Origin: Dehalococcoidia bacterium
Lineage (GTDB): Bacteria; Chloroflexota; Dehalococcoidia; Lucifugimonadales; UBA3495
Length of the DNA stretch: 64,000 nucleotides
Reading direction: 5' to 3'
Assembly (NCBI GenBank): GCA_965261195.1
Contig: CBDHDC010000002.1
Location: 35,266-99,265, forward strand
A program made the position numbers and the translations under genes. A model generated the notes under the pieces. That model saw only the letters and a program-made list of their open reading frames with translations. It made no database searches and had not been told where the DNA came from. How positions within the stretch are numbered: position 1 is the stretch's first letter; every line of letters begins with the position of its first letter. This document shows, piece after piece, positions 1 through 64,000 of this stretch.

Positions 1-289
1 CCGCGCCGTTGCTGGGCGAAACGCTATTCGCAACCGGCTCCCCATCGCAAAATTACCGCCCCTGGAAACGACGTGGACCTTGCCTCAAAACGGTGCGACG
101 AGTCTGGCTTGAAAGGGCTGCCGTCAGCTCCTGAGTAGGGTGCGAGTGGGGGATTCCGCGACGTCGCGCCACTGGCCCGCGGTTGCAGGTGCAGGTGCCG
201 ATCCAGGTCCTGCGCAGGCCCTCACAGGCTGCCCGGGCAGGTTGAATTGACGGAACTTCGGGACGGCGGGGTCGGAAACCCGGGATCGT

Positions 290-465
290 CTTCCTGGAGG
301 CAAAGACCTGGCCGGGTTTTCCGAGTCAACGTCGGCGGACAATTCCCACCGGGGGCGGTTTTGCCCCCTTGTCATCACACTACCCCCTCTGAAAGAACGT
401 GCTACAGGCCATCCTGGGCGGCCGTTTTCGGCGCTCGCGGCGCCAGGGGCCCTTCCCGGGGTAGA
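290..465 (-). repeat. ~175-bp repeat, inverted copy of 6305-6480
   Basis: The reverse complement of 290-465 aligns by eye with 6305-6480. Shared blocks are CCCGGGAAGGGCCC, CAGGAT.GCCTGTAGC, GCAGGGGGTAGT and AAGGGGGCAAAA. Confidence 0.7.
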
Positions 466-946
466 TTAAGGGAGTACCAGAAAGTGCGGGGGTAACGGCG
501 GATCTGTGTACGCAAGAGAAATTCGAGCCGTGGTGCCGAGGTCGAAGGGGTTTGGGATCGAGCGCCTGAAACTGAGACATGCGGCGTCTGAATGGCCCCC
601 ACTTCTTGGCACCCTCCAGGGGAACCGCCTCTTCCAGTTTCCGTGCGGCTTCACCCTTTGCCTCCTGCGCAGTTGCTAGCGGTATGCATCGCTGGGAACG
701 GGCGATCCGTACGACCAGGATACGGGTACGTTCATCGTCTATCTCGGCCATGATGCAATAATTTCCGACACGGTAACGCCACAGATCACCATACCGTGTC
801 CCCTGCATCGCAATACCAAGCTGGCGCGGATTGTCCATGCCGGCCAATCGGACCTCCAGGAAAGCCCGAAGCCGTCGCTGCACCTGCCGATCCAGGCGGC
901 GAACGGACTTCTGGACGCTTTCGGCGTACTCAATCCTCCAGGCCAC
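380..946 (-). pseudogene. RelE/ParE-family toxin with a 3' frameshift and read-through extension
   Basis: The N-terminal ~88 aa (MAWRIEYAESVQKSVRRLD...WRYRVGNYCIMAEIDDERTRILVVRIA) fit the RelE/StbE pattern. The canonical C-terminus ...SDAYR* is readable one frame over, with its stop at 676-678. The annotated frame instead runs on about 95 aa into the repeat at 380-465. Confidence 0.7.
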
Positions 947-1160
947 GCCGCCTTTCTTCCGCGCTCAGGGTTTTTTCCTCTCCCTTGCGAATGCGCTCCA
1001 GCACGTGTTCGGCCAGATAGACATCTTCCATGTCCTCGATTTTCTCAAGGATCCCCTTGCGGACAAGGGCGGGCTGGGACTTGTGCACCAATCGGAGCCC
1101 TTTTTCGGGCTTATAGCCATGTTGGCGCAGGTCAGACCGCGGCTTGTCTTGTTCGTCGCG
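930..1160 (-). pseudogene. Phd/YefM/StbD-like antitoxin remnant, N-terminally truncated
   Basis: The C-terminal ...LRLVHKSQPALVRKGILEKIEDMEDVYLAEHVLERIRKGEEKTLSAEE resembles StbD/Phd-type antitoxins, and the ORF overlaps the relE start. Between the upstream gene end (1162) and residue ~58 there is no ATG, GTG or TTG, only a weak TTG/GTG at 1091/1088. Confidence 0.45.
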
Positions 1161-1161
1161 T

Positions 1162-1501
1162 CTATGCCGGCCGGTTGATTCGGACCAATCGGCCAGTCCA
1201 GTCCGAGTACGTCTCCAATTCCCTGTGGATGCGACCGGCAAGCGCCTCGAAGTCCGGGTCATGTGCAGACAATGATGCCGCGGTGGTCGGGCATCGCCTG
1301 ATGCAGACGGATGAAATGGCGGCGATTAAGGGTGAGCACGATCCGCGACTCGGCGATCGCGAATGCCAAGATGTCTTCATCCGACACGGCCTGACCGGCC
1401 TTGCCGCTTTCGTAGGTGGTCAACAGGTTGTGGCCCAACTCCCGCAGGGCCTCGACAACCGGTAGCGGGAAATTCTCATTGGCGTAGCAATCCGCCATCA
1501 A
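1162..1501 (-). pseudogene. DUF5615 (PIN-like, Mut7-C type) toxin, frameshifted
   Basis: MMADCYANENFPLPVVEALRELGHNLLT...RGIIVCT stops at 1259. The expected continuation HDPDFEALAGRIHRELETYSDWTGRLVRINRPA* lies in the adjacent frame and ends at 1162. This points to a 1-nt indel near 1258-1262. Confidence 0.65.
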
Positions 1502-1827
1502 GCCGCCTCGTTGTCGCGAATCTGTCGGTCCATTTCCTCAGCATGCGAGCGGGCATAGGCCCAGGCATTGGCCAGATCCTCCACCCGCAGGGTGGGGTAG
1601 CTCCGCAAAATGTCAATGTCGCTCGTCCCGAGCCGCCGCGCCTGCACCAGAAGCCAGACCGGAATGCGGGTGCGAACCACGCACGCTTCGCCGCCACACA
1701 CCTCCGGACGGCTTTCGACACCGGGAAAGGCATCGCCCAGATCCTGGACTACCCACTGAAGCAGTTGGGCTTTTTCGACCCGGCTCAGCGTCGCTACAAA
1801 CTGTTCCATTTCCTGATGCGTTGGCAT
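1498..1827 (-). CDS. DUF433-domain protein (antitoxin partner of DUF5615)
   Basis: The translation contains PEVCGGEACVVRTRIPVWLLVQARRLGTSDIDILRSYPTLRVEDLANAWAY, typical of DUF433. It overlaps the downstream DUF5615 gene by 4 nt. Confidence 0.75.
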   Translation of the reverse strand: MPTHQEMEQFVATLSRVEKAQLLQWVVQDLGDAFPGVESRPEVCGGEACVVRTRIPVWLLVQARRLGTSDIDILRSYPTLRVEDLANAWAYARSHAEEMDRQIRDNEAA

Positions 1828-1967
1828 ACTCGACCCTCGTCATTCACTTTGAACGGCATCCTACCACGCAGCCGTAACGCGCAGAATTTGAGAAGGGTCA
1901 TGCTCTTGCCCGCATGCGGGAGGTGCGAGGTCGCCATGGGGGCGCCGGGTGCCGCACCTGCACATAG

Positions 1968-2543
1968 CTATGACACCGGATTCAACTCCAGCCGGTCCGT
2001 GCTCAAGTCCAGAAACTCGATATTGTCCCGGCATGCCCAGTGGAGCAAGGTGCCGGGAGGCGTCGGGTTGCTGGCAAAGGCCAGGCAGGCCAGGTCGTAC
2101 TGCGTCTCGGTCGTAGTGGAGTGCCGGAGACGCGGGAGATGCGCTTTGACGTAAAAGAGCACGTCTTGTCCCATCTCGGAGCGAAAGGCCGTCGCCCGTC
2201 CGGTCGGACTCAGGGCAAAGAAGAAATAGTCCTCGTCTTCAAACATCCGCGTCAGGACGGCCTGCACCAGCGGGTTGTTCGGATTGATCAGCAGGTTCCA
2301 GGTCCGAAATCCATAGAACGCGAAGGCAAGGTGGATCACTTCGAAGGCGTCGCCGCCCAGCAGGGAATGCCCGAGCCGGAAGCCCCTGGCCGTCACCTCC
2401 GAGGGGATGTCCGCATCGAGGTGCAGGGCCACAAAGCCGCTTTGCCGCCCGTTTTCTTCGACGAGGCCAAGGGCGCCGCAGGGTGGCTCGGCGTCCATGA
2501 AGTCGTGCATGAAGGAGCGATTGACGGTCAGGACGGGAAGCAT
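1968..2543 (-). CDS. hypothetical protein (191 aa)
   Basis: Long ORF with protein-like composition and no recognisable motif. Confidence 0.5.
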   Translation of the reverse strand: MLPVLTVNRSFMHDFMDAEPPCGALGLVEENGRQSGFVALHLDADIPSEVTARGFRLGHSLLGGDAFEVIHLAFAFYGFRTWNLLINPNNPLVQAVLTRMFEDEDYFFFALSPTGRATAFRSEMGQDVLFYVKAHLPRLRHSTTTETQYDLACLAFASNPTPPGTLLHWACRDNIEFLDLSTDRLELNPVS

Positions 2544-2805
2544 GTCGGGTCTCCGAACAAGGGGGGCTGTCAGGACAGGGGATAAACCGGCTCACGCGAA
2601 AGCGTCAAGCGCTTCGATTTCTGGTACTGCTCTCTCTTTGCGGCGTCCGTCGGCTGTGGTGACGGGCGCCTCCTCCAGGGTCGCGCAATGGTGCCGGAAC
2701 GCCGTCAGGCCCATCTGTCGGAACGAGGCCATGCCTGCAGCCGGCTGTCGTGCTACCTTTGCAGGCATACGATCCCGTCCATGCCCAACCGTCGAGGGAG
2801 CATTC

Positions 2806-3252
2806 ATGCCCAACCGGAATTTAACCAACACCACCAAGCTGAAGGCGCGCGAACTGCTCAGGCGGCTGCGGACGCGCTTCCCGGTGCTGTTCCCTGTCGA
2901 CCGCAGCGCCCTGAAGCCCTGGGCCATGGGCGAGGGCTATCGCCTGCGGCAGGCCCTGGCCGAAGCCGAGGACGGCGAGCAAGTCTCCAACCAGGTGTGG
3001 CGCGTGGCCATCAACCTGTGGTTCCACGGCAATCTCGAACGCCGGGCAGCCTACTTCAAGTGCCTGACCGAGGGGGCGCCGCGCTACGACCTGCACGGCA
3101 ACGTGTCGGGCGAAGTGAGTACCGAAGAAGCGGCGCACGCCGCCGCGCAACTGCCTGAGTGCGAGCGCCAGTTGGTCGAGCTCAGGTCGGCAGGGCGCCC
3201 GCAGGCCAAGGCGGGAAAGGCGCAAACCGAGCAACCGGAAATCTCTGCCTGA
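2806..3252 (+). CDS. ProQ/FinO-family RNA-binding protein
   Basis: Internal ATG at 2806 preceded by GAGGGAG. ELLRRLRTRFPVLFP...LKPWAMG...RYDLHGNVSGEVSTEEAAHAAAQL aligns with the ProQ/FinO N-terminal domain (E. coli ProQ FLAERFPHCF...PLKIGI...[20 protein letters not shown]). Confidence 0.75.
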   Translation: MPNRNLTNTTKLKARELLRRLRTRFPVLFPVDRSALKPWAMGEGYRLRQALAEAEDGEQVSNQVWRVAINLWFHGNLERRAAYFKCLTEGAPRYDLHGNVSGEVSTEEAAHAAAQLPECERQLVELRSAGRPQAKAGKAQTEQPEISA

Positions 3253-3586
3253 CACCGCAGGAAGCGCCGGGCTACGGTCCTTTTCGCCGGGCGCCGGGGA
3301 ATGGCCTCTCCAGACACGGCGCAAACACGCGCTGCAGCCTCTCGGCCGTCACGACCCGCCTCTCCAGAAAATGTGTGTATGGGCGAAGCATACCCCGCAC
3401 GCCCACGTCCGGCAAGGCCAGACAACACGCCGGGCCGGCTACCCGGGTGGCTGTGCTATCCAGGGGCGGCCGATCCCGTATCAGCTGACGCCTGCGAATC
3501 CGTCTGCCGAAAAAGGGCACCTGGCCCGATTGGTGTAAAAAGGCACGCCAAGAATTCTATATATACAAGAAGAAAGCCATCCTGCC

Positions 3587-3748
3587 ATGAAACCCGTCTT
3601 CAAGATCCTGCTCGTCGCGCTCGTTGCCGGCATGTTCACAAGCGGCTGCATGCTGGTCACCATGCCCATCATGACGTTTGAAGCGTGGCGAAACGCCGGC
3701 AAGAAACCCTGCCCGCCGCCGAACCAACACCGCATGTGCCGCCAATAA
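3587..3748 (+). CDS. small putative lipoprotein (53 aa)
   Basis: MKPVFKILLVALVAGMFTSGC... has a signal-peptide-like N-terminus with a lipobox-like FTSGC. It is below the ORF-track cutoff and has no clear RBS. Confidence 0.35.
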   Translation: MKPVFKILLVALVAGMFTSGCMLVTMPIMTFEAWRNAGKKPCPPPNQHRMCRQ

Positions 3749-3929
3749 CCCCTCGCCAAGAGGTTCGACCGTTCCATGACCCAGACATCCAGGCGGGCGT
3801 TTCCGGTTTCGAGTTCCTTGCGGCCTTTGACCTGACTGATCTTGAGGCCGCCGAACGCCGGTCGCCTCAGTTGCCGGGTGACGTTTGGCAAAATTGTTGC
3901 CGGTAACGACATGGATAATTGAGACGAGA

Positions 3930-5728
3930 AATCCCCGAGGCGGCGCGGGCACCATGACTGTCATGGCACTCGCGCCGCCCCGGTGTGTTGTCCCGCTCTT
4001 GGAAGGCCGTCATCGCAACCGTCTGCGCCGATGGCAGGCAGGTTGGACGCGGCTCCCGTTGACGCTTCACTGGCCGCCATCATGGTGGCAGCCTCTGGCG
4101 CCTTAACGCCGCCCGCGAGCAACAGGCGGCGACCACTCTCCTCACAGGCTCAACGTTTCGCCATAATGCTGCAAGTTGAGGGCGGCGTTGCCGTCGCGGT
4201 CCATGACCAGGCCGCAACAGAGACATTCGTAGACGCGCTTGCTGAGCGGCATGTCCTGCGGTTCGCCGCACCTGCTGCACTTCCGGGTGCTGGGAAAATC
4301 CGCCGGCGCCCTGACGAACTCGACCCCCGCAGCGTCGCACCGGTATTGGATCTTGTACTGCAGGGCGCTCATGGCAGCCCTGGCGATTCCCCCCGCCAGA
4401 CGCCTGCCGCTCCGGTTCATCATGTCGCGGACATCCAGCGACTCCATCACCACCATGCGGGCCTTGGCGACGATCTCGTTGGCTGCCTTGTGCTGCGCCT
4501 CTTCACGCCAGCACCTTGCCAGGTAGCGTGCTTTCTGAAGCTGACGCTGCACACGCTCATGATGGCCGCTTCCCTGAACCTGCCGGGCCAGCCGCCGCGT
4601 GAGGCGGCCGATCTCGCGCCGCAGGGACTTTAGCGCCTCGGGGATCTCGTAGCGTGTTCCGTCCGAGCACACCGCGATGGTCCCAAGGCCCACGTCGACG
4701 CCGATGATCTTGGTACCAAGACTTGCGGGCGGATTCTTCATTTCCACCTCCACGCAGGCCCACCAGCGTTCATCCTCGTGCGTGACCGTCACCGTGAGGA
4801 CAGGCTCTTCAGGATTCAGGGACTCAAGCATGCGGACCTTGCCGATGTTCGGCAGTTCGATGCGCTTTTTGTCACACCGGACTTTGACCGCTCGCTTGTC
4901 GGCGCGAAAGGCAATCTTGTGGTCCTGGCCATGGAACCTGGGGGCTTTGTTATGGCGGGTCTTGTCCTCCGATGCCTTGATCGCGTTTTCCAGCGCATAG
5001 ACAGCATGCTGGCCGGCGCTCCGGCACAACTGAGCGGACTGCGGATAGGCTGATGCTCGCTCTCCTTCCCACACGGGCAAGAGCATGCTGGTGGGATGCG
5101 GTTCTTCGGCAGCGCACTTGTCTTTGTAATCGCGCAGCGTCCAGTTGTGGGCGTCGCGGCGGTAGTCGGCGTGTTGTTTCAACAGGCGCCGCGGCTTCGT
5201 AGACGGGGTCAGGATGATCTTGCGGGTACGATTCATGCTATGGATTCCTTACGGTAGGTGTTGCAGGTGGACCGGGAGGGCGGGTGAGAAGTCTCTTGGG
5301 AGATGCTCGTGGCGCATTCCTCGGCATGTTGACAGGGGGTTCTGATATCCGCTGGTTTCGCCCGACTTCGTGATTCAATACACAATAGTGGGAGGCAAGA
5401 ACTTTTCTGGCCGTCCAGCGGAATTTCCCCGCACAAGAAGTGGGGGAAATTATGATGGACGGCCAGAAAGGAGGCAGCCAGGTTTTCCCGTTCCCCGGTC
5501 ATGCCTGGGGATTTGCGGGCTTGCAAGGATATGGAATTGGCCGTTTGGGAGATGAGAGGGCCACCGCTTGTCCGCCGACTCTTGACCAGGCTGCACGTTT
5601 CTTCTCTCCGCCGGCAGGCTGCGGAGTAAAGACGGGACGGTCCGGTAGGGATGTGGCGGGACGCGTTCCCGATTGCGGGTGGAAAAACGAGTGCCTTGGC
5701 GAGTCTGTGCTCACCAGGGCACTCTCGT
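3930..5728 (-). mobile_element. IS200/IS605-family (IS1341-like) element with tnpB only; boundaries approximate
   Basis: The upstream boundary is inferred from where homology of the disrupted integrase to the intact copy (16432-17355) is lost, at ~5725-5731. The downstream boundary is guessed from an imperfect hairpin at 3940-3981. No tnpA is present. Confidence 0.5.
4142..5236 (-). CDS. tnpB: TnpB (OrfB_IS605) RNA-guided nuclease-type transposon protein
   Basis: 364 aa with a RuvC-like block IIGVDVGLGTIAVCSDG, VVMESLDVRDM, and the C-terminal zinc finger CSRCG...YECLCCGLVMDRDGNAALN. Confidence 0.9.
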   Translation of the reverse strand: MNRTRKIILTPSTKPRRLLKQHADYRRDAHNWTLRDYKDKCAAEEPHPTSMLLPVWEGERASAYPQSAQLCRSAGQHAVYALENAIKASEDKTRHNKAPRFHGQDHKIAFRADKRAVKVRCDKKRIELPNIGKVRMLESLNPEEPVLTVTVTHEDERWWACVEVEMKNPPASLGTKIIGVDVGLGTIAVCSDGTRYEIPEALKSLRREIGRLTRRLARQVQGSGHHERVQRQLQKARYLARCWREEAQHKAANEIVAKARMVVMESLDVRDMMNRSGRRLAGGIARAAMSALQYKIQYRCDAAGVEFVRAPADFPSTRKCSRCGEPQDMPLSKRVYECLCCGLVMDRDGNAALNLQHYGETLSL

Positions 5729-6145
5729 GTGGGGATCGCGGACCTTGTCAAGGTCGCCGGCGTCGAGCTTGCGGGCGCGGTGGATATAGTTGGGCTTGCC
5801 GGGAGGCGGCAGAAGGTACTCGGCGTTGGTGCGTTTGACGATGTTGGCCTTGCCGAGTTCCGAGGCAAACCCGCGCAGGGTTGCCAGGCGGTTTTCGATG
5901 CTGCGACGGTCGATGCCGCTCTGGGTCCAGGCGCTGAGCGCCACGTCAATGTGCTTGGGCTTGATGTTTCCCGGTTGTGGATTGCAGCCCTGCTCGTGAA
6001 GGGTCCGGACGAAGATGCGGATGTGGCTTTCGCGGTCCTTGCGGGTGACGCAGGACGTGTTGGGTTCAGGGCTTCGGTAGAGGTAGTTGAGCCATTTGCG
6101 GATGGTTCTGTTGCTGATTTCCTTGCTGGGATCGAATTGGGGCAT
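5711..6145 (-). pseudogene. tyrosine integrase, N-terminal 138 aa only (truncated by the tnpB element)
   Basis: The translation is collinear with the N-terminus of the intact integrase at 16432-17355 (IRKWLNYL.../RSIENRLATLRGFASELGKANIVKRTN/KVRDP). Similarity ends abruptly after KVRDP. Confidence 0.75.
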
Positions 6146-6304
6146 GGCTCAAAGCCTCTGGATGCTGGAGCCGAGATAGTGGCTGTTGGCAGGGTGGACG
6201 AGTTTTGGGCGCTTAGAGATGCTGGCAAGCCAGCGCAGGGACTTCCTCTTGGCACCGGGAAGACGCGGCAAGGCAAGGCGAGCCGGGCGAAGCGCCAAAT
6301 TCGC

Positions 6305-6480
6305 CCCGGGAAGGGCCCTTGGCGTCTCAGGCGCCAAAAACGACCGCTCAGGATCGCCTGTAGCGCGGTTTTTCGCAGGGGGTAGTACGATGGGAAGGGG
6401 GCAAAAACGGCCCCGGGGGACACGATCCGCCATGAAGGCGAGGCCCGGTGGGGCTTTTGCACAAAAAGTCAACTTTCTGA
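6305..6480 (+). repeat. ~175-bp repeat, inverted copy of 290-465
   Basis: See 290-465. It lies upstream of the truncated integrase operon. Short stretches (GTTTTTGCAGGGGGT, GAATTCCTGG) recur upstream of the intact integrase operon at ~17740-17790. Confidence 0.7.
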
Positions 6481-6606
6481 TGCGGTCGAATTCCTGGCAG
6501 CGAACTGGGTGGTTTTAAGCCGGTAGTCGTTGCACAAGAGGCTGGGAATCGGCATGGAAAGCAAGTATCCAGGCAAGCGCCGTCATCAAATACTCAGTTC
6601 CAGGAC

Positions 6607-6955
6607 TTATCCAGCTTCTGGCGGCACCAAGCGCTCGAGTTGGACGATCAATGCAGGTACATCTTCACGTACGATCTGCCAAACCAGGCTGAGGTCGATC
6701 TCGAAATAGACGTGGACGACTCGGTTACGTAGCCCGACGATTTCCTGCCAAGGGATTTCCGGATGGGCTGTTTGGTTGGGTGCTGTCACTGATGCGGGAG
6801 GCAGCACTCACCAACAATCTCCCAAAACCTTGAAGATCGCGTTTTTGATGCAGGTCACTCTGTTCAAATCATGCATAGGCAAGGTCAGCCGCAAAGGTGA
6901 CGGCTTTGCGTGCCGCAACAAGCATGTCGAGCAGGTACGAATCATCTTGCCGCAT
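6607..6955 (-). pseudogene. hepT: HepT (DUF86/HEPN) toxin with multiple frameshifts
   Basis: The C-terminal half is intact (HPEIPWQEIVGLRNRVVHVYFEIDL, the R-x4-H HEPN motif). The N-terminal MRQDDSYLLDMLVAARKAV... and the middle FEQSDLHQ...AIFKVL...ASRISD pieces lie in different frames. Confidence 0.7.
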
Positions 6956-7122
6956 AGAGGACCTCGGCCGTATCAAGGATCTCTTTGTTTTTTTCCAAGA
7001 ATTCTGTCGCAAACGACAGATATCCTGCAAAAACCAAAACCGCCAGATATCCTGTCACCCACACAACGACACAACTCGAAAGCTCTTGACCCTTCCCTGC
7101 ACAAAGTCAATGCTGAGTAGCA

Positions 7123-7512
7123 ATGAATGATTTCAATCAGAGAACAAGGAGAGAGGCCGTGAACCCGGAATTCTGGGCCATTATCGGCGTCGGCGTAGCG
7201 CTGGCGGGCCTGCAATGGCGCTTGTACGGCAGCTTGAACGCCAACCTGAATGCTCGCATGGACCGCATCGAGACGCGCATCGACCGCATCCAAGCCAACC
7301 TCACCAGCATCAAAGAACGCCTGTCGCGCATCGAAGGCTGGATCGCCGGGCGCTTTCGGGGAAGAAACCGTACCGTCCGCATAGCGCAAGTCCAGGGCAG
7401 CAGTACAGGTACTGACCCCGCACGCCCCAAGCGAACAGCTGCCTCCGGCGCTTCCTGCGCCAATTTCGCCACCACTACTCTACCTGCCGACACATCCCGC
7501 CAGACATCCTGA
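7123..7512 (+). CDS. hypothetical membrane-anchored coiled-coil protein
   Basis: A transmembrane-like stretch FWAIIGVGVALAGL is followed by the heptad-like LNARMDRIETRIDRIQANLTSIKERLSRIEGWI. The ORF sits in DNA inserted between mnt and hepT, and its 3' third looks non-coding. Confidence 0.35.
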   Translation: MNDFNQRTRREAVNPEFWAIIGVGVALAGLQWRLYGSLNANLNARMDRIETRIDRIQANLTSIKERLSRIEGWIAGRFRGRNRTVRIAQVQGSSTGTDPARPKRTAASGASCANFATTTLPADTSRQTS

Positions 7513-7524
7513 ACACGAGCCTGA

Positions 7525-7873
7525 CTAACTGACCCCGACCTGACCAAACTTCCGCCAGATATCGTGATAAACCCCGAGCAAAATTCCTGAAACTGAACAC
7601 TCTTTCCTGCGAATGTAGTTCGGACTTCGTTCGACAGACGGGCGAGTCAGGATGTCCACCGGCCTGCCGAACAGGTCCGAGAGTTCGCCAGCGATGCTCA
7701 ACAAAGCGCAGTCCCGGCGTCTGCCCCGGTTCGAATTCGACCAGGAGGTCGATATCGCTCTGGGGTCCGAAGTCGTCTCTGAGCGCCGAGCCGAAGACGG
7801 CAAGACTTGCAATGCCGTTGGCACGGCAGAATTCAGCCAGGCGGTCTCCTGGAAACAGTATGTTTTGGTTCAT
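7525..7873 (-). pseudogene. mntA: MNT-type nucleotidyltransferase antitoxin, frameshifted
   Basis: N-terminal LAVFGSALRDDFGPQSDIDLLVEFEPGQTPGL is in one frame. The expected continuation ALLSIAGELSDLFGRPVDILTRPSVERSPNYIRRKE is in another. Confidence 0.7.
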
Positions 7874-8198
7874 GACGTGGGATCCTGTCGTTGTGTTTCG
7901 ATGTTTCGCAAGCCCGATTTTATCTCATCAGAAGTAGGTGAACGAGGTTTCGTGCAGGGTGTTCTGCCAAAATCTGCGTGTGCTTGTCCAAGCTTTGTTC
8001 GAGTTTGGCGTGCGCTCGGATTTTTGTGCAGAAAGTCAGTTTGCACAAAAGGTCATCGTAAATCAGGACTTTTTGTGCAAAGCCGCCCGCCCGGTGGTTT
8101 GAAATTCGTCGAGAAGGTGCTTCAATGAGGAGATCATAGTAATATGCCGGGTATTTGTGTAGGTTTCAGGAAGGTTCGGCAAGCAATTCAGTCAGGAA

Positions 8199-8234
8199 AG
8201 GGGCGACGGCCTTCGGGTCGGACGCCCCTTTTTT
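8199..8234 (+). terminator. rho-independent terminator-like hairpin with a T6 run
   Basis: The sequence is AGGGGCGACGGCCTTCGGGTCGGACGCCCCTTTTTT. It marks the left edge of the ORFan-rich element. Confidence 0.5.
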
Positions 8235-8259
8235 CGTGTGCCGAGGTTACTGAAGGGTG

Positions 8260-8976
8260 TCAGCGTCCTGGTTTCCGGATCCGGTAATAGCCCTGGGGCA
8301 TCCGTTTGGCCGGTACGTGAGGGGCGTCTTTTTTGACGGGGACGTTCATTGGCAGGGATTCGGCCGGTGGTGGAAGCGGTGGTTTTGTTTCCGGATAGAG
8401 AATTTCCGGGTGTGGCGTTGGCGGCCGCGCAACCAGGTGATGATGTTTCGGGTCGTGATGGTACTGGTTCATCTGCATGCGGGGCGGCTCATTGGGCAGG
8501 TGAATGTGCTCAGGATGGGGTTCTTGTCCCCGGTGACTCTGCCTGGGAGCGTTGGGAAGGTAGACAGCGTAGTGACGAACTTCCTTGTTCAGCCGCGGAT
8601 TGTACCGGTGCCAGGCATGACTCGCAGCCCTGGACGCTTTCTTGTCGAGGTTGGCGACGGCTTTCTGGAGAGCAGCCTGGGCTTCCTTTCTGAAAATGGT
8701 GCCTGTTTCGCTCTTGGTCGAGGTGATGCGGAGCCGTTCGGCGATGCGAAAGGGGTGTAAGCGCTGGAGACGCACGAGGTCCCCGAAGACGTGGGCGAAG
8801 AATGTCTGAACCTCGGCGAACGGAACAACGGGGGCATAGCCTTCGAAGTGAACGACAACCCGGGTCCGGCCTCTGCGTCTGATGATGTAATAGGTGAGTT
8901 CGCGTCTGAGCAGGATGGCTTCGTCCAGGTTGCAATCGTGGGGAAAGTCTTCGGCAGCGTGTATGTGGATGGACAT
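8260..8976 (-). CDS. hypothetical protein with a Pro/His-rich C-terminal tail
   Basis: 238-aa ORF. The first ~140 aa look globular and the tail is low complexity (HPEHIHLPNEPP...KPPLPPP). Confidence 0.5.
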   Translation of the reverse strand: MSIHIHAAEDFPHDCNLDEAILLRRELTYYIIRRRGRTRVVVHFEGYAPVVPFAEVQTFFAHVFGDLVRLQRLHPFRIAERLRITSTKSETGTIFRKEAQAALQKAVANLDKKASRAASHAWHRYNPRLNKEVRHYAVYLPNAPRQSHRGQEPHPEHIHLPNEPPRMQMNQYHHDPKHHHLVARPPTPHPEILYPETKPPLPPPAESLPMNVPVKKDAPHVPAKRMPQGYYRIRKPGR

Positions 8977-9006
8977 TGTAGGTACTCAGAAGGTTGATTT
9001 GCGCCG

Positions 9007-9474
9007 TCAAGTTTGGGTTGTAAAGGAGTAATTGTCGGGAAATTCGCGGGGATGGTAACAGTTTGCAGTCTGCTGGGCGAGAGCAGATGTCCTCTGGAGA
9101 GGGGGAAAGCCAAAGGGTTGGCGGTTTCCAGAGGGTTTCTCAGGATTTGTTTGGTAGAGCCGGGGCCTGTTTGGCAGACCTGTTTGCTCGTTTGCGGCGG
9201 GAGTGGCGACGGGTGGCGTGCCAGACGTACGCAGAATGTCCAGCTGCTGGGCGATCTCTGTGTTGCAAGCGCGTGCATGGTCGAGGGTGTGGAGCGTTTC
9301 GGTGAGGTCGCTCAGCAAGATGTTGAACGCTTCCTGATTGAATACCGGTAGGTACGGCGGACTTGTGGGAGCTTCGAGGGTAGGTGCGTCGCAGAAAGAA
9401 CCGGTGTCGACCGGTGTGGACTGGATCAGGTCGGAACGTATCTGATTGTCTGTCTGTGTAATCAGGCGGGCCAT
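9007..9474 (-). CDS. hypothetical protein (weak call)
   Basis: 155-aa ORF with partly low-complexity composition and no motif. Confidence 0.3.
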   Translation of the reverse strand: MARLITQTDNQIRSDLIQSTPVDTGSFCDAPTLEAPTSPPYLPVFNQEAFNILLSDLTETLHTLDHARACNTEIAQQLDILRTSGTPPVATPAANEQTGLPNRPRLYQTNPEKPSGNRQPFGFPPLQRTSALAQQTANCYHPREFPDNYSFTTQT

Positions 9475-11474
9475 GTCCTTCTTGATGAGCGCCAGAAGGA
9501 GGTTCTGGGGCAGGACGAAGCTGCCAGGAGTGAGTGTGGCGGTGAGAAGAACGACGTAACCGGCATGAACAGGTCGCTTGCTTGGGTTTATGTCCGGGCT
9601 TTTGGGCGGACTGGGCGCTAGCTTGTTGGATTTTGGATGCGCCGGTGGCGCCGGATGTGCTCAAGGATCGATGTCTTCATGAGCGACGCCGGCTTGTGGA
9701 GGAGGGAAGTTGTGGTGTCAGGGGGGTCTTCTGCTTTTGTGAGGGCAAGGATAGCCAGGAAGTCTGCTTCGGAAGAGCGGGGCAGACTCCCCGACGCTTC
9801 CCGTAAATCATTATAGGACTTGTGTAATTTCGGGTAATTTTGCCTTTGAGGTTGCATGGCGTATGATATCGGCGTTCCTGCTGCACCCCTCAGTTGCTTT
9901 ACGCAGTGAGATTTATCTTTCCCGGTAGGAGTTGGCAGCAAGCTCCGCCGCTTGGAAGGGCCGCTTTTCGGGCTCTTCCCGGCAGTTCCATTTGCTTGGA
10001 GGAAGTTTCCGGGACTTCTTCCTCGGCGTTGTGCGAAGACATAAGTGCTTCACGCACGCCGTATTCCGTTTCGGCTTCCGTCACTACGAGGACGGGGCCA
10101 CATTCGGTTTCCTCAAGGGCCTACGACTATGTGTTTCGATGCACGTACGGTGCAGTTGAAAACGCAAAATGTGCGGTTCACAGCCGCTTTCCTCATGCCT
10201 GAACCTTCTGCGTCCAGCGGAAGATCCGGCCTTTTTCCCCGCTTCTGCGTCCAGTGGAAGCGCGGATGTTGTGTGCCCTCGCGTTCAGCGAGGCCATGGT
10301 TTGACCGTCAACCCCGGTCGTTCAGAACCGGGAGGCAGCACAAACCGTCGTCCAGACGGGAATTTGTGCGGCTCCGCACGCCGCAAAGTTGTATCGCGGC
10401 TGCGGCATGGATTTGATATACGCCTGTGGCGTCACTAGCGAGGGATTTTACGGCTAGTGACGACGGAACGGCGTAAATGGTTTAAGTCTTTAAGAACGAA
10501 AGGTTTAGATTGGGTTGAACTGGCGTCCACAAAAAAGATTTCAGGTGAGACACCAAATTGTCCACAATTTTGCCTTTGGTAAGGGTCCGTCCCTGCCGAA
10601 GCTGTGCTGGAGACTCGCAGTAGTCCCGTAAGGGTGCGAGTTTCAGCGGCTCTGTTATTCCCCCCGAGTACGGGTGGGCCAGACACGACATGCTCTGTCT
10701 GGTGAGGGCCTGAGCACTGAGCGGTCAATTCCCCCCACAAATCAGGGCAGATTAAGCCTGGACAAGGTTTTTTCCACAGGAAAAGACTGGTACCGGAGGT
10801 GCGTTCAACCTTCGGAGGAGGTTGGTAACGGCTCTGGCGCTGCCATGGGGAAGCGTCCGTAGGTAGGTCACATAAAGGTGGCCTGAGAGGGGATATAAGT
10901 GGATTAAGGGTGGTATGGGTTGGAACGGGTTGAATCAAGGTTGAAAATGGGTAGATCAACCATCGGTTGAATTGGCTAAGACTTAGCTGAGAGTGGCTGG
11001 ACATGCTGCGAGTGCAAGTTGTAGGAGTCAGTTTCAAGCAATGGTTTCCTGGCGTTAATGCCGGGATCAGGCCGGATACGGTCGGTTTCCGGTTGAATTG
11101 ACTGTTGGCCTTGGGAAGGTAGAACGCGGACCGTCGGCAAGCCTGTTTTGAACTGCCGCGGACCTGGGGCATTGGGTGGGTGGAAGGGGTCGTCGACGGC
11201 ATGGGTCGACGGCTCGAATGGATGGGTCGGGAGCAGGGGCAGTTGGGAGGTGTCAGGAATGGAGGCCGGGCTGGGTTGGAGGCTGGACGGATTGGCGGCC
11301 GATGATCTGGGAATGGTGGTCTTGGTTCAGCTCAGTCCGAGGAAGCGTCTGAAGGTGGTTTGTGAGCTGAAGGCTGCCTTGGATTTGGAAGAGAATCTGG
11401 ACGGAGGGTCTTGATGGAGAAGTTGGACGTGGACACGCTGCGGGGGTCGCCTCTCAAAAGCATTTCTCAACCCG

Positions 11475-11729
11475 GTGATTGCCGAGGTTCGGGTCTGGAT
11501 GGGGATGGAGGCGTTATGGCATCTTCGGAAGCTGGGAGCGCGCAAGTTTGTGGACGTAGTTTCGGTGGAGACGTCGCTGTCGCTTCAGCGGGCCGAACTG
11601 TTGGTGAGGTGCTGGGAAGTAGCGAGAGGCAAGAACCGGGATCTTGTGCGGTTGTGCCTGGACCGGCCGTGGGAGTTGGTCGAGGGTTTTGAGGAGACAG
11701 ATTGCCCAGGGTTTTTTCTGGTTGGGTAG
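11475..11729 (+). CDS. hypothetical small protein (weak call)
   Basis: The 84-aa ORF has protein-like composition (EALWHLRKLGARKFVDVVSVETSLSLQRAELLVRCWEVARGKNRDLV) and runs into the 83-bp repeat E1. Confidence 0.3.
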   Translation: MIAEVRVWMGMEALWHLRKLGARKFVDVVSVETSLSLQRAELLVRCWEVARGKNRDLVRLCLDRPWELVEGFEETDCPGFFLVG

Positions 11730-11789
11730 TGTGATGGGAAGGGTGTACCCGGAAAAACGCTTCTGAGGCGATTCTGGGGACAAATTCAG
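11707..11789 (+). repeat. 83-bp direct repeat E1 (pair with 12253-12335)
   Basis: CAGGGTTTTTTCTGGTTGGGTAGTGTGATGGGAAGGGTG...GAAAAACGCTTCTGAGGCGATTCTGGGGACAAATTCAG is about 80% identical to E2. Confidence 0.75.
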
Positions 11790-12252
11790 TATCTGTTGGT
11801 GGGGTCGGTTGTCGGACGGCTGAGGTCAAGGGCGGGGGCGTGGCTTTCGGGCGTGGGCGGCGCAGCGGGAAACGCCCCCGCCCTTGTCTGTGGGTGGGTC
11901 GTGGTGCTGGGATTCTTTCGAGCCGGATGAGGTCGGGATGAGCCAGGCGAAGCAGAGGGAGCGCAAGGAACGCAGGTAAAAGTATGGGGTCCATGGGGGG
12001 ACTTCGCCGGCAGTCCCGGGAGAGGGCACTGGCAGGGGCATTGGCGGCTTGCCGTCACACATCGAGATTCCGCGTCATACGATTCAGGTTCCTGGATCAG
12101 GACCGGGATCCGGCCGAAGGGTTTCTTGAGTTTGTGGACAAGCTGCAGAACGCGACCCCTGAAGAGGCCGAAGGCTGGGTTCGTGGTGAGGAGGAAAGTA
12201 CGGACAGTTGAGCGGAGAGAGAGAAGGTTGAAAAACCGTCTGAGTGTCCGTT

Positions 12253-12335
12253 CAGGGTTTTTGCGGGTGGGGTAGTGTCATGGGCAGGGTGCTGTCTTGA
12301 AAACGCTTCTCAGGCAATTCTGGGAGCAAATTCGG
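12253..12335 (+). repeat. 83-bp direct repeat E2
   Basis: The sequence is CAGGGTTTTTGCGGGTGGGGTAGTGTCATGGGCAGGGTG...GAAAACGCTTCTCAGGCAATTCTGGGAGCAAATTCGG. It lies immediately 3' of the 485-aa gene (stop at 12351). Confidence 0.75.
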
Positions 12336-12350
12336 GAACGGTAAAGCTCC

Positions 12351-13808
12351 TCACCAGGGGCGGAGCGGATCAAGGACTTCCGCGGGCCAGGTGATCTGGT
12401 AGGAAAACGGTTCGTCCTCGAAGGTCAGGTTTTTCCGGTCAGCCTCTTGGGTGGTGATGTGATTCCAGAGATCAAAGGTTTCAATGTCGAGATAGAGCGA
12501 TTCCGTAACGATGAGCAGAGCGCCTTCTTCGTCGTAGGAAGCATCGAAGTCAGGACCGCGTTCGAGGATGTTGAGTGCCTGCACGTCGTTCTTGTCGCGG
12601 GCCTGGGTGGTGAGGGTCACTTTGTCCAGGTGGGGTTGCGGCCGTTCATGGACAGCATCGAGGACGTAGACGTTCAGGTAATGGAGCCAGGTGTCGAAGG
12701 CTTGGTTTTGCAGGAAGTCGTTGTACTCGATCAGGGCGTCGGTCATGTCGTCGATGATCTTTTCAGGCTTGAGTACTCGTTCGGGGTCGGCGCTTGGTTC
12801 TCGGTTCAGGTAGTCGCCGATGGGAAAGATCGTTTCCGACTCGGGCAGGGTGTCGATCGTTCGGGCCAGCTGGTGGCAAGGGTTCCGGATGTCTCTGGCG
12901 ATGTGCCGCAGGCCCTGCCGGTTTTGCGGCAGGTCGAGGGCGGCCTGGCGCGCGAGGTAGTTCTGGCAGGAAGAATCCATCAGCGTGTATTCGTCTGGGT
13001 CCTGGATATCGTTCAGGGTTGTCATGAGGGGCAGGAAGTCGTGGGGCCAGATGAAGGTATGGGCGCGGCGAATGTCTTGCTGGTGGTGACGTCGGAAACG
13101 TTTGGCCATGCCGGGAACGTCGGCCAGCTGTTGGGTCGATATTTTCTCCCAGGCTTCGGGGTCGGTGATCTCTCCGGTGTCCGGGTCTTGCATGGCTTTG
13201 GAAAAGATGAACGCCGGCGGCTCTTCCCGGAAGACGACTCGCAAGACAACGTCGCCGTCTTCGATGCGGAGCGTGAAGTCAGGACCGTTTTCGAGAATCT
13301 GTTTCGGAGACTGGTGGGCGCCAACCAGGAAGTCGATTTGAATTTGTCCGAAAGGGTCGAGGCCGTGTTTGGCGTCGAGCGGGCTTTTGGGAATGTCTGA
13401 GAGGACCAGGGCTTCGGCGCGGTTGGCGGGGAGTTTGACCGCGGTGGGGTCAAGAACATGGGCGCGGACCAGGTAGTGAACGGCCAGGACCCAGAACACG
13501 TTTGCTTCCAAGGTGAGAAGACGGAAATAGGTGCTTGCCGCCATGGCCTGCTGGCAGGTCAGGTGTTGGCCTCTGGTTTCGGTCAGCAGGCTTTGGAGGG
13601 GAAAGAGCGGCTGGATGTGGTTGGGGATATCCAGGAGGCTGTGGACGATGGCCCGGAGGGGCTCGTCCACAGCCTCTTGCATTTGTACGAGGTCGTTGTG
13701 GTCTTTTGCGTATGGGTTGTCCAGAGTTTCCAGAAATCCGCCAAGGACGTCTTCGTCGAGGGTGGTGGTCCAGGGCTCGTTCGGCATGGCTGTCGGGTCT
13801 CCGCTCAT
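12351..13808 (-). CDS. ORFan protein, paralog A (485 aa)
   Basis: Long ORF that is collinear with the upstream 478-aa gene and roughly 55-60% identical by eye. Shared blocks include WEKISTQQLADVPG.AKRFRRHH, NTWLHYLNVYVLDAVHERPQPHLDK and TWPAEVLDPL. The start overlaps the paralog B stop (ATGA). Confidence 0.8.
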   Translation of the reverse strand: MSGDPTAMPNEPWTTTLDEDVLGGFLETLDNPYAKDHNDLVQMQEAVDEPLRAIVHSLLDIPNHIQPLFPLQSLLTETRGQHLTCQQAMAASTYFRLLTLEANVFWVLAVHYLVRAHVLDPTAVKLPANRAEALVLSDIPKSPLDAKHGLDPFGQIQIDFLVGAHQSPKQILENGPDFTLRIEDGDVVLRVVFREEPPAFIFSKAMQDPDTGEITDPEAWEKISTQQLADVPGMAKRFRRHHQQDIRRAHTFIWPHDFLPLMTTLNDIQDPDEYTLMDSSCQNYLARQAALDLPQNRQGLRHIARDIRNPCHQLARTIDTLPESETIFPIGDYLNREPSADPERVLKPEKIIDDMTDALIEYNDFLQNQAFDTWLHYLNVYVLDAVHERPQPHLDKVTLTTQARDKNDVQALNILERGPDFDASYDEEGALLIVTESLYLDIETFDLWNHITTQEADRKNLTFEDEPFSYQITWPAEVLDPLRPW

Positions 13809-15241
13809 GAGGGTTGGAGTGGATCAAGGACTTCCGCGGGCCAGGTGAAGTGGTAGGCAAACGGCTCGCTTTCAAAGGTGAGGTTTTTTTGGTTCGCTTC
13901 CCGGACGGTGATGTGGTTCCAGATGGCCGTGGTGCCCGTGTCGTTGAAAAGCGGCTCTGTCGTGATGAGAAGGGTGCCGTCGGCGGCGTAAGAGGTATGG
14001 AAGTCGGGACCGCGTTCAAAAAAGTCGAAGGCCTGCACGTCGCCTTTGTCGCGGGCTTGGGTGGTGAGGGTCCGTTTGTCCAGGTGAGGTTGCGGCCGTT
14101 CATGGACGGCATCCAGGACGTAGACGTTCAGGTAGTGGAGCCAGGTGTTGAAGGCTTTGTCTTGCAGATAGTCGTAGTACGTGATGAAGGCGGTGGTCAC
14201 GTCAGGGGTGGTGTCTTTGGTGTCAGGTTTTCGCTGCAGGTAATCCTCGATTGGAAAAACGGCTTGGGACTCGGGCAGGGTGTCGATCAGGCGGGCGAGT
14301 AGATGGCAAGGGTTCCGGGTGTCCTGGGCGATTCGCCGCAGGCCTTCCCGGTTTTGCGGCAGGTCGAGGTCGGCCTGGCGTGAGAGGTAGTTCTGGAAAA
14401 AAGGATCCATGGTCTTTTGGTGGTGCGTATTCTGCGGGTTGTCCAGGGTTTTCATCACGGGCAGGAAGTCCTTGGGCCAGGTGAAAACATGTACGCGGTG
14501 GATGTTTTGAAGGTGGTGACGCCGGAAACGTTTGGCGAGGCCGGGAACGTCGGCCAGCTGTTGGGTCGATATTTTCTCCCAGGTTTTCGGGTCGGTAATA
14601 GCGTCTGTTTCTGGATCCTGGATGGTTTCGGAAAAGATGAATGCCGGCGGTTCCGCTTCGAGGACGACCCGCAGGATGATGTCTTCGTTTTCGACGCCAA
14701 GCGTGAAGTCGGGGCCGTTTTTGAGGACTTGCCTTGGGGACCGGTGTCCACCCAGCAGGAAGCGGACTTCAATCCAGCTGTCAGGGTCTGGGTCGTGCTT
14801 GGTGCCGAGCTGGTCCCCGGAAAGGTCCCACAGGGTCAGCGCTTCTTTGCGGTTGGCGGGGAGTTTGACGGTGCCGGTGTCGTCGAGGACGTAAGCGCGG
14901 ATCAGGTAGTGAACGGCGATGACCCAGAAGCTGATTTTTTCCAGTATCAGGAGGCTGTGGTAGATGTTGGCTGCCTGTGCCTGCTCGCAGGTGAGGTGCC
15001 GGACTCTGGGTTCGGTCAGCAACTTGCGAAGGGGAAAGAGCGGTTGTGTGTCGTCGGGTATGTCCAGGAGTGTATGAACGATATTCTGGAGCAGTCCGCT
15101 GATGGCCTCCTGCATTCGGGCGAGGGTTTCGCGGTCCTTCGGGTATGGGGTTTCCAGGGGCTCAAGAAAGTCGTTCAGGGTTTCTTCGTCGAAGACGGTG
15201 GTAAAGAGCTCGTTGTCTGGTATTGCTTTGGATGTTGGCAT
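13805..15241 (-). CDS. ORFan protein, paralog B (478 aa)
   Basis: See paralog A. No recognisable catalytic or binding motif. Confidence 0.8.
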   Translation of the reverse strand: MPTSKAIPDNELFTTVFDEETLNDFLEPLETPYPKDRETLARMQEAISGLLQNIVHTLLDIPDDTQPLFPLRKLLTEPRVRHLTCEQAQAANIYHSLLILEKISFWVIAVHYLIRAYVLDDTGTVKLPANRKEALTLWDLSGDQLGTKHDPDPDSWIEVRFLLGGHRSPRQVLKNGPDFTLGVENEDIILRVVLEAEPPAFIFSETIQDPETDAITDPKTWEKISTQQLADVPGLAKRFRRHHLQNIHRVHVFTWPKDFLPVMKTLDNPQNTHHQKTMDPFFQNYLSRQADLDLPQNREGLRRIAQDTRNPCHLLARLIDTLPESQAVFPIEDYLQRKPDTKDTTPDVTTAFITYYDYLQDKAFNTWLHYLNVYVLDAVHERPQPHLDKRTLTTQARDKGDVQAFDFFERGPDFHTSYAADGTLLITTEPLFNDTGTTAIWNHITVREANQKNLTFESEPFAYHFTWPAEVLDPLQPS

Positions 15242-15391
15242 GGCTGTCGGGTCTCCGCTTTCAGGTCATGTCAAGGAAGTCTTCGACCTCGCCCCATTCG
15301 ATCGGGGGCATGGTGCCGGTGGTCAGAAGTTTCAGATTACGGCTGGTGCTGGGGGCGTCGCGGGTCATGACCGTCGAATAGGTCTTGTTGG

Positions 15392-16399
15392 TTACGGGGT
15401 GGTCCATGTCGGGAGTGAGCAGATGGCAAGGAAGTCTTTGACGTTCTTCCATTCGGCCGGGGGCATGGCGCCAACGGCCAGAAGTTTCAGGTTGCGGCTC
15501 GTGCTGGGGGTATCACGGGTCACGACCGTCAGATAGATCTCGTTGGTTACAGGGTGGACCATGTCCGGAGCGAGCAGGCCGCAAAAGAGCGCTGTGGCTT
15601 CCTTGTAGGTGAGACCGAGGACCATGCCGGCGATATGTCTTGCTTGGTCGGGGTCGGTGTTGCTCAGGTGGTTTGTTACATGGTCCCCGAAACGGCTAAG
15701 GGTCCAGATGGCAAGGTTGCCGCCCCAGGAGCCATCGTTCATGACAAACGGCAAGCCTTGAGACGGGTCGAGAATGAGGGTCGAAAGGTGGCTGCGGAGG
15801 TCGCGGGGCGTCCAGAGCTCGTCGACGGCCTGGAAGTGGTTGTGGCTTGTGCTGGGGAGGTCTTTCACCATGTCTGCCAGTTCGAGCAGACGCTGGTTTC
15901 GAATGTTCAGGCTGACGTGGTTCCAGGCTTCAACCGGGCTTTGGCCGTCGGCGCAGGCTCTGAGAACGGACGCGGTGTGCTGCGGCGTTATGGCGTCGAA
16001 GCGTCCGAGAAGGCAGGCCGGGTTGAGAATCGGCGACAGGCTGGTGAGCAGGACGGTTCCGGCAGGTGGTTCAGGGAGGCCCAGAGCTTCAGCGGCGATC
16101 TTTGCGATGGCTTCCTGCGAAAGCGGCAGGGGGATGTCTTGTTCGCGGGCGGCAGTCAAGGCGGCCCAGGCTTCGAGATTGCCGCAGGTGTCGCCTTCCC
16201 AGGGAATCCAGGAAGGTTCGAAGTCGTTGTCGCGGACGTCGCCGGTCATGAAGAAGTGGTCGAGGTGGTCAAGGACTGGCTCAACGTCGGTGTGGTCGTG
16301 CTGGTTAAAAGCATTGTAGTAGCTGGCTTCGTGGTTGAGCTGGTAAGGCGGCAGGCCGTCCAGGATATTGGCCAGGCGGTTCAGGAAGGGGTTGTTCAT
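15392..16399 (-). CDS. ORFan protein (335 aa) with a duplicated C-terminal module
   Basis: Long ORF. The last ~45 aa (LLAPDMVHPVTNEIYLTVVTRDTPSTSRNLKLLAVGAMPPAEWKNVKDFL) are repeated out of frame just downstream (15261-15452: LLTPDMDHPVTNKTYSTVMTRDAPSTSRNLKLLTTGTMPPIEWGEVEDFL). Confidence 0.7.
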   Translation of the reverse strand: MNNPFLNRLANILDGLPPYQLNHEASYYNAFNQHDHTDVEPVLDHLDHFFMTGDVRDNDFEPSWIPWEGDTCGNLEAWAALTAAREQDIPLPLSQEAIAKIAAEALGLPEPPAGTVLLTSLSPILNPACLLGRFDAITPQHTASVLRACADGQSPVEAWNHVSLNIRNQRLLELADMVKDLPSTSHNHFQAVDELWTPRDLRSHLSTLILDPSQGLPFVMNDGSWGGNLAIWTLSRFGDHVTNHLSNTDPDQARHIAGMVLGLTYKEATALFCGLLAPDMVHPVTNEIYLTVVTRDTPSTSRNLKLLAVGAMPPAEWKNVKDFLAICSLPTWTTP

Positions 16400-16431
16400 C
16401 TGAATAGCTCCTTTGGGGTTTGGGTTCAGGT

Positions 16432-17355
16432 TTATTTTCCGAGATAGACGTAAGTAATCCGTAGGCGTCCATGCCCCATTTCCTCGCTGATCTTCAGGCG
16501 CGCCTGGACGTCGATCTTGTGGTTTTCTTTGGAAAGGTCGTCTTGGGGTAGTCCGCCTCTTGCGGGACAGTGCCAGCCTTCTCCTTTGGGATCGAGTTGT
16601 CGGGTGAGGGTTCTGTAACGTCGCTGGGCATAAGCGTGGCGCAGGCCGTGCATATTTGAGAGCCCGGCGCGGCGGCTCTGTGTCTTGAGAACGTTGCGTT
16701 GCTGGTGAAAATCCTTGTCTTCCGGTATCAAAGCTCTGCCTGGTGGAACCAGGGCTTTTGCTTCGTCCAGGGCCTGTCGTTGGCCGGGGGTGGTCAGGAG
16801 TACGTCGCGGGGCTTGCCACCCTTCGCCCAGCTATCTTGCAGGTGGATGCGGTCGCCGCGGTCGGCTTCGTGCGGTCGGATCATGATGGCCTCTTTCTGC
16901 CGCAGGCCGAACTCGCGTTGCAAGATGAGGCTCGCATGCGTCAGGGGGTCGCGGACCTTGCCCAGGGATCCCTGGTCGAGACTGCGGGCCTTGTCGGTGT
17001 AGTTGGGTTTTTCCCTGGGTGGAAGCATGCCGTACTCGTCGTTGGTGCGCTTGACGATGTTGGGCTTGCCGATTTCGGCGGCGAACCAGCGCAGGGTGGA
17101 CAAGCGGTTGTCAATGGTGCGGCGTGAGATGCCGTTGTCAGCCCACATTTGCAGGGCATGCTCGATGTGTTTGGGCCGGGTGTTCTCCGGCTTGGGGTTG
17201 TAGCCGCCGTCGTAAAGGGTCTGCACGAAGATGCGCAGGTAGCTCTCGCGTGCTTGGCGGGTTGCGTAGGAGCCGCTCGGGGCTTTTTCCTGGTGGACGT
17301 AGTCCAGCCACTTGCGCAGTTTGTTGTTGCTCAGGGGTTTGGGGTTGTTTTGCAT
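16432..17355 (-). CDS. tyrosine recombinase / phage-type integrase
   Basis: 307 aa containing HGLRHAYAQRRY and the C-terminal GHGRLRITYVYLGK (the R...HxxR...Y catalytic layout). The N-terminal region is homologous to the truncated copy at 5711-6145. Confidence 0.85.
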   Translation of the reverse strand: MQNNPKPLSNNKLRKWLDYVHQEKAPSGSYATRQARESYLRIFVQTLYDGGYNPKPENTRPKHIEHALQMWADNGISRRTIDNRLSTLRWFAAEIGKPNIVKRTNDEYGMLPPREKPNYTDKARSLDQGSLGKVRDPLTHASLILQREFGLRQKEAIMIRPHEADRGDRIHLQDSWAKGGKPRDVLLTTPGQRQALDEAKALVPPGRALIPEDKDFHQQRNVLKTQSRRAGLSNMHGLRHAYAQRRYRTLTRQLDPKGEGWHCPARGGLPQDDLSKENHKIDVQARLKISEEMGHGRLRITYVYLGK

Positions 17356-17357
17356 GG

Positions 17358-17681
17358 TCAGGGAACCAGCTGTCGGTCGTAGATGCGGCCGATCCAGCGA
17401 ATGGCGGAGAGCCGGTCGTTAATGGTTTTTTGTTTGACTTTGAGCTGCCAGAGGGTTTTCAAGAAAGCGGTATGGTCGGGGGTGAACTCGTCCGGTCGAA
17501 TGACCATGCCGGCTTTGGCCAGGGTTCGGGCGATAAGAAGAACGTGTCGGCGGCGGATTTTCCGCGTTGAGGGCTTGTTGGACCGGTGACGGTCAAGAAG
17601 GTCTTCCCAGCTCTTGTCAATATGTAAGCCATGTCGTTTTTGAATCCGGGCGATTTTCTTGCGGGCGCTGCGGGTTGGCAT
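17358..17681 (-). CDS. small protein resembling the integrase N-terminal (SAM-like) domain
   Basis: TPDHTAFLKTLWQLKVKQKTINDRLSAIRWIGRIY parallels KPKHIEHALQMWADNGISRRTIDNRLSTLRWFAAEIGK of the integrase. Its stop is 3 nt from the integrase start. Confidence 0.6.
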   Translation of the reverse strand: MPTRSARKKIARIQKRHGLHIDKSWEDLLDRHRSNKPSTRKIRRRHVLLIARTLAKAGMVIRPDEFTPDHTAFLKTLWQLKVKQKTINDRLSAIRWIGRIYDRQLVP

Positions 17682-17988
17682 GGTCAGGGTGTCCTGATTG
17701 GGTTGGGGTAAGGGAATTTGTTGAAAGGGGGATTTTGAGCCGTTTTTGCAGGGGGTGCAAGGAATTCCTGGACTTGATGAGATACTTTCGGGATGGTTTA
17801 TGCCTTGTGGCGAAGAGGGCGGTCTTGCTGCAGGGTTGATGGTGAGCAGGGATCAAGATGCTCAAGGTTGAATAAGGGTTGGAACAAGGCGGACAAGGAT
17901 TGGACAAGGACAGATTGCCTTTTCGGGAACGATTACGGTATAACGAAACAGGTATGCGGCAAGGGGTCCAGTTCGTTCAGGAAAAGAC

Positions 17989-18396
17989 TTGTTGGGGAGG
18001 ATTCAGGTGGTAGCGAAAAACTCGGAAACGGCGCCGAAAGGCAAGGTCAACATCCTGGATCGGTTGCAGGCGCGAGGAAGGATTCCCGGAACTCGAGGTG
18101 GCACGAAGCTTTCGAAGTTCATGGCCAGGGAAGAAGAAATCCGTGAGGCGCTGGCAGCCGGGTATTCGATAAAGGACGTGTATGACTGTTTGCAGGACGA
18201 AGGCGTCATTGACCTGTCGTATTCGCTTTTCAGCGAGTATGTGCGGACGAAGTTGCAGATGCGTCAGCGGCAGGGATTTGAGCGCGTCAAGGTGATTGCG
18301 GAAGGAGAAACGGTAGTCCAGGAACCTCAGCTGACCGAAGAGGAGAAAAAGCGGAACATGATGGTTCACGGCAATCCGGAAGGCCGGCCGGCGTAA
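17989..18396 (+). CDS. hypothetical small basic protein, possible HTH (start uncertain)
   Basis: The translation contains KLSKFMAREEEIREALAAGYSIKDVYDCLQDEGVIDLSYSLFSEYVRTKL. This is the first gene divergent from the integrase operon. Confidence 0.5.
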   Translation: MLGRIQVVAKNSETAPKGKVNILDRLQARGRIPGTRGGTKLSKFMAREEEIREALAAGYSIKDVYDCLQDEGVIDLSYSLFSEYVRTKLQMRQRQGFERVKVIAEGETVVQEPQLTEEEKKRNMMVHGNPEGRPA

Positions 18397-18403
18397 TGAG
18401 GCG

Positions 18404-18778
18404 GTGAAGCAAGGAGCTGAAACCATGTATCGGGAGCACATGAGCAAGGCAGGCATGGTGGTGGTGCAGATTCACGATCGTCTTTGGTCCTGGCAGGGAG
18501 ACCGGTTGTACAGACTGCTTGTTGCCGGCTTGCTGGGAACTCTGGTGTTGTCGGCGGTCTTGTTGTGGACCGGGTTCAGGTCCCCGGACGACCGTTGGGA
18601 GACAGTGGCTGGCAGTCGGGCGGCCGTGGCGATCGAAAGCTTCAAGCTGCGCCGGTTGACTTATCGGTTGCCGCCGGAGTGCGCGATTGTGGTGTTGTTT
18701 GACAGCCCGGGAGCGGTCGGTCGGTGCTTGTCGGAAATCAGCGGTGATGCTGAAAAGGAGGAGCCATCGGTCAGGTGA
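18404..18778 (+). CDS. hypothetical membrane protein
   Basis: One hydrophobic span, LYRLLVAGLLGTLVLSAVLLW. Confidence 0.45.
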   Translation: MKQGAETMYREHMSKAGMVVVQIHDRLWSWQGDRLYRLLVAGLLGTLVLSAVLLWTGFRSPDDRWETVAGSRAAVAIESFKLRRLTYRLPPECAIVVLFDSPGAVGRCLSEISGDAEKEEPSVR

Positions 18779-18800
18779 ATGAGGCAAGGGGAGGGTTGTC

Positions 18801-19292
18801 ATGAGCTCCGAAGCAGTCATGTGCGAATGGGTCGGGACAGTTCTTGGACTGGGAGCGGGGTCCTTGATCGTCGGCGGCGTGATGTATGGCGCCTGCCGAT
18901 TGATGGGCAAGAAGATGTGGGTGGTCGGTCCGAAGGGTTTGGGCGAGATTGTCGAGGTGAACGTGCTTGAGTGGCCGCTGGCGCCGGCCTGGCTTGTTGG
19001 TGTGGTGCTGGGGATGCTGTCCTATGCGGCGTTTTACGGGTTGGGGCTTCCTGTTCTGGCGCCGAGTGTGTGGATCGGTGGCTTGTTGGGAATTGGCGGC
19101 TATGGGGCGGCGAAGATGCTGTCGGAAAACTGGGTGCATTACGAGACGTCGCCGTCCGACGAGGTGCTGGTAGCGGTTGGCATGCAGCGAGACAGTTTTG
19201 ACGAGCTGGTGAGCCAGTGGCGTGAGCAGGCTGGGAAAGCGCCCAGGCGTGGTTGCTTGTGTCGCGCGCCGGGTGCGCGGTGGGCAGCGTAG
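18801..19292 (+). CDS. hypothetical multi-pass membrane protein
   Basis: Several Gly-rich hydrophobic spans (VGTVLGLGAGSLIVGGVMYGA; LVGVVLGMLSYAAFYGLGLPVLAPSVWIGGLLGIGGYGA). Confidence 0.55.
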   Translation: MSSEAVMCEWVGTVLGLGAGSLIVGGVMYGACRLMGKKMWVVGPKGLGEIVEVNVLEWPLAPAWLVGVVLGMLSYAAFYGLGLPVLAPSVWIGGLLGIGGYGAAKMLSENWVHYETSPSDEVLVAVGMQRDSFDELVSQWREQAGKAPRRGCLCRAPGARWAA

Positions 19293-19314
19293 GCCAGGGG
19301 GAGGGCTTCAGAGC

Positions 19315-19800
19315 ATGGAGATCGAGTCGGTCGGGCCGTCGGCATGGGTCATGGCGGGTCTGGTTGTTGGCATGGCGATAGCCGGGCTTCTGGTCGTGGT
19401 TCTGAGCTGGCGGTTCTTGAAGTCGGCGGCGATGTTGGTCATTGCTCTGGGGATGCTTGGCGGGCTGGGGGTGGTCATGTACGCCGTCGTTCTGGAAGAG
19501 CCGGTCGATATCGAGGGCTGGCGAGGGAAGCTGGAATCCGGCATCGAGCGCCTGAAGGAGGTGGTTCTGGAAATCCGGGAGTCGGACGGCGAGGCTGGCG
19601 AGCGGGAGTTTTCTGGCCCCAGGATGCCGTCAGGAAATTTTGTTGCCAAGCGAGTGTCAAGACTGGGGGGGAGTCCTGAAAAAAGGGTAAAGGAGAGCTG
19701 GAATGGAAGACAGGGACCTGGACAAGTTGTCCGAGAACGTCATGGCGCTTTTGCGCGAGATGTCGCAGCGGCAAACGATGATGTTTCACTTGCTGCGTGA
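19315..19800 (+). CDS. hypothetical membrane protein (3' end uncertain)
   Basis: Internal start MEIESVGPSAWVMAGLVVGMAIAGLLVVVLSW is followed by a second transmembrane span. The ORF overlaps the next gene by 98 nt, so the true end is doubtful. Confidence 0.4.
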   Translation: MEIESVGPSAWVMAGLVVGMAIAGLLVVVLSWRFLKSAAMLVIALGMLGGLGVVMYAVVLEEPVDIEGWRGKLESGIERLKEVVLEIRESDGEAGEREFSGPRMPSGNFVAKRVSRLGGSPEKRVKESWNGRQGPGQVVRERHGAFARDVAAANDDVSLAA

Positions 19801-20152
19801 GATATACGAGGAATCGAGGTTGCCGATCAAGCTGGTGCGGGAGGTGGAGGAAGACGTGTATCTGTCGCGGCGCAATCCTCGGGACCGGGGGGTTTCGGGC
19901 AGAGACGAGGACGACAGGGAAGGGGATGATCCGATGGCACAGCTCGAAGGCATGGGCAACCCGGACGCCATCCCGGTGGTTCCCGAGGGCATGCAGGTGA
20001 CCTGTATTCGTTGCAGTTACCAGTGGCGGCCAAGAATTCCGCAGCCGTCGCTGTGCGCCAAGTGCAACGCCCCATGGTGGTACGCGCCGCGTTGGCGCTG
20101 GCATATGAAGGACAAGAAAAAAGGGAAGAAGCGCGTTACCGGGATTGAATAA
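19703..20152 (+). CDS. hypothetical protein with a C-terminal zinc-ribbon-like CxxC...CxxC
   Basis: Good RBS (AAAGGAGAG) upstream of the ATG. The motif is CIRCSYQWRPRIPQPSLCAKCNAPWW. Confidence 0.6.
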   Translation: MEDRDLDKLSENVMALLREMSQRQTMMFHLLREIYEESRLPIKLVREVEEDVYLSRRNPRDRGVSGRDEDDREGDDPMAQLEGMGNPDAIPVVPEGMQVTCIRCSYQWRPRIPQPSLCAKCNAPWWYAPRWRWHMKDKKKGKKRVTGIE

Positions 20153-20273
20153 CGGGAAAGCGTGATATACTCCGGATTGCTTTGCCAAGGTAATTTCGAG
20201 TCGGGCGATAAACGAGAAAGGCCGGACGGCTTCATGCGCCGTCCGGCCCGCGTGCTCGACTTCTTACCAGCTC

Positions 20274-22007
20274 TTGCAACTGGAGTCGATGCGAATGGTA
20301 GCACAGCCCCAACTGTTGTTCAACGATAACTCCTCTGCTTCAACACTCCCCACGATTGATTCCAGAATATCTCCTCAGTTCCTTTCTCAGCCTATCTTGT
20401 TTCAGGAGCCTGCCAGTCCGGTTGTCTTGCGTCTGGCGGCGTCAAATCTTTTTGAGAGTCCCAGGCCTGAACCGGACCCTGTTGTAGGGCGGTTGGAGGC
20501 TGATGTCGTCAAGTTGCCGGTGGGTACCCATTTTTGTCTGGTCTTTGAGTGCGGACCGGGCCCGGGTGGCTACCGTGCATTGGGGTCTGGTGTGATGGTC
20601 AAGGCTGCGACCTGGTTTCTGAGGACGGGTACGGAAGGGAAAACGCAGGTGGTATATGTCTTGCGGGACCGACGATTGTCGCAGGGGACTCAGAACGGCA
20701 TGGCGCTGAAGCGATTGCTGGCGTGGTACGGGGCTTGCCTGGAAGCTGAAGACAGCTATCTGGGCTGGGTGCGGCCGTTGGCGTTCAGGAACTTGTTGCC
20801 AATGCAGGTACAGTCAGGCCGTCAGGATGGTTACCGGTTTCTGGAGCTTTGTTCGGGGGTGCGAAAGGATCTTTCGGATTTGGAGCACCAGCGGTTCGCG
20901 GTGCTGGCCCGGTTTTTGTACGACCGCGGGGCGCACTTTGTACTGACGAACGGGGAGAAGCTTCCGGTCGGTGAAAGTGAGGGTGTGAAGGGGAAGGGCT
21001 GGCTCGAGCGGCGTCCGGCGCTGAGTGAGGTCCTGCGGCACCGGGAAGAAGGTGGTCTGTTGGGACTGGTTCCGTGGTCGGTGGGACTGTCGGTACTCGA
21101 TGTGGACGAAGGTTCGCCGGGTGAGTTGATGTCGGTCTTTCCGCCAGCTCTGATGCTGAAGTCGAGAACGTTGAGGCGTTACCACGTCTATTACCGGGAT
21201 GTGCGGCGACGGGGCAACGGCAACTGGGCGGGTTACAAGGCCGCTGGTCAGGTGCGGAGCGGTTCTGGCTTCGTGGTCTTGTGGCAGGGTCTGGGGGCAC
21301 TGGCCGGGATGTTGGCTGCTGGTGCGGGCGGCGTTCTGTTTCCGGAGTCCTCGGTGGTTTTGACGGTAGACAGGAGCAAGCGTTTCGGGCTGGCGTGGGA
21401 GCCTGCTATTACAGGGGGGTTGGCGCCTTGGGAAATGAGTCGGAGCACGGCCAACGGGGTGCTGTTCGAACAGTTGAGGCTGTGGGCTTACAGAGAGCGT
21501 CACAAGCCGCCGTTCCTGGACCTGTGGCTTGAGCGGGTGGCGGCGAAGGCACGGGAGCTGGCGGTAGACGCCGGGTTTCTGGGGTTGCTCAGTCCGCAAG
21601 ACGTGATGGGTATTGCCAGTAGCGTGGGGTCATGGGTGTGGGCCGAACACAGGGGGCAATCGGGAGAGGGCCGACGTCAGACCAACTCGGTGCAGCAGCG
21701 GAAGCGGGCGCTGGTCAGGTGGTATGGGTGTGAGGAGGCATCTGTGGTGGAGAACTTTGATATCCGTGATTACGAGATCGGCCGGCAAGCCGTCAAAGAC
21801 GGTCTGACGACGGCGCAGTTGGTCAAGGAGTACGGGTTACGGGAAAGGCAGATACGGCGGTTGGTCAAGCGATTTCGGGCCAGTCTGGAACCTGGGGGGC
21901 CGCAGTTGGTGGCTCCCTGGTGGACGAGGCCGGATCCGTTGGGGCCGGCAGGTGAGCTCTCGGTTTTTGACGAATTGCCCAAGCACAAGATGTTCAATGA
22001 GTTATGA
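20274..22007 (+). CDS. Prim-Pol / plasmid replicase-type protein with a PriCT-like C-terminal region (ATG alternative at 20289)
   Basis: Prim-Pol-like motifs are LSVLDVDEG (DxD), RRYHVYY and GQVRSGSGFVVLW. The PriCT-like region reads NGVLFEQLRLWAYRER...LERVAAKARELA...IASSVGSWVW. An AT-rich repeat region follows directly. Confidence 0.7.
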   Translation: MQLESMRMVAQPQLLFNDNSSASTLPTIDSRISPQFLSQPILFQEPASPVVLRLAASNLFESPRPEPDPVVGRLEADVVKLPVGTHFCLVFECGPGPGGYRALGSGVMVKAATWFLRTGTEGKTQVVYVLRDRRLSQGTQNGMALKRLLAWYGACLEAEDSYLGWVRPLAFRNLLPMQVQSGRQDGYRFLELCSGVRKDLSDLEHQRFAVLARFLYDRGAHFVLTNGEKLPVGESEGVKGKGWLERRPALSEVLRHREEGGLLGLVPWSVGLSVLDVDEGSPGELMSVFPPALMLKSRTLRRYHVYYRDVRRRGNGNWAGYKAAGQVRSGSGFVVLWQGLGALAGMLAAGAGGVLFPESSVVLTVDRSKRFGLAWEPAITGGLAPWEMSRSTANGVLFEQLRLWAYRERHKPPFLDLWLERVAAKARELAVDAGFLGLLSPQDVMGIASSVGSWVWAEHRGQSGEGRRQTNSVQQRKRALVRWYGCEEASVVENFDIRDYEIGRQAVKDGLTTAQLVKEYGLRERQIRRLVKRFRASLEPGGPQLVAPWWTRPDPLGPAGELSVFDELPKHKMFNEL

Positions 22008-22230
22008 GGATTGAAGGGTTTATGGCGTCTTGCTCGAACATTTCATAAAGTTCTGTAACGAGCTGTTTTTATGTATGTTTCGCAAATTTTGAAAGGTGAT
22101 TATCAAAATCGGTCATGCCGGTTTATCTTGGGTCTTCAATCTTCCTGACCGTATCTGTAAGGTATGGGGATTAAAACTGTACAGTTCTGGATAGTACTTA
22201 GCCCTTTTTAATTCTCCGCGGTTGAGAATA
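22008..22230. other. AT-rich ori-like region downstream of the replicase gene
   Basis: A marked local drop in GC (TTTCATAAAGTTCTGTAACGAGCTGTTTTTATGTATGTTTCGCAAATTTTGAAAGGTGATTATCAAAATC). The position matches origins of ColE2/Prim-Pol-type replicons. Confidence 0.4.
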
Positions 22231-22312
22231 CTTCAGGTGCAAGTCATCAGACCCGCCCCCGAGATTTCGGGCTCGCCCGAGTTCCCCCCCGCCTGCAAAG
22301 AGTCTTGTGTGT

Positions 22313-22534
22313 GCGTGCGCCTGCTTTGTCCTGCTTTGCTTTGCCCTGCCTTGCCTTTTTTTTGTTCCCGGCCGGGAGTTTCGTTGCCTGTGACGATTTG
22401 GAGCTTCGGCCGGTCCTGAGTCTCATGTTTGCGTGCGCCTGCTTTGTCCTGCTCTGCTTTGCCCTGCCTTGCCTTTTTTTTGTTCCCGGCCGGGAGTTTC
22501 GTTGCCTGTGGCGATTTGGAGCTTCGGCCGGTCC
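22313..22534. repeat. two 104-bp direct repeats (22313-22416 and 22431-22534)
   Basis: Near-identical units of GCGTGCGCCTGCTTTGTCCTGCT...TTGTTCCCGGCCGGGAGTTTCGTTGCCTGTG.CGATTTGGAGCTTCGGCCGGTCC, with a 118-bp period. Confidence 0.85.
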
Positions 22535-22670
22535 CGCCCTGTTTTTCAGCCTTTCAGGGGATTGATCCCCGCTTTTCAAAGGTTTTTACCTTCCTGCCGC
22601 ACCCCGAAGTCTGGAGCGTAGCGACGGACGTAGGGGTGCGGCACCAGTGAGCGAAGCGAACGGCTCGGGT

Positions 22671-22808
22671 GGGTCTATCCCCCTGCGTGCGGGGGAATGG
22701 GGTGCTGCGTGTCAACCGATCGACGGGTCTATCCCCGCGTGTCGCTGGTGTCTGGAGGGTCACGGGGGGCCTGGAAGGGGGTCTATCCCCGCGGGCTTGG
22801 GGTCAGTC
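22671..22808 (-). repeat. three type I-E-like CRISPR repeat fragments at a 54-bp period (degenerate; not a functional array)
   Basis: GGGTCTATCCCC occurs at 22671, 22725 and 22779. On the minus strand, unit 1 reads CCATTCCCCCGCACGCAGGGGGATAGACCC, compared with the E. coli I-E repeat GTGTTCCCCGCGCCAGCGGGGATAAACCG. Units 2 and 3 keep only the GCGGGGATAGACCC half. Confidence 0.4.
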
Positions 22809-22844
22809 GGTGGGACGGGGGGTGTCTTCCGGTTCTGGGGATGG

Positions 22845-23334
22845 AGAGTGTTGGGTTTCAGGAATAATGCCCGCTATTTGCCCTCAGATTGTCTGTAGCG
22901 GCTTTTTTGGGGCAAGGATGATGAATGATCCACGTCGGGGGGATAAATCCGTTCAAGGGCCGTTCAGGGGGTAAAAACGGCGCAGCCTGAGCCCTAGTTG
23001 TTCTCGAATTCGGGTGGCGGCGGATCACTGCAGCCGGGTGGCAACTGTACGTCGTGTGGTTGCCGGAACAGGATCATGCCGTAGCCGTAGAGTGTTGGGT
23101 TTCAGGAATAATGCCCGCTATTTGCCCTCAGATTGTCCGTAGCGGCTTTTTTGGGGCAAGGATGATGAATGATCCACGTCGGGGGGATAAATCCGTTCAA
23201 GGGCCGTTCAGGGGGCAAAAACAGCGCAGCCTGAGCCCTAGTTGTTCTCGAATTCGGGTGGCGGCGGATCGCTGCAGCCGGGTGGCAACTGTACGTCGTG
23301 TGGTTGCCGGAACAGGATCATGCCGTAGCCGTAG
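22845..23334. repeat. 244-bp tandem duplication (two units)
   Basis: 22845-23088 and 23089-23332 differ at only about 4 positions. Each unit holds a terminator-like hairpin plus T6 (GCCCGCTATTTGCCCTCAGATTGTC.GTAGCGGCTTTTTT), a CGGGGGGATAAATCC motif, and the last ~97 nt of the 23238-23633 ORF. Confidence 0.9.
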
Positions 23335-23633
23335 GCGCGGTGGCGTCCGATGCCGTTGGTGATGAGCTGCTCGAAGCGCTCGGGGTCTTCGACGATGAAG
23401 TTGCCGCGGCAGGTGACGTCGGGGCCGAGAATGGGCGGCGTGCCGAACTTGCGAACGACGGGCACCCGGCGGTAGCTGATGATGCTGAACGTGTAAGGCT
23501 CTAGAGAGGCGCCTTTTTGCTGGTGAAAGTGTCTGTGAAGCCAGCCGCCGTAGGCTTGGTGGCGGTTGTGGTTGGTTTCGGGGATGGTTTCGGGAGGGGA
23601 TTTTGGTTTGGAACGGGTTGGTGTGTGAAACAT
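23238..23633 (-). CDS. small protein with a Cas6e (CasE)-like C-terminal domain; possible cas6e relic
   Basis: CRGNFIVEDPERFEQLITNGIGRHRAYGYGMILF aligns with the CasE C-termini FEGVLTINDAPALIDLVQQGIGPAKSMGCGLLSL (E. coli) and FEGRLEVVDPERALATLRRGVGPGKALGLGLLSV (T. thermophilus). The N-terminal ~45 aa are low complexity, and the protein is only 131 aa versus ~200 for CasE. Confidence 0.45.
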   Translation of the reverse strand: MFHTPTRSKPKSPPETIPETNHNRHQAYGGWLHRHFHQQKGASLEPYTFSIISYRRVPVVRKFGTPPILGPDVTCRGNFIVEDPERFEQLITNGIGRHRAYGYGMILFRQPHDVQLPPGCSDPPPPEFENN

Positions 23634-23788
23634 GCCTTATGTTGGCCACGAGCGGAGCGGTGTTCTTGGCGATGCGTAAGCGAAGTGAGTGGCCAAAAGC
23701 GAACAGGAATGGGACTCTGTCCCTTCTGTTCCTCCTGTTCGCCTCTGTTCGGGTGATTTTCGATCAGTGATAACAAGGGTTTCCGGCC

Positions 23789-23876
23789 GTCATGTTGTAG
23801 GGGTAGATCGGTCATGTTGTAGGGGTAGATCGGTCATGTTGTAGAGGTAGATCGGTCATGTTGTAGGGGTAGACCG
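23789..23876. repeat. four tandem 22-bp iterons (oriV-like)
   Basis: GTCATGTTGTAGGGGTAGATCG occurs four times head to tail, with one substitution each in units 3 and 4. The array starts 52 bp beyond the 3' end of the putative rep gene. Confidence 0.85.
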
Positions 23877-23927
23877 CTGGGCCTAGATAGTTTTCTACAG
23901 AGATTTCCACAGGGCAGCTTCAGCAGA

Positions 23928-25844
23928 TCATGCGGCAGGCTGACCATCAGCCTTGTGCCTTATCTCGAGGATGCGCCAATAATCTTTGTCACACTCGATC
24001 ATGATACGTTTGGCCGATTCCAGGCGCCGAATCAACTTATCGGCGTTTTTGCGTTCATGCGAACGGTTGGCCTTGTCGGGCTGTTCCTTGAGGCCGTATG
24101 CCAGTCGGCGGCGTGCTTCGGGATGCAGAGCTGGCACCCTGTCGGCGTGGGGGTGGCGTTCTTCCCCTGCCAGTACCGCTTGCGGGTGGCGCCAATCCCG
24201 TTGCGGCGCATTGCCGGGCTTCCATAACAGCTTGCCTGCCTTGACGAACGGATTATTAGGATGGCCGAGGATGATGTTATCTTTCACATCGACCAAGTAC
24301 CCTTGCGCGTTCCGGAGGGCTTTCGGACGGGTGGCGTAGACGCGGAAGCCGCCGTTACGCGCCTTGGTGTCGTCCCACAGGTACGCCAGTGACAGCGATA
24401 AGTCGAAAGCCGGGTCGCTAAACCTGCCATCGGCTACCAGGCCGGGAAAGTACAAGGATGGGCCGCGATCAGATAAATCGGGGACCTCGAGCTGTATTAC
24501 CGCGCGACTGTCCAGGTCGCTGGGATTTGGCATACCACGAGCAACAACGGGGCGCCACGTTCGCCCGTCGGGAAGGCGAATTTTTGCCAGGGTGACGGCA
24601 TCGAAAGCAGCCTCAAGAGCCTTTGCATGCTTGTTGGGTCTCCAAGCGTCTTCGGCCCATAACAAATTGACCAATTGGCGCAGTGTCGGGCGCCACTCGT
24701 AACGGCCGCCGGGTCGTCGCTGCTCAAGAGGCATGGAGAGCAACGAGTAGATCAGTATCCGCTTGTCGAGGCGTGCGCCGCGACCGAGTTTCAGGGCACC
24801 GAAGCCGACCGCGCTAGCCAGGATCAGGGGCGTTACCGGGGGTAGGTCACTTTTCGTGTCTGCCGTCGGGAACAAGGCCAGTTGCAGCGATTCCGGTTCC
24901 TCGACATAGCCTGTCGTCGGCAAAAGCGCCGGGTCATACAGCGGCTCATCGACGTAAATGGCGGAAGGCGCCGCGTTGAGAAGGCCTTTGGGTACGATGC
25001 GGTCCTGTCTTGTCTCGGGTCTCAGGGCTTCGGGGCGCTGCTGCCACATCATTACCAATGGCACCAGTGGATGCATCGGCCGATCTTCACCGCTGCGTAG
25101 CCAAGCAGAATGCACGCTTTCGAGGTCAGCAATGCCCATGTTGTCGAAAGCGACATCACTTTCCAACATCTTGTCCACAGAGGCAATTAACCGACGGGGT
25201 AGTGAATCGGGTTGCCCGCTACCACTGACGAGCCATGTGGTGTGGCGTTTCCATATCGCCATGAGAAGCGTATCTGCTGCCGCGCGCGCGTCACTCGGAC
25301 ACTCGTTGTTGACCCAAGTCGCTAGCGTCTCCATGTTGGGTATCATGTCTGCTGGACTATTTGGCTGGATAAACCGCGCAACTGCTTCCAAAATTGCTGG
25401 CGTAGTACTGGCGTTTTCAAGAGAGCTGGATGGATGGACCATGTCTTTGGGCAGGGTCGCGGCCGGGGCCCGTCGGGTCTGTTTGTGTTTATTCGGCGAT
25501 TCGCCTGTCGGCGGCGCGGGAGGCCCTGCCTCTACCGGGGCCAGGTCCGTTTTTTTCAGTCCTTCGGGTAACCCATGCATCCAGTCGTCTTGAGTCTGCC
25601 GGTCACGGTGCTCATAGTAGTCAGGCGTACCGCTCGGATAAATAATGCGGCGTATCTCCCAATGCTTGTAACCTGCCTTGTTCGTCTTGCAAGCCGTGAT
25701 GGTGGGTTTCTTGTCCGTCGATCGATCTATTTCGGCGGGATCAACCCCTAAGTCTGCAGCCACGGTTTCCCGTGCACCCCGTCGAAGCATTTCGCTCAGA
25801 TCGATTGGCTCCATCATTCCACCTCTCTCGGGCTGTTGATCCAT
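23928..25844 (-). CDS. putative plasmid replication initiator (638 aa), assigned by context
   Basis: Large ORF between the parAG-like genes and the iteron array. I can name no motif confidently, so the function is inferred from position only. Confidence 0.45.
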   Translation of the reverse strand: MDQQPERGGMMEPIDLSEMLRRGARETVAADLGVDPAEIDRSTDKKPTITACKTNKAGYKHWEIRRIIYPSGTPDYYEHRDRQTQDDWMHGLPEGLKKTDLAPVEAGPPAPPTGESPNKHKQTRRAPAATLPKDMVHPSSSLENASTTPAILEAVARFIQPNSPADMIPNMETLATWVNNECPSDARAAADTLLMAIWKRHTTWLVSGSGQPDSLPRRLIASVDKMLESDVAFDNMGIADLESVHSAWLRSGEDRPMHPLVPLVMMWQQRPEALRPETRQDRIVPKGLLNAAPSAIYVDEPLYDPALLPTTGYVEEPESLQLALFPTADTKSDLPPVTPLILASAVGFGALKLGRGARLDKRILIYSLLSMPLEQRRPGGRYEWRPTLRQLVNLLWAEDAWRPNKHAKALEAAFDAVTLAKIRLPDGRTWRPVVARGMPNPSDLDSRAVIQLEVPDLSDRGPSLYFPGLVADGRFSDPAFDLSLSLAYLWDDTKARNGGFRVYATRPKALRNAQGYLVDVKDNIILGHPNNPFVKAGKLLWKPGNAPQRDWRHPQAVLAGEERHPHADRVPALHPEARRRLAYGLKEQPDKANRSHERKNADKLIRRLESAKRIMIECDKDYWRILEIRHKADGQPAA

Positions 25845-25917
25845 GCCCGTTCACGTTGAACTTCAAGCAAGGGATGCATCAGATAACCGGTTCGTCTAAT
25901 GATAACGGGATAACAGG

Positions 25918-26175
25918 CTATCCTGCTATCCGCTCTTGATACTCGCTCCACATGGCGATGAACAGGTCGGATTTCGAGCCTTTCTTGAATCCGAACCGCT
26001 CGCCTGCCTCTTTTGCGAAGTCGTCGAGGATGTGTTCAGGTACCGAGAACTCGATTTTTGCCTTCTTGGTCGGTTTTTCGCGCGGTGGTGTTTTCAGGTT
26101 CGAATTTGTAACGTCCGGCGTGGGCGGCGTGCCTTTACCGGTGCGTCTGGGTTTCAATTTTGCCACGTCAACCAT
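25918..26175 (-). CDS. ParG/RHH-like partition adaptor (85 aa)
   Basis: Small basic protein directly downstream of parA, overlapping it by 1 nt. The C-terminal IEFSVPEHILDDFAKEAGERFGFKKGSKSDLFIAMWSEY is RHH-like. Confidence 0.55.
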   Translation of the reverse strand: MVDVAKLKPRRTGKGTPPTPDVTNSNLKTPPREKPTKKAKIEFSVPEHILDDFAKEAGERFGFKKGSKSDLFIAMWSEYQERIAG

Positions 26176-26828
26176 TACGCCACCTCTCTTTCAGCGGCAG
26201 TCGCGACGGCATCAATAATGCTTTGCGCCATGGCGTCGGCTCGCTTGCGCAGTGTGGGAAATGAGGTTTCGGTGATGGCCTTTCCTTGATCCATGGCCGT
26301 CTTGAAGGCCGCACGGAATGGAATCTCGCCGTCCAGCACCGTGTATGGGGTTTGCCCAAGGTACTCCCGCGCACCGGCGATCTCTCGTGCTGAGTCCGAG
26401 GTGATGCAAAGGGCAAAGGCTACTTTGTTGGCCGGTATCCCCGCTTTCAGCAGATTGTTGGCGAGAAGCACGGAGGGCTGGAGATCGTCTAAGCCTTCGC
26501 TTGTGGGGATGATGACCATATCAGCAGCCCCACAGGCCGCTTGTGTTTCCACGGACGAATGCGGGGCGCCGTCGAAGATATAGAGGTCAAAGTTCTGGGC
26601 GTCCTGTAGGGCCGTGTCGACCGAGCGGAAGGCCTCGGCGCGTATCGGCGGCTCCAAGCCGTTTGCCGCCCTTCTCGCGGCCCAACTGACGCTCGTCGTC
26701 TGTTGTGTGTCTAGATCGGCGATTTTGGTCTGCAGTCCGCCTTTCGTGGCCTCAACGGCTACTATCCGTGCAAGCGTCGATTTCCCCACCCCGCCTTTCT
26801 GCGCGACCATGGCGATTTTGTAGGTCAT
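26175..26828 (-). CDS. parA: ParA/Soj-type partition ATPase
   Basis: MTYKIAMVAQKGGVGKSTLA carries the deviant Walker A. The likely start is the ATG at 26828; the ORF track starts at 26849. Confidence 0.9.
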   Translation of the reverse strand: MTYKIAMVAQKGGVGKSTLARIVAVEATKGGLQTKIADLDTQQTTSVSWAARRAANGLEPPIRAEAFRSVDTALQDAQNFDLYIFDGAPHSSVETQAACGAADMVIIPTSEGLDDLQPSVLLANNLLKAGIPANKVAFALCITSDSAREIAGAREYLGQTPYTVLDGEIPFRAAFKTAMDQGKAITETSFPTLRKRADAMAQSIIDAVATAAEREVA

Positions 26829-26846
26829 GGCATGTCTCCCTGCTGT

Positions 26847-26890
26847 CATGTTATCCTGCTAACTGGCTATTATGATAGCAGGATAACATG
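26847..26890. promoter_or_regulatory. palindromic operator / centromere-like site upstream of parA
   Basis: CATGTTATCCTGCTA-N14-TAGCAGGATAACATG is a perfect 15-bp inverted repeat. Related ATCCTGCTA/TAGCAGGA motifs occur at 26903-26915 and 25901-25932. Confidence 0.65.
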
Positions 26891-27550
26891 ATTTCTGCAT
26901 AGAGGGATAGCAGGACTTCAGATGACACGAACACGCGTGCCATGTGGTCGGTATGTGACAGGTCCGATCAATCGCTTGATCCCTTGATCTTGACGGTGTC
27001 GTCGAGGAAGGCGGGCGGCGTGGGCGCTGTTGGCAATCCGTTCATCAGTACAAGAGACCATGACATGGCTTGAGGCTGTATACGCCGCCTACCGGCCCGG
27101 ACCAGGGGCTTTTTCGCCACGATTGACTTCGCCAGCCAGTATGGAGTTACGGATATTGAGCCAGACACATCGCCCTGGAATCCAACAGCGCTACGGAGTG
27201 GGAGCAGATCTGGAAGGATGGGACACAGTAGAAGGACGGTGAGAACACGGACGAGTGGTCATAACGCTCTGGAGGGCCAGAACCTGCCTTGGCAAGAGGC
27301 CGCAGGCAACAGCCAAGGTTTTAACCTGAGAAGTGTGATCCGGTCTTTGACCCTGCCTCCTCAGATATCCAACGCCGGACAGAGGAGCTTCGGCCAGCTA
27401 CGGTACGGGTTCCCAAGTTTGCTAGGCAAGCACAACACCCCAAGCCTTACGAACTCCGTGAAGAGCCTGTTCCGAAAACGTCATTGATGATATAAGATAA
27501 ATACGCTATTTTTCTTACATAAGGAAGGTATAACCAAGAGGCACGATGTC

Positions 27551-28174
27551 ATGGGCAGTATGGCCGACAAGGTCATGAAACGGGTTGCCGCACATCACCG
27601 CGGACGGTGGGTGTGCTCGCCGAAGGACTTCCTGGACTTGGGAAGCCGGGAGGCCGTTGACCAAACCCTGTTACGCCTCGTCAAGGCGGGGCGGCTGCGC
27701 CGGGTTGGTCGCGGCCTTTACGACATGCCTAGGTTCAGCAAGGTGCTGAAACGTGCAGCGCCGGTCGACCTGGAAGCGGCCATTGCGGCGCTGGCCCGGC
27801 GCGACGGTATCCGGATCATGCCGGACGGCTTGGTGGCTGCCAATCAGTTGGGTCTCACGAACGCGGTGCCCGCGAAGGTCAGCTTTGTGACCGATGGCCA
27901 TTCTAGAACGCTCAAGATCGGCGGCCGCACGGTCCGATTCCGACATGCAGGACCAAGCGTCATGCAGTGGGCGGGGAAACCGGCGGCTCCAGTGGTTCAG
28001 GCCCTGAGGTGGCTTGGCCCCGACGCCGCTACTGACGCGCGGGTCGTTTCGACTTTGAGTCGTCAGCTCCCGGAGCATGTGAAGCGCGATCTGGTGCAGA
28101 ACGAGCGCAATTTGCCCGGTTGGGTGCTGCCGCTTGCGCGCAACATCACGAATAGCCAGGCCGTTGCCACATGA
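27551..28174 (+). CDS. abiEi: AbiEi-type (DUF6088-like) antitoxin / transcriptional regulator
   Basis: FLDLGSREAVDQTLLRLVKAGRLRRVGRGLYDMP is winged-helix-like. The gene overlaps the downstream nucleotidyltransferase gene by 4 nt. Confidence 0.8.
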   Translation: MGSMADKVMKRVAAHHRGRWVCSPKDFLDLGSREAVDQTLLRLVKAGRLRRVGRGLYDMPRFSKVLKRAAPVDLEAAIAALARRDGIRIMPDGLVAANQLGLTNAVPAKVSFVTDGHSRTLKIGGRTVRFRHAGPSVMQWAGKPAAPVVQALRWLGPDAATDARVVSTLSRQLPEHVKRDLVQNERNLPGWVLPLARNITNSQAVAT

Positions 28175-29214
28175 ATGGAGATTTCGAATCCTTTCTCTCC
28201 CTTTCGACACAAGACCGGCGGGACGTCTTCGAAGCGACGGCGAGCCGCCTCGACACGTTACCCCGTTATGTGGAAAAGGACTTTTGGGTCTGTCTCGTCC
28301 TCGACGTACTCTACAACCGACTGCCTGACCGGCACCTAAAACTGCTCTTCAAGGGCGGCACGTCACTGTCCAAGGCATTCGGACTGATTGAGCGGTTTTC
28401 CGAAGACATCGACCTCGTGGTCAACCGAAATGATCTGGGCTTCGAGGGGGAACGGGATCCGACTGTCGCCAGCAATCTGTCCAACAAGAAACGCGGGGCT
28501 CTGTTCGAGGAATTGCGGGCGGCGTGTAGCGGCTACATTCGCGGCGAATTCAGAACCGCCCTGACCCAACAGATTGACGAGATCGCCGAGGGGTGCCGCA
28601 TCGGTCCAGAGGAAGGTGATGTGGATGGACAGACCCTCTTCATCCAGTACCCCACCCTGTATCCGAGCGGCGATATCGCCTATGTGGCGCCGCGCGTGAA
28701 GATTGAGGCGGGGGCTAGGTCAGCACTCCACCCGAGCTCGACCTGTTCCTTATCTCCCTACATCGCCGGTGAGTTGCCCGATTGGTCGTTCGACGTGGGT
28801 GGCATCAGTGTGATCGCGCCGGAGCGTACCTATTGGGAGAAGCTACTCATTCTGCATGGCGTGTACTGCGGGTACAGGGACGAAGAACGCCTGCCGGCCG
28901 ACAGGAACCGAATCTCGCGCCACTACTACGACGTCTCGATGATTACGGCAACCGATGTTGGCAGGTCTGCCTTATCCGATATGGACCTGCTGGACGCAGT
29001 CCGGGATCACAACCTCATTGCCTTCCGGCAGGCCTGGAAGCGGTTCGAAGAGGCCGTCCCCGGATTGGTGAGACTGGTTCCGCAGGCGTACCTGCGTACA
29101 GTGATCGAGCGGGATTACCGAGCGATGCAGGGCATGATCCTCGGTGACGTGCCCGATTTCGAATGGATCATGGAACAGCTTGAGTGGGCCGAAGCCACGA
29201 TCAACGAGAACTGA
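28171..29214 (+). CDS. abiEii: AbiEii/AbiGii-family nucleotidyltransferase toxin
   Basis: The translation contains LLFKGGTSLSKAFGLIERFSEDIDLVV and YWEKLLILHG...RHYYDV, typical of the family. Confidence 0.85.
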   Translation: MNGDFESFLSLSTQDRRDVFEATASRLDTLPRYVEKDFWVCLVLDVLYNRLPDRHLKLLFKGGTSLSKAFGLIERFSEDIDLVVNRNDLGFEGERDPTVASNLSNKKRGALFEELRAACSGYIRGEFRTALTQQIDEIAEGCRIGPEEGDVDGQTLFIQYPTLYPSGDIAYVAPRVKIEAGARSALHPSSTCSLSPYIAGELPDWSFDVGGISVIAPERTYWEKLLILHGVYCGYRDEERLPADRNRISRHYYDVSMITATDVGRSALSDMDLLDAVRDHNLIAFRQAWKRFEEAVPGLVRLVPQAYLRTVIERDYRAMQGMILGDVPDFEWIMEQLEWAEATINEN

Positions 29215-29392
29215 GCTCGACTTTGTACAATTTTGGTCCAGTCAGTGCGTATAACAGACCGCTTGTATCAAGCACTGCAGCGATGCCAAGGCATCGCTGA
29301 ACGTCGCCTGCTGCCTTGGCATACCAGGCGAGCCGGCGTACCGATAGGCCACCCCCCAGGTACAGACCGTGCCTCTTACGGACACCCAGCAG

Positions 29393-29918
29393 ATGACAGC
29401 AACCCTGATCGGCTACGCCCGTTGTTCCACGGACAAGCAAGACCTGACGGCACAGAGACAGGCACTCGCCGATCTCGGCGTCGCACCGGATCGCATCTAC
29501 ATGGACAAGGGTCTGGCCGGCACCAACCGCGCCCGGCCCGGCCTGGATCAAGCCATGGCAGCAGTGCGCAAGGGTGACACCCTGGTGGTGCCAAAGCTGG
29601 ACCGCTTGGCCAGATCGGTTCCCGATGCCCGGCACATTGCCGATCAGCTGCAGGCCAAGGGGGTGAAGCTCGCCCAGGGCAGTAATATCCATGACTCCAG
29701 CGACCCGATGGGCAAGATGTTCTTCAATATCTTGGCCACCTTTGCCGAGTTCGAGGCCGACCTCATTCGGATGCGCACGCGTGAAGGGATGGCCATCGCC
29801 CGTGCCAAGGGCAAGTTGCGGGGCAAACAGCCCAAGCTCTCCGAAAAGTAGCAACGGGAACTCTGCCGCATGCACGCCACCGGCGACTATTCTATCAGCG
29901 ACTTGGCCGAGGTCTTCG
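29393..29918 (+). pseudogene. serine recombinase (resolvase), copy 1: in-frame TAG and 3' truncation
   Basis: MTATLIGYARCSTDKQDL...KLDRLARS... has TAG at 29849-29851 where copy 2 has CAG. Homology to copy 2 (59132-59709) ends at ~29918. Confidence 0.8.
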
Positions 29919-30070
29919 GGGAGTGCCAAAAAGTGTGGGCGACTGTGGATCTGTGCGTGCGAGGGAAATTCGAGACGTGGCACCCAGGATCGAAGGTGCC
30001 TGGGATCGGATGCCGGAACTGAAACATGCGTCGCCTGAGTGCCCCCCGCTTTTTGGCACTCTCGGCAGAA

Positions 30071-30108
30071 TGGCGTCATCGCAAGGTTTGTATCCAGAAT
30101 TACTTTAA
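30071..30108 (+). repeat. 38-bp Tn3-family terminal inverted repeat, IRa
   Basis: GGCGTCATCGCAAGGTTTGTATCCAGAATTACTTTAAG has the same length and inner ...AC.TTAAG end as Tn3 (GGGGTCTGACGCTCAGTGGAACGAAAACTCACGTTAAG). Confidence 0.75.
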
Positions 30109-30212
30109 GGCCACATAAGGCTGTCTGGGGCAGGGTGACGTGTTTAACACACTGTATTAAAATATCAAGACAGGAATTGCAGAGTGAACTGACGCCGCCG
30201 GAGGACATCTTC

Positions 30213-30671
30213 ATGGGAAATACGCCGTGCACGAGTTTCAACCTGCCCGCCGAATTCGTGTCAAGGCTCGATGAACAAGTCGAAGCTCTGAACGTCAACC
30301 TTCCAATGAGCACAAACCGAACCGCTCTGATGCGAATGGCCTACTACAAGACGATCAGGGAGGATTCGGCAACACATGGCAAATTCAGGACTGCAATTGC
30401 AAAAATGCAGGCGGGCGACGTGCAGGGTGTCCCTTCCCAGATCGTATCGGTACGCCTTTTGACCGACATGCGGGACGGGCTGAATGCGCTTGCTGAAAGG
30501 TATGGCATCAGCGTGTCATGCGTCATGACGCTGATGTTGGAAATCTCGCATCAGCAAATCGGCATCAAGGAGGGCAAGACGATCATCGGCATGCCTGTGG
30601 AGGCGTGGAAATATCGACCGCTCCGCATTTCTGATAATGACGCGGCAAGGGATCACCGGGCGGGGTCATGA
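30213..30671 (+). CDS. putative tandem ribbon-helix-helix DNA-binding protein
   Basis: Internal ATG at 30213. TSFNLPAEFVSRLDEQVEAL and IVSVRLLTDMRDGLNALAERYGISVSCVMTLMLE look like two CopG/Arc-type RHH units. Confidence 0.5.
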   Translation: MGNTPCTSFNLPAEFVSRLDEQVEALNVNLPMSTNRTALMRMAYYKTIREDSATHGKFRTAIAKMQAGDVQGVPSQIVSVRLLTDMRDGLNALAERYGISVSCVMTLMLEISHQQIGIKEGKTIIGMPVEAWKYRPLRISDNDAARDHRAGS

Positions 30672-30874
30672 TGGGCCATGAATTGAACGCACGGAGCAGG
30701 TCGGATCGCGGTGGCGGCGTGGTTCGACGGCATCTGGGGACCGAAAGGAATGGCTGGAACACGGAAGGCGGAACAGTGATCCTGCCCGGCGAACCCGGTA
30801 TTGACTGTCTGTCACGGATCATGACGGAGTGTCGGACGGGTTTTCTGATCCGTTCCGTGGGGTTCCGTCCTGAT

Positions 30875-31345
30875 TCAGCCATGCCTGCTCTTCGCCTTGG
30901 CGGGAACACTCGTCTCGAATTCCCGTTCGGTTCCTCGCAGCCATCGCTCCAGGTCCAGCAGGGTTCCGGGTTCAGCCTCCTTGTGCAGTGCACATTCCCA
31001 GACGATCGCGACCCGCCAGCCAACCTCGAGCAGGCGGTGCCGATTGCGCCGGTCCCGTTCCGTGTTGGTGTTGAACTTGGCCTGCCAGAACTCCCTGCGG
31101 GTGGCCGGGGTGGTTGTGTACGGGCAGCCGGCATGCCGGTGCCAGAAGCACCCGTGAACGAAGCATGCCGTCTTGAATTGACGAAACACGAGATCAGGAG
31201 TGCCGGGGAGTTTCCGGTCATGCAGACGGTATCTCAGGCCGCGGGCATGAAGGGCCCGGCGAAGAGCGAGTTCGGGCTTTGTATTCCTGCCGCCGATTCC
31301 AGCCATCATGCGCGAACGGGTAGCCTGATTCACTATGTCCGGCAT
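30875..31345 (-). CDS. vsr: very-short-patch repair endonuclease Vsr
   Basis: The translation contains TKPELALRRALHARGLRYRLH...PGTPDLVF...ACFVHGCFWHRH...EFWQAKF..N..RD. Confidence 0.9.
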   Translation of the reverse strand: MPDIVNQATRSRMMAGIGGRNTKPELALRRALHARGLRYRLHDRKLPGTPDLVFRQFKTACFVHGCFWHRHAGCPYTTTPATRREFWQAKFNTNTERDRRNRHRLLEVGWRVAIVWECALHKEAEPGTLLDLERWLRGTEREFETSVPAKAKSRHG

Positions 31346-31560
31346 CGTCGATCCTGCGAGGTATTCAGGCGGTACAACCAGAAAAGGGTCTCACGGAAAG
31401 TCCCGTCTTGGTGCCGGCGCGCACGCGCGGACAACGGGAATCCTGTTTCCGGAGCCAGCCGTGGAGCGGTCGGGAAGCACGTTTTCCTGCGGTTTTCCGA
31501 TTCCGGGCAGTCGGCAGTACCGACGGTTTCCATGTCGTCTCGCCGTCGAGGCGGAAAGCC

Positions 31561-33237
31561 GTGAGACGGAAAATCGTGCCAATCGTGGACCTGTTTTCGG
31601 GTCCGGGCGGTCTCGGAGAGGGATTCTCCGCATATCGGAGCCCGGGTGACCGACGCAGATACCGCGCAGCCTTGTCCATCGAAAAGGATCCTTCTGCGTA
31701 TCGTACGCTGCGGCTGCGTGCCTTCCTGCGCAAGTTCAGGGCAGGCTTCCCTCCAGAATACTACGATTTTCTGAATGGCGTGATCCCGAAGGAGCCCGAC
31801 TGGGCGAAGCTTTATCCCAAGCACTGGACTGCTGCCTGCGACGAGACCCGGTGCCTGGAACTGGGGACGTCCTCTGCCAGTACCTTCCTGGAGCAGCGGA
31901 TCGCACGAATCCGGACAGAGCACGAGGGACGGACCGTGCTGCTCGGGGGCCCGCCGTGCCAGGTCTATTCCGTGGCGGGCAGATCCCGAAATTCCGGCAA
32001 GATCGGATACGATGCCGACGAGGACGATCGCCAGTTGCTCTACGAACCTTACGTGCAGGTGCTCTCTCAGCTTCAGCCGGCGATTGCCGTCATGGAGAAC
32101 GTCAAGGGGATGCTCTCCGCGCGGCGGAACGGAAGACTGATCTTTCCGGAAGTGATGCGTAAGCTCCGGCATGCGGGCAGCATCAATGCGTATCAGCTGT
32201 TTGCGCTTGCTCCCCCCTCGGGGATCTGTTCCTGGGACGAGGCATCGAAGCCGAGGGACTTCCTTGTGCATGCAGAGGAGCACAGCGTGCCGCAAGCCCG
32301 CCATCGCGTTTTCGTCATCTGTGTGCGACGCGATGTTGCTGAAGCGCTTCCGGAAGAATGTCTGCCGCGACTCGATCGACAGGATGGCACGGTTTCGGTT
32401 CGTGACATCATCAGTGCCATGCCGAAGCTTCGCAGTCGCCTCAGTCAGAATGACGATCCCGGCTCGTGGCAGGACGCCGTGCGATCGGTCTGCGAACTGA
32501 TCCTCGCGCATCGGCCGATGATGTCCCAGGATGAGGAAAGACGGTTCCGGATGGCTCTTGGCCGTGCCTTGCTCACTGCCAAGGGGGCCGCGCCGCCGTG
32601 GCGGGAAGCACGTGGCGGGCTTGCCTTGCCTTCCGGTTGTCCTGCAGACCTCCGCGACTGGATATCCGACGAGAAGATCGAGGTGCTGCCCAACAATGAG
32701 ACGAGAAGGCATATCCCCGCCGATCTCGCCCGCTACCTGTTCGCCGCGGCGTTCGTTCGCGCCTTCGGGCGATCTCCGAAGACCCCGGATTTTCCCGAGG
32801 CGCTGATGCCGGACCACGCGAACTGGAGCACGGGGATGTTCGACGACCGCTATCGGGTGCAGCTTCTCGATGGGCCGTCCACGACGGTCACGAGTCACCT
32901 CTCAAAGGACGGCCACTATTTCATTCATCCCGACCCGGCTCAGTGCCGGAGCTTTACCGTGCGGGAGGCGGCACGCCTTCAGACCTTTCCGGACAACTAC
33001 CTTTTCCACGGCAGTCGCACGCAGCAGTACATTCAGGTGGGCAATGCAGTCCCGCCTTTTCTCGCTTGGCAGATTGCCCGGGCTGTCTGGGGCATCATTG
33101 ACCATCATGATCATATCGCGGCACGTACGCGACCACGCGTTCGGCCCTCTCTGGGCAGACAGCCCGTCGTCGCATTGCACAGACCACTCGACCGCCAAAA
33201 TACCAAGGGCGACTTCTGCGCAACAGGGAAAGCCTGA
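31561..33237 (+). CDS. dcm: DNA (cytosine-5)-methyltransferase (GTG start inferred)
   Basis: Motif I is [15 protein letters not shown], motif IV is GGPPCQVYS, then MENVKGM, and motif X is QTFPDNYLF...QVGNAVPP. Confidence 0.9.
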
Positions 33238-33238
33238 C

Positions 33239-35494
33239 ATGGAGATGCGGAGAGAAGCGAATGCAAGAAACAGTTCAGATCGTCTAGACAAGAAGTATCT
33301 GAGGCCTGCATTCAGAATGGCCGTCCTCAATGGTGCTGTGGAATCGGTCCGTTTGCATCTTCGTGCTGGGGAAGATGTTAATGCGGTTGACGAAAAAGGC
33401 CGTTCCCCCTTGATGCTTGCCGCATCCAAAGGACGTGTCGATATTTGCGGTCTGCTGTTGGCCGAGGGAGCCGATCCTGCACTTAGAGACAATGGCGGGA
33501 ACGATGCCCTTATCTTGGCTCTTGGCCAAGGCCGAACTGAGATTGCAACACTTCTTTCCAATGCTTGTGCGGCAGTCGAAGGGCCATTGCAGCACAATGC
33601 CGGAAATGACGACGATCAGGCCCTCAGGCGATACCAGACTTCTTCTCACCCAGATCAAAATGACGGGATGGGGACTGCGAACGAGACGGTCCTTTGCGAT
33701 CAAGGTTTTTTCGCTGCTGGACATGGCATCCCAGAAGACAAAGCATTTGGAAAATGCCAAGTTCCGGGGTCCCGCTATTGGCGGGACACGAACGAACTGC
33801 TTGACCTCTCCGCTTGGGAGGAGGAAACCGACGGGCCTCCCCCGACGAATGACCTGTCATGCGCCAAGGAGGCGACAGACCTTCAAACTCGGATCTCCGA
33901 TCACACCCCGATCGACACGGACGAAGGTTGGGAAGAGGTCACGGTGGACCTTCCCGATCTGGATGACCTTTTACGCCGTCACATTCCGCTGAGTCCGCAG
34001 GATGAGCAATCGCTCCGGACACTGGTTCTTGAGGGATTAAGGGATAAACACATACGGAACGAAAGAATTATCTCTGCGCTTCCCGTGGAAACTGAGGATG
34101 ACGCATCCGTCGGAGAGGACCTAGGGGGTTGCCTGCGGCTGGTCCTTGGCGACCTTGGCGTCGTGGTCGATGATGACCCCTTCGCACTGGAAACCTTCAT
34201 CCATGCCGACGAGGATGAAGAAAGGTTTGGGGACCAAGTCAGCGAAGCGCTTGCGTTTCTCGGTCAGCTTTGGGCGAACCAGGTCAATCCTTTCGCTCTC
34301 TACTGCAAGGAGCTAGGGGTTGACCTTCTGACGCGGGAAGACGAAACAGCGCTAGGAATGGCCATGGAGGCGGGAAAAATTGATGTGCTGACGGGCTTGG
34401 CCAGGAGTCCGGCGACAAGATCAAGACTGCTTGCCGATGTGACAGGTGTACTGAGCGGTGACACTCCAGTGCGTAGCATATTCGCTGTGGGCAGGGGGGG
34501 CGAGAGCTCTGACAACGAGGCCAGGAGCGCCGAAGTCCAGAACGAGGATGATCAAGTAGACGGTGTGTTTACTTCCGAAGCGGGCAACCCATCGCTGCTT
34601 GAGGATATTTCGAGACCTTTGAAGATGATAATGAATTGTTGCCTGCAGGCTGAGCCGGATGTGGCCAAGCTTGCGGATCATCTTCTGGAGGCAGAGCCTG
34701 AACCAGGATATTTCATGGAACTAAGGCGGATTGCCGAACAGGATCCGCTGTGCGGAGATGCAAGGCAGAGGATCAAGTCAGGACTCGAAAAAGCTGAAAC
34801 CGCAAAAAAACGTCTTGTGGAAGCCAATCTCAGGCTTGTGATCTGGGTTGCAAGGAAGCACGGTGGCTTGCCCCTCATGGACAGGATACAGGAAGGCAAC
34901 ATAGGCCTTATAAGGGCTGCCGAGCGATTCGACTACAGGCGCGGCACAAAATTTTCCACTTTCGCTGTCTGGTGGATCCGCCAAGTGATCAATCGCGCAG
35001 TTGATGACCAAGCAAGAATTATCCGCCTCCCGGTGCATGTGCAGGAAAACTCTCGCAAGGTCGAAAGGGCTGAAGCACAGGTATATTCCGAAACTGGACG
35101 TGAGCGGGATATCCATCGAATCGCCAGTGTCACGCAATTACCTTTGGACCGGGTGGAGAGACTTCTGGATGTCCCGGACGAACCAATTCCGATGGAAGAC
35201 GCATGGGACAAGGTTGTGCGTCTCGCTGACGAAGCCATCTCAGCACCGGAAGAAATCCTGGCCATTTCTGAAATGCCAGCCTTTGTAAGAAGCTACTTGG
35301 ATTGTCTGGATGAAAGAGAGAAGGACATCATCTGCCGGAGGTTCGGCATGGGTTGCGATGAACAGACGCTTGAGGAGATCGGACAGTTCTATGACCTCAC
35401 GCGGGAACGCATCCGCCAGATTGAATCCAAGGCATTGGAAAAGCTCGCCCATCCCGGTCGCATCAATCAGTTGCGGGATCTCTGGCAATCATGA
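33239..35494 (+). CDS. ankyrin-repeat / sigma-70 (RpoD-like) fusion protein, 751 aa
   Basis: The N-terminus has ~4 ANK repeats ([51 protein letters not shown]). An acidic linker follows, then region 1.2-like [20 protein letters not shown]. Region 2 reads [61 protein letters not shown], and region 4 reads [25 protein letters not shown]. The ATG is 1 nt after the dcm stop. Confidence 0.85.
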
Positions 35495-37032
35495 TCACGC
35501 CTTCAAACACAACGTTACCGCCGGGATCCCGTTACGCCCCGCCGCGCGCCGCGGCCATGATCGAGGCTCTTCGCGGTATCGGCTATTCCACCGCTACTGC
35601 CCTTGCTGACATTATCGACAACAGCATTTCGGCAAGTGCCCGGTCCGTGGATCTCGTTTTTGCGTGGAATGACGATGGCAGTCATGTGGCGATTCTGGAT
35701 AACGGGACCGGCATGGACGCTGCTGAGCTCGACTCCGCAATGCGCCTTGGCGCACTCAGTCCGCTCGATCCGCGAGAGGCAGGTGATCTAGGACGTTTCG
35801 GCCTAGGTCTAAAGACGGCATCGTTCTCGCAATGTCGAAGGCTTACGGTCGCCAGCATCAAGGGTGGTTGCATGAATTGTCTTCGCTGGGATCTCGATCT
35901 CATTGCATCCAACCCGGACGACGACTGGCTTCTTCTTGAAGGGACGGCAAAGGGATCAGAGAGCCTGCTGAAACCCCTGCTCAGATCCGGAAGAGGGACA
36001 TTGGTCCTCTGGGAGCGCTTGGACAGGATTGTCACTTCCGGCTTCACGGAACAGGACTTCCTTGATCTGATAGACGCTGTGGAGCGGCATCTAGCCATGG
36101 TGTTTCACCGCTTTCTCAAGGGTGCCCATTCCAATCTGCGCCTTTCCATCAATGGGAAAGCTGTGGCGCCATGGGATCCGTTCCTCAGGGATCATCCGGC
36201 GACATGGTCTTCTTCCGTGGAGAAGATTCCCAGCCCGTCCGGTGCGCTGGAGGTGCAGTGCCATGTCCTGCCGCACAAGGACCACCTCACAGCTCGCCTG
36301 GAACAGTCCGCCGCCGGACCGCATGGCTGGACGGCACAGCAGGGTTTCCATGTCTACCGGAACCGTCGCCTTCTTTTGGCCGGAAGTTGGCTCGGACTCG
36401 GGCAGGGAAGACTATGGACCAAAGAGGAGGCCCATCGCCTTGCCCGGATACGGCTTGATATCCCGAATTCCGCTGACGCCGACTGGAAGATCGACATCCG
36501 CAAATCGACAGCAAGCCCACCTGTGAGGCTGAGGGAACAACTGACGCGACTGGCAGATGACACCCGTGAGCGGGCCCGAAGGGTGTTCGCCCATCGTGGG
36601 CAGCCGGTCTCTGTACATGCCAACCGTCCAGTGATACAGGCGTGGCGAGCGGAGCATTCGGCAAGCGGCATCCGGTATCGCATCCATCATGAGCATCCGG
36701 CGGTTCGAACGGTGCTCGACGAAGCTGGCGGTCTTGCTGCCAAGATCAAGGCGATGCTTCGGGTGATTGAGGAGACGGTTCCAGTGCAGCGGATCTGGCT
36801 CGATACGACAGAAGGGCGGGAGACGCCGCGCAATGCCTTCTCGGGGGAGCCTCCGTCGGAAGTTCGTGCGGTGCTCATGGTAATGTACCGAAATCTGGTC
36901 TTGTACAAGGGTGTCTCCCCGGACTTGGCGCGGGAACAACTGCTTCACACCGAACCGTTCGACAACTACCCAGACCTCGTTGCAACTCTTCCCGACAATC
37001 CGCAAGCAGGAGGAGACAGTGTCGGCAACTGA
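35491..37032 (+). CDS. GHKL (HATPase_c_3 / MORC-like) ATPase
   Basis: The translation contains [19 protein letters not shown]...ILDNGTGMD...[13 protein letters not shown]. The start overlaps the sigma-fusion stop (ATGA). Confidence 0.85.
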
Positions 37033-39826
37033 CTTGAGAATTATCAAGATCGTTCAGGAGCTGCTTTTCGATCAGGACGGCATGGTTGCGGTCACGCCAG
37101 CCCTGATCGCAGAAAAGATCGATTGTGCCCTCGCGCTGAATTCGAGGTGGCGAGATGAGCTGGATCGCCAAGCAGTAATGGATGAACTCATCCGCCGCTT
37201 CAGCCTGTGGATCGGCCAGGACGCCACGCTTCAGAGCGGTGAAGGACATAGGGATTGGCTGACCGCAGGGCGCAAGCAGGACTGGCGATATTGGCGGCGT
37301 TTTCGCGATTGGCTGGAGGGCCAGCTCGCAATCAGAGCCGTGGATGCCCTCGACCGTTCCACCGATTCCGTCCTCTCCCTGTTGGAGGACCCATCTCGCG
37401 AGGGCCCTTGGGACCGCCGTGGGCTTGTTGTCGGGCATGTGCAGTCGGGCAAGACGAGCCACTACAGTGGCCTCATCTGCAAGGCCGCGGATGCCGGCTA
37501 CAAGATCATCATCGTCCTCGCGGGACTGCACAACAACTTGCGCGCACAAACTCAGGTGCGCCTGGACGAGGCGTTTCTTGGTTTCAAGACCAGTGCCATC
37601 GATGGCGACCCCTTTGTAACCATAGGCGTGGGAAAATTCGATTCTGACCAAAGCATACGGCCGAACTATGCCACGAACCGCACAGAGAGGGGCGATTTCA
37701 GCACTCGAATCGCCCGCAGCCTCGGCATCACCCCGGAACAGCGCCCTTGGCTGTTTGTGGTCAAGAAGAACAAGACTGTTCTTGAACGCCTGCTTGGCTG
37801 GATACACAACCACGCGGCCGACACACACGACAGGGAGACCGGGCGGCCCATGGTCACCAACCTCCCGCTCCTTCTCATCGATGACGAGGCCGATCACGCA
37901 AGTGTGGATACCAGGGAGATGCTGCTCGACGAGAACAGCGAACCGGATGAGGAACACAAGCCTACAACGATCAACCGGCTTATCCGCAGCATCCTGTACA
38001 GTTTCTCGCGATCCGCATGTGTTGGCTATACCGCAACGCCTTTCGCGAATATCTTCATCCACGAACAAGGCCGCACGCGCGCGGAAGGCTCGGACCTTTT
38101 CCCCGAGGCGTTCATCATCAATCTGGCGGCGCCTTCCAACTATGTCGGTCCGGTGAAGGTATTTGGGAGTCGTGTTGAAAACGGACGCAGTGGCGGGCTA
38201 CCCCTGGTGCGTCAGGTGACGGATTTCCATGAATGGGTACCGACAGGGCATAAGAACGGCCACCAGCCCCTTTGCGAGGGAATGGACGAAATTCCTCCAT
38301 CCCTAAGCGAGGCCATCAACGCTTTTCTTCTTTCCTGCGCATTGCGGCGGTTGCGCGGCCAGGCAAGGGAACATTGTTCAATGCTTGTACACGTCACCCG
38401 CTTCACTTCGGTCCAGCGAACGGTTCACGCCCAAATTGGGGATCAGGTGCGCCGTCTGAACCAGCGGCTTGTCCGTCGCATCGGTCATGAGTCGATCCTT
38501 GCTGAACTGCGAGCGTTATGGGAGCGTGATTTTGTTGCCACCACTGCCTTCTTGGCCGACGAATCTGAAGATATCAGACGCTATCGGAACGTGCGGTGGG
38601 AGGAGGTCGAAGCGACCCTGTCGGAGGTCGTCGCCGACATCCAAGTACGGATGATCAACGGGACCGCCGGGGATGCCCTGGACTACGCCGACAATCAGGA
38701 AATAGGGCTGAAGGTGATCGCCGTTGGCGGCGACAAGCTTGCGCGCGGACTTACCCTCGAAGGATTGACCGTCAGCTATTTCCTGCGTGCTTCCAAGATG
38801 TACGACACCCTGATGCAGATGGGGCGCTGGTTCGGCTATCGCCCAGGGTACATCGATCTGTGTCGGCTCTATACCACTCAGGATTTAGTCGAATGGTTCG
38901 AGCATATTGCAGATGCCTCGGAGGAACTTCGCGAGGAATTCGATTTCATGGCAGCAAGCGGTGCAACGCCACGGGAATACGGTCTCAAGGTGCAGTCCCA
39001 TCCGACGCTCATGGTGACATCGAAGCTCAAGATGAGAACAGCCAGGGATCTTGAGTTGTCTTTCAGCGGCCAGCTTCTGGAAACTGTGACCTTCTACCGA
39101 GAGCCCAGCATTCTTCAGGGGAACCTTGATGCCGCGGGAAGGTTGCTTTTGTCGCTCGGCACGCCGCAATCTAATCCGAGGCGACGCGGCAACGCCTGGG
39201 AAGGAAGCCATCTGTGGGAGGGCGTGCCGGCCACCGATATCGTCACTTTTCTTGACGGCTATCGGAGCCACCCGGAGGCACACAAAGTCAACAGTGCCCT
39301 TCTCGCAGAGTTCATTCGGTCGCTTGCTTCGGAGAACGAGTTGACTCGATGGACGGTCGCTCTTATTGGTGCGAGTAGGGGCGAAGGGAGTATCTGCCCC
39401 CTTTCTGGTGGAATTGTGGTCAGAATGCTGATGCGCTCCGCGCATGGACGGCATCCCGACCGCTACTCGATCGGCCGTCTCATGTCACCCCGTGACGAGG
39501 CTATTGACCTGAATGAGGCTACGTGGATGGAAGCCCTGGACAAGACGATCGAGGCGTTCCATGCCGATCCCGGGAGGAGCAATTCCAGGGAAGAGCCTAC
39601 AGTGCCCAGCGGAAGGGCCATCAGGGATGTTCGCCCCAAGGCTCGTGGCGTCATGTTCCTTTATGTGCTCGATCCGACCTTGGCCGGTCCGGGTTCCGGC
39701 TTGTCGGAGCAATCGCCGCCGGTCTTGGGTTTCGCCCTCAGTTTCCCCGCGAGCAATTCAGGAATCCGCGTGAAATACAAAGTCAATAACATCCTCTGGG
39801 GACAGGAATATGGCGGCTCCGAATGA
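37019..39826 (+). CDS. Z1-domain protein (P-loop / helicase-like)
   Basis: GTG start after AGGAGGAG. Motifs are GHVQSGKTSHYSGLICKAADAGYKIIIVLAG, LLIDDEADHASV and LARGLTLEGLTVSYFLRASKMYDTLMQMGRWFGYRPGY. Confidence 0.85.
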   Translation: MSATDLRIIKIVQELLFDQDGMVAVTPALIAEKIDCALALNSRWRDELDRQAVMDELIRRFSLWIGQDATLQSGEGHRDWLTAGRKQDWRYWRRFRDWLEGQLAIRAVDALDRSTDSVLSLLEDPSREGPWDRRGLVVGHVQSGKTSHYSGLICKAADAGYKIIIVLAGLHNNLRAQTQVRLDEAFLGFKTSAIDGDPFVTIGVGKFDSDQSIRPNYATNRTERGDFSTRIARSLGITPEQRPWLFVVKKNKTVLERLLGWIHNHAADTHDRETGRPMVTNLPLLLIDDEADHASVDTREMLLDENSEPDEEHKPTTINRLIRSILYSFSRSACVGYTATPFANIFIHEQGRTRAEGSDLFPEAFIINLAAPSNYVGPVKVFGSRVENGRSGGLPLVRQVTDFHEWVPTGHKNGHQPLCEGMDEIPPSLSEAINAFLLSCALRRLRGQAREHCSMLVHVTRFTSVQRTVHAQIGDQVRRLNQRLVRRIGHESILAELRALWERDFVATTAFLADESEDIRRYRNVRWEEVEATLSEVVADIQVRMINGTAGDALDYADNQEIGLKVIAVGGDKLARGLTLEGLTVSYFLRASKMYDTLMQMGRWFGYRPGYIDLCRLYTTQDLVEWFEHIADASEELREEFDFMAASGATPREYGLKVQSHPTLMVTSKLKMRTARDLELSFSGQLLETVTFYREPSILQGNLDAAGRLLLSLGTPQSNPRRRGNAWEGSHLWEGVPATDIVTFLDGYRSHPEAHKVNSALLAEFIRSLASENELTRWTVALIGASRGEGSICPLSGGIVVRMLMRSAHGRHPDRYSIGRLMSPRDEAIDLNEATWMEALDKTIEAFHADPGRSNSREEPTVPSGRAIRDVRPKARGVMFLYVLDPTLAGPGSGLSEQSPPVLGFALSFPASNSGIRVKYKVNNILWGQEYGGSE

Positions 39827-40829
39827 CATGGACGGTCTTCGTGCCGCTTGGCGGGCGCTAGCCAGCAACCGGCATGGCGAAGGTTGGCGAACTATTCCGA
39901 TTACAGTCCGCGCCCCCTGCGCGCTCTTTGCCGGCAGACGGATGCCCGGTGGCGAGGAGGCCATGCTGATCGGATTCCGTACCATCCGCAATGTTCCGGA
40001 TTCCCATCTGCCCCAAGGCCGTGGGTTCCAGGTTTGCAGGCTCCAAGCCGACCCAACCGGCGACGGCCGTACCATGTTGGCGTTGACCCGGGCGTCAATC
40101 GGAAGCCCCGAGCTGTTCGCCATGATGGCCGAGGATATGGTCGACCTTTTGAACGGCTGCACGACATCGGAAGAAGAGGAGGTTTTCCAGCGTTTCCTCG
40201 CACGCATTCGCGCTTGGCAGGACTTCATGGACCGACGCAAGGAAGGGGTTCTTTCTGCAGAGGCTGAGCAGGGCCTGTTCGGGGAACTCGTTATGCTGGA
40301 GTGTATGATGGACACGGGTGTACCGGCGAGGGATATCCTGGATGCTTGGCAGGGGCCGCTGGGCGGTCTTCAGGATTTCATACTTGGCACCGGTGGTATC
40401 GAAGTGAAGACGACCCTTTCCGCTGTCGGATTTCTCGCGATGGTGTCTTCCCTTGGGCAACTAGACGAGGATCTGCGTCAGCCGATCTTCTTGGCCGCCG
40501 TCAGGCTCGCCCTTCATCCTTCCGGCACGACGCTCGTCGAAATGTCTGACGCCATAAGGACGAGGCTTGGCGACAATCAAGGTGCGCTTGAAATATTCGA
40601 GACCCGCCTGATGCAAGCCGGTCTTCTCCGTACGGCGGCCGGACGGTACACTCGTCGCTTCCTCCACGCCTCCAGCGCCATCCTGGCCTTGCAGGAGGAT
40701 TTTCCACGATTGACGCGCGCTAACGTCCATCCCGTGATCAGGGAGGCCTGGTACGAGATCGATCTCGATCTGGCTGGAGCGGAGGATATCGGCCTGCAAG
40801 GGGCGCTTGAATCTTTGGGGGCAATTTGA
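39810..40829 (+). CDS. PD-(D/E)XK-motif protein (DUF4420-like)
   Basis: LQDFILGTGGIEVKTT is a D...E.K nuclease-like core. The gene overlaps both neighbours. Confidence 0.7.
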   Translation: MAAPNDMDGLRAAWRALASNRHGEGWRTIPITVRAPCALFAGRRMPGGEEAMLIGFRTIRNVPDSHLPQGRGFQVCRLQADPTGDGRTMLALTRASIGSPELFAMMAEDMVDLLNGCTTSEEEEVFQRFLARIRAWQDFMDRRKEGVLSAEAEQGLFGELVMLECMMDTGVPARDILDAWQGPLGGLQDFILGTGGIEVKTTLSAVGFLAMVSSLGQLDEDLRQPIFLAAVRLALHPSGTTLVEMSDAIRTRLGDNQGALEIFETRLMQAGLLRTAAGRYTRRFLHASSAILALQEDFPRLTRANVHPVIREAWYEIDLDLAGAEDIGLQGALESLGAI

Positions 40830-42622
40830 TGGAGCTGGGGGAATTCCTATTGCAGACACGGGCGGAGGTGAAGGAGGAGATAGCCGACCGTCTCTCCGTT
40901 CCGGGCGGCGCCTACCCGTACGAGGAAACGGTCTTCACCGAGGTGATCATGGAACACATGACAGAGGTGGGAATGACCTTTGAACCGCAGGCATGCCATT
41001 ACTCGGCGACCGTCGGCAACGCCAAGCTACGTCTGAGTGGCTTGGCAGTCTCGGATGACGGCGACCAACTCGACCTCTGTGTAAGTCTCTATGAAGGTGT
41101 GGAGACGTTAACCCCCATTTCCGACACTGAAACCAAGAAGGCTGCCGAACAGTGCCTCCGTTTTCTGACCAGATGCGCCGAGGGGCGTCTTGCGTCGATG
41201 ATGGATCAGTCCAACGACGCTTACAGCGTTGCACACACCATACATGAGAGTTACCCCTCGCTCGATCAGATCCGCATCTTTGTCCTGACGGACAGACTGG
41301 CGAAGACGAAGAATTTCAAGACCCGAAACGTAAAGGGCAAGACGATCAAGCTGGAAGTCATGGACATCGAACGACTCTGGCGCCACTGGGCGGAAGGCAA
41401 GCCTCGAGACGAACTGGTGGTCAATTTCGAGAACGTGTCCGGCAACCCCTTGCCCTGCGTCTACATACCTGGTGAAGAGATGACGGACTACGATTATGCC
41501 CTCACCGCCATCCCCGGCGAGGCACTGCGTTTCGTCTACGAGAAATACGGCTCACGGTTGCTGGAAGCCAACGTCCGCTCTTTCCTCAGTGTAACCGGCA
41601 AGGTGAACCGGGGGATCCGGGACACGCTGAAGGAAAACCCCGAACAGTTCATGGCCTTCAACAACGGCATCGTTGTTGTCGCAGACGAAATTCATTTCGG
41701 CCGGACCGCCGATGGCGCCCCCAGCATCTCTTGGTTGAAGGGCATGCAGATTGTCAATGGCGGCCAGACGACGGCGTCCCTCTATTTCACCAAGAAGAGA
41801 AACCCGGAAATCGACCTGCGACGCGTCCGTATTCCTGCCAAGATCATTGTACTCCGCTCCCAAGATGTCGATGGAGAGGAGGGATTGATTTCCGACATCT
41901 CGAAATACGCCAACAGCCAGAACTCAGTGAAACTATCCGACCTGTCGGCGAACAAGCCCTTCCACGTCAAAGTTGAGCAGTTGTCTCTCACGACCTACTG
42001 TCCCGATGGAGTCAGCCGCTGGTTCTACGAGCGGTCGGCAGGAAGCTACAAGACCATGCTGGCGCGTGAGGGAACGACGCCCGCACGGCTCAGAAAGCTC
42101 AAGAATGACATCCCATCATCCCGAAAGATCACCAAGACAGACTTGGCGAAGTTCCTGAACGCTTGGGACTGCAAGCCTCAATTTGTCAGTTTCGGCGCAC
42201 AGAAGAATTTCGAACGATTCATGGAAAATGTCGGGGATAGTGAGCATCAGAGCGCGGCACCCCTCCCCGATCTGGCGGAATACAAGCAGATGATTGCAAG
42301 GGCGATCATTTTCAAGACAACTCACAAGCTGGTCAGACCGATGTTCCCCGCCTTCCAGGCCAATGTCGCCGCCTACACCGTGTCTGTGCTGTCCTCACGG
42401 ATCGGCAGCCGGCTTGATCTCGACAGAATCTGGCAGCAGCAGGCCATCTCCGCGCGGCTCGGAGAACAGGTCCATATCTGGGCGCGGGAGGTGAACGACC
42501 TGCTCTACGTCAGCGCCAACGGGCGGATGATTTCTGAATGGGCCAAGAAGGCTGAATGCTGGGAAACTGTGCTCAACAGAGATCTCTCCACGCCGCTCAC
42601 CGGTATCCCGGAAATGCGATGA
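40826..42622 (+). CDS. AIPR (abortive-infection phage-resistance) family protein
   Basis: The layout and blocks (FLSVTGKVNRGIRDTL...FNNGIVVVAD...VNGGQTT) fit the AIPR family. Confidence 0.8.
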   Translation: MMELGEFLLQTRAEVKEEIADRLSVPGGAYPYEETVFTEVIMEHMTEVGMTFEPQACHYSATVGNAKLRLSGLAVSDDGDQLDLCVSLYEGVETLTPISDTETKKAAEQCLRFLTRCAEGRLASMMDQSNDAYSVAHTIHESYPSLDQIRIFVLTDRLAKTKNFKTRNVKGKTIKLEVMDIERLWRHWAEGKPRDELVVNFENVSGNPLPCVYIPGEEMTDYDYALTAIPGEALRFVYEKYGSRLLEANVRSFLSVTGKVNRGIRDTLKENPEQFMAFNNGIVVVADEIHFGRTADGAPSISWLKGMQIVNGGQTTASLYFTKKRNPEIDLRRVRIPAKIIVLRSQDVDGEEGLISDISKYANSQNSVKLSDLSANKPFHVKVEQLSLTTYCPDGVSRWFYERSAGSYKTMLAREGTTPARLRKLKNDIPSSRKITKTDLAKFLNAWDCKPQFVSFGAQKNFERFMENVGDSEHQSAAPLPDLAEYKQMIARAIIFKTTHKLVRPMFPAFQANVAAYTVSVLSSRIGSRLDLDRIWQQQAISARLGEQVHIWAREVNDLLYVSANGRMISEWAKKAECWETVLNRDLSTPLTGIPEMR

Positions 42623-42972
42623 AGCCAAGGTGGATGATAGCCCATGCCGGAATATTGACAGGGGCATTGACCCAGCCCAGGCTTTCGCGTAAGTCAGACA
42701 AGGTCTTGATCTTGAACCCGGATACGCATATTGCATAGGATTGGCGGAGAGACTCCGTTGAGAGCTGACATAGTGCCTTGACCTGGGAATGGTGTAAAAA
42801 TCGGCCTGACTTTCGGGAACATTGATGGTCGTCGATCCAGGCCCTTGAATCGGGGTCGCAGTTTGAGATATTCCAGGGTCAGGGATGGCCTTGCCGCAAA
42901 TCGCGTAGCGCTCAAATGCGCAAGCGGAAGCGTGACAGGCTCCACCGAGTCCAATGGTGTGTGAGAAAGCTT

Positions 42973-43227
42973 ATGAATGAATGGCCGTTGCAGGATGCCA
43001 AGAACCGATTCAGTGCCATTGTCGATGCCGCGGTCGCGGGGGATCCGCAAAGGGTGATCCGACGCGGAAAGCCCGCGGTTGTAGTACTCGCAGCCGAAGA
43101 ATATGAGCGACTCTGCCAACTGGAGAAAACAAAGGCACCAACGTTCGCTGAATTGCTGCTCGCGATCCCGCAGGATGACGGAGAATTCGAGTCGCTCCGA
43201 CTGCCCTCCCGACCGGCTGACTTTTGA
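42973..43227 (+). CDS. Phd/YefM-type antitoxin (partner of VapC)
   Basis: The translation begins MNEWPLQDAKNRFSAIVDAAVAGDPQRVIRRGKPAVVVLAAEEYERL. It overlaps vapC by 4 nt. Confidence 0.85.
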   Translation: MNEWPLQDAKNRFSAIVDAAVAGDPQRVIRRGKPAVVVLAAEEYERLCQLEKTKAPTFAELLLAIPQDDGEFESLRLPSRPADF

Positions 43228-43634
43228 TGTTCCTGATCGACACGGATATTCTGTCGGCCCTGCGTAAACGACAGCGCAATCCACATGTCGTCCAATGGAT
43301 GCTGGATCAGCGGATGACGGATTTGTACTTGAGCGTGGTGTCCCTTGGGGAGATCGAGCGGGGAATCACGCAGCAACGTCACCGCGACCCAACGTTTGCG
43401 CATGTGCTGACCGCTTGGTTAGACAACGTGCTCGCGTTGTACCACACGCGGATTCTCGACGTTGACCTGCCTACGGCGCGGCGATGGGGCCGTCTATCCG
43501 CCGCGCTCGGGCATGAAGGTGCTGACCTGTTGATCGCGGCCACAGCGCTCGAACACGGATTGACGGTGGTGACCCATAACGTTCGGGACTTCGAACCGAC
43601 GGGAGTGCCGGTGCTGGATCCCTCGGTCCTGTAG
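43224..43634 (+). CDS. vapC: PIN-domain toxin VapC
   Basis: The translation runs MFLIDTDILSAL...SVVSLGEIERG...DLLIAATALEHGLTVVTHNVRDF. Confidence 0.9.
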   Translation: MMFLIDTDILSALRKRQRNPHVVQWMLDQRMTDLYLSVVSLGEIERGITQQRHRDPTFAHVLTAWLDNVLALYHTRILDVDLPTARRWGRLSAALGHEGADLLIAATALEHGLTVVTHNVRDFEPTGVPVLDPSVL

Positions 43635-43796
43635 GGATGAAGATATGAACCCATCCCTTAAGGAATCGGGGTCAGTGGGGGCAGCCGCTCAGTTGGACCG
43701 CCTGAACGTGCTGAAGATAGGGCATCTACGCGTGCCGTTGACACCTTTCAGGACCAGCTTGTCCCACCCGGCCGTCTCGTCTATTGGCATGATAAT

Positions 43797-44813
43797 TCAG
43801 GAGGCTGATTCACGGGTTCCCCGAAGAAATGTTTCCCACCTTTGTGCAAGTGCTTCACGGCTGGGGCCGCTCGTCGCCCGCACGTCGACCTTCAAGCCGT
43901 GGAGTGCCTCGTATCCGGCTTTGCGGGCGGCGGGCGACATGTGCACTTCGTGCGTGTCCGGATCGATACCCATAAGGTCGAGATCAAACAAGGTGTGCAG
44001 GTCAGCCCGAAGCAGCAAACCGTTGTCCGGATGGTTATCGGAGAGATTCCGATACGGCCAGATGTGGGCCGCCTCCACGATATCGACGAGCAGACATCTG
44101 GAAACCATGCATCTGGGGCCGTATCGCCTGATCAAATTGTTCCGGAATGTGCGTTGGCCACGACGCGCGCGAATAGTTGTCAGCACCTTTTCCCGGCTAT
44201 CTGTGGCTGAAGGCTGGTAGCCTGCTGGGGCTTCGTCATCACGATCGTCCGCGTCGTTCGGCGTCAGCGATCTCGTTTGGGCCGCGCCCGCAAGCAGGTC
44301 TGCCAAGTATGGCACCTGAGAGCGAAGCGCGAGACGATCTGGATTCAGCTCCTCAATCGATATTTGATCGCTGGGCCTTAAGGCTGCCTTCTTGATTTCG
44401 GATGTCTGGATGTCCACCGGCGGCGATTGGAATGTTCCCTGGAAGTGCGCCTCGTAAAGCGTGACCGTAACCGTCTCCTCCGCAGGGTCACTAAACTCGT
44501 GGCCTTTGTTACATCTCCAGCGTGGTGACTTTGTCCTTCGCTCCTTTATTCCGGTGGTGCCGCACATCGGGCACCGGAATCGCTGTTTCGATCCCTGACG
44601 AGAAGTCACCTGCTCGACCCTTGCTACGCCAAGCATTCTGTTCCGATCACGGAGCAGGACGACGTCTCCTGCGGAAAGCTGGAGGCTGTTGGCTACGTCA
44701 CTATCGTAACGATAGACCTCGGTGAGGTCGTCCTCGTAACCTGTGTTCCCTGCATACTGACGTCTCCCGGTTATGACGATCAGCGCCCAAGCTCTTCGAC
44801 CGACAACTTTCAT
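43797..44813 (-). CDS. HNH (HNH_2-type) endonuclease with an N-terminal PUA/SRA-like domain and a zinc ribbon; type IV restriction-like
   Basis: The C-terminus reads RGQRTFRNNLIRRYGPRCMVSRC...EAAHIWPY...DNGLLLRADLHTLFD. The centre has CPMCG...RWRCNKGH. Confidence 0.75.
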   Translation of the reverse strand: MKVVGRRAWALIVITGRRQYAGNTGYEDDLTEVYRYDSDVANSLQLSAGDVVLLRDRNRMLGVARVEQVTSRQGSKQRFRCPMCGTTGIKERRTKSPRWRCNKGHEFSDPAEETVTVTLYEAHFQGTFQSPPVDIQTSEIKKAALRPSDQISIEELNPDRLALRSQVPYLADLLAGAAQTRSLTPNDADDRDDEAPAGYQPSATDSREKVLTTIRARRGQRTFRNNLIRRYGPRCMVSRCLLVDIVEAAHIWPYRNLSDNHPDNGLLLRADLHTLFDLDLMGIDPDTHEVHMSPAARKAGYEALHGLKVDVRATSGPSREALAQRWETFLRGTRESAS

Positions 44814-45139
44814 TTTCTCACTCTTGTTCAGCCCCGCCTGCCGTATCAGATGGCCCGGAGAACCCGATGACGGCTTTGGCCCCGGTTGAGTTGTGTGAGG
44901 ATACGCCGAGGATAGGCCGTGTCGTCGACATAGTTGAGCAGGTTGATGGCCTTTTGTTGACCCGTCCCAGTTCCATGATTGTCAGCGGCAGGCTGGAGGG
45001 ACATTCGCTTCTCAGAAAAGAGCGCACCAGTTCCGAGGCCTGCACGGTGCCGAGCTTAGCGCAACTTCTCGTTCCAATGATTGTCACGGGCCGAATCCGG
45101 GCGTGGCAGCCCAGGTCTGTCCAGGCTGCCTTGGCTCTG

Positions 45140-45177
45140 CTTAACGTAATTCTGGATACAAACCTTGCGATGACGCC
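45140..45177 (-). repeat. 38-bp Tn3-family terminal inverted repeat, IRb (inverted relative to IRa)
   Basis: The reverse complement is GGCGTCATCGCAAGGTTTGTATCCAGAATTACGTTAAG. It matches IRa at 37 of 38 positions and has the canonical ACGTTAAG inner end. Confidence 0.8.
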
Positions 45178-45208
45178 GATCGCCCAACAAGTTGAAAGGA
45201 GAGCCAAA

Positions 45209-45988
45209 ATGTCAAGGCAGCTTCTGCTCGATCTGAATGGCAACAATAGCGGATTGTTTCTAAGGTGGTTAAATGCTTTCGATGGGGAACCAAGGATTGC
45301 CTGGTACCCTTCCTCTGGTGAAGATTTCAGAGATTTACTTTATCTGAACCCACGATACTCAGACCTCAGCCCTGCAACCAGAGCAGAACCTCGACACCCT
45401 GACATTTTTCTGCATACAGACTATTTCCCATGGGAAAGAGCGGCCCTTTTGCATGAGAGGGTGATCTACGATGATCTCAGGACCGTGGTTGAACGTCGCG
45501 GTATAGAAGAATTGCCAAGGTGCAATCTTCCCATCGATCCAGGAATCGTGGACTTCCCTGAAGGGGGTCCCGCGACTGGCCGTGTGGTTTTCCTGGACAT
45601 TTCTGTGACCTCGGAGAAACTGGGCAGCTTTTCTGCTCCTGTTGTTTATGCCTTCGTTGAAAATGAGGCTTTTTGTGCAAGGAAAATTCTCGCCAAGAAA
45701 GGAAAGATGTCGCACGTGATTCATGTCCGTTATGGTGGTGGGGCTGGTGGAGGAGGAAAATCATCTGGCATTTGGTTGTTAAATGTCTTGCGGAAGATAC
45801 AGTGTGAATGTTTTGTAACAGACAGCCACCACCACAGGCAAACAGGTGACCAACGGACCTATGGACTTTATCCTGATCTTTCGGGGAATGAGGATACAGA
45901 ACAACTTGAAGGGCCAATAAGAACTGTGTCCAGTAAAAGTTGGTCTTGCAATGGATGTGTCTCATGGAAAATTATTCGGCCAGCCTGA
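45209..45988 (+). CDS. hypothetical protein (259 aa), low-GC ORFan
   Basis: ATG at 45209 after AAAGGAGAG. GC is visibly lower than the surroundings. It contains a Gly-rich stretch, RYGGGAGGGGKSSG. Confidence 0.55.
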   Translation: MSRQLLLDLNGNNSGLFLRWLNAFDGEPRIAWYPSSGEDFRDLLYLNPRYSDLSPATRAEPRHPDIFLHTDYFPWERAALLHERVIYDDLRTVVERRGIEELPRCNLPIDPGIVDFPEGGPATGRVVFLDISVTSEKLGSFSAPVVYAFVENEAFCARKILAKKGKMSHVIHVRYGGGAGGGGKSSGIWLLNVLRKIQCECFVTDSHHHRQTGDQRTYGLYPDLSGNEDTEQLEGPIRTVSSKSWSCNGCVSWKIIRPA

Positions 45989-46266
45989 CAAGGGGCTTCC
46001 ACGGCACGGTACCTGTGCAGGGCAATCGCATTTTAACGATGCCAACAGTGGGCTCTCTCCAGGCCCTATGATAGGTTCCTCAGGTCGCTACACTTACTCC
46101 CCGTGTCTCGTTTCGACTCAGGAGCCCGCAGGTTCTTCAGCATCAGGACAGGGGCGGAACTGTGCTTCTCAGGAACGCGGCGCTCGCGTTCGACAGCCGC
46201 ACTTCGGCCTTTTAGGGTTTGCGATAGTAACGGAACAATTTTGGACATCAAGGGATCCAGCCACTT

Positions 46267-46294
46267 GGTTCCGATAAGTCGGCTTATGTCAACT
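46267..46294 (+). other. dif/Xer-like site a
   Basis: GGTTCCGATAA-GTCGGC-TTATGTCAACT, compared with E. coli dif GGTGCGCATAA-TGTATA-TTATGTTAAAT. Confidence 0.6.
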
Positions 46295-46521
46295 TTGACT
46301 TGGCGTGGTTGCTGGCTGAAATGGCTTTCGGACAGGCTTTCCCACCGGCGCCGGGACGCCCCGGGCCTGAAAGGTTCGGGGCCTGCATCCGGGTGGAGCG
46401 CCGGTGGGGTCGGTTGCAGAAAAGGGCGAAATGACAGTGCTAAGCGCCCGATCCAGTAGCCGAGTGAGCAAGCGGCTGTCCGCCCCAGAAGACTTGTGCT
46501 TCGCCACACGACGCCTCTGGT

Positions 46522-46809
46522 CTAACGCCTCTCTACAGCCCCCACTTTCTCACGGAGTTCCTTTCCGGCCTTGAAGAATGGCACCTTCTTGCAGGGAACC
46601 TGGACTGCGACGCCGGTCTTGGGATTGCGCCCTTGTCGGGCATTGCGGCTCCGGGTTCGAAAACTGCCGAAACCTCGCAGCTCCACTTTGTCCCCCTCCT
46701 GCAAAGTCTCGGTAATGCACGCGAGCAAAATGCCGACGATGGCTTCGGTCTGCCTTTTGGTAAGGTGGACTCTGGCGGCAACTCTTTCAGCGAGTTCTGC
46801 TTTTGTCAT
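46522..46809 (-). CDS. HU/IHF-family DNA-binding protein (IHF-beta-like)
   Basis: The translation runs MTKAELAERVA...VELRGFGSFRTRSRNARQGRNPKTGVAVQVPCKKVPFFKAGKELREKV. Confidence 0.9.
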   Translation of the reverse strand: MTKAELAERVAARVHLTKRQTEAIVGILLACITETLQEGDKVELRGFGSFRTRSRNARQGRNPKTGVAVQVPCKKVPFFKAGKELREKVGAVERR

Positions 46810-47019
46810 GTCTCCAGCCCCAATGAAGGAACACGTTCTGTATAGACAAGGCCGCCAACTAACTGCTCATCTTTTTCCGCGCCGAGCCATTCGTTCAACT
46901 TCGAGGCGTCGGCGCGGGTCGCAGACAGCATTGCGGCCGACATCTTGTAGCGCAGCGGTGCTGACAATCCGTGGCAGCGGCGGTCGTCCGGATCGCGTGC
47001 GGCGACCGCCGAACCTGGG

Positions 47020-50000
47020 TCATTCAATTGTCAGTTCAGGAAGGCCGCGCACAACCTCCATGGTCTCCAGGCTGACGGTGATGATCCGCAGGAACAGGTT
47101 GAGCGGATAGCGGGGGTCGCCGACGGTCTCGATTGCGTAGCGATTGGCGTCGTTAACGATCCCGCTCGCCTTGTCGGTCCTGACGCCCTGGCGTTCCATG
47201 ACCCAGGCGAGTGCGGGCTTGCCGTTGACGACGTATTCCCATGCTGCCTCGGGGATGTCGCGAATGGTGATGTGGGCGTTGTAGATTACCGTCGAGCGGT
47301 CCTTGTTTCTGCCCGATCCCGGATGCCGCATCTTTGTGACCCGGTACACCTCCTCGGGTGCTGTCATGAGCAGCTTGCCGCCGGTGTCGATGGTGGCCAG
47401 ATAGGGTTCAATCGACTCGTAGCCGACATGCAGTTCGCCGAGTCGCTTCCCGGCGTCCCGAAAGGCGCGATAGTCCTCGACCGGCTTCACGCAGGGGATA
47501 CGCGGCAACTCCTTGGAGAGGTTAGCCCGGAAGCGGCTGCGGTAGTCTTCGGAATGCAGAAGCCCATAGATGTAGTGGAAGATGTCCTCCCGACTGACAG
47601 ACTCCGTCGGGTATGCGGTACGAAAGTACTGAAGGCCGTAATCGCTGATGGCGTCGAGACGCCGGTAACCGGGAATGCGCTCTCCGAGCAGGTCAGCTTC
47701 GGCGTCATCGTTCCCTTTGTAAAGCCAGAATGGAAAGCACTGGCCCGTGTCGATTGTGTGCAGATTCGGCAAGGCGTCCATCATCAGCGCAGAAAATCCC
47801 GAGCGCCCACCCTTTCCCGTTAGCGCGATCACCCGGTTGGACAGTTCGGCGTTCGGGAAAACGCGGGGCATCTGATAGACCATCTCATTGAGGCGACGGC
47901 TGAAGAACTGCCATTGCTTCGCAAAGGGGCGATACACGCAGGGGACGAATACGCCATCGCTTTGTTGGAGTTCTTTCCCCTTTCGGACATCCTGCTTGAG
48001 AGAGCGGGTCCAGCTGATCCTGTTGGTATCGACGGTTACGAAGTCATCGATATTCGGTAGCGCACCTCCTGTGGGCTTTGCGGTTTCAGTCGCAATCTTC
48101 CAGCGCGCCATCTCATCGTTGTAGAACTCAATCGTTGATCCAATGTTTTCGGCCAGCACTGTCCGAGAAAAGTTGATGCACCAAGGGTCCCTGTTGGTGA
48201 CCACGCCGAGAGAGTAGTTGTCGAACAGAACGTCCCCGGCGTTGTCTTTCTTGTCGCCGATTCTCGTATAGACCTCGAAGCCCGCGTTGCGCTGATCCAG
48301 CCAGTCGCCATGCGAGTCGGGGGTAACTCTGGTCCATCCGTGGGCATCCTCGATTCCACGGACGCTGCCAAAGCACTTGACGATATCCAGCTTTTGTTTC
48401 CGGTCAAGATCGTCCCCGACGGCATGGAACAGAATGCGGCCCTGCTCCGAGGCATCAGGGTTCTTTACGAAGACCGTGATGGCGACCGGCGTTCGAGTGC
48501 CTTCGCCAAAAACATTGCCCCGTTCCCGCCTACGCCGTTCGCCTGAAGTGTATGCATCCCCGCGCAGGTGGAACACATGCAGGCTGGCGAACTCCTCGGC
48601 GAGGCACTTGCGCAATCCGTCCATTGCATTGCTGTCAAGCCAGCCGGCGTTGGTGACGTACGCCATCACCCCGGCCCTCCCGAGCCGATCACTGCCCCAG
48701 CGGATCGCACGGATGTAGCTGTCGTAGAGATTTTGCAACAAGGTGGCGTTCGAACGTTCCGCGTAGGTCGAGCGGATCCTTTGGTCCAGTCGCGCATAGG
48801 CCACGTTCTTGGCGTTGTCGTTTTCGCTCTTCTGGCCCGCGGAATAGGGCGGATTACTGATGATGACCCGGATGTTCGTCCCCTTCTGCCGCTCGCGCCG
48901 GTCGGTGTTGTTCTTCATGTAGAAGGACAGCTCGTCGTCGCCCTCGTGCAGGGCGAACGTGTCGGTCAGGCAGATGCCGGTGTAGGGAAGATAATCGGTG
49001 CGCTCGGCAACCGAGTGAAAGACCGTCTCGATGTTGATCGCGGCGATGTAATAGGCGAGCAGCACGATTTCGTTCGCGTGAATCTCCTCGCGGTACTTGC
49101 GTTCCAGGTCTTCAGGCGCGATGAGGCCCAATTGCAGCAGCCGGGTGATGAAGGTTCCCGTGCCGACGAAGGGGTCGAGGATGTGGACGCCTTTAGAGCC
49201 GAGCGTCTGGCCGAACTCCTCCTCCAGTGCCTTGTTCACCGAGCCGATGATGAAGTCCACGATCTCGACCGGCGTGTAGACGATGCCGAGCATCTGGGTC
49301 GTGCGCGGAAACGCGTCCCGGAAAAACTTGTCGTATAGCTCGACGATCAGGTTCTGCCGCGCCAGCGGATCAGTAATTCCTGCCGCGCGCCGGCGCACCG
49401 AGGCATAGAAGCCTTCGAGCGTCTTGGCTTCCCGCTCGATTTGCGTCTCGTCGATGACCGACAGGACCTCCGTCATCGCGACCGAGACCGGGTTCCTGTC
49501 GACGAAGGTATGGCCTTGGAACAGCGCGTCAAACACGGGGCGGGTGATCAGATGCTGGGCCAGCATCTCGATGGCGTCGTGCTCGGTGATGGATTCGTTG
49601 AGGTCGTCGCGGAGTTCCAGCAGGAAGTCCTGGAAGAACGACCGGGCATGGCTGTCCGGTTGTTGCACGAGGCCAGTGATTCGGGTGATATGACGTTCCG
49701 CAATCTCCGCCACGTCCTTCGCCCAGTCTTCCCAGTAGTCGCGCGTACCGCACTTCTCGACGATCTTCGCTATCACGGCGCGCGAAAAGTCGTCGATGAC
49801 CAGCGGCAAGGGCTCCTGGCGGTCGTCCTTGCCTTCGGAGTCGCCCGAGCCGCCCCGGCCGATCCCTGACCCACGCGCCAGGATACGGCTCGGCAGCTCT
49901 TCCACCTTTGCCGTTACCGCCTGGAGTTCGGCGTTGTCGACCGGCCGTCTGCCATCCACGATCGCGATGCGATCGCTGACATCCTGGCCGAGGCCGCCCT

Positions 50001-51924
50001 GGTTGATGACCGCGTCGAGCCTCTCGTCATGGGAACGGAGCGCGTTGAGAATTTGCCAGATGACGCGGTACTTTTCGTTGTCGCCGAGCGCCACGTCAGT
50101 AGGCACGCCCGGCGGGATGGCGACCGGCAGAATGACGTAGCCCATCCGTTTGCCGGGCGCCCGGCGCATCACCCGGCCCACCGCCTGCACGACATCGATC
50201 TGGCTGTTGCGGGGATGCAGGAACAGGACCGCGTCGAGAGCCGGCAGGTCAACGCCCTCGGTCAGGCATCGCGCGTTGCTCAGGATGCGGCATACATCGG
50301 CGCCCGCGTCCTCCTTGAGCCAGTCGAGCCTCTTGCCTCGCTCCCGGGCATTGTAGGTGCCGTCGACATGCTGCACCTCGCAGAACACACCGCTGCCTTC
50401 GGCGTCACTGCTTTCGAGCTGGAACTCCGCGACCACCTGCTCGAACTCGTCGCGGACCAGTTTCGAGCTCGCGATGCTCCTGCAGAACGCCAGGGCGCGG
50501 CGCATGGGACCCGAATCGTCCGCCGGTGTCTCCGTGAGGCCCGTCTTGGAAAGGGCCTTCCAGCAACCGACGATCTTCGTCGCGTCGTCCAGGACAAGCT
50601 CGCTGTCCGTGTCGGCTAGGCGCTTTTGTACCGCAGTGCTGACCTGCCCTTCGTCCATAGCCAAAACGATCACCCGGTAGTCCGTGAGAATGCCGCTCTC
50701 GACTGCCCGGGCAAAGCCGTGATGGAAGAGGACCTCGCCATAAAGAGCGGGGTCGTCCATGGAGGCCAGGACGGTCTGGGTGTCGCGCGCCTTCGACTTC
50801 GCGTTCTCGCCGTAGATGCGCGGCGTCGCTGTCATGTAGAGGCGCTTGCGGCCACGGATCACGTCGTTGTCGTGGACCTTCACGAAATTGGACTGGTCCT
50901 CGCCGGCGAAGGTTACGCCCGTGGTTCGGTGGGCCTCGTCGCAAACGATCAGGTCGAACTCGGGAAGGCCATGACTTGCCTGTGCGGCCGCGATCACCGA
51001 AATCGATTGGTAGGTGGCGAAGACGACACGCATCGAGCCGGCCTCTGTTGCGACGACCGCACGCGCGAGCGAAGCCGCGTCCGTCGTCGCCGGAAAGGCG
51101 AGATCGGTGACTTCGAGCTCGGCGACGTCATGCCTGCTGCGCCTCCGTTTGCCCACCTGGATATCCGAGCACACGGCAAAGGCGGTGAGCGGCAGAACTG
51201 CGTCGGCGCACCACTCGCGCACCGTCTGCGCCATCAGGGCGAGGGACGGCACCAGGAGCAGGACATGCCCGCCGGAACCCGCCAGTTCCTCGGCAATGCG
51301 CAGGCCGGTCAGGGTCTTTCCCGTCCCGCACGCCATAATCAGCTTGCCGCGGTCAGCCTCGGCCAGACCGGCCCGGACGGCCTCCAGCGCCTCGATCTGG
51401 TCCTGTCGCAGGGTTTTCGGCTTGGGGCGTACGATCTCGCCGGTCGCCGCGAACGCCGACCAGTCCACCTGACTCTCACGCAGGCCGCCCAGGCCGATCC
51501 GCGCGGTCGGGATTGTCTGGCCGTGCAGCATCATCTCGGCGTTGTCGCTCCACGGCACGTCGGTGGTCTCGACGATCAGCCGTTCGGCGAACGCATGCTT
51601 CGCCGAGGCGGAGATGAAGCTGTCGATGTCTTCCTTGCGGATACGCCGAAGGGCATCGAAGAACTTGCACTGGATCGCGGCGAGGCTGCCGTCATGCAAT
51701 GTTCCGACGAGATCGATCCCGGTGTCGCTCCGGTCCAGTTCCCGGCGGCGCGCCCAATCGGACCAGAGTTCAACGCGGGCGAAGCGCTTCGCCTGCACCG
51801 GATCGGCAACGAGCCATGCGGTGACCAGTTTCTCGAACGCGGTGCCCTTGTCGCGTTCGCTAATGGCGGCGGCCCGGTAGGACTCGAGAAGGTGATCCAG
51901 TGGACTCATCGCGGGCACCTCCAC
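47020..51924 (-). CDS. Type ISP (LlaGI-like) single-polypeptide restriction-modification enzyme, 1634 aa
   Basis: The N-terminus has an Mrr-like nuclease (GIDLVGTLHDGSLAAIQCKF). An SF2 ATPase follows (MACGTGKTLTG, VCDEAHRTTG), then an N6-adenine methyltransferase motif IV (ISNPPYSAGQ) and a long C-terminal target-recognition region. Confidence 0.9.
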   Translation of the reverse strand: MEVPAMSPLDHLLESYRAAAISERDKGTAFEKLVTAWLVADPVQAKRFARVELWSDWARRRELDRSDTGIDLVGTLHDGSLAAIQCKFFDALRRIRKEDIDSFISASAKHAFAERLIVETTDVPWSDNAEMMLHGQTIPTARIGLGGLRESQVDWSAFAATGEIVRPKPKTLRQDQIEALEAVRAGLAEADRGKLIMACGTGKTLTGLRIAEELAGSGGHVLLLVPSLALMAQTVREWCADAVLPLTAFAVCSDIQVGKRRRSRHDVAELEVTDLAFPATTDAASLARAVVATEAGSMRVVFATYQSISVIAAAQASHGLPEFDLIVCDEAHRTTGVTFAGEDQSNFVKVHDNDVIRGRKRLYMTATPRIYGENAKSKARDTQTVLASMDDPALYGEVLFHHGFARAVESGILTDYRVIVLAMDEGQVSTAVQKRLADTDSELVLDDATKIVGCWKALSKTGLTETPADDSGPMRRALAFCRSIASSKLVRDEFEQVVAEFQLESSDAEGSGVFCEVQHVDGTYNARERGKRLDWLKEDAGADVCRILSNARCLTEGVDLPALDAVLFLHPRNSQIDVVQAVGRVMRRAPGKRMGYVILPVAIPPGVPTDVALGDNEKYRVIWQILNALRSHDERLDAVINQGGLGQDVSDRIAIVDGRRPVDNAELQAVTAKVEELPSRILARGSGIGRGGSGDSEGKDDRQEPLPLVIDDFSRAVIAKIVEKCGTRDYWEDWAKDVAEIAERHITRITGLVQQPDSHARSFFQDFLLELRDDLNESITEHDAIEMLAQHLITRPVFDALFQGHTFVDRNPVSVAMTEVLSVIDETQIEREAKTLEGFYASVRRRAAGITDPLARQNLIVELYDKFFRDAFPRTTQMLGIVYTPVEIVDFIIGSVNKALEEEFGQTLGSKGVHILDPFVGTGTFITRLLQLGLIAPEDLERKYREEIHANEIVLLAYYIAAINIETVFHSVAERTDYLPYTGICLTDTFALHEGDDELSFYMKNNTDRRERQKGTNIRVIISNPPYSAGQKSENDNAKNVAYARLDQRIRSTYAERSNATLLQNLYDSYIRAIRWGSDRLGRAGVMAYVTNAGWLDSNAMDGLRKCLAEEFASLHVFHLRGDAYTSGERRRRERGNVFGEGTRTPVAITVFVKNPDASEQGRILFHAVGDDLDRKQKLDIVKCFGSVRGIEDAHGWTRVTPDSHGDWLDQRNAGFEVYTRIGDKKDNAGDVLFDNYSLGVVTNRDPWCINFSRTVLAENIGSTIEFYNDEMARWKIATETAKPTGGALPNIDDFVTVDTNRISWTRSLKQDVRKGKELQQSDGVFVPCVYRPFAKQWQFFSRRLNEMVYQMPRVFPNAELSNRVIALTGKGGRSGFSALMMDALPNLHTIDTGQCFPFWLYKGNDDAEADLLGERIPGYRRLDAISDYGLQYFRTAYPTESVSREDIFHYIYGLLHSEDYRSRFRANLSKELPRIPCVKPVEDYRAFRDAGKRLGELHVGYESIEPYLATIDTGGKLLMTAPEEVYRVTKMRHPGSGRNKDRSTVIYNAHITIRDIPEAAWEYVVNGKPALAWVMERQGVRTDKASGIVNDANRYAIETVGDPRYPLNLFLRIITVSLETMEVVRGLPELTIE

Positions 51925-52227
51925 TCAGTTGACTGCGCTGGGGATTCGACGTTGCGAATCGGAGAACCGAGACCCTCGTCGGCGATCGAATCGAAAAAGG
52001 CGGCGACCCGCGGCTCGGGCCGCGGCCGCATCATCTCGGAGACGACGTTCGTGTCTATCAGGGTATCCAATAGTAATGGAACAATTTTGGTTGTTAAGGG
52101 ATTCTGCCGCCCGCTGCCCGCAGCGGTCGTAGTCCCTTGCGCCGCAGCGCCGCTTCGATGTCGAAGTGAAAACGGCCGTAGACATTCTGATAAGGGTTAC
52201 TCTAGATCTCTGGGGTTTACCGAGTGA

Positions 52228-52255
52228 ACTTCGGATAAGGGCGGTTATGTCGCCT
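52228..52255 (+). other. dif/Xer-like site b
   Basis: ACTTCGGATAA-GGGCGG-TTATGTCGCCT. An extra left-arm-like ATTCTGATAA lies 35 bp upstream. Confidence 0.6.
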
Positions 52256-52308
52256 TTGGATGCACGCGCCATTGGTAGTAGTAATGAAAGCCCCTTGGAA
52301 AGACTACC

Positions 52309-52998
52309 TCAAAAGTGCGAGACCGAAACAATTTCGGCTATGTCCTGCAGCGTGCTTGTCTGTACTACGATTTTTTCTTCCTGTTTAGCGGGTTGTCCGA
52401 ACTCCCCGTATCCTTCGGGTTCAACTCCGCGATCTACATTTTCAACGCAGAAAGCGTTGTTGCGTCCGAAGAGAATTCTGTATTCCTGCTGGTGACTGTA
52501 CCCGGGGTCTTTTCGGGTTGCTATTTCCGCAGGGAAGGCGTGAACAACACCAAACGCCGAAGTATCGTAAGTTACCGGTTTTGCAATTCGCCAACCATCG
52601 TCTTTCCTGCCTTCCCATTCAGGTAATTCGGCCCATGGAGGGCATGCTCCTTTTATCCGATCAAAAAATCGTTTCGGATCTTTAATTACCACGACAAAGT
52701 TCGCCCCAAAGCACTTTGCCAAATCCGCAGACCGTTTTTGGCTGAGACAACATACGAAGATGTCATTGGCTTTTGCTGTTGAGACAAAATTATACCCTGA
52801 GAGATCAAAAGGTCGTCCCTGCGTGTGATTCCAGCCTCTTGCGGGAGCGGAAACGCGGGCCTCTCCTTTGTCGCTGCGTGCAGCATCATTCTCGAGTCTT
52901 TGGAAATGACCAAGGGTCTGAAACAGTATCTGCCCCCTCATCATTGTGTGGGCATGCTCGATACATGTTAGATATTTGTACAAGTACCTCGCAGGCAT
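52309..52998 (-). CDS. hypothetical protein, possibly DUF2971-like
   Basis: The N-terminal RYLYKYLTCIEHAHTMMRGQILFQTLGHFQRLENDAARSDKGE resembles the DUF2971 N-terminal pattern. Lower GC than the surroundings. Confidence 0.5.
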   Translation of the reverse strand: MPARYLYKYLTCIEHAHTMMRGQILFQTLGHFQRLENDAARSDKGEARVSAPARGWNHTQGRPFDLSGYNFVSTAKANDIFVCCLSQKRSADLAKCFGANFVVVIKDPKRFFDRIKGACPPWAELPEWEGRKDDGWRIAKPVTYDTSAFGVVHAFPAEIATRKDPGYSHQQEYRILFGRNNAFCVENVDRGVEPEGYGEFGQPAKQEEKIVVQTSTLQDIAEIVSVSHF

Positions 52999-53243
52999 AC
53001 ATCCTCCGGAACTTCCGACAAGACACTTTATGTCGCCTTCGGGGGGTCGGTTTCGGAAACGGGCCGCAGCGCCGCAATGCCGAGGCTATGCTTGTCGAGA
53101 CAGTGAGACAGTGGCGGGATCAAGTCGTGGACCTGCTACCGGAGCGCGCGGCTGACACTGCGGCGCATCGTCGAGGCAGGGCTTGAGCCCGGAGCCTCCT
53201 CCGCGAAAGGAAGGGTGAGGCTTCACCGGGTTGACAGGATGCC

Positions 53244-54530
53244 TTATGGGGCATCCTCGGGGTTCAGCTCGCGAAGCACTTGCTCCGCTCGGCTCTTGAT
53301 AACCGTGTTGTTAGCTTTCCGCGCCAATTCAAGCGCGGTTTCCAAGTCCTTCTGCCCCTCTGTGTTGAGGCCCGAAACGATCTTCCCAATGCCCCGATTG
53401 TAGTAGGCTTCAGGGTTGTCCGGCCGCAGGCGGATGGCCTCGTCGTAATCGGCAATGGCGTCGTCGAAACGGTTCTGCGCCTGCTTTACATTGCCCCGAT
53501 TGCTGTAGGCTTCAGGGTAGTCCGGTTTCAGACGGATGGCCTCGTCGTAATCGGCAATGGCGTCGTCGAAACGGTTCTGCGCCTGCTTCGCCTTGCCTCG
53601 ATTGTAGTAGGCCTGAGGGAGGTCCGGTTTTAGGCGGATGGCCTCGTCGCAATCGGCAATGGCGTCGTCAAATTGGCTCAGCGCCCACTTCGCATTGCAT
53701 CGGTTGTTGTAGGCTTTAGCATAGTCCGGTTTTAGGCGGATGGCCTCGTCGCAATCGGCAATGGCGTCGTCAAATTGGCTCAGCGCCCACTTCGCATTGC
53801 ACCGGTTGCTGTAGGCTGTAGCATAGTCCGGTTTCAGGCGGATGGCCTCGTCGCAATCGGCAATGGCGTCGTCAAATTGGCTCAGCGCCCACTTCGCATT
53901 GCATCGGTTGTTGTAGGCCGCAACATATTCCGGCTGCAGGCGGATCGCCTCGTCGTAAGCAAAAAGAGCCTGATGTGCGTTCTTTGTTTTCTCTTCCTCA
54001 GTACGCCTCTCTTGCAAAAGATATCCAACGGATAACCAAGCGCGGGCGGCCAACTGGGTGTCGATTCTTTCCGCCACATTGGCAATGGAGCGCCACTTTT
54101 CAATTGCCGCATCAATCTTTCCTTCGCGTTGCAAGCCTAAGGCATCGGCAACTGCCAAATCTAAAGGAGATAGAGTGGGGTTCCGCTGGGCCTCCAGAAC
54201 GGCTTCTTTAACTTGTTCAGTTTTATTAGGACTGGCGGCGTCTTCACTGGTTAGGCTCCGCCCTAGGGCAGCCTGTTGTTGTATCTCTTGCACGTCCCTG
54301 TCGAGCCTTATTTTCATCTCGTCGACGTAGTTCTGGGTTTCGGTTTCAAGTTTCTGAAATCTGGTGAAGCCCACGTAGCCGCCAATGACGACTACAATGC
54401 CAAAAAATGTAAGGATGAGGCCATTAACAGCCAGCCACCAGTTGATCGTGTTGGTTCTCGTATCTCGCAGTTCCCATCTGAGTTCGTTGATTTGGCGTTG
54501 TAATTCGACCTTGTCGGTGTCTTCGGCCAT
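53244..54530 (-). CDS. membrane-anchored tetratricopeptide-repeat (TPR) protein
   Basis: N-terminal transmembrane span (WWLAVNGLILTFFGIVVVIGGYVGF) followed by ~9 TPR units (AIADCDEAIRLKPDYA.AY.NRCNAKWALSQFDD). Confidence 0.85.
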   Translation of the reverse strand: MAEDTDKVELQRQINELRWELRDTRTNTINWWLAVNGLILTFFGIVVVIGGYVGFTRFQKLETETQNYVDEMKIRLDRDVQEIQQQAALGRSLTSEDAASPNKTEQVKEAVLEAQRNPTLSPLDLAVADALGLQREGKIDAAIEKWRSIANVAERIDTQLAARAWLSVGYLLQERRTEEEKTKNAHQALFAYDEAIRLQPEYVAAYNNRCNAKWALSQFDDAIADCDEAIRLKPDYATAYSNRCNAKWALSQFDDAIADCDEAIRLKPDYAKAYNNRCNAKWALSQFDDAIADCDEAIRLKPDLPQAYYNRGKAKQAQNRFDDAIADYDEAIRLKPDYPEAYSNRGNVKQAQNRFDDAIADYDEAIRLRPDNPEAYYNRGIGKIVSGLNTEGQKDLETALELARKANNTVIKSRAEQVLRELNPEDAP

Positions 54531-54577
54531 GGAATATTTCTCCGGTAATGAATCGGACGTTTAGCTGCCGCTTCTCA

Positions 54578-54606
54578 ACTTCCGATAAGCCTTCATTCTG
54601 TAAACT
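54578..54606 (+). other. dif/Xer-like site e (7-bp spacer)
   Basis: The sequence is ACTTCCGATAA-GCCTTCA-TTCTGTAAACT. Confidence 0.5.
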
Positions 54607-54797
54607 TTGAGTCCGCGCCATTGCTGGTCGAAACGGCATTCGCGACCGGCCCCCCACCCGGAAGGGTGGTTTCGCCGGTTTGAGGCCGCATTGGTGGGAC
54701 GGTCAGGCCCTGGAATGGCCTTCAGCCCTGCTTGAGTGGAGTGTGGGTGGGCGAATTTTGACGGCGCGAACTGCCGCGGCGTTCCCAGCTGCAGATT

Positions 54798-55094
54798 TCA
54801 GTTCTCCCCCTTCCACGTCTTCAGTTCTTCATCAATAAAATAGTTCACAAGGTCACGGTACATGTTCTCGATGGCATCCGGTGCGATACCTTCTTCTTCC
54901 GCCCAGCGTCTGCGCTGTTGTAGCATTGCCTGGAAACGTTCTGGAGCCCGTACGGTCGCGGCGCTCGTTTTGAACGGTGCCGCAGCCTGTACGTACTGAA
55001 AGCGCTGACCAAGAAGTGCGACGACCTCTCTATCGATTCTGTCAATCTCTGTGCGAATGTCCTGCATGTCTCTGCATTCGTTCGGCCGTTTCAA
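54798..55094 (-). CDS. AroQ-class chorismate mutase / isochorismate-pyruvate lyase (PchB-like)
   Basis: DIRTEIDRIDREVVALLGQRFQYVQAAAPFKTS...APERFQAMLQQRRRWAEEEG is collinear with PchB. Confidence 0.8.
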   Translation of the reverse strand: MKRPNECRDMQDIRTEIDRIDREVVALLGQRFQYVQAAAPFKTSAATVRAPERFQAMLQQRRRWAEEEGIAPDAIENMYRDLVNYFIDEELKTWKGEN

Positions 55095-55295
55095 TTGAAT
55101 GGTCTCCTTTCCTTCACCAGGAAGTAATAGTTCCTGTTATAGGTCCTTCGAGGCGTATCATCAAAGGACCGTTTTTTAAGACGCCCTCAAGCACCCGCCG
55201 AAACGGGCGAATTTCCGTTCCATCTGGCCGTCTCAGGATTTATAATGCCGTAAACTCGTCTGAACCGGACATAGACAGGACAAGGGGGGAGGAAC

Positions 55296-55475
55296 ATGAC
55301 CGAGCCCTGGCACGCGACCCTGTCGTGGGACAACCAGGCAAAGGTCTGGTACGTCTCGGAGACCAACTTTCGCGGCCTCGTCGCCGAGGCCTGCACCGCG
55401 CCGGCGCTACTCGCGAAACTCGAGTGCCTGGCTCCGGAGCTTTTCGAGCTCGACCTTCACCTTCTCGAGGACTGA
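55296..55475 (+). CDS. DUF1902-like small protein (59 aa)
   Basis: The translation is MTEPWHATLSWDNQAKVWYVSETNFRGLVAEACTAPALLAKLECLAPELFELD. It is below the ORF-track cutoff and ends 3 nt before the invertase start. Confidence 0.55.
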   Translation: MTEPWHATLSWDNQAKVWYVSETNFRGLVAEACTAPALLAKLECLAPELFELDLHLLED

Positions 55476-55478
55476 GCC

Positions 55479-56057
55479 ATGACCCGGACAATCGGCTACG
55501 CCCGGGTAAGCACCGCTGCGCAGGATCTGCAGCTGCAGCTCGATGCCCTGGCGGCGGCGGGGTGCGAGCCGGTGTTCACCGATCACGCCTCCGGAGCCAA
55601 GTCGAAGCGCCCGGGGCTCGACGCGTGCGTGGAAGAGCTCAAGGCCGGCGATACCCTGGTCGTCTGGCGCCTGGACCGCCTGGGGCGCTCGATGCCGCAC
55701 CTGGTCGGCCTGGTCGAGGGGCTGCTGCAGCGGGGCGTCGGCTTCCGGTCGCTCCAGGACGGCCGCATCGATACCACCACTGCGACGGGCGAGCTCATGT
55801 TTCACGTATTCTCGAGCCTGGCGCAGTTCGAGCGGCGGCTTATACAAGAGCGAACCACCGCGGGCCTGACAGCTGCACGTGCACGCGGCCGCCGCGGCGG
55901 CCGCCGGCCGATAACCGGCGCCGATCCGCGCGTCCAGGCTGCCAAACGCCTGAACCAAGACCGCAACCTGGGGATCGACGAAATCTGCAAGACGCTTGGG
56001 ATCTCCCGGTCGACGTTCTACCGGTATCTGGCGCTGGCAGATGGGGTCCAGAAGTGA
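55479..56057 (+). CDS. serine recombinase, Hin/Gin/Pin-type DNA invertase
   Basis: IGYARVSTAAQDLQLQLDAL...LVVWRLDRLGRS... with the C-terminal HTH ICKTLGISRSTFYRYL. Intact at 192 aa. Confidence 0.9.
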   Translation: MTRTIGYARVSTAAQDLQLQLDALAAAGCEPVFTDHASGAKSKRPGLDACVEELKAGDTLVVWRLDRLGRSMPHLVGLVEGLLQRGVGFRSLQDGRIDTTTATGELMFHVFSSLAQFERRLIQERTTAGLTAARARGRRGGRRPITGADPRVQAAKRLNQDRNLGIDEICKTLGISRSTFYRYLALADGVQK

Positions 56058-56190
56058 ACAGACTCCATTAACCGGTGGCAGGAATCAGGGGCAAGGTCAA
56101 ATGTTATACTACGCCGATGATTGACAGAACATCTACACGCAGACCAGTGCGACGGCGATGTGATCCCGCTCGGTCTGTCGCCGATCCAGC

Positions 56191-57870
56191 GTGGGCTTCC
56201 AGACTGGTACTGCGTCCGGCCACCCAAGTGAAAGTACTATTAGGACCCTCACCTTGCGATTAAAATCAGCGCACATTAAGAAGTTCAAGCGATTCGTCGA
56301 TCTGACGATTAATGACCTGCCTGTCGATGCCAAGCTAGTCGTCCTCTTGGGCCCGAACGGCTGTGGTAAGTCCTCTTTGTTCGACGCATTCCAAAGACAC
56401 CTCAAAGTGAACCAATTCTTCGGAATGAGTGACGAATTCATAAGATACTACCGCCGTGCAACACCAGAGGATGTAACGGAAGCGGAAGAGGTGAGCTTAG
56501 ACTTTCACGGTGAGAATCCCACGTCCCCGGATGACCTGAAGAGAAGTCTCTACGTTCGTTCTGCTTACAGACACGATCCATCGTTCCAAAACACGACGAT
56601 TCAACAACAACCGGATGTACTCGACAGGCATGCGGTGCGCCGGCTAATCGACACCGATCAAACCGTTCAGAGCAACTACGAAAGGATTATCTGGCGCCTT
56701 CTTGGCAAGGTTACGACCCCTGGATTGACGACCGACGAAATCATCCAAGACACAATCGGTGACCTCCAGAAATCGATGGAGACCGTGTTTGGAGACATTC
56801 AACTTGACGCACTTGTTGCGGCCCGGGACACCGGCACGTTCACGTTCACCAAGCAAGAGTCTCGAAACTTCCTTTACGAAAACCTTTCAGCTGGAGAAAA
56901 GGCGGTTTTCGATCTGTTACTGGACGTCATCATAAACAAGGCCTCATTCAACGACTCTCTCTATTGCGTGGATGAACCAGAAGCACACCTGAACACCAAG
57001 GTACAAAGTACGCTCCTGAGAGAGTTGTACCGGCAACTTCCCGGGAACTCGCAGCTTTGGCTCGCAACTCACTCCATTGGGATAGTGAGAGCAGCTCAAG
57101 AAATTCTTGCAGAGCATCCCGGACACGTTGTCTTTCTGGACATGGGTTTCCGCAGCGACGGTGAGCCTCGGGATTACGATCACCCACAGGTAATTGAACC
57201 AGCGGAACCGGATCACGAATTCTGGGTGCGCCACTACTCCGTGGCCTTAGACGACATGGCAGGACTCCTGGCACCCGACTGCATTGTACTCTGTGAGGGG
57301 TCCGCGGCAGACGATGATCCAGGACTTGACGAGGCTTGCTACAACAAAATCTTCGCACGGGAGTTTCCCCGGACCCGCTTTGTCTCGGTCGGTCCTGCGA
57401 CTGTGGTGGAGAAACGGATGGGCGACCTTCTCCCTCTTATAGAGCGAATTATCAGTGGCACATCCGTTCTGCGGTTTCGGGATAGAGACGACTTGACGCA
57501 AGAAGAGATCGAGGACAAGCATGCTCAGGGTGTAAGCGTCATGTCCGCATACAGGAACATCGAGTCCATGCTGCTCTCTGATGGCGTATTGTGGAGGCTC
57601 TGCGACACTCATGGTAAGTCTGACTGCTTCGACGCCATACGAACGGCCCGAGACAATGCGCTCGGTCATGCCAGTGGCCAACATGCAATCGACGATCTTA
57701 AGCCTGCCGCCCAAGCTGTGCATCAGGCCGCCAAAACTCAACTGATGCTATCACGTGCCGGCGAATCGAAGCATTCCTTCATGCGTGACGTGCTAGCGCC
57801 GCTGATTACGGCCGATACGCCAGAGTACCAAGAGCTAAAGCGCGACATCTTCACGACCTTCGTTTCCTGA
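56191..57870 (+). CDS. ABC-type ATPase fused to a DUF4435/TOPRIM-like domain (OLD-family / PARIS AriA-AriB-fusion-like); start uncertain
   Basis: Walker A is LLGPNGCGKSSLFDA, the signature is LSAGEKAVF, Walker B is LYCVDEPEAHL and the H-loop is LWLATHS. The C-terminal IVLCEGSAADDDPGLDEACYNKIF matches the DUF4435 (h)VEG..D...Y pattern. Confidence 0.75.
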   Translation: MGFQTGTASGHPSESTIRTLTLRLKSAHIKKFKRFVDLTINDLPVDAKLVVLLGPNGCGKSSLFDAFQRHLKVNQFFGMSDEFIRYYRRATPEDVTEAEEVSLDFHGENPTSPDDLKRSLYVRSAYRHDPSFQNTTIQQQPDVLDRHAVRRLIDTDQTVQSNYERIIWRLLGKVTTPGLTTDEIIQDTIGDLQKSMETVFGDIQLDALVAARDTGTFTFTKQESRNFLYENLSAGEKAVFDLLLDVIINKASFNDSLYCVDEPEAHLNTKVQSTLLRELYRQLPGNSQLWLATHSIGIVRAAQEILAEHPGHVVFLDMGFRSDGEPRDYDHPQVIEPAEPDHEFWVRHYSVALDDMAGLLAPDCIVLCEGSAADDDPGLDEACYNKIFAREFPRTRFVSVGPATVVEKRMGDLLPLIERIISGTSVLRFRDRDDLTQEEIEDKHAQGVSVMSAYRNIESMLLSDGVLWRLCDTHGKSDCFDAIRTARDNALGHASGQHAIDDLKPAAQAVHQAAKTQLMLSRAGESKHSFMRDVLAPLITADTPEYQELKRDIFTTFVS

Positions 57871-58114
57871 GCGGTCAACTCGACGTCGGCCGCACGCGGG
57901 AGCTTGCCGACTGGATGCGGGCTGTAGGCTTAGTCCTGTGACGTACGTTGCCGGTTCTCACGACTCTGGTTTCATTCTCAGATAATGTGAGCCGAAAACG
58001 GCGACGTTCTCAAGCACAACGCAGGTTGCCGATAACGGCGTCGAAGCCGCCTTCGGGACGGGCGTTCTGCCAGTCCTGTCAGACGCCGGGGAATGTTCTC
58101 AAGTCGATACATCT

Positions 58115-58142
58115 AGTTCCGATAAGCGGCATTCTGTTAACT
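58115..58142 (+). other. dif/Xer-like site c
   Basis: AGTTCCGATAA-GCGGCA-TTCTGTTAACT. It ends 8 bp before the brnA stop. Confidence 0.55.
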
Positions 58143-58149
58143 TTGGCAT

Positions 58150-58458
58150 CTATGCCGTCCGCCCCTGCTTCGCTTCCATATAGCTGCGCAGAACTGCATT
58201 GATGCGCGTCTGATAACCGCGCCCCTGAGACTTGAAGAACTCCAGCACATCCCGGTCAATGCGCACAGAAATTGCCTGCTTCGAAGGCGGCATCACGACT
58301 CTGGCCTGCGACCAGTCGAACTCGCCTTCGTCTGGGTCCACTTCCGGTTCCAGACCAGCTTCTTGCTCCCGCCGCAGCCTTTCCCAATCTGTCTGGCCTT
58401 CACCCTTGCGGCGGATCGCCTCCTCCAATGACATACGCGTGATAGTCTCGTCGTTCAT
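58150..58458 (-). CDS. brnA: BrnA antitoxin (CopG/RHH-like)
   Basis: The translation contains KQAISVRIDRDVLEFFKSQGRGYQTRINAVLRSYMEA. Confidence 0.85.
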   Translation of the reverse strand: MNDETITRMSLEEAIRRKGEGQTDWERLRREQEAGLEPEVDPDEGEFDWSQARVVMPPSKQAISVRIDRDVLEFFKSQGRGYQTRINAVLRSYMEAKQGRTA

Positions 58459-58690
58459 TTGTTCGTGCCCGTCTTGCAGTAATAATTCTTCGGCGGCCGT
58501 TCCGGATCGTGTAGACCACTGCGATTTCGATTCCGTCCACTAATCCGACTGCGAGCCACCGCTCTTCCACCGTCCCCGTCGACAGTGTTTCCCGAAACGG
58601 ACCCTCGAAAATCCGGACGGCGTCCCTAAAGTCGATGCCACGTCGGTCTATGACTAAACGCCGTTTGCTCTCGTCCCACTCGAACTCCAT
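58400..58690 (-). CDS. brnT: BrnT toxin (DUF497)
   Basis: MEFEWDESKRRLVIDRRGIDFRDAVRIFEGP...IITARRA..NER. The likely start is M10 of the ORF-track entry. Confidence 0.85.
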   Translation of the reverse strand: MEFEWDESKRRLVIDRRGIDFRDAVRIFEGPFRETLSTGTVEERWLAVGLVDGIEIAVVYTIRNGRRRIITARRARTNERRDYHAYVIGGGDPPQG

Positions 58691-59131
58691 AGGACTTTCC
58701 CGTTGGAAGTGCGACATTCAGAACCCTTTCTGTTCTGCGCGTTTTGCATCCTGCCATATCTGTTCTCCTTGTTTTAAGTTTCGTTTATCGTTGTCAAGCA
58801 GGTGCTTCCGGCCATCCCTCACATAACAGGTGGATATCCGTAGTATGGATAAATGTATACACAAATTTAGCCTTGAGGGCAACCCTCTTCTCGCAAAACG
58901 TCAATCCGCGGATCGAGACTTTGCTCAGGCGTCGAGACCCTCGCATAGCCAAATCAAAGGGACTTCATTTCGGCACTGATTCCCGACTATCCATGATGTC
59001 CATATAAGGCCCCTCAATTGCATATCCCAACCGTACCAGGTATATGACACGCAAATTATGCCATTCTGCGTTAATCTAAGACCTTGCTAAAGATGGCACG
59101 TAGAGCCTACCTCTTACGGACACCCCAGCAG

Positions 59132-59709
59132 ATGACAGCAACCCTGATCGGCTACGCCCGTTGTTCCACGGACAAACAGGACCTGACGGCACAGAGGCAG
59201 GCACTCGCCGAACTCGGCGTCGCACCGGATCGCATCTACATGGACAAGGGTCTGACCGGCACCAACCGCGCCCGGCCCGGCCTGGATCAGGCCATGGCCG
59301 CAGTGCGGAAGGGTGACACCCTGGTGGTGCCGAAGCTGGACCGCCTGGCGAGATCGGTTCCCGATGCCCGCCACATCGCCGATCAACTGCAGGCCAAGGG
59401 GGTGAAGCTCGCCTTGGGCCACAATATCCATGACCCCAGCGACCCCATGGGCAAGATGTTTTTCAATATCCTGGCCACCTTTGCCGAGTTCGAGGCCGAT
59501 CTCATTCGGATGCGCACGTGAAGGGATGGCCATACCCGTGCCAAGGGCAAGTTGCGCGGCAAGCAGCCCAAGCTCTCCGAAAAGCAGCAACGGGAACTCT
59601 GCCGCATGCACGCCACCGGCGATTATTCCATCGGCGACCTGGCTGAAGTCTTCGCCGTATCGAGACCCACCGTCTACCGGACGCTCAGCCGCGCCGCTGC
59701 TTCCTCATG
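59132..59709 (+). pseudogene. serine recombinase (resolvase), copy 2: in-frame TGA after compensating -2/-1 deletions
   Basis: About 95% identical to copy 1 over 29393-29918. It has CGCACGTGAAGG versus CGCACGCGTGAAGG in copy 1, which creates TGA at 59519-59521. A further 1-nt deletion 20 nt later restores the frame, and the HTH tail ...VSRPTVYRTLSRAAASS is present. Confidence 0.8.
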
Positions 59710-59872
59710 AATCGATCCCTACCGGTGCCATGTAGCGCCAAACGAATCGTGCCATGTAGCGCTGAAAGTCACAATCAGGAGGTCTGAAGAGGGCAGGAAA
59801 CCGTACCTTTGGAAGCCGTCTCTAAAGCGAACGTTAAAGAGATGGCCAAGGCAGCCCGCAAAGGAGATATCC

Positions 59873-60055
59873 TTGGCTATGCCCGCTGACCAGGATGTTT
59901 TCGGCCAGGAAGACCGGTTACGGCAGGCCGTCGCCATTCGCGTCTTCATCGACGTGATCTCGGGCCGGCAGTTCGAGCGCCCGGGGCTGAGCGCGCTCAT
60001 CGACCATGCCCGCCCCGGCGACTGCCTCTGCGTCACCCGTCTCGACCGCCTAGGG
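59873..60055 (+). pseudogene. serine recombinase N-terminal fragment
   Basis: VFIDVISGRQFERPGLSALIDHARPGDCLCVTRLDRLG, after which similarity ends. It abuts IRc. Confidence 0.6.
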
Positions 60056-60112
60056 CAACGACCTACAGACTCGCCAAGGCGCCGTGCTGAAACCGCACGG
60101 CCAGTTTACCCC

Positions 60113-60150
60113 CTTAGCGTAATTCCAGGTACAAACCTTGCGATGACGCC
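60113..60150 (-). repeat. 38-bp Tn3-family terminal inverted repeat, IRc (same orientation as IRb)
   Basis: The reverse complement is GGCGTCATCGCAAGGTTTGTACCTGGAATTACGCTAAG, with the ACGCTAAG inner end seen in Tn21-type IRs. Confidence 0.75.
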
Positions 60151-60267
60151 AACTACGCCTCGATTTTCGCTGTCCGGGTGAGCGGGGCGCCAACTGGCTG
60201 ATTCCTCGAAAACCAACGCCGCCCGCCGTGTGCCTATTGGTCCTGCAGAATGAAGTCGCTGGGAGCG

Positions 60268-62199
60268 TCAACCACTGACAGGCTTGGGTGCCGCCGGTCC
60301 TAACTCCGTGAGGAAGGGACTTGCATGCAGATGGGCTAAGCCGTTCCGAGTGAATGCCGGTTGAATGCCAGCCTTGTGCACGTCGGCAATTGACATTCTT
60401 TGTGAATAGGTAATGATTAAAGTTCCTGGCTTGTTATGGTCTTTTTCCGCTTTGACGCGTGTAATTCCGACATAGAAAAGTCGGCGCTGTTCTTCAGCTT
60501 CCGCTTTCTGCTCAGCTAGACTTTTGTCAGGGTCCGGTTGGCGAGGCAAGAGCCCTTGTACGCACCCACAAACGAAAGTCACAGGTGCACTTAAGCCTTT
60601 GCTCTTGTGCAGACTCATAATGCGTACATCTTTGATCTCGTCTGGCACTTCCGGTTTGGAGATCACATTCGACAGTTCGGAGAGAAACTCACGCTTGCCC
60701 GCTTCACCGACCTCTTTCAAAACTTGCATTGCAATTTGGCGGAGAGCCCGTACCTTGTCGTCAGCTTCGGGAAGCAGGTGGTTAACAACGGCAGCTATAT
60801 CCGGAAGGCCTTCCAGCCTTTGGAGTTTCTCCCGTATTTCGCGAAAACGCTCAACAAGTACACCTGTGTACGGAATGGCTATAGTGCTCGCAGCGAGTTG
60901 TTCCAGTGCCTCCCAAGGTGTCAGACCATTCGACTCACAATGACTGCGGAGCCGACCATAGGCAGCAGCCCGCCAATCTCCGGCCCCAAATCCCAGAAGC
61001 CACCGAAGCGCAACACGATCCTCCGGATCGACAAAGAGTTTCAGAAACGCAAGTTGCTGCTGAGCGTCCTCCTCGTCCAATTCTCCCTCAGCATAATATG
61101 ATTTAACTGGAATACTGTCGCTGACCAGCCTTTCGTACAATGGAGTACCAATTACGCGGCGTGGTGCGAGAACAAGGATATCGCCTGGTGGAATATCTTT
61201 GTTTCTAACCATATCAACGATCCTGTCCGCCACACCACCAACTTCATTCCCTAACGATCTGTACTGAATGATTTGAACATCGCCGGGCCCATTCTGGGGC
61301 CGTGGAACAATGGTATGAATTGCTGGGCGATTTCGATTGTAAGCAATTAAACTAGCCGCCATTTCAGTGACGGTGGTCGGGCATCGTCGGCACTCATCCA
61401 AGGTGAAATCCCCGACATCCGGCTTAATATTGACCCACTCCCGAATGCCGTCTGGATGAGCGTGCCTGAAGCTGTAAATGGATTGATCATCATCACCCAC
61501 AATACAGTTTTCCGAACTGGGACCGAGGAGGTCGATGATACCCTGTTCTGCCTTGTTCAAATCCTGGTACTCATCCACAAGGACATGCGAAAATTCATCA
61601 TGCTCCTGCGCGGCGGGGTTGTTTCTCAAGTACTGATACAGATAAGGAATCACTTCGCCAATAAGCATTGCACGATGAAAGTTGAGCCAAGATCGCAAAT
61701 CACTTTCGAATAACTGGTCTTCCTCTGACTGAATGTATCCTGGTTCTTCGTGCTGCAAGCGCGCCCAAGCAGCCTCATAAGCTTTGATGAGCTTGTTGAC
61801 TTTCCTGACACCGCCATGTGCTTTTTTTTGGTCAGCAATCAGCGGTTTAATCTCAAAATCATTCAGCGGTCGGGGAATACGTCCTGTTGCCTCAAGAACA
61901 TGATTTCTACTCAGCATTTGAAGGGCCAAACTATGGAGGGTAACGCCTTTCATTTGCTCACACCCAGGAACTCCCATGCCCGCCAATTCACGGTGAAGGT
62001 CTCCAGCGGCGACGCGAGTAAAGGTGACGGGAAGGATTGACTCGGGCTCAACTCCATTTTCTAGAAGCCGGGCGACACGCCGTTTCATGGCGAAGGACTT
62101 CCCAGTGCCTGGGCCTGCAACCACTCTGATATGTTGTTTCATGGACGAAGCAATTTGGTATGCGGTGGTTCTGGAATCTAAATTGTCATTCCATGGCAT
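60268..62199 (-). CDS. UvrD/Rep-family (SF1) helicase, low GC
   Basis: The translation contains VVAGPGTGKSFAM, VLVDEYQDLN, and C-terminal SLHKSKGLSAPVTFV...FYVGITRV. Confidence 0.85.
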   Translation of the reverse strand: MPWNDNLDSRTTAYQIASSMKQHIRVVAGPGTGKSFAMKRRVARLLENGVEPESILPVTFTRVAAGDLHRELAGMGVPGCEQMKGVTLHSLALQMLSRNHVLEATGRIPRPLNDFEIKPLIADQKKAHGGVRKVNKLIKAYEAAWARLQHEEPGYIQSEEDQLFESDLRSWLNFHRAMLIGEVIPYLYQYLRNNPAAQEHDEFSHVLVDEYQDLNKAEQGIIDLLGPSSENCIVGDDDQSIYSFRHAHPDGIREWVNIKPDVGDFTLDECRRCPTTVTEMAASLIAYNRNRPAIHTIVPRPQNGPGDVQIIQYRSLGNEVGGVADRIVDMVRNKDIPPGDILVLAPRRVIGTPLYERLVSDSIPVKSYYAEGELDEEDAQQQLAFLKLFVDPEDRVALRWLLGFGAGDWRAAAYGRLRSHCESNGLTPWEALEQLAASTIAIPYTGVLVERFREIREKLQRLEGLPDIAAVVNHLLPEADDKVRALRQIAMQVLKEVGEAGKREFLSELSNVISKPEVPDEIKDVRIMSLHKSKGLSAPVTFVCGCVQGLLPRQPDPDKSLAEQKAEAEEQRRLFYVGITRVKAEKDHNKPGTLIITYSQRMSIADVHKAGIQPAFTRNGLAHLHASPFLTELGPAAPKPVSG

Positions 62200-62339
62200 T
62201 TAATGCATTCCTCCGAGCCTTTTGCAAAACTGTGGAGTCGTCGGGAATTATTGAGGGTAAGAGGTTGACTTGAACGGGACAGGCTGTCTTTGCTTCATGT
62301 CATGTGTTGTGCGACCACCACATGAAGGAGAAAACGGCC

Positions 62340-63029
62340 ATGTCCCTGCGTACGATCCTGTCGAAATACGGCTTCGCCTTGCAACGAGAGCTTTTCCCCA
62401 CGCTCGAAGAAGAACTCGGTCCCTTGGGCGAGCGCTACGAGTTATTCGTCACGGTGCTCGGGTTCGTGCCGGTTGAGCCATTCCTGACGTGCTGGCGTGG
62501 TTTGCCGGGGCGCCCGCAGGCGGATCGGGCCGCGCTGGCACGAGCCTTTGGCGCCAAGGCGGTGTTCGCCATCTCGACCACCCGCGCGCTCGTTGAGCGC
62601 CTTGTCATCGACCGGCCGCTGCGTCGCCTGTGCGGCTGGAGCCAGGGCGCGGCGGTCCCCAGCGAGGCGACCTTGTCGCGGGCCTTCAGCGACTTCGCTG
62701 ACAGCGCCTTGCCAAGCCGCCTGCACGAGGCGCTGATCGACAAGACCCTGCGCGATCATCTGGTCGGCCACGTCTCACGCGATTCGACGGCGATCTTGGG
62801 GCGCGAGAAGCCAGCCCCGAAGCCGCACCAAGCGGCTACGCCGAAACGCCGCCGCGGGCGACCGCGCAAGGCTGAACAACGACTGAACAAGGCGCCCCGA
62901 AGGCTGGCGCGCCAGTCCAACATGACCCTGCCGGAGATGCTCGCCGACCTGCCACGCACCTGTGATGTTGGCGTCAAGCGGGACGCCAAGGTGATCGGCC
63001 CCCACAAAGTAGTCCAACCTGAATGTTAG
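62340..63029 (+). pseudogene. IS5/IS4-superfamily transposase, N-terminal (DUF772-like) part only
   Basis: The translation runs MSLRTILSKYGFALQRELFP...GLPGRPQADRAALARAF..KAVF...RRLCGW...RRRGRPRK. There is no DDE domain before the stop. Confidence 0.65.
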
Positions 63030-63102
63030 TTCATGTTCAATGCTGGCTCCAATGAATACCTGACAGGGCTTGATCGAACCCCCTGGATTGTCCACAGGCC
63101 GG

Positions 63103-63261
63103 CTAGGCTGTCCAGTCGGCCGCGTAGCCAAGCGAGGCATGCGGCCTCGCCCTGTTGTAGTGCCGCCGCCAACTCTCAATCACAACCTGTGCCTCCCGCA
63201 GCGTGTAGAAAATCTCACCATTGAGCAACTCGTCACGCAACCGCGCATTGAAACTCTCGAC
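63103..63261 (-). pseudogene. IS3/IS481-type transposase C-terminal fragment (52 aa)
   Basis: The minus strand translates to VESFNARLRDELLNGEIFYTLREAQVVIESWRRHYNRARPHASLGYAADWTA*. The fragment is cut 13 bp from dif-like site d. Confidence 0.75.
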
Positions 63262-63274
63262 AGTAGGGACCTCA

Positions 63275-63302
63275 ACTTCGCATAAGGGTGGTTATGTCGC
63301 CT
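63275..63302 (+). other. dif/Xer-like site d
   Basis: ACTTCGCATAA-GGGTGG-TTATGTCGCCT. The left arm matches the XerC arm of dif (GGTGCGCATAA) at 8 of 11 positions. Confidence 0.6.
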
Positions 63303-63423
63303 TTGCACCAGTCGGCGCAATTGAGCGTAACGATGATCGCATGCTACGATACGATTACGTAACCGTGGCGACACCAAAAGCAGCTGTGGGAGGGGGGGCG
63401 TTGCACCGTCCCCTGAATCGTTT

Positions 63424-63639
63424 GTGGAGGGAGATATGATGAGTAGGGCTGCCAAGACTGCGAGGAATGACGCCCTCGTTAGGCGTATGAAAAGAGCCGC
63501 AAAGCGCCAGATGACCCCCGAGGAAAGGAAAGCGCAGCGAGTGTCCTTCATCATCTCTGCTGTTGGACGAGAGGATGATACCACTCGGAGAGAGGTGGAG
63601 GGGTATGTGAATGAGCGAGATGGAACTGACCACGGATGA
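63424..63639 (+). CDS. small basic protein, possible partner/antitoxin of the downstream Fic gene
   Basis: 71-aa ORF whose stop overlaps the Fic start (ATGA). Confidence 0.4.
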   Translation: MEGDMMSRAAKTARNDALVRRMKRAAKRQMTPEERKAQRVSFIISAVGREDDTTRREVEGYVNERDGTDHG

Positions 63640-64000
63640 TTGTGTATGAACTTACAAGTACGGAAAAGAACCCTGTTTACCAAAGGCTGGAATACTCCAA
63701 TTCCGATAGACAACTCGACTTCCTAAAGTCAATGGTGGCGGTGGCGCTGGAAACCCAGCGCTCTTTTCTTTCACAGACCCTTATCAAGGCTCTGAACTTC
63801 CACGCCATTGCTTGTCTTCATGTCAACGCGGGCGAATATCGTCCTTGCGAAGTGAAGGTCGGCAAATTCATCCCACCAGAGCACTATCGGGTAACTGCTC
63901 TGATGGATGACTTCGTGAACAGCGTTAACTTGATTTGGAACGGCAGCGATCCGTTTTTTTTATCCGCCTTTGTGCTTTGGAGGCTCAACCACATCCATCC
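63636..64000 (+). CDS. Fic/DOC-family protein, partial (runs off the window)
   Basis: Open frame MIVYELTSTEKNPVYQRLEYSNSDRQLDFLKSM...ALNFHAIACLHVNAGEYR...FLSAFVLWRLNHIHP. The window ends exactly where the Fic motif HPFxxGNGR would begin. Confidence 0.65.
   Translation, partial: MIVYELTSTEKNPVYQRLEYSNSDRQLDFLKSMVAVALETQRSFLSQTLIKALNFHAIACLHVNAGEYRPCEVKVGKFIPPEHYRVTALMDDFVNSVNLIWNGSDPFFLSAFVLWRLNHIH

Follow-up and report, generated by a model that had tools for sequence, protein, structure and literature searches.

Plasmid-borne type IV-A3 systems combine a Cas6e-like nuclease with I-E-like repeats, and CreTA/CreR modules are grouped with the regulatory mini-arrays and cr-like RNAs of type I systems. 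On plasmids, 207 orphan arrays and 106 orphan cas loci have been described (Pinilla-Redondo et al. 2021, PMC9071438), and it has been considered that such loci may be products of decay or may draw on the Cas proteins of the host in trans (PMC9071438). Racr candidates have been reported in plasmids and validated for type I-E (Camara-Wilpert et al. 2023, PMC10651486), while regulatory mini-arrays arise by array truncation, with phage copies that have shortened spacers (Shmakov et al. 2023, PMC10120712). A Racr is a hairpin that resembles the host repeat, stands alone immediately after a promoter, often lies close to acr genes, and inhibits the cognate system; a regulatory mini-array has a spacer that partly matches, near the seed and with a PAM, a promoter, typically that of cas8.

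The locus described here resembles each of these in part. With the orphan plasmid loci (PMC9071438) it shares a short plasmid array and solitary cas remnants without an adaptation module, but here the decay series can be reconstructed over about a dozen related elements, and the relic lies directly beside the iterons of a replicon type that is absent from PLSDB. As in solitary repeat units and Racrs, a repeat-like hairpin on a mobile element mimics a host-type CRISPR repeat; unlike them, no upstream promoter was detected, the hairpin is mutated, the genes of the conserved module are not acr-related, and the unit is the end of an eroded array and not an isolated insertion. It has in common with regulatory mini-arrays and cr-like RNAs that a degenerate repeat is followed by a shortened spacer and another repeat, and it differs from them in having no seed-plus-PAM partial target and no adjacent Cascade operon, and in being lost in several relatives. 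Type IV-A3 systems are similar in their plasmid location, their Cas6e-family protein and their I-E-type repeats, but the large ORFs of the stretch we analyzed include no csf or dinG gene, the cas6e of sister elements is preceded by a cas5e fragment (PF09704; 41% identical to I-E Cas5), and the closest full Cas6e relatives lie in I-E operons.

We give a probability of roughly 80% to the reading that this region, part of a 64-kb stretch of DNA that we call the window, is the inactive relic of a type I-E CRISPR-Cas locus on a plasmid-like element, which would most likely make it an ordinary kind of finding. The data show the homology, the point at which cas6e is truncated, the collinearity of the array with an intact one, the identity of its repeats with those of chromosomal I-E arrays, and the lack of other cas genes in the window; that function was lost, and in what order the rearrangements took place, we infer. 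The locus adjoins the replication origin of a plasmid-like element of ~105 kb and consists of the following features.

22640..22666, minus strand: start of the array's conserved trailer, a 100% match to L001 8905-8931, joined to R3 after a deletion relative to L001
22671..22700, minus strand: R3, the sole complete repeat, a variant, CATTCCCCCGCACGCAGGGGGATAGACC
22700..22725, minus strand: spA, a 26-nt spacer-like segment, CGTCGATCGGTTGACACGCAGCACCC
22726..22743, minus strand: R2', the 3' ~18 nt of an I-E repeat, GACACGCGGGGATAGACC, with no 5' stem arm
22744..22779, minus strand: pseudo-spacer, of which 22744-22776 comes from the 3' end of an unrelated 268-aa gene that is intact in L004
22780..22795, minus strand: R1', the 3' 16 nt of an I-E repeat, CCCGCGGGGATAGACC, with the 5' stem arm deleted
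22845-23088 and 23089-23332: tandem duplication of 244 bp, two copies, 98% identical
22997..23089, minus strand: second, isolated copy of the cas6e 3' end, the last 31 codons (aa261-291), 96.8% by tblastn
23238..23633, minus strand: 5'-truncated cas6e, a 131-aa ORF, identified by PF08798, tblastn and alignment
23789..23873: the true Rep iterons, in which the 22-mer GTCATGTTGTAGGGGTAGATCG recurs 3.9 times; they have no relation to the CRISPR repeat
23928..25844, minus strand: replication-type protein of 638 aa, by synteny part of a ParA / 85-aa / Rep module

The 131-aa ORF had been called Cas6e-like in a preliminary description of this DNA, and it is: PF08798 (CRISPR_assoc, Cas6e) matches 23238..23633(-) with E=2e-15 (58.1 bits, cutoff 25). 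The match extends over profile positions 122-221 of 223, only the C-terminal 45%, in agreement with the earlier remark that the N-terminal part of CasE is missing, and because the ORF amounts to about half a protein, TIGR01907 (casE_Cse3) stays at 35.5 bits, under its cutoff of 45.2. Homology to Cas6e runs from 23594 to 23241 and corresponds to residues 174-291 of the 291-aa protein of sister elements (90.7% identity over aa174-291, tblastn); the front 60% of the gene is gone, and the first ~13 codons of the ORF are not of Cas6e origin. When the full-length sister protein was used as a tblastn query, the N-terminal part was not found elsewhere within the 64 kb, and a longer decayed gene reaching upstream of 23594 was rejected, since nothing significant was found there (best E=0.13). 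The ORF does not stop at ...GMILF as had been stated; 23 further residues follow (RQPHDVQLPPGCSDPPPPEFENN), forming a proline-rich C-terminal tail.

The claim that this sequence aligns residue for residue with CasE of E. coli and T. thermophilus holds at the level of the profile but not for direct comparison with solved structures, as the best phmmer match of the ORF among PDB sequences was T. fusca Cse3 (5u07_A) at only E=0.13 and the E. coli and T. thermophilus Cas6e structures were not matched. Since phmmer against PDB sequences gave weak or no matches for both the ORF and its full-length sister, a fold search was done with the sister protein, whose model (P0007; pLDDT 86, pTM 0.82) has structural matches in T. 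thermophilus Cse3 (E=4e-13, TM 0.70) as well as in E. coli Cas6e. In this model the N-terminal RRM spans residues 23-116 and strand beta-1' of the C-terminal RRM residues 128-135, and residue 174 is preceded by three strands (E128-135, E138-140, E156-158) and by helix H159-167. The fragment thus starts past beta-1' and is therefore not a whole domain.

Measured against known Cas6e proteins (CasE/Cse3; PF08798, TIGR01907; structures 2Y9H, 3QRP, 4DZD), the window ORF has the C-terminal beta-hairpin, helix and glycine-rich loop GIGRHRAYGYG, and the full-length sister has the two-RRM fold and the conserved His-containing motif. The window copy, in contrast, comprises residues 174-291 of 291, with an incomplete C-terminal RRM that lacks beta-1' and with neither the N-terminal RRM nor the catalytic region, so that the two tandem RRM (ferredoxin-like) domains of the family are not both present; invariant H51 (motif DxDHAMHCLLTE; catalytic region, N-terminal domain) is missing from it, whereas the sister protein and the chromosomal ones have it. 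In GIGRHRAYGYGM the alignment covers the invariant columns G254, G256-R259 and Y261-M265, and the retained loop and beta-hairpin are, as far as sequence can tell, the predicted repeat stem-loop binding part of Cas6e. The plasmid lineage as a whole is divergent, being 34-41% identical to typical chromosomal Cas6e and carrying the 23-aa proline-rich tail. Such a 131-aa product cannot act as an endoribonuclease and probably does not form a folded domain.

On the minus strand, the same strand as the ORF, three copies of a motif had been reported at an exact 54-bp period, and we find GGGTCTATCCCC (GGGGATAGACCC on the minus strand) exactly at 22671, 22725 and 22779, spaced 54 + 54 bp. Any given 12-mer is expected ~0.008 times per 64 kb on both strands, so three copies in 120 bp are not chance. 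The wording given for the motif, GCGGGGATAGACCC, fits two of the periodic copies but not the third, the complete repeat, which reads AGGGGGATAGACCC. That one copy is a complete stem-loop repeat was correct: CCATTCCCCCGCACGCAGGGGGATAGACCC at 22700..22671(-) folds into a hairpin of -12.2 kcal/mol, although two substitutions in its 3' stem arm shift the register to 6 bp and a 7-nt loop, versus 6 bp and a 4-nt loop in the canonical repeat (GGUUCCCCCGCACGCGCGGGGAUAGACC). R2' forms no repeat hairpin in the computed fold. The segments between the repeats measure 26 nt (the conserved spA) and ~36 nt (a gene fragment), not the 25 nt of the apparent spacers first described. The longer of them has a 33-nt match to L001 8330-8362 (94%) and an exact 17-mer within the ORF at L004 11857-12663, and by these matches it is evidently a fragment of another gene and not an acquired spacer. 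A regular period of ~61 bp with unique 32-33-nt spacers is not found in the window, which has one complete and two partial repeats at 54-bp spacing.

The same repeat core is found in type I-E arrays elsewhere. By sequence the repeat belongs to the I-E family, whose members are 28-29 nt long, with a GC stem and a ...GGGGATAAACC 3' end; R3 matches the repeat of arrays flanking an I-E operon at 24 of 27 positions, and over their last 14 nt (CGCGGGGATAGACC) R1' and R2' do not differ from that repeat. I-E arrays in MAGs of Dehalococcoidia and Alphaproteobacteria contain the core TTCCCCCGCACGCGCGGGGATA(A/G)ACC without a mismatch, so the plasmid repeat is not unrelated to that of a possible host, its core being identical to the chromosomal arrays of the candidate host groups. 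One of these arrays, L009, follows a complete cse1-cse2-cas7-cas5-cas6e-cas1-cas2 operon; the closest full Cas6e relatives lie in such I-E operons, and full operons occur only in chromosomal or other contigs (L002, L009, L014).

No other cas gene was found among the 33 large ORFs of the window by Pfam, six I-E Cas proteins used as tblastn queries were not found in the window, and a search of the 8.2 kb past its right end on the source contig revealed none; the Cas1 and Cas2 proteins of L009 gave nothing significant by tblastn in the window or the sister elements. Where one would look for cas5e beside the window cas6e, the Rep iterons lie upstream instead. The 638-aa protein has no Pfam family and, by tblastn, no PLSDB relative, and PLSDB megablast with 22200-24000 returned no match. 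Rfam on 22000-24000 gave nothing relevant, only anti-hemB at E=0.42, and no acr genes were recognized in the surrounding conserved module of Rep, ParA, AbiE and HTH protein.

What the ancestral locus may have looked like can be read from the related elements. A full-length 291-aa Cas6e (PF08798 positions 21-221 of 223) is encoded in L004-L007 and L016-L019, and directly upstream of it lies a cas5e 3' fragment (PF09704), the product of which is 41-43% identical to chromosomal Cas5 (E=5e-17 to 2e-26). One relative, a circle of 67 kb, carries a real array: in L001/L013 there are eight repeats, the three upstream ones degenerate, of which the last four keep a period of 61 bp, and the unique 33-nt spacers number three. 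Together with the cas5e 3' fragment and full-length cas6e of the sisters, this true array supports the earlier suggestion of a decayed I-E locus ordered as cas6e then repeats, with cas1-cas2 missing. If five blocks are left out of L001 7832-8931, window 22640-22870 is collinear with it. The stretch immediately 5' of R1' on the minus strand (22795-22870) runs collinear with L001 7832-7907, and R1' itself exactly matches repeat 3' parts in L001 and L004. The number of repeat units among the relatives is 0, 2, 3 or 8, and their spacing is 49, 54, 56, 61 or 204 bp; all repeats are lost in L006, L007 and L022, and R3 is missing in L018. A JGI metagenome scan with the full-length Cas6e found no relatives.

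The ancestral element would have carried at least ...cas5e-cas6e-(intergenic elements)-CRISPR array, and its relatives would have eroded to varying degrees as they underwent deletions, tandem duplications and IS insertions and recombined with one another. In the window, cas6e has lost everything upstream of residue ~174, that is, the whole N-terminal RRM with the DxDHxMHCLLTE catalytic region together with beta-1' and the next elements of the C-terminal RRM, and about five deletions ending inside repeats have reduced the array to one stem-mutated complete repeat and the 3' 16-18 nt of two others. We regard the equal 54-bp spacing as a by-product of these deletions and not a designed period. 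In the sister elements, full-length cas6e has a dN/dS of 0.15-0.20 (p<=1e-5) with no Cascade genes in the examined flanks, and their module may for this reason have been useful until recently. The ratio for the cas5e remnant, tried as a neutral control for cas6e, was dropped because substitutions were too few and the ratio was also low. The points that we count against a relic are this selection on sister cas6e, the identity of the ORF on 6 contigs, the arrangement seen in L019, and the keeping of spA in most relatives.

If the three GGGTCTATCCCCGCG units were instead DNA sites of a plasmid protein, either iterons or partition sites about five helical turns apart, then their exactly equal 54-bp spacing, the 15-nt identity between two of the three, and their position between the Rep module and the gene of the conserved 577-aa HTH protein would all be accounted for. 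We find this scarcely credible, since the units share homology with I-E CRISPR repeats, over the 3' part of the latter, and since the Rep iterons are a different 22-mer array (23789-23873), which disposes of the possibility that the 54-bp motif itself is Rep-binding iterons. Iterons would also be expected to keep their number and spacing with the same Rep, and the 54-bp units do not: relatives with the same Rep have 0, 2 or 8 repeats at spacings other than 54 bp (49, 56, 61 and 204 bp), and L006, whose Rep differs from the window Rep by 0 synonymous and 2 nonsynonymous changes, has no units at all. The case for a functional mini-Cas6e, which would be catalytically dead and either hinder the maturation of host crRNA as a hairpin-binding decoy or dominant-negative, or serve the plasmid beside its origin as an RNA-binding factor, is somewhat better and still very improbable. 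On 6 contigs, which come from at least 3 samples, the ORF is unbroken and without any difference, a truncated cas6e lies beside the iterons in all Rep638/628-type relatives, and a comparison of the fragment in the window and in L003 gives a dN/dS of 0.30, with a value of 0.18 (5 nonsynonymous and 8 synonymous differences) in the least-changed stretch, aa56-108, which spans the beta-hairpin and the loop GIGRHRAYGYG. However, the dS of the fragment is 0.55, six times that of Rep and far above the 0.06-0.09 of the adjacent ParA and Rep genes, which reveals a mosaic origin that explains the low ratio, and we rejected the ratio as proof of selection on the truncated ORF. The fragment, moreover, begins inside the C-terminal RRM, an 85-bp deletion makes its N-terminal leader and that of L003 differ in start codon and reading frame, the L001 copy has an additional 1-nt deletion and a frameshift, and the fragment of L004-L007, cut at residue ~70 or ~92, is joined to cas5e sequence. 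In an exhaustive search of 1.84 billion representatives the ORF aligned to the C-termini of ordinary 220-280-aa Cas6e proteins, and half-length proteins formed no coherent clade.

Another possibility is that R2'-spA-R3 works as a mini-array or as a solitary-repeat RNA, either a regulatory RNA of the cr-like type or an RNA anti-CRISPR, that shields the plasmid from host type I-E immunity, with a minus-strand RNA bound by host Cas6e and Cascade through the intact 5'-handle AUAGACC and the R3 hairpin, and acting either by titrating Cas proteins or by guiding Cascade with the 26-nt spacer to a partly matching host promoter. The make-up of the unit, in which a repeat reduced to its 3' part and a complete repeat enclose a spacer that is conserved but shortened, does fit regulatory mini-arrays and their copies on mobile elements (PMC10120712; PMC10651486), and the repeats match I-E arrays of candidate hosts. 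The arrangement R1'-R2'-spA-R3 with its variant hairpin recurs in L019, ~97% identical and next to a different replicon module; the arrangement and the R3 variant are also found in L016 and L017, on a backbone other than that of the window, and spA adjoins repeats in nearly all related elements with repeats left. The ~97% conservation, however, is no higher than that of the flanking trailer and so may reflect recent shared ancestry only; L006 and L007 have a degenerate spA and, like L022, no repeats, while L018 has no R3. Without a hairpin in R2', Cas6e could not make the 5' handle, and the stem of R3 is shifted in register. An L001 variant of spA shares a 10-nt identity, ATCAGTTGAC, with L002 at 1197, where it overlaps the -35 box of the promoter between cas3 and cas8e in a real I-E operon of the same series of samples, but the match covers spacer positions 7-16, outside the seed and with no PAM; with ~0.26 such 10-mer matches expected per locus and four seen in eight loci, it is at chance level and would not qualify as the target of a cr-like regulatory RNA. 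No seed-plus-PAM target of spA was present in any sequence compared in this analysis.

Nor did the inter-repeat segments, which the preliminary description proposed to compare with phage and plasmid sequences, yield a credible protospacer: none was found for spA or the three L001 spacers in IMG/VR (every sixth base free) or, by blastn, in PLSDB and INPHARED, and none for spA in a scan of JGI metagenomes; the only matches in all these searches were to Sinorhizobium (27/30 nt, E=0.4). The 121 spacers of chromosomal arrays L008-L012 gave only chance matches of <=17 nt to the window and sisters. A scan for sigma-70-like promoters, the consensus of which may not be that of the host, found none upstream of the array and a single promoter-like site inside the ORF start, and the terminator scan was uninformative for the array. 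We therefore hold a functional mini-array to be improbable. We are just as doubtful of a broader version, in which the whole block of cas5e remnant, cas6e and R2'-spA-R3 is a portable counter-defense or hijacking module with its own Cas6e and a minimal cr-like RNA, the spacer of which is conserved and shortened to 26-28 nt. Such an RNA would load into the host I-E Cascade and repress a host target or soak up Cas proteins; in the window, where the nuclease is lost, host Cas6e would be used, or the C-terminal fragment would act as a hairpin-binding decoy. The presence of the block on two replicon backbones, the purifying selection on cas6e and the retention of spA fit such a module, none of them decisively. 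The co-opted mini-protein, crRNA decoy and solitary repeat unit that had been offered as other readings have gained no positive support.

If the region is a decayed I-E relic, then it should be annotated as a cas6e pseudogene with a degenerate I-E array, and not as a CRISPR-Cas system or a new small protein. The repeat shared with I-E arrays of Dehalococcoidia and Alphaproteobacteria MAGs offers a clue to the host of a plasmid family that has no PLSDB relatives. About a dozen related elements give an unusually complete view of CRISPR-Cas erosion on plasmids, in which inter-repeat deletions, tandem duplications, IS insertions and the exchange of replicon modules are visible as steps. Should one of the minority readings be true, the locus would be one more case in which a plasmid interferes with the type I-E immunity of its host by means of a repeat or of Cas6.

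The 244-bp duplication that had been pointed out is real. It contains the cas6e 3' end and a recurrent intergenic element of ~150 bp, for which no consensus RNA structure was found (-2.5 kcal/mol), and it accounts for the isolated second copy of the last 31 codons of cas6e. Two opposite-orientation GGGGATAAATCC motifs had been noted within it, and they are present at 22939-22950 and 23183-23194, but their status as repeat fragments did not hold up: with 2 mismatches allowed the motif occurs 11 times in the window versus 4.9 expected, it is not kept among paralogous copies of its ~150-bp carrier element, and on these counts the two are seemingly chance resemblances. Among the compared sequences, the duplication occurs only in the window and its identical source contig (L023), and the relatives L001 and L004-L007 have a single copy of the 244-bp unit.

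The locus is a decayed type I-E locus, consisting of a 5'-truncated cas6e pseudogene and a deletion-eroded array, as the preliminary description had proposed, and it lies next to the origin of a plasmid-like element; relatives of this element, retaining cas5e'-cas6e and a working-looking array, preserve earlier stages of the decay. Since orphan and incomplete CRISPR-cas loci on plasmids are already known (PMC9071438), it is a further example of a known phenomenon.

Features of the locus and its surroundings in the window
20274-22007, plus strand: conserved 577-aa protein, a C-terminal HTH its only match
22300-22534: 118-bp tandem duplication, copies 95-96% identical
22671-22700, minus strand: complete repeat R3, one of three GGGGATAGACCC copies
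22726-22743, minus strand: partial repeat R2'
22780-22795, minus strand: partial repeat R1'
22845-23332: 244-bp tandem duplication
22845-22996 and 23089-23240: copies of a ~150-bp intergenic element
22997-23089, minus strand: duplicated cas6e 3' end, residues 261-291 (last 31 codons; tblastn)
23238-23633, minus strand: 131-aa ORF (ORF call)
23241-23594, minus strand: homology to residues 174-291 of the 291-aa Cas6e of sister elements (tblastn)
23789-23873: Rep iterons, 3.9 copies of a 22-mer (repeat analysis)
23928-25844, minus strand: 638-aa Rep-like protein, no Pfam family
26175-26849, minus strand: ParA of the replicon module

The Cas6e likeness of the 131-aa ORF is borne out by profile search against Pfam PF08798 (Cas6e/Cse3/CasE; E=2e-15, 58.1 bits, gathering score 25), in which only ORF residues 14-108 align, with profile positions 122-221 of 223; the score against the NCBIfam equivalog TIGR01907 (35.5 bits) is below the cutoff of 45.2, as expected for a partial protein. 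A "residue for residue" alignment with CasE is valid at the profile level only, since among solved structures the best match, T. fusca Cse3 (5u07_A; E=0.13), is weak and spans only residues 66-107, and the ORF runs 23 residues beyond the GMILF at which it had been said to end. The N-terminal half of CasE is indeed missing: with the 291-aa protein as tblastn query, only residues 174-291 and the duplicated 261-291 are found, and the N-terminal 60% is absent elsewhere in the whole window. In the model of the sister protein, residue 174 is preceded by strands 128-135, 138-140 and 156-158 and by helix 159-167. The fragment has thus lost the N-terminal RRM and the catalytic region, as well as the first strand of the C-terminal RRM, and does not make up a complete domain. 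A Pfam scan of 33 large window ORFs and tblastn of the window with Cse1, Cse2, Cas7, Cas5, Cas1 and Cas2 revealed no further cas gene, in agreement with the reported loss of cas1-cas2. An identical ORF occurs on six contigs from at least three samples. Window 22000-24000 has a 100% match in contig L023 (ENA ERZ25068833, ctg57189_6x_c, 104,692 bp), and match coordinates place the window at positions 13,831-77,830 of this contig; all but ~32 kb of L023 was covered, and the 8.2 kb past the right end of the window holds no cas genes.

Downstream of the ORF on the same strand, GGGGATAGACCC occurs in three exact copies spaced 54 and 54 bp (plus-strand coordinates 22671, 22725 and 22779), confirming the exact period and the one complete repeat previously reported; R1' and R2' are reduced to the 3' 16-18 nt of the repeat. 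Window 22870-22640 (minus strand) is collinear with 7832-8931 of the sister contig L001, minus about five blocks whose deletion ends fall within repeats, which fits the expectation from repeat-repeat recombination. The ~36-nt "spacer" that separates R1' from R2' comes from the 3' end of a 268-aa gene, intact in L004, and spA, the 26-nt spacer-like segment before R3, adjoins repeats in most relatives. Two substitutions in the 3' stem arm of R3 shift its predicted hairpin to a 6-bp stem and 7-nt loop from the canonical 6-bp stem and 4-nt loop; no hairpin is predicted for R2', and around R1' the fold has four C-G pairs, which do not exceed what shuffled sequence gives (z = -1.5). The two opposite-orientation motifs noted earlier are not supported as further repeat fragments: they sit in the diverged ~150-bp intergenic element, among whose copies the motif varies. 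At 2 mismatches this motif has 11 matches in the window, against 4.9 expected.

Two features of the relatives settle the origin of the locus, a full-length cas6e with a cas5e fragment, and the L001 array. The first protein search with the ORF returned only six relatives, all contigs sharing one gene order (AbiE, ParA, 85-aa gene, 628/638-aa Rep, cas6e piece, HTH protein, integrase). The full-length 291-aa Cas6e, found in L004-L007 and later also in L016-L019, covers Pfam positions 21-221 of 223 and has the DxDHAMHCLLTE motif common to chromosomal Cas6e; its AlphaFold model (pLDDT 86.3, pTM 0.82) matches RNA-bound T. thermophilus Cse3 (2y9h; E=3.8e-13, TM 0.70) and, in the fold search, E. coli Cas6e. 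Directly upstream is an ORF fragment that aligns at 41-43% identity with the last 100-150 residues of a chromosomal I-E Cas5 (E=5e-17 to 2e-26), so these elements hold the tail of an I-E operon, cas5e'-cas6e. L001 (67,146 bp, circular per its contig name) carries eight repeats, CAATTCCCCCGCACGCGCGGGGATA(A/G)ACC, which lie downstream of its cas6e piece and share its strand; the last four have a 61-bp period and three unique 33-nt spacers. Elsewhere, repeats are absent from L006/L007 and L022, L018 is without R3, and L004/L005 keep a pair spaced 49 bp apart. L007 and L017 lie ~225 kb apart on one 343,746-bp contig (ENA ERZ25071132 ctg818495_23x_l), as two cas5e'-cas6e backbone blocks with different replicon modules (Rep628 type and RepA_C type), and may be integrated, cointegrated or mis-assembled.

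Comparison with candidate hosts placed the exact 26-mer repeat core in six genome records: three Dehalococcoidia MAG chromosomes, including arrays of >80 repeats, two Alphaproteobacteria MAGs, and L001 itself, whose contig was deposited as part of a Dehalococcoidia MAG. The arrays have the consensus GGTTCCCCCGCACGCGCGGGGATAGACC at a 61-bp period, with trailer-end variants ...GATAAACC as in L001, and in L009 the array follows cse1-cse2-cas7-cas5-cas6e-cas1-cas2; the repeat is thus a genuine I-E repeat of plausible hosts. Identity between the plasmid Cas6e and the chromosomal Cas6e proteins of these MAGs is only 33-41%, and the nearest full-length relative of the plasmid protein outside the family (54% identity) adjoins a full cas5.

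Most likely the locus has no present function (probability about 0.8), and a residual role, be it that of a cr-like RNA, a decoy RNA or a hairpin-binding fragment, is unlikely even with all of these taken together. The truncated ORF has a dN/dS of 0.30 between the window and L003, a ratio that can stem from ancestry in full-length genes, and the dS of the cas6e piece (0.55) is ~6x that of the adjacent Rep (0.089) and ParA (0.058), which indicates different histories for this piece and the replicon module. Several observations speak against a conserved mini-protein: an 85-bp deletion gives the window and L003 different N-terminal leaders and reading frames, the L001 piece has an extra frameshift, in L004-L007 the fragment breaks off at residue ~70 or ~92 and continues into cas5e sequence by fusion, and in an exhaustive search of 1.84 billion representatives the ORF aligned with the C-terminal ends of ordinary Cas6e proteins of 220-280 aa, with no coherent half-length family. 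Full-length cas6e in the sister elements has a dN/dS of 0.15-0.20 (p from 1e-5 to 2.5e-8), but the truncated cas5e piece, with very few substitutions, is also low (0.17-0.34) and fails as a neutral control, so the signal of purifying selection is only suggestive.

That the 54-bp units are iterons is rejected, since they are CRISPR-derived, the Rep iterons are a separate 22-mer array of different sequence, and the number and spacing of units are not conserved among plasmids with near-identical Rep. In architecture the locus resembles published regulatory mini-arrays (PMC10120712) and RNA anti-CRISPRs (PMC10651486), but the evidence does not support such a role: no promoter-like site was found upstream, no seed-plus-PAM target was found, and spA and the L001 spacers have no credible protospacers in any searched collection, viral and plasmid collections included. 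At 1191-1206 of L002, the L001 variant of spA shares the 10-nt ATCAGTTGAC with the -35 region of a promoter (TTGACA-17-TAATAT) upstream of cas8e, between cas3 and cas8e of a genuine I-E operon; this identity falls beyond the seed, is not accompanied by a PAM, is no more frequent than chance predicts, and is a lead only. The R1'-R2'-spA-R3 arrangement recurs in L019, ~97% identical, and R2'-spA-R3 in L016 and L017, in all of which the replicon module differs (RepA_C, another ParA, RES-Xre); the ~97% equals the identity of the flanks.

The 244-bp duplication, which holds the second copy of the last cas6e codons, and the 118-bp duplication mark the ori-proximal region as prone to tandem duplication. 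Within the 118-bp unit are the palindrome TCCCGGCCGGGA, a T8 run and short repeats of the CTTTGCC type; the unit is present once in L001, L006 and L007 and apparently more than once in L022. L003 has a second isolated cas6e 3'-end fragment (7047-7169, G-rich loop region; 49% aa and 83% nt identity to window 23298-23366) ~3 kb downstream of its first truncated copy, so the cas6e 3' end was duplicated independently in at least two elements. The ~150-bp element follows several different genes, with diverged copies in the window, L001 (7705-7860, 7905-8060), L003 (5270-5425, 5435-5590, 7215-7370) and L019 (10874-11030); its conserved blocks are CCGTTTTTGCC.CCTGAA.GGC ... GCCGCTACAGGC ... GGGCATTATTCCTGAAACC, it has no conserved RNA structure (consensus -2.5 kcal/mol), and it may be a promoter or regulatory cassette boundary.

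The Rep-like protein, without a PLSDB match by tblastn, appears to form with ParA and the 577-aa protein an undescribed plasmid replicon family. Defence genes are numerous on the element (27551-29214, 35491-42622, 47020-51924 and 56191-57870): AbiEi/AbiEii, a HATPase_c_3 / Z1 / DUF4420 / AIPR four-gene cluster, a 1634-aa type ISP restriction-modification enzyme and an AAA_21/SMC_N ATPase. An 874-aa protein (32870-35494, plus strand) is an unusual fusion of ankyrin repeats with sigma-70 regions 2, 3 and 4. An IS605 OrfB/TnpB-like protein (4142-5236, minus strand) has OrfB_IS605 and Cas12f1-like TNB domains, and a ProQ/FinO-domain protein, of a kind typical of Proteobacteria, is encoded at 2407-3252 (plus strand) and sits oddly with the Dehalococcoidia MAG assignment of a related contig. 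A 102-bp tandem repeat (x5.6, 88% identical, 53382-53955) lies within a 428-aa TPR-repeat gene (53244-54530, minus strand), and a 155-bp x 2 repeat lies at 15268-15577.

Follow-up and report, generated by a model that had tools for sequence, protein, structure and literature searches.

The window analysed here is a stretch of 64,000 nucleotides from a Dehalococcoidia bacterium, on what appears to be a plasmid of ~105 kb; the accessory region of this replicon begins at 29219. Three copies of a 38-bp terminal repeat of Tn3-family type lie in the window, namely IRa (30072-30109, forward strand), IRb (45140-45177, reverse strand) and IRc (60113-60150, reverse strand). The positions of IRb and IRc agree with those in an earlier note on this DNA, which had set the start of IRa one base too far to the left. 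As that note had reported, IRa and IRb differ at one of 38 positions (T/G at position 33) and IRc is a third copy in the orientation of IRb, from which it differs by four mismatches. The repeats share the tip GGCGTC and have the inner ends ACGTTAAG, ACTTTAAG or ACGCTAAG. Two copies of the 38-mer (with up to three mismatches) and three copies of its 21-mer tip were found in the window; the chance expectation in 100 dinucleotide shuffles was 0.00 copies for both. The flanking bases were confirmed as AGAAT to the left of IRa, GATCG to the right of IRb and AACTA to the right of IRc, and no 5-bp duplication was found in any pairing of the repeats, even after moving the ends by one base.

Passenger genes fill the segment between IRa and IRb. 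The first (30213-30671, forward strand, 152 aa), previously described as an RHH gene, had no match in Pfam or PADLOC. It is followed by vsr (30875-31345, reverse strand; PF03852; PADLOC Vsr 3.5e-36), encoding a very-short-patch repair nicking endonuclease, and by a gene for a dcm-type C5 cytosine methyltransferase (31561-33237, forward strand; Pfam DNA_methylase 2e-37; PADLOC DrmMII/MTase_II). The next genes, listed earlier as sigma, GHKL, Z1, nuclease and AIPR, correspond to an mzaA-E operon (33317-42622, forward strand; Pfam GHKL, Z1, DUF4420 and AIPR), with MzaA (ankyrin and sigma-70; 33317-35494; PADLOC 3e-67), MzaB (GHKL; 35491-37032; 2e-203), MzaC (Z1; 37019-39826; E=0), MzaD (DUF4420; 39810-40829; 6e-52) and MzaE (AIPR; 40829-42622; 3e-236). 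By these matches the cargo includes a complete Mza anti-phage system, consisting of MzaA-E and the Dcm-type methylase; we take Mza to be the methylation-associated system MADS. All five proteins match their PADLOC models (E 6e-52 to 0) beside a Dcm-type methylase, as is typical of Mza, but here the operon is also accompanied by Vsr and lies between transposon ends on a plasmid. The remaining cargo consists of a Phd/YefM antitoxin (42973-43227) and a PIN toxin (43227-43634), both on the forward strand and identified by Pfam, which replace the VapBC assignment, and an HNH_2 nuclease (43797-44813, reverse strand). Apart from these refinements, the gene content given in the earlier note stands.

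No tnpA is present in the window, as had been stated: tblastn with three family TnpAs gave no match at E<1e-3, the homology search with family TnpAs revealed no tnpA remnant, and among the open reading frames (at least 120 aa over 1-30100, at least 70 aa over 27000-64000) the only one of ~1000 aa encodes a Type ISP enzyme. The tnpA and repeat searches stopped short of ~32 kb of the likely source plasmid, where a resident tnpA or extra copies may lie. Beyond the window, a search with the 21-mer tip led to 13 genomic loci across five bacterial phyla, and at every locus the homology to the repeat begins sharply at GGCG. Elements that end in this tip encode a 984-aa TnpA (DDE_Tnp_Tn3 and DUF4158 domains) and a serine resolvase (L013, L046, L044/45). 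It is at related loci only that the repeat bounds an element with a DDE TnpA (PF01526) of ~1000 aa (L013, L002, L011, L044, L045, L046). L013 is a complete element of 3804 bp with divergent tnpA and tnpR, and L046 is a complete copy of 3794 bp, whose repeats match IRa and IRb in the first 32 nt. Judged from these copies, the parent element is a transposon of ~3.8 kb with the order IR-tnpA-res-tnpR-IR and with 38-bp repeats tipped GGCG instead of GGGG. Its organization (L013, L046) is that of Tn3/Tn1000: the 38-bp repeats end in ACG(T/C)TA(A/G)G, TnpA has ~985 aa and is encoded divergently from a serine resolvase, res is expected in the region between the two genes, and L013 has duplicated 5 bp of an A/T-biased target. 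The GGCG tips are where it differs. Regarding plasmids of cultured organisms, the closest TnpA is 64% identical (Roseobacteraceae plasmids); the Actibacterium plasmid encoding a TnpA of this identity has repeats of the form GGCCCC...ACGCTAAG, matching at 27/38 positions.

Terminal repeats of the Tn3 family are rich in G at the tip and carry ...ACG(C/T)TAAG as their inner motif. They are ~38-40 bp long (PMC7157771), and tips other than GGGG are known, such as GAGGG in TnXax1 (PMC4337579). In the alignment that had been proposed, IRb matches the ends of Tn3 at 19/38 and of Tn21 at 20/38 positions (both repeat sequences were verified in PLSDB); the tip GG.GTC and, at the inner end, ACG(T/C)TAAG are among the common positions. 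That the resemblance of the 38-mers to Tn3 ends is due to chance and that they form part of an unrelated family of dispersed repeats, the alternative raised in the earlier note, might be argued from the GGCG tip in place of the usual GGGG and from the scarcity of duplications at related loci: a 5-bp duplication is absent from L046, L043 and five of the six truncated IR-to-IR elements, the flanks of L009 agree at 4/5 positions of the would-be duplication, and missing duplications are common among relatives with GGCG-tipped repeats. Yet in L013, L002 and L011 the gene for TnpA (PF01526 and PF13700) lies next to the repeat on its inner side, and L013 is flanked by a perfect 5-bp duplication (TACCC on both sides), which rules this alternative out; the length and inner motif shared with Tn3 and Tn21, the occurrence of GGGG-tipped variants of the same 38-bp repeat and the documented deviating tip of TnXax1 likewise make it extremely improbable. 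By sequence, IRa, IRb and IRc are genuine Tn3-family ends, in agreement with the original assignment.

A tnpA with matching repeats, which the earlier note had suggested seeking beyond the window, was found as near-identical autonomous copies in sister metagenome samples. The TnpA P0002, 92% identical to that of L013, was found in two samples that contain sister plasmids as well, ERZ25068966 and ERZ25071132, and its source element is a possible helper for IRa-IRb.

The resolvase genes of the window lie outside the IRa-IRb segment. The pseudogenes previously noted outside IRa and near IRc are present, and two further resolvases had been missed. The first pseudogene (psi1, 29393-29918, forward strand) has an in-frame TAG at 29849, and its C-terminal HTH is replaced by a MITE-like repeat of ~150 bp (29918-30065; terminal inverted repeats GGGAGTGCCAAAAAG...) that lies between psi1 and IRa. 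The second (psi2, about 59132-59710, forward strand) is frameshifted, 93% identical to psi1 and situated just upstream of the IRc end remnant. Directly inside IRc is a decayed, internally deleted tnpR remnant (59816-60056, forward strand; Resolvase 1.3e-10), which is 64% identical to residues 14-94 of the L013 TnpR and is the transposon's own tnpR. An intact serine resolvase of 192 aa (55479-56057, forward strand), 52% identical to the L013 TnpR, is encoded between IRb and IRc. No resolvase homologue was found between IRa and IRb, and the segment thus lacks a module for cointegrate resolution.

Comparison with the related elements assigns a type to each end. IRa is a tnpR-side end in which the family homology stops at 30119, leaving 48 bp that are 94-98% identical to L013 4505-4552 and L004 1819-1866. 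IRb is a tnpA-side end that retains a further 47 bp, consisting of spacer and the last few tnpA codons (45093-45177, reverse strand, 85 bp in total); it is 96% identical to L005 1827-1909 and 88% identical to L001 4918-5001, both of which adjoin TnpA C-terminal remnants, and it can also be aligned to the inner part of the L046 tnpA end. IRc is again a tnpR-side end, with ~300 bp retained (59816-60150, reverse strand) including the decayed tnpR. As IRa and IRb face each other, they have the geometry of one element without its core, and the non-autonomous layout recognized earlier, like that of a mobile insertion cassette (MIC), with passenger genes between complementary ends and no transposase, is upheld.

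We consider it probable that the three repeats are what remains of the ends of a small Tn3-family transposon and that IRa-IRb is a decayed, MIC-like pseudo-transposon, now fixed in a mosaic plasmid defence island. Its tnpA-res-tnpR core would have been lost, with Vsr/Dcm, the Mza operon, Phd/PIN and the HNH nuclease in its place, and IRc would be a separate solo end that has kept a decayed tnpR. The island has been built up and reshuffled elsewhere, at insertion sequences and beside resolvase genes that have res-like sites; this reshuffling, or recombination between transposon copies, would also explain the missing duplication.

The related contigs are consistent with such a history. One invariant junction per repeat was observed across all 4-5 of them: the outer flank of IRa is 'tcggcagaat' and that of IRb 'ttgggcgatc' in four contigs each, and that of IRc is 'aggcgtagtt' in five; the UvrD-IRc-tnpR'-psi2 block is likewise kept in five contigs. 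A block containing the HNH gene, IRb and the DUF7663 gene immediately outside it (45209-45988, forward strand) runs from 43643 to 46331, crosses IRb unchanged and is 98.4-99.9% identical in other contexts. In the sister replicon ctg585275, IRa and Mza are present and IRb is absent within 8 kb after PIN. Breakpoints among relatives were found at 29218, 30063 with 41764, 43642 (just past the PIN stop codon), 46331 and ~59100. Those at 29218, 43642 and 46331 adjoin resolvase genes or insertion sequences, not repeats, and in L031 the right end of the MITE-like repeat is fused to the interior of mzaE (41764 of the window). Of the earlier proposal of a rearrangement mediated by the repeats, rearrangement is thus closer to the evidence, but its breaks map to resolvase sites and insertion sequences. 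The same plasmid hotspot carries a different defence system in sister plasmids.

A possible, though less likely, reading of these contigs is that IRa and IRb are unrelated solo ends from separate insertions, each without its partner end and genes, and that they bracket 15 kb of the mosaic only by chance. In ctg585275, IRa is found in the absence of IRb; this replicon could represent the ancestral state, with IRb brought in separately by the HNH-DUF7663 block. IRb is always accompanied by HNH and DUF7663, and the unit they form extends beyond the outer boundary of IRb; IRc shows that solo ends exist in the region; and a 5-bp duplication is lacking. The segment 45039-45092, just inside the IRb end, is elsewhere found outside a repeat or beside resolvase genes, which indicates rearrangement at the inner joint of IRb. 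Against separate origins, the end types and orientation are exactly those of one element, although complementary types in inverted orientation would be expected by chance in about one quarter of pairs of unrelated solo ends. IRa and IRb have each been trimmed to non-coding terminal segments only, and the 1-nt difference between IRa and IRb is as small as that between partner ends of intact copies (1-2 nt); this similarity is no proof of partnership, because IRb is identical to the end of the L005 element and IRa is one mismatch from those of L001/L004.

The decayed pseudo-transposon that we prefer also has to be set against a functional one. IRa-IRb could be a non-autonomous element that is moved in trans by the autonomous 3.8-kb copies of the community and so spreads Mza. 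Both repeats are intact, copies with tnpA and tnpR exist in sister samples, and MICs, as well as TIME-type elements shown to transpose, are known for the Tn3 family (PMC4337579, PMC4133298). By the established mechanism of the family, TnpA from an autonomous copy would bind both 38-bp repeats and drive replicative transposition into an AT-rich 5-bp target; because no cognate res/tnpR lies between IRa and IRb, the cointegrate would need host recombination to resolve. We nevertheless regard current mobility as improbable, given that each repeat has one junction only throughout the 4-5 contigs sampled, that one variant has no IRb, and that an internal res, a duplication and a second insertion site are lacking. 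The other loci with 5-bp duplications that the earlier note had suggested seeking for IRa-cargo-IRb were not found among the related contigs, nor was an empty, cargo-free site in the loci fetched. With no duplication in any pairing, direct proof of transposition of IRa-IRb as a unit is missing, and the related contigs gave no evidence of such movement in the form of a duplication, several sites or an empty site. IRa-IRb has not been recently mobile, and the idea of the 15-kb segment as a discrete, possibly mobile unit was not borne out: the junctions are fixed, a sister lacks IRb, the HNH-IRb-DUF7663 block crosses IRb and the breakpoints lie elsewhere.

Among known systems, the closest likeness is to Tn3-family MICs, for example the TALE cassettes derived from TnXax1 in Xanthomonas (PMC4337579; PMC7157771). 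In these too, passenger genes without any for transposition lie between inverted repeats, the surrounding region is plastic, rich in transposases and contains solo repeats, duplications of 5 bp are not always present, and the tip deviates from GGGG; in the literature, duplications are described for only some MICs, and solo repeats are reported (PMC4337579). The present segment differs in its cargo (a 15-kb multi-gene anti-phage set, not effector genes), its repeats (38 bp against 92 bp), its lack of a duplication, its single known location and its different, uncultured host lineage. TIME, TIME-RES and TIME-COMP are non-autonomous Tn3-family derivatives that can be moved in trans by a cognate TnpA (PMC4133298; PMC13367494). 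Entotheonella-type genomes contain elements of the form IR-(truncated tnpA)-tnpR-IR that closely resemble TIME-RES ('portable resolvase') and measure 0.8-1.1 kb (L001, L004, L005, L009; the similar L033 has 2.6 kb with an insertion sequence inside). Identity of IRa-IRb itself with a TIME or TIME-COMP is ruled out, as the segment is bounded by single 38-bp repeats, with end sequence of 48 bp at IRa and 85 bp at IRb, and not by two complete miniature elements. Furthermore, transposition of TIMEs with 5-bp duplications has been shown experimentally (PMC4133298; PMC13367494); no such event was observed for IRa-IRb.

The wider value of the locus is limited, as element type, cargo and decay pattern fit what has been described for MICs, for solo repeats and for mosaics formed through res; in practice, a parent transposon and a repeat consensus are now available for annotating these genomes. 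Tn3-family elements and their truncated derivatives actively shape the plasmids of poorly known, uncultured lineages (Entotheonella/Tectimicrobiota, Nitrospira, Latescibacterota and Terriglobia), and here a frame derived from a transposon encloses a complete Mza system at a plasmid defence hotspot. If IRa-IRb were a live MIC after all, it would be a vehicle that spreads a multi-gene defence among plasmids of uncultured Tectimicrobiota-like bacteria, moving via plasmid cointegrates because it has no res.

Three 38-bp repeats are present in the window: IRa (GGCGTCATCGCAAGGTTTGTATCCAGAATTACTTTAAG; 30072-30109, + strand), IRb (45140-45177, - strand), which has a single mismatch to IRa over the 38 positions, and IRc (60113-60150, - strand), which has four mismatches to IRb and shares its first 21 nt. 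The earlier note had recognized all three, but its position for IRa was one base too far to the left. The number of repeat matches expected by chance, according to dinucleotide shuffles, is 0.00. The outer flanks are AGAAT at IRa, GATCG at IRb and AACTA at IRc. No pairing of these flanks yields a 5-bp duplication, not even with the repeat ends moved by one base, and the inverted 5-mers predicted for an intramolecular inversion were not found at them. The reported lack of a tnpA in the window was corroborated: tblastn with three TnpAs of the repeat's family gave no match, and apart from that of a Type ISP restriction enzyme the ORF listings of the window have no ORF of about 1000 aa. The gene is also absent from the 8.2 kb read beyond the right edge of the window.

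IRa and IRb face each other around a set of defence genes, comprising a 152-aa ORF (no family match), vsr, a Dcm-type methylase, MzaA (ankyrin and sigma-70), MzaB (GHKL), MzaC (Z1), MzaD (DUF4420), MzaE (AIPR), a Phd/YefM-PIN pair and an HNH_2 nuclease; no resolvase homologue is located between the two repeats. Since MzaA-E match PADLOC models (E 6e-52 to 0), the defence system is of a known type. MzaA (33317-35494) consists of ankyrin repeats fused to a complete sigma-70 factor (regions 2, 3 and 4), an architecture unusual for a defence operon. The only match in an exact-protein look-up of MzaE was the source contig. Other genes of the window encode TnpB (OrfB_IS605/Cas12f-like; 4142-5236, - strand), the Type ISP restriction-modification enzyme (47020-51924, - strand, 1634 aa), a TPR protein on 102-nt tandem repeats (53244-54530, - strand) and an AAA_21/SMC-like ATPase (56191-57870, + strand).

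The assignment of the 38-mers to the Tn3 family proved right. A scan for exact matches to the 21-nt tip (one genome per species) yielded 13 loci in MAGs of Entotheonella/Tectimicrobiota, Nitrospira, Terriglobia, Robiginitomaculum and Latescibacterota; diverged copies were missed, because the genome and metagenome scans required the exact 21-mer. The similarity sets in exactly at GGCG in all loci, the outer flanks being unrelated and mostly A/T-rich. Directly inside the repeat, the loci L013, L002 and L011 encode a protein with DDE_Tnp_Tn3 and DUF4158 domains. L013 is a complete element of 3804 bp with TACCC at both sides, composed of a first repeat (749-786), a tnpA (984 aa, - strand), a divergent serine resolvase gene, tnpR (3861-4490), and a second repeat (4515-4552). 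An unrelated repeat family is excluded by the TnpA inside the repeat in several loci and by the TACCC duplication of L013. IRb agrees at 19/38 and 20/38 positions with the repeats of Tn3 and Tn21, and the shared positions cluster in GG.GTC of the tip and in ACG(T/C)TAAG of the inner end; for each of these two 38-mers, exact matches are present in over 4000 plasmids. A protein search found many full-length relatives of the L013 TnpA, and two of them (P0002, 92% identity; P0003, 87%) are located in tnpR/tnpA elements whose repeats equal IRa/IRb over the first 32 nt. The closest TnpA in PLSDB (64% identical; Roseobacteraceae plasmids) is flanked by the repeat GGCCCCATCGGAAGGTTTCTTCGTAGAACCACGCTAAG, which has 27/38 positions as in the window repeat and also starts with GGC. 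The canonical GGGG start was found in some copies of the repeat, and another non-GGGG tip is known from TnXax1 (GAGGG; PMC4337579). The family is defined by 38-40-bp repeats, a TnpA with a length near 1000 aa and a res/resolvase module (PMC7157771). A scan of JGI metagenomes with GGSGTCATCGCAAGGTTTGTA gave only seven loci and no further complete element with cargo.

Truncated copies of the transposon, consisting of a repeat, the last ~40 tnpA codons, tnpR and a repeat, are numerous in Entotheonella/Tectimicrobiota genomes (L001 4918-6027; L004 1819-2624; L005 1827-2789; L009 3029-3881; L033 8116-10719; L012 2614-6788, with an additional DUF6880 gene). Most have a full-length tnpR, and those of 0.8-1.1 kb are close analogues of TIME-RES (PMC4133298). 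Most also lack duplications, which are missing in 5/6 truncated elements as well as in the complete copy L046 and an Actibacterium element.

Comparison with these elements assigns each window repeat to an end type. IRa corresponds to the tnpR-side end seen in L013 and in the truncated elements, but over 48 bp only (the repeat plus GCCACATAAG). IRb with 47 bp more (45093-45177) is a tnpA-side end, 96% identical to L005 1827-1909 and 88% to L001 4918-5001, both of which adjoin TnpA C-terminal remnants; it can also be aligned with the tnpA end of L046. The IRc end keeps about 335 bp of the tnpR side, including a decayed tnpR with an internal deletion at 59816-60056 (Pfam Resolvase, 1.3e-10), which shows 64% identity to residues 14-94 of the L013 TnpR. 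IRa and IRb, tnpR-side and tnpA-side, therefore represent opposite ends of such an element and are inverted as required; their difference of one base compares with one to two bases between the partner ends of intact copies. End types, orientation and the one-base difference together give moderate support to a true partnership, moderate only because unrelated solo ends give the same geometry about one time in four and because the end of another element, L005, has the same sequence as IRb. That IRa and IRb are such unrelated solo ends is a reading that we regard as possible but rather unlikely. Insertion of the IRa-IRb structure into the resolvase pseudogene psi1, which lies outside IRa, was rejected, as the sequence from 45178 onwards gave no convincing continuation when compared with psi2, the pseudogene next to the IRc remnant, past its break. 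The sequence just inside the IRb end fragment (45039-45092) recurs over 35-54 bp in three other settings (L001 4866-4919 and 425-459, L029 10602-10636, L033 7385-7419); it lies outside a repeat in L001, whereas in L029 and L033 it directly follows the 3' end of a resolvase gene (197 aa), one of these places being a sister plasmid's AbiEii junction.

The window is 99.9-100% identical to positions 13831-77830 of ENA ERZ25068833 ctg57189_6x_c (104,692 bp), whose suffix '_c' suggests a circular contig. The replicon is presumably a plasmid, judging from ParA, a gene of 628 aa and five iteron-like repeats of 22 bp (23767-23898). Longer units, of 117/118 bp and of 244 bp, are repeated in tandem at 22300-23332 and differ in copy number among sister contigs; together with the iteron-like repeats they adjoin parA and a 638-aa ORF without Pfam match (628 aa in sister contigs), and both stretches are probably the replication/partition region. 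The region 29000-46000 has no known plasmid relative, since a near-identity DNA search of PLSDB gave only weak resolvase matches. The host may belong to the Tectimicrobiota, as several segments are 92-96% identical in nucleotide sequence to MAGs of that group. Sister contigs from several samples were recovered via exact look-ups of window proteins. Sister plasmids that share the ParA-AbiEi/AbiEii backbone part from the window sequence at 29218, 4 bp past the AbiEii stop. The accessory region therefore begins 850 bp left of IRa, and psi1 is part of it. From 29219 onward a defence hotspot is seen, with another system at the same junction in L022, L025, L026 and L027 (a 1723-aa DEAD/MZB helicase, an SNF2 protein and an MmeI-type methylase), which may be DISARM-like; L029 has a resolvase there.

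Wherever each repeat occurs its outer junction is identical (IRa in four contigs, IRb in four, IRc in five). The sister replicon ctg585275, a contig of 303 kb, shares with the window the backbone, psi1, IRa, the entire Mza operon and Phd/PIN; 8 bases past the PIN stop (window 43642) it departs into res-like repeats, a resolvase of 217 aa and a gene resembling DnaE. Since HNH is absent from it and the next 8 kb contain no copy of the repeat, the IRa-IRb linkage is not constant. L049 carries an insertion sequence at the equivalent point. The 217-aa resolvase after PIN in L047 was rejected as the cognate tnpR (44% identity to the family TnpR only). L015 and L016 share the HNH-IRb-DUF7663 block (to 46331) at 98.4-99.9% identity; the block runs unbroken through IRb into the same outer flank and is bounded by an insertion sequence; a break at a dif-like site was rejected here, the insertion sequence lying about 35 bp further on. 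Between HNH and IRb, L016 has an IS21-type element (2537-4675; rve and IstB), which seems to have inserted recently, duplicating 6 bp (window 44966-44971, present on both sides). UvrD-IRc-tnpR'-psi2 is kept in five contigs, with differences only past psi2. In L031 the 150-bp MITE-like repeat located between psi1 and IRa is joined directly to the interior of mzaE (30063/41764), IRa and most of the operon being deleted; microhomology was rejected as the cause of this join, for which it offers no explanatory fit. A repeat is the boundary in none of the differences seen between relatives. The idea that the 15-kb segment moves as a unit thus found no support and some counter-evidence, namely the fixed junctions and ctg585275. 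A live cassette, mobilised in trans by autonomous copies of the sister samples, would moreover yield unresolved cointegrates because res is missing, and we consider it very improbable.

Resolvase genes are found at several of the breakpoints: psi1 (29393-29918) follows 29218, the 217-aa gene follows 43642, and near psi2 (about 59132-59710) breaks cluster at about 59092-59110. Inverted 14-mers (GTGTCCGTAAGAGG and CCTCTTACGGACAC) lie upstream of the psi-type genes, and the psi1/psi2 homology begins exactly at their gene-proximal half-site. The region may have been reshuffled by site-specific exchange at res-like sites, which would fit the resolvase positions, with insertion sequences as the likely cause of other breaks. 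Exchange of this kind has been described in Tn3-family elements and in the toxin-antitoxin modules that these carry beside res site I (PMC7157771). It would also wipe out duplications, as would recombination between transposon copies at different locations; in Xanthomonas MICs (mobile insertion cassettes), duplications were likewise found only 'for some' (PMC4337579).

Other repeated motifs were noted as well. The MITE-like repeat of about 150 bp, with the terminal inverted repeats GGGAGTGCCAAAAAG.../...CTTTTTGGCACTCTC, occurs in at least three copies (29918-30065, 470-616, L032 5031-5177) with 78-81% identity and no clear duplication; one copy takes the place of the psi1 C-terminal HTH and is the one adjoining mzaE in L031. 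It is not a known RNA, as nowhere in the window did Rfam give a match at its gathering thresholds. Four sites of one orientation (46267-46294, 52228-52255, 53011-53038, 63275-63302) have the 11-6-11 layout of XerC/XerD dif (e.g., ACTTCGCATAA-GGGTGG-TTATGTCGCCT; five matches to a loose pattern vs 0.42 expected) and split the island's right half into stretches of 6.0, 0.8 and 10.3 kb, a spacing that hints at Xer-type modules. The motif ATAGTAAYGGAACAATTTTGG is repeated at module borders (46209-46262, 52055-52108). At the 29218-29245 junction the window has its right half (ACAATTTTGG), and type B/C sister plasmids (L022/L029, just past AbiEii) have its left half (AATAGGTAGGAACA), the pattern expected for a putative site-specific recombination site.

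The reading that we favour, with somewhat better than even confidence, is that the repeats are relic Tn3-type ends, that IRa-IRb is a MIC-like pseudo-transposon around the defence genes, probably the decayed frame of one element, fixed in an island shuffled by resolvases and insertion sequences, and that IRc is a separate solo end. The structure is not a TIME-COMP (PMC4133298, PMC13367494), because single repeats bound it. It is best filed with the Tn3-family MICs and solo repeats (PMC4337579), which it resembles in its working, but the signs of transposition expected of a MIC were absent from the contigs compared.

Follow-up and report, generated by a model that had tools for sequence, protein, structure and literature searches.

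A predicted divergent Mza anti-phage locus of a Dehalococcoidia bacterium, with an ankyrin-sigma-70 MzaA, a coupled dcm gene and a divergent vsr gene

Positions 30875-42622 of the window (the whole 64,000-nucleotide stretch of Dehalococcoidia bacterium DNA analysed here) almost certainly hold, judging from sequence, a divergent member of the Mza (MzaABCDE) system, whose ankyrin-sigma-70 protein would be MzaA and which is joined by a coupled upstream Dcm and a divergent Vsr. What is new concerns MzaA itself: the residues that we take to make sigma-70-type contacts are near-invariant, a module particular to this protein (ankyrin repeats, an acidic tryptophan motif and a helical domain) outlives the loss of sigma regions 2-4, and MzaA evolves faster than the other Mza components.

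Gene content and assignment to Mza

Besides a divergent vsr, the locus contains six plus-strand genes in tight coupling, namely dcm, the ankyrin-sigma-70 gene and the genes carrying HATPase_c_3, Z1, DUF4420 and AIPR domains, arranged as follows:

30875..31345, minus strand: vsr, very-short-patch repair endonuclease, 156 aa (Pfam Vsr 97 bits; TIGR00632 141.5 bits, cut-off 97.85; PADLOC Vsr)
31346..31560, no strand: intergenic region between vsr and dcm, presumed to hold divergent promoters
31561..33237, plus strand: dcm, C-5 cytosine DNA methyltransferase, 558 aa from GTG (Pfam DNA_methylase 130 bits; PADLOC DrmMII and type II MTase models)
33239..35494, plus strand: mzaA, ankyrin-sigma-70 fusion, 751 aa (NCBIfam NF041931 473 bits; PADLOC MzaA 228 bits, E=3.6e-68; Pfam Ank_2, Sigma70_r2, Sigma70_r4)
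35491..37032, plus strand: mzaB, GHKL (MORC/MutL-like) ATPase, 513 aa (NCBIfam MzaB 810 bits; PADLOC MzaB 674 bits; Pfam HATPase_c_3 107 bits)
37019..39826, plus strand: mzaC, Z1-domain protein, 935 aa (NCBIfam MzaC 1289 bits; PADLOC MzaC 1179 bits and Helicase_II; Pfam Z1 294 bits)
39810..40829, plus strand: mzaD, PD-(D/E)XK nuclease of the DUF4420 family, 339 aa (NCBIfam MzaD 351 bits; PADLOC MzaD; Pfam DUF4420 222 bits)
40826..42622, plus strand: mzaE, AIPR-family protein, 598 aa (TTG) or 597 aa (ATG 40829) (NCBIfam MzaE 1005 bits; PADLOC MzaE 784 bits; Pfam AIPR 318 bits, AIPR_N 161 bits)

The gene coordinates of the first-pass annotation were all borne out, as were the dcm TGA at 33235-33237, the ATG of the next gene at 33239 and, by the gene calls, overlaps of 4, 14, 17 and 4 nt at the later junctions; the mzaD/mzaE overlap is 4 nt from the TTG start at 40826 and 1 nt from the ATG at 40829, the public gene call. 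For dcm, the longest open reading frame would begin at 31408, an unlikely start given that the public gene call favours GTG 31561, which is probably the true one. Comparison with homologues favours the mzaA start at 33239 over the public call of 725 aa, which removes the N-terminus 'L.PAFRMA' conserved in the homologue alignment; the length of 751 aa is matched by one member, which falls in the same 90% identity cluster as the window MzaA.

By its sequence the ankyrin-sigma-70 gene is mzaA, with which Mza operons canonically begin. The PADLOC models for this system (PDLC02203-PDLC02207) match MzaA-E with E-values from 6e-52 down to 0, and the corresponding NCBIfam models (NF041931-NF041935) align end to end with the window proteins, NF041931 covering MzaA residues 21-749 at model positions 2-714 of 726. 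Both resources thus call the last five genes MzaA-E, and the view of the first-pass annotation that the sigma gene is foreign to the module was wrong. The five genes are co-directional and packed in the order A-B-C-D-E (33239-42622). MzaA is a sigma-70 family protein by NF041931, PADLOC and Pfam, and NCBIfam labels it the sigma-70 family sigma factor of the MZA system; MzaB is a GHKL protein, MzaC a Z1, MzaD a PD-(D/E)XK (DUF4420) and MzaE an AIPR protein by Pfam, PADLOC and NCBIfam. The mzaC translation carries a Walker A motif (GKT) in GHVQSGKT and a DEAD-like box in DDEADHAS, and the relatives of MzaB in the PDB, as found by sequence, are MORC2 GHKL domains only. All five NCBIfam scores lie below the equivalog cut-offs (A 473/800, B 810/850, C 1289/1500, D 351/420, E 1005/1050), which serve automatic naming and do not define the system biologically, so that the window proteins would go unnamed by NCBI rules; we read the shortfall as a sign of divergence between the locus and the enterobacterial reference.

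The first-pass annotation was right to see here a recurrent Dcm/Vsr/GHKL/Z1/PD-(D/E)XK/AIPR defence module, and right as well on the operon structure and on the domain calls, for which Pfam searches return Ank_2, Sigma70_r2, Sigma70_r4, HATPase_c_3, Z1, DUF4420 and AIPR. The discovery of Mza is credited to Gao et al. (2020, Science 369:1077) by later papers including PMC9523054, which describes the original system as validated. In the available literature phage resistance is shown for an E. coli Mza only, against T4; in vitro, E. coli MzaD cleaves the DNA of this phage, and growth arrest is absent in Mza-carrying E. coli on T4 infection (bioRxiv 10.1101/2022.06.16.496414). Mza is in this respect more than a comparative-genomics prediction. 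As far as the literature and the PDB show, the description of the module as mechanistically uncharacterised stands.

Gene order across species, and the Dcm-Vsr neighbourhood

MzaB alone served to choose Mza loci, from no fewer than 581 species genomes, and the position of the sigma gene was counted in the 72 species loci with at least 3 kb upstream of mzaB. A sigma C-terminal domain lies directly upstream of mzaB in 67 of these 72 independent loci, and tblastn finds the ankyrin part as well in 60 of the 67. As the loci were chosen without reference to sigma, this contradicts the earlier placing of the sigma gene outside the module set. The same synteny refutes a one-off insertion of the gene. 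A slight dip in GC content (0.55 over 33-36 kb against about 0.59 on either side) could have hinted at a passenger unrelated to the defence genes, a reading whose probability is practically negligible given this gene order, the translational coupling of mzaA on both sides in the window and the presence of the ankyrin-sigma architecture in 53 or more clusters at 90% identity. The core machine can evidently persist without MzaA, since mzaA is missing from three Pseudomonas and Stutzerimonas loci, in which mzaBCDE directly follows dcm.

Within about 9-10 kb, Dcm was found in 37 and Vsr in 45 of the 54 loci with wide flanks, usually downstream of mza; the upstream coupled position seen in the window is the rarer arrangement. 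In the window, the C-5 methyltransferase adjoins the Vsr endonuclease (Pfam, TIGR), and the dcm translation contains the motifs FSGPGG, PPCQ, ENV and GNAVP. E. coli Vsr repairs the T:G mismatches that result from deamination of 5-methylcytosine, which is the established relationship between Dcm and Vsr. The E. coli Mza locus NZ_CP126345.1 has no linked dcm or vsr, and self-protection by a linked Dcm therefore cannot be general.

Promoter scans did not find the shared -35/-10 motif that had been suggested: no sigma-70 consensus promoter is present in 31346..31560 (best matches 7/12 on the plus strand and 6/12 on the minus strand), a scan of 30100-33400 returned nothing within the vsr-dcm intergenic interval, and the DNA upstream of mzaA shows no enrichment of sigma-70 consensus promoters.

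Architecture, conservation and possible role of MzaA

The following parts were delineated within MzaA, all on the plus strand:

33296..33577, plus strand: three ankyrin repeats, residues 20-113 (AlphaFold pLDDT about 95, three helix pairs; Pfam Ank_2 residues 27-107, 53 bits)
33794..34273, plus strand: acidic motif and small helical domain, residues 186-345 (invariant W193, W231, P239)
34283..34387, plus strand: sigma region 1.2, residues 349-383 (aligns to E. coli RpoD 96-127; Pfam Sigma70_r1_2 in 22/50 family members)
34814..35017, plus strand: sigma region 2 (core binding, -10 recognition, melting), residues 526-593 (Pfam Sigma70_r2 60 bits)
35045..35188, plus strand: sigma region 3, residues 603-650 (Pfam Sigma70_r3 22.3 bits, cut-off 25.3)
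35297..35449, plus strand: sigma region 4 (-35 recognition), residues 687-737 (Pfam Sigma70_r4 60 bits)

The ankyrin repeats, previously put at about four, are indeed present and number three in the AlphaFold model, and the linker that follows (residues 114-345) is acidic as described, with 53 D/E against 17 K/R. W193, W231 and P239 are invariant in two independent MzaA alignments (A2 and A3), while L238 is invariant in A2 and at least 90% conserved in A3. Used as a query, residues 186-345 matched 379 representative clusters; the matches listed are to proteins some 700-800 aa long, the length of MzaA, and occupy the same position in them (about residues 100-350); on this evidence the module is specific to MzaA. 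A 329-aa form without sigma regions 2-4, present in two Vicinamibacterales genomes, keeps the module, and its gene still overlaps the start of mzaB by 4 nt.

Sigma regions 1.2, 2, 3 and 4, as had been claimed, are present and colinear in the manner of a primary-like sigma: Pfam confirms regions 2 and 4, region 3 scores just under its cut-off, and region 1.2 is identified by alignment to RpoD, being uncalled by Pfam in the window protein. Region 1.1 is a feature of group 1 sigma factors; it was detected by Pfam neither in the window MzaA, whose N-terminus consists of ankyrin repeats, nor among the ten Pfam families found in 50 MzaA proteins. Sigma70_r2 and Sigma70_r4 occur in all 50 of these proteins and Ank_2 in 47, and the E. 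coli protein annotated as MzaA by NCBI has Ank_2 too.

The sigma part is 43% identical to residues 343-610 of E. coli RpoD, and the top Foldseek matches of the MzaA model are E. coli sigma-70 in holoenzyme structures. Equivalents of RpoD D403, Q406 and E407, which we take to contact the beta-prime clamp helices in core binding, are retained in 46-49 of the 50 MzaA proteins, those of W433, W434, Q437 and R441 in 47-50, and those of R584, E585, R586, R588 and Q589 in all 50; W433, W434, Q437, R584, E585, R588 and Q589 are presumably DNA-contact or melting positions (-10, -35). Retention in 46-50 of 50 proteins is, with roles so assumed, the conservation expected of a primary-like sigma. Equivalents of H455 and E458 (MzaA 600 and 603, just upstream of the region 3 match) are found in 46/50 and 42/50 proteins. 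The window MzaA departs from the family in region 2.3/2.4, with T570 for Y425, F575 for Y430 and N585 for T440, all presumably -10-contact residues, and the equivalents of R596 and R599, which we assume to be activator contacts of region 4.2, are variable positions in the family. Taken together, the sigma part of MzaA appears functional.

We tentatively propose a mechanism in which MzaA is an adaptor between RNA polymerase and MzaBCDE; as a whole it seems to us possible, though short of probable. The analysis shows the identity of the genes, their synteny, the domain layout and the conserved residues; all contacts between proteins, and whatever part RNA polymerase plays, are our inference. The GHKL ATPase MzaB, the Z1 NTPase MzaC with its helicase-like motifs and the PD-(D/E)XK nuclease MzaD would form a restriction-like machine that cuts invading DNA; we assign MzaE no role in it. 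The linked Dcm, in loci that have it, would mark host DNA, and Vsr would mend the T:G mismatches left by deaminated 5-methylcytosine. MzaA would be a working primary-type sigma with ankyrin repeats in the N-terminal place of region 1.1; its C-terminal half may bind the RNA polymerase core and sigma-70-type promoter DNA, and its N-terminal module (ankyrin repeats, acidic tryptophan motif and helical domain) may contact MzaB-E, in which case MzaA would couple the nuclease machine to transcription initiation. One way to do so would be to bring this machine to the promoters of incoming DNA; another would be to signal in what state RNA polymerase is during infection.

MzaA is the fastest-evolving component of the system, the median identity to the window being 30-44% for its three parts vs 57-61% for MzaB, C and E, and in a metagenomic survey mzaA is one of the frequently mutated defence genes, its Sigma70 non-essential region being reported as under positive selection (PMC10924106). 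Such a pattern would suit a sigma-70 decoy or guard, which would mimic the surfaces of the host primary sigma and be bound by phage anti-sigma or sigma-appropriating proteins (e.g. AsiA-like region 4 binders), with MzaBCDE released or activated via the N-terminal module. Regions 2 and 4 indeed stay close to RpoD in a cell that already possesses an RpoD of its own, and retention of the module without the sigma part is expected if the module links to the effector. We nevertheless consider a decoy rather unlikely: the near-invariant equivalents of W433, W434, Q437, R584, E585, R588 and Q589 are more simply explained by real promoter binding, the presumed activator contacts of region 4.2 vary, and both the forms without sigma regions 2-4 and the loci without mzaA would be sensorless.

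MzaA might instead be a dedicated sigma, which only transcribes the mza operon, or an 'insurance' sigma, which sustains transcription of that operon once host sigma-70 has been put out of action by a phage. MzaA is complete as a sigma factor, with intact determinants, and its gene comes first in the operon in most loci. Its specificity residues are, however, of the housekeeping type, so that host sigma-70 should read any MzaA promoter, and no distinctive promoter was found in our scans; the conserved module of ankyrin repeats and tryptophan motif, its retention and coupling to mzaB after loss of sigma regions 2-4, and the fast evolution of MzaA would all be left unexplained, which makes this account fairly improbable. 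Self-regulation of the island had already been raised as an alternative by the first-pass annotation.

A sigma-70 that lacks region 1.1 can bind promoter DNA alone. With ankyrin repeats at the N-terminus and no Pfam match to region 1.1, MzaA could thus bind promoters without core polymerase, and its sigma fold might be only a scaffold or DNA-binding module of an Mza complex that never engages RNA polymerase. The equivalents of D403, Q406 and E407, kept in 46-49 of 50 proteins, would be needless without core binding, and we hold this reading to be very doubtful.

Comparison with known systems

MzaA resembles RpoD in its colinear regions 1.2, 2, 3 and 4 and in the retention of the presumed core, -10, extended -10 and -35 contacts, and differs from it in its three ankyrin repeats, its 230-residue acidic linker with a motif of its own and the lack of a Pfam region 1.1 match. 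All NCBIfam RpoD models score far under their cut-offs on the window MzaA, and mzaA lies within a mobile defence operon whereas E. coli rpoD adjoins dnaG.

The E. coli Mza locus NZ_CP126345.1 matches the window in its five genes, their order and their strand, with junction overlaps of 4, 4, 17 and 14 nt (4, 14, 17 and 4 or 1 nt in the window), and its MzaA shares the architecture of ankyrin repeats, acidic linker and sigma regions 2 and 4. The proteins are colinear over their full length, with identities of 29% (A), 59% (B), 55% (C), 35% (D) and 56% (E). The window has dcm coupled directly upstream of mzaA and a divergent vsr, whereas the E. coli mza island has neither.

Operons of GHKL (MORC, paraMORC) ATPases with helicase genes, Dcm, Vsr, predicted nucleases and AIPR have been described as restriction-modification-like (Iyer, Abhiman and Aravind 2008, PMC2292703). 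They share with the window the GHKL ATPase, NTPase, restriction-fold nuclease, cytosine methylase, Vsr and AIPR; the word 'sigma' is absent from that paper, whereas the window has a sigma gene.

Miller et al. (2022, PMC9523054) describe a 'Type II' candidate system whose base is a cytosine methylase together with Z1 and a PD-(D/E)XK protein; an AIPR protein is added to it and a MORC protein is associated with it. They remark on its likeness to mzaABCDE. Dcm, Z1, PD-(D/E)XK, AIPR and GHKL are thus common to this candidate and the window. According to the same paper, 'Type II' systems share only some 20% identity with MzaB-E and include mzaA in few cases only, whereas the window proteins are true Mza orthologues, B, C and E having 55-59% identity to E. 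coli, and mzaA is present.

Gene layout and identity of the locus

The locus at 30875-42622 comprises a divergent vsr gene, a dcm gene and five further genes, mzaA to mzaE, on the plus strand. The gene coordinates, the domains and the coupled operon, which had been read from the sequence alone in the first-pass annotation, are borne out by the ORF list and by Pfam.

Genes of the locus, with Pfam matches
30875-31345, minus strand, vsr: Vsr
31408-33237 (ORF; likely GTG start at 31561), plus strand, dcm: DNA_methylase
33239-35494, plus strand, mzaA, ankyrin-sigma-70 gene (751 aa): Ank_2 (53 bits), Sigma70_r2 (60), Sigma70_r4 (60), Sigma70_r3 (22.3; cut-off 25.3)
35491-37032, plus strand, mzaB, GHKL ATPase gene: HATPase_c_3
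37019-39826, plus strand, mzaC, Z1 gene: Z1
39810-40829, plus strand, mzaD, PD-(D/E)XK gene: DUF4420
40826-42622, plus strand, mzaE, AIPR gene: AIPR and AIPR_N

The dcm stop codon (33235-33237) is followed by an ATG at 33239. Overlaps at the subsequent junctions are 4, 14, 17 and 4 nt, though translation of mzaE from the ATG at 40829 would shorten the final one to 1 nt. In the public gene call, mzaA (725 aa, from 33317) loses the conserved N-terminal 'L.PAFRMA' of the homologues. The start at 33239 (751 aa), or the ATG at 33245, fits better than the public one; the 90% identity cluster to which the window MzaA belongs includes one 751-aa member.

PADLOC recognizes the five genes following dcm as MzaA (E-value 3.6e-68), MzaB (1.9e-203), MzaC (0), MzaD (6e-52) and MzaE (3.1e-236). 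The five proteins are also matched end to end by NCBIfam models NF041931-NF041935, the first of which is described as 'MZA anti-phage system associated sigma-70 family RNA polymerase sigma factor MzaA'. All five NCBIfam scores lie below the equivalog cut-offs (MzaA, 473 against 800; MzaB, 810 against 850; MzaC, 1289 against 1500; MzaD, 351 against 420; MzaE, 1005 against 1050), which makes the locus a new, divergent representative of an already named system, Mza.

Synteny and natural variants of mzaA

The sigma gene had initially been regarded as foreign to the Dcm-Vsr/GHKL/Z1/PD-(D/E)XK/AIPR module. We chose comparison loci through MzaB alone, the sigma gene playing no part in the selection. 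MzaB is strongly conserved, with 7885 clusters (90% identity) at E<=1e-20; an alignment search retrieved relatives in at least 581 species genomes from many phyla, of which the best 80 loci, with flanks of up to 10 kb, were scanned by tblastn with the window proteins. Seventy-two loci had 3 kb or more of upstream sequence; in 67 of them the sigma C-terminal domain lies directly 5' of mzaB, showing that the initial view was wrong. A one-off insertion of the sigma gene is rejected by this synteny, which leaves virtually no probability that mzaA is a passenger. The ankyrin part was also detected in 60 of these 67 loci, and among 50 extracted MzaA proteins Pfam identified Sigma70_r2 and Sigma70_r4 in all, Ank_2 in 47, region 3 in 29, region 1.2 in 22 and Sigma70_ner in 9. 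Ank_2 also exceeds the Pfam cut-off in an E. coli protein annotated as MzaA. The ankyrin-sigma fusion is the canonical form of MzaA; a separate MzaA search recovered this architecture in at least 53 clusters at 90% identity.

Across the 80 loci, median identity to the window is 61% for MzaB, 60% for MzaE, 57% for MzaC and 42% for MzaD, with values of 44%, 40% and 30% for the ankyrin, sigma and middle parts of MzaA, respectively. These figures agree with a survey that places mzaA among fast-changing defence genes (PMC10924106). Among the best 80 of the at least 581 genome loci, the nearest (73-74% MzaB identity) belong to Binatia and Deltaproteobacteria metagenome-assembled genomes. Only three MzaB loci were present in 2.9 million viral contigs. 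No plasmid match covered 80% or more of MzaA; the two longest matches start from residue 183, and the rest are mostly ordinary sigma genes.

In three Pseudomonas and Stutzerimonas loci (L035, 7829-11482; L039, 1349-4846; L063, 7961-11470) mzaA is absent, and vsr (minus strand) and dcm (plus strand) lie directly 5' of mzaB, the dcm ORF overlapping that of mzaB in L035. Such gene content shows that the core Mza machine can exist without the sigma protein. In two Vicinamibacterales genomes (L010 and L025) the ankyrin and middle parts were found but not the sigma part. In L010 (9027-10016) this is a 329-aa protein with the ankyrin repeats, the acidic tryptophan motif and the middle domain but none of sigma regions 2-4, and a 4-nt overlap with mzaB has been kept; the L025 equivalent lies at ~8980-9867. 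This short MzaA, a natural truncation, sets the two halves of the protein apart. In two other loci (L046 and L078) it is the ankyrin repeats that are missing.

Linkage to Dcm and Vsr varies in presence and position. Within ~9-10 kb, a window-like Dcm was detected in 37 and Vsr in 45 of 54 loci with wide flanks, both counts being lower bounds because a divergent methylase would escape the search; in 11 of the 54, Vsr is present and Dcm undetectable with the window query. In the commonest arrangement (17/54), mzaE is immediately followed by a co-directional vsr, beyond which lies a convergent dcm. The arrangement of the window, with divergent vsr, dcm and mzaA, is rarer (L009, L016 and L065), and the loci without mzaA share its vsr-dcm layout; L006 has dcm upstream and no detected vsr. 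Both genes are absent from enterobacterial mza loci. An association of GHKL ATPases with helicases, Dcm, Vsr and AIPR has been on record since 2008 (PMC2292703), and a core of Dcm, Z1 and PD-(D/E)XK with added AIPR, noted as Mza-like, since 2022 (PMC9523054). Together with the MzaA forms that lack sigma regions 2-4, the mzaA-less loci and the varied linkage and position of Dcm and Vsr provide ready-made natural deletion mutants for comparison.

The two halves of MzaA

The sigma part of the window MzaA is 43% identical to residues 343-610 of E. coli RpoD, and the best Foldseek matches of its AlphaFold model are E. coli sigma-70 in holoenzyme structures. Of the sigma regions initially assigned, Pfam calls regions 2 and 4, whereas region 3 stays under its cut-off and region 1.2 receives no call in the window protein, yet aligns with RpoD (MzaA residues 349-383 with RpoD 96-127). 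Region 1.1 has no Pfam match in the window MzaA or in the 50 MzaA proteins. We aligned these 50 proteins with RpoD and followed residues whose roles we take to be those listed below.

RpoD residues by presumed role, and retention of their equivalents in 50 MzaA proteins
Core binding: D403, Q406 and E407, kept in 49, 49 and 46
-10 recognition and melting: F427, T429, W433, W434, R436, Q437 and R441, kept in 47-50; Y430, kept in 45
Extended -10: H455 and E458, kept in 46 and 42
-35 recognition: R584, E585, R586, R588 and Q589, kept in all 50
Activator contacts: R596 and R599, variable

The window MzaA has T570, F575 and N585 at the equivalents of RpoD Y425, Y430 and T440. The retention of these residues is an argument that selection acts on genuine binding to core and promoters, the specificity being that of the housekeeping sigma factor; that MzaA is a pseudo-sigma scaffold, never binding polymerase, we consider very unlikely. 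A shared -35/-10 motif, for which the first-pass annotation had proposed a search, did not emerge. The region 30100-33400 contains one promoter-like site against 1.0 expected, with none between vsr and dcm, and in the 250 bp 5' of mzaA the highest-scoring sigma-70 consensus match averages 7.75/12 over 68 loci versus 7.44 in coding controls, which amounts to no signal.

The AlphaFold model (mean pLDDT 71) has three ankyrin repeats at residues 20-113 (pLDDT ~95), not the four or so counted in the first-pass annotation, followed by a disordered segment (114-190), a helical domain (250-345) and the sigma body. Residues 114-345 are acidic (53 D/E versus 17 K/R). W193, W231 and P239 are invariant in two independent alignments, and L238 shows no variation in one of these and at least 90% conservation in the second; the acidic stretch that carries them reads DLS.W.EE...PPP.D.....A..LQ..IS.H.PID.D..W.D...DLP, and the conserved helical domain lies C-terminal to it. 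Searching 1.84 billion representative proteins with residues 186-345 returned 379 clusters at E<=1e-3, 118 of them at E<=1e-10. In the best 150 matches listed, the aligned part almost always falls at about residues 100-350 of proteins of ~700-800 aa, and because it occupies the same position in proteins of MzaA length, this module appears to be specific to MzaA. Some matches, in proteins of ~300-350 aa, may represent variants that lack sigma regions 2-4, or else fragments. In the Mza literature we found no mention of the ankyrin repeats or the tryptophan motif, both of which are implicit in the full-length NCBIfam MzaA model.

We tentatively propose the following joint picture, possible though somewhat short of probable. 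MzaB, MzaC and MzaD would form an ATP-driven restriction-like machine, the linked Dcm would mark host DNA, Vsr would mend deamination damage at the methylated sites, and MzaA would bridge the nuclease machine and RNA polymerase. MzaA would work with core polymerase and promoters as a sigma factor through its C-terminal half, and would contact MzaB-E through the N-terminal one. The main argument for such a division of labour is that the N-terminal module outlives sigma regions 2-4 and stays coupled to mzaB. The same survival speaks against a purely self-regulatory sigma, and we regard an operon-specific or insurance sigma as rather unlikely. MzaA could be a two-part adaptor between innate immunity and transcription, with an active C-terminal sigma half that would load onto host RNA polymerase and sigma-70-type promoters and an N-terminal module of ankyrin repeats, acidic tryptophan motif and helical domain that would dock the MzaBCDE ATPase-nuclease machine, or else a sigma-70 decoy that detects phage anti-sigma factors, a pair of readings that we hold with less than even confidence; the decoy taken by itself seems improbable. 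As an adaptor, MzaA would bring restriction to transcription initiation complexes on incoming DNA, or let such complexes trigger it. Either reading, if true, would make a primary-type sigma factor the targeting or sensing subunit of a defence system, and to our knowledge no earlier defence system has one in such a role.

Why a restriction-like system possesses a near-complete copy of a housekeeping sigma factor found no explanation in the literature searched or the PDB. The question is now sharper and open to testing: the equivalents of the sigma determinants are strongly constrained, and the MzaA-specific module can persist without sigma regions 2-4. As a discovery the locus carries little weight, since PADLOC and NCBIfam already have names for Mza and its sigma protein, and NCBI annotates both routinely in E. 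coli genomes.

The surrounding island and known Mza systems

The window is a dense defence island, which also holds an upstream CRISPR-associated gene and genes for AbiEi, AbiEii, a Phd/YefM antitoxin, a PIN-domain protein, an HNH endonuclease, a DUF7663 protein and the following:

47020-51924, minus strand, complete Type ISP restriction-modification enzyme (Mrr_cat_2, ResIII, N6_Mtase, Type_ISP_C)
56191-57870, plus strand, AAA_21 ATPase
60268-62199, minus strand, UvrD-like helicase

The last two, whose genes are not adjacent, might be parts of a Gabija-like system. The 152-aa product of 30213-30671, labelled RHH in the first-pass annotation, has no Pfam or PADLOC match.

Positions 23317-43635 are 99.84% identical to a 303-kb ENA metagenome contig (L001). 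The identity ends at 43635/43636, just past the PIN toxin gene, beyond which the two are unrelated, with the HNH and DUF7663 genes in the window versus resolvase and dnaE in L001; in these closely related genomes, the island has undergone rearrangement or reassortment. Upstream of the mza locus, a resolvase gene (29369-29851) encodes 160 aa in the window versus 209 aa in L001; the two sequences differ by substitutions alone, which implies a premature stop. Another copy of the resolvase gene lies at 59110-59654 (93% identity over 548 bp).

A strong positive GC skew (0.2-0.3) extends over ~16 kb (8000-24000), where most long ORFs are on the minus strand. The ORFs scanned there gave no PADLOC match, and three large ones at 12351-16399 have no Pfam match; the ORF at 16432-17355 is integrase-like. 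A 22-bp unit repeated 3.9 times (23789-23873) is iteron-like and adjoins a gene for a 638-aa protein without Pfam match (23928-25844, minus strand) and a ParA-like ATPase gene (26175-26849, minus strand); the segment as a whole may serve in the maintenance of a plasmid or integrative element. Direct repeats of larger size are found at 22300-22534 and 22845-23334.

The mzaABCDE system is credited to Gao et al. 2020 by citing papers, one of which, PMC9523054, calls Mza validated and mzaA a sigma factor. Cloned E. coli mzaABCDE protects 10^3- to 10^4-fold against T4 with unmodified or hydroxymethylated cytosine and much more weakly against wild-type, glucosylated T4; the cells undergo no growth arrest on T4, and purified E. 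coli MzaD cuts T4 DNA in vitro (bioRxiv 10.1101/2022.06.16.496414). Our literature search found no mechanistic papers on Mza. None of the Mza proteins has a close relative in the PDB, which offers no match for MzaC, MzaD or MzaE, and for MzaB only the GHKL domain of MORC2. Of 5426 complete E. coli genomes, 55 carry mzaA-mzaE in the NCBI annotation. The one E. coli locus inspected, where successive genes overlap by 4, 4, 17 and 14 nt, is part of an integrase island close to tRNA genes and a tRNA-Leu and, unlike the window, has no dcm or vsr nearby. The window proteins are 29% (MzaA), 59% (MzaB), 55% (MzaC), 35% (MzaD) and 56% (MzaE) identical to their E. coli counterparts, and all five are colinear.
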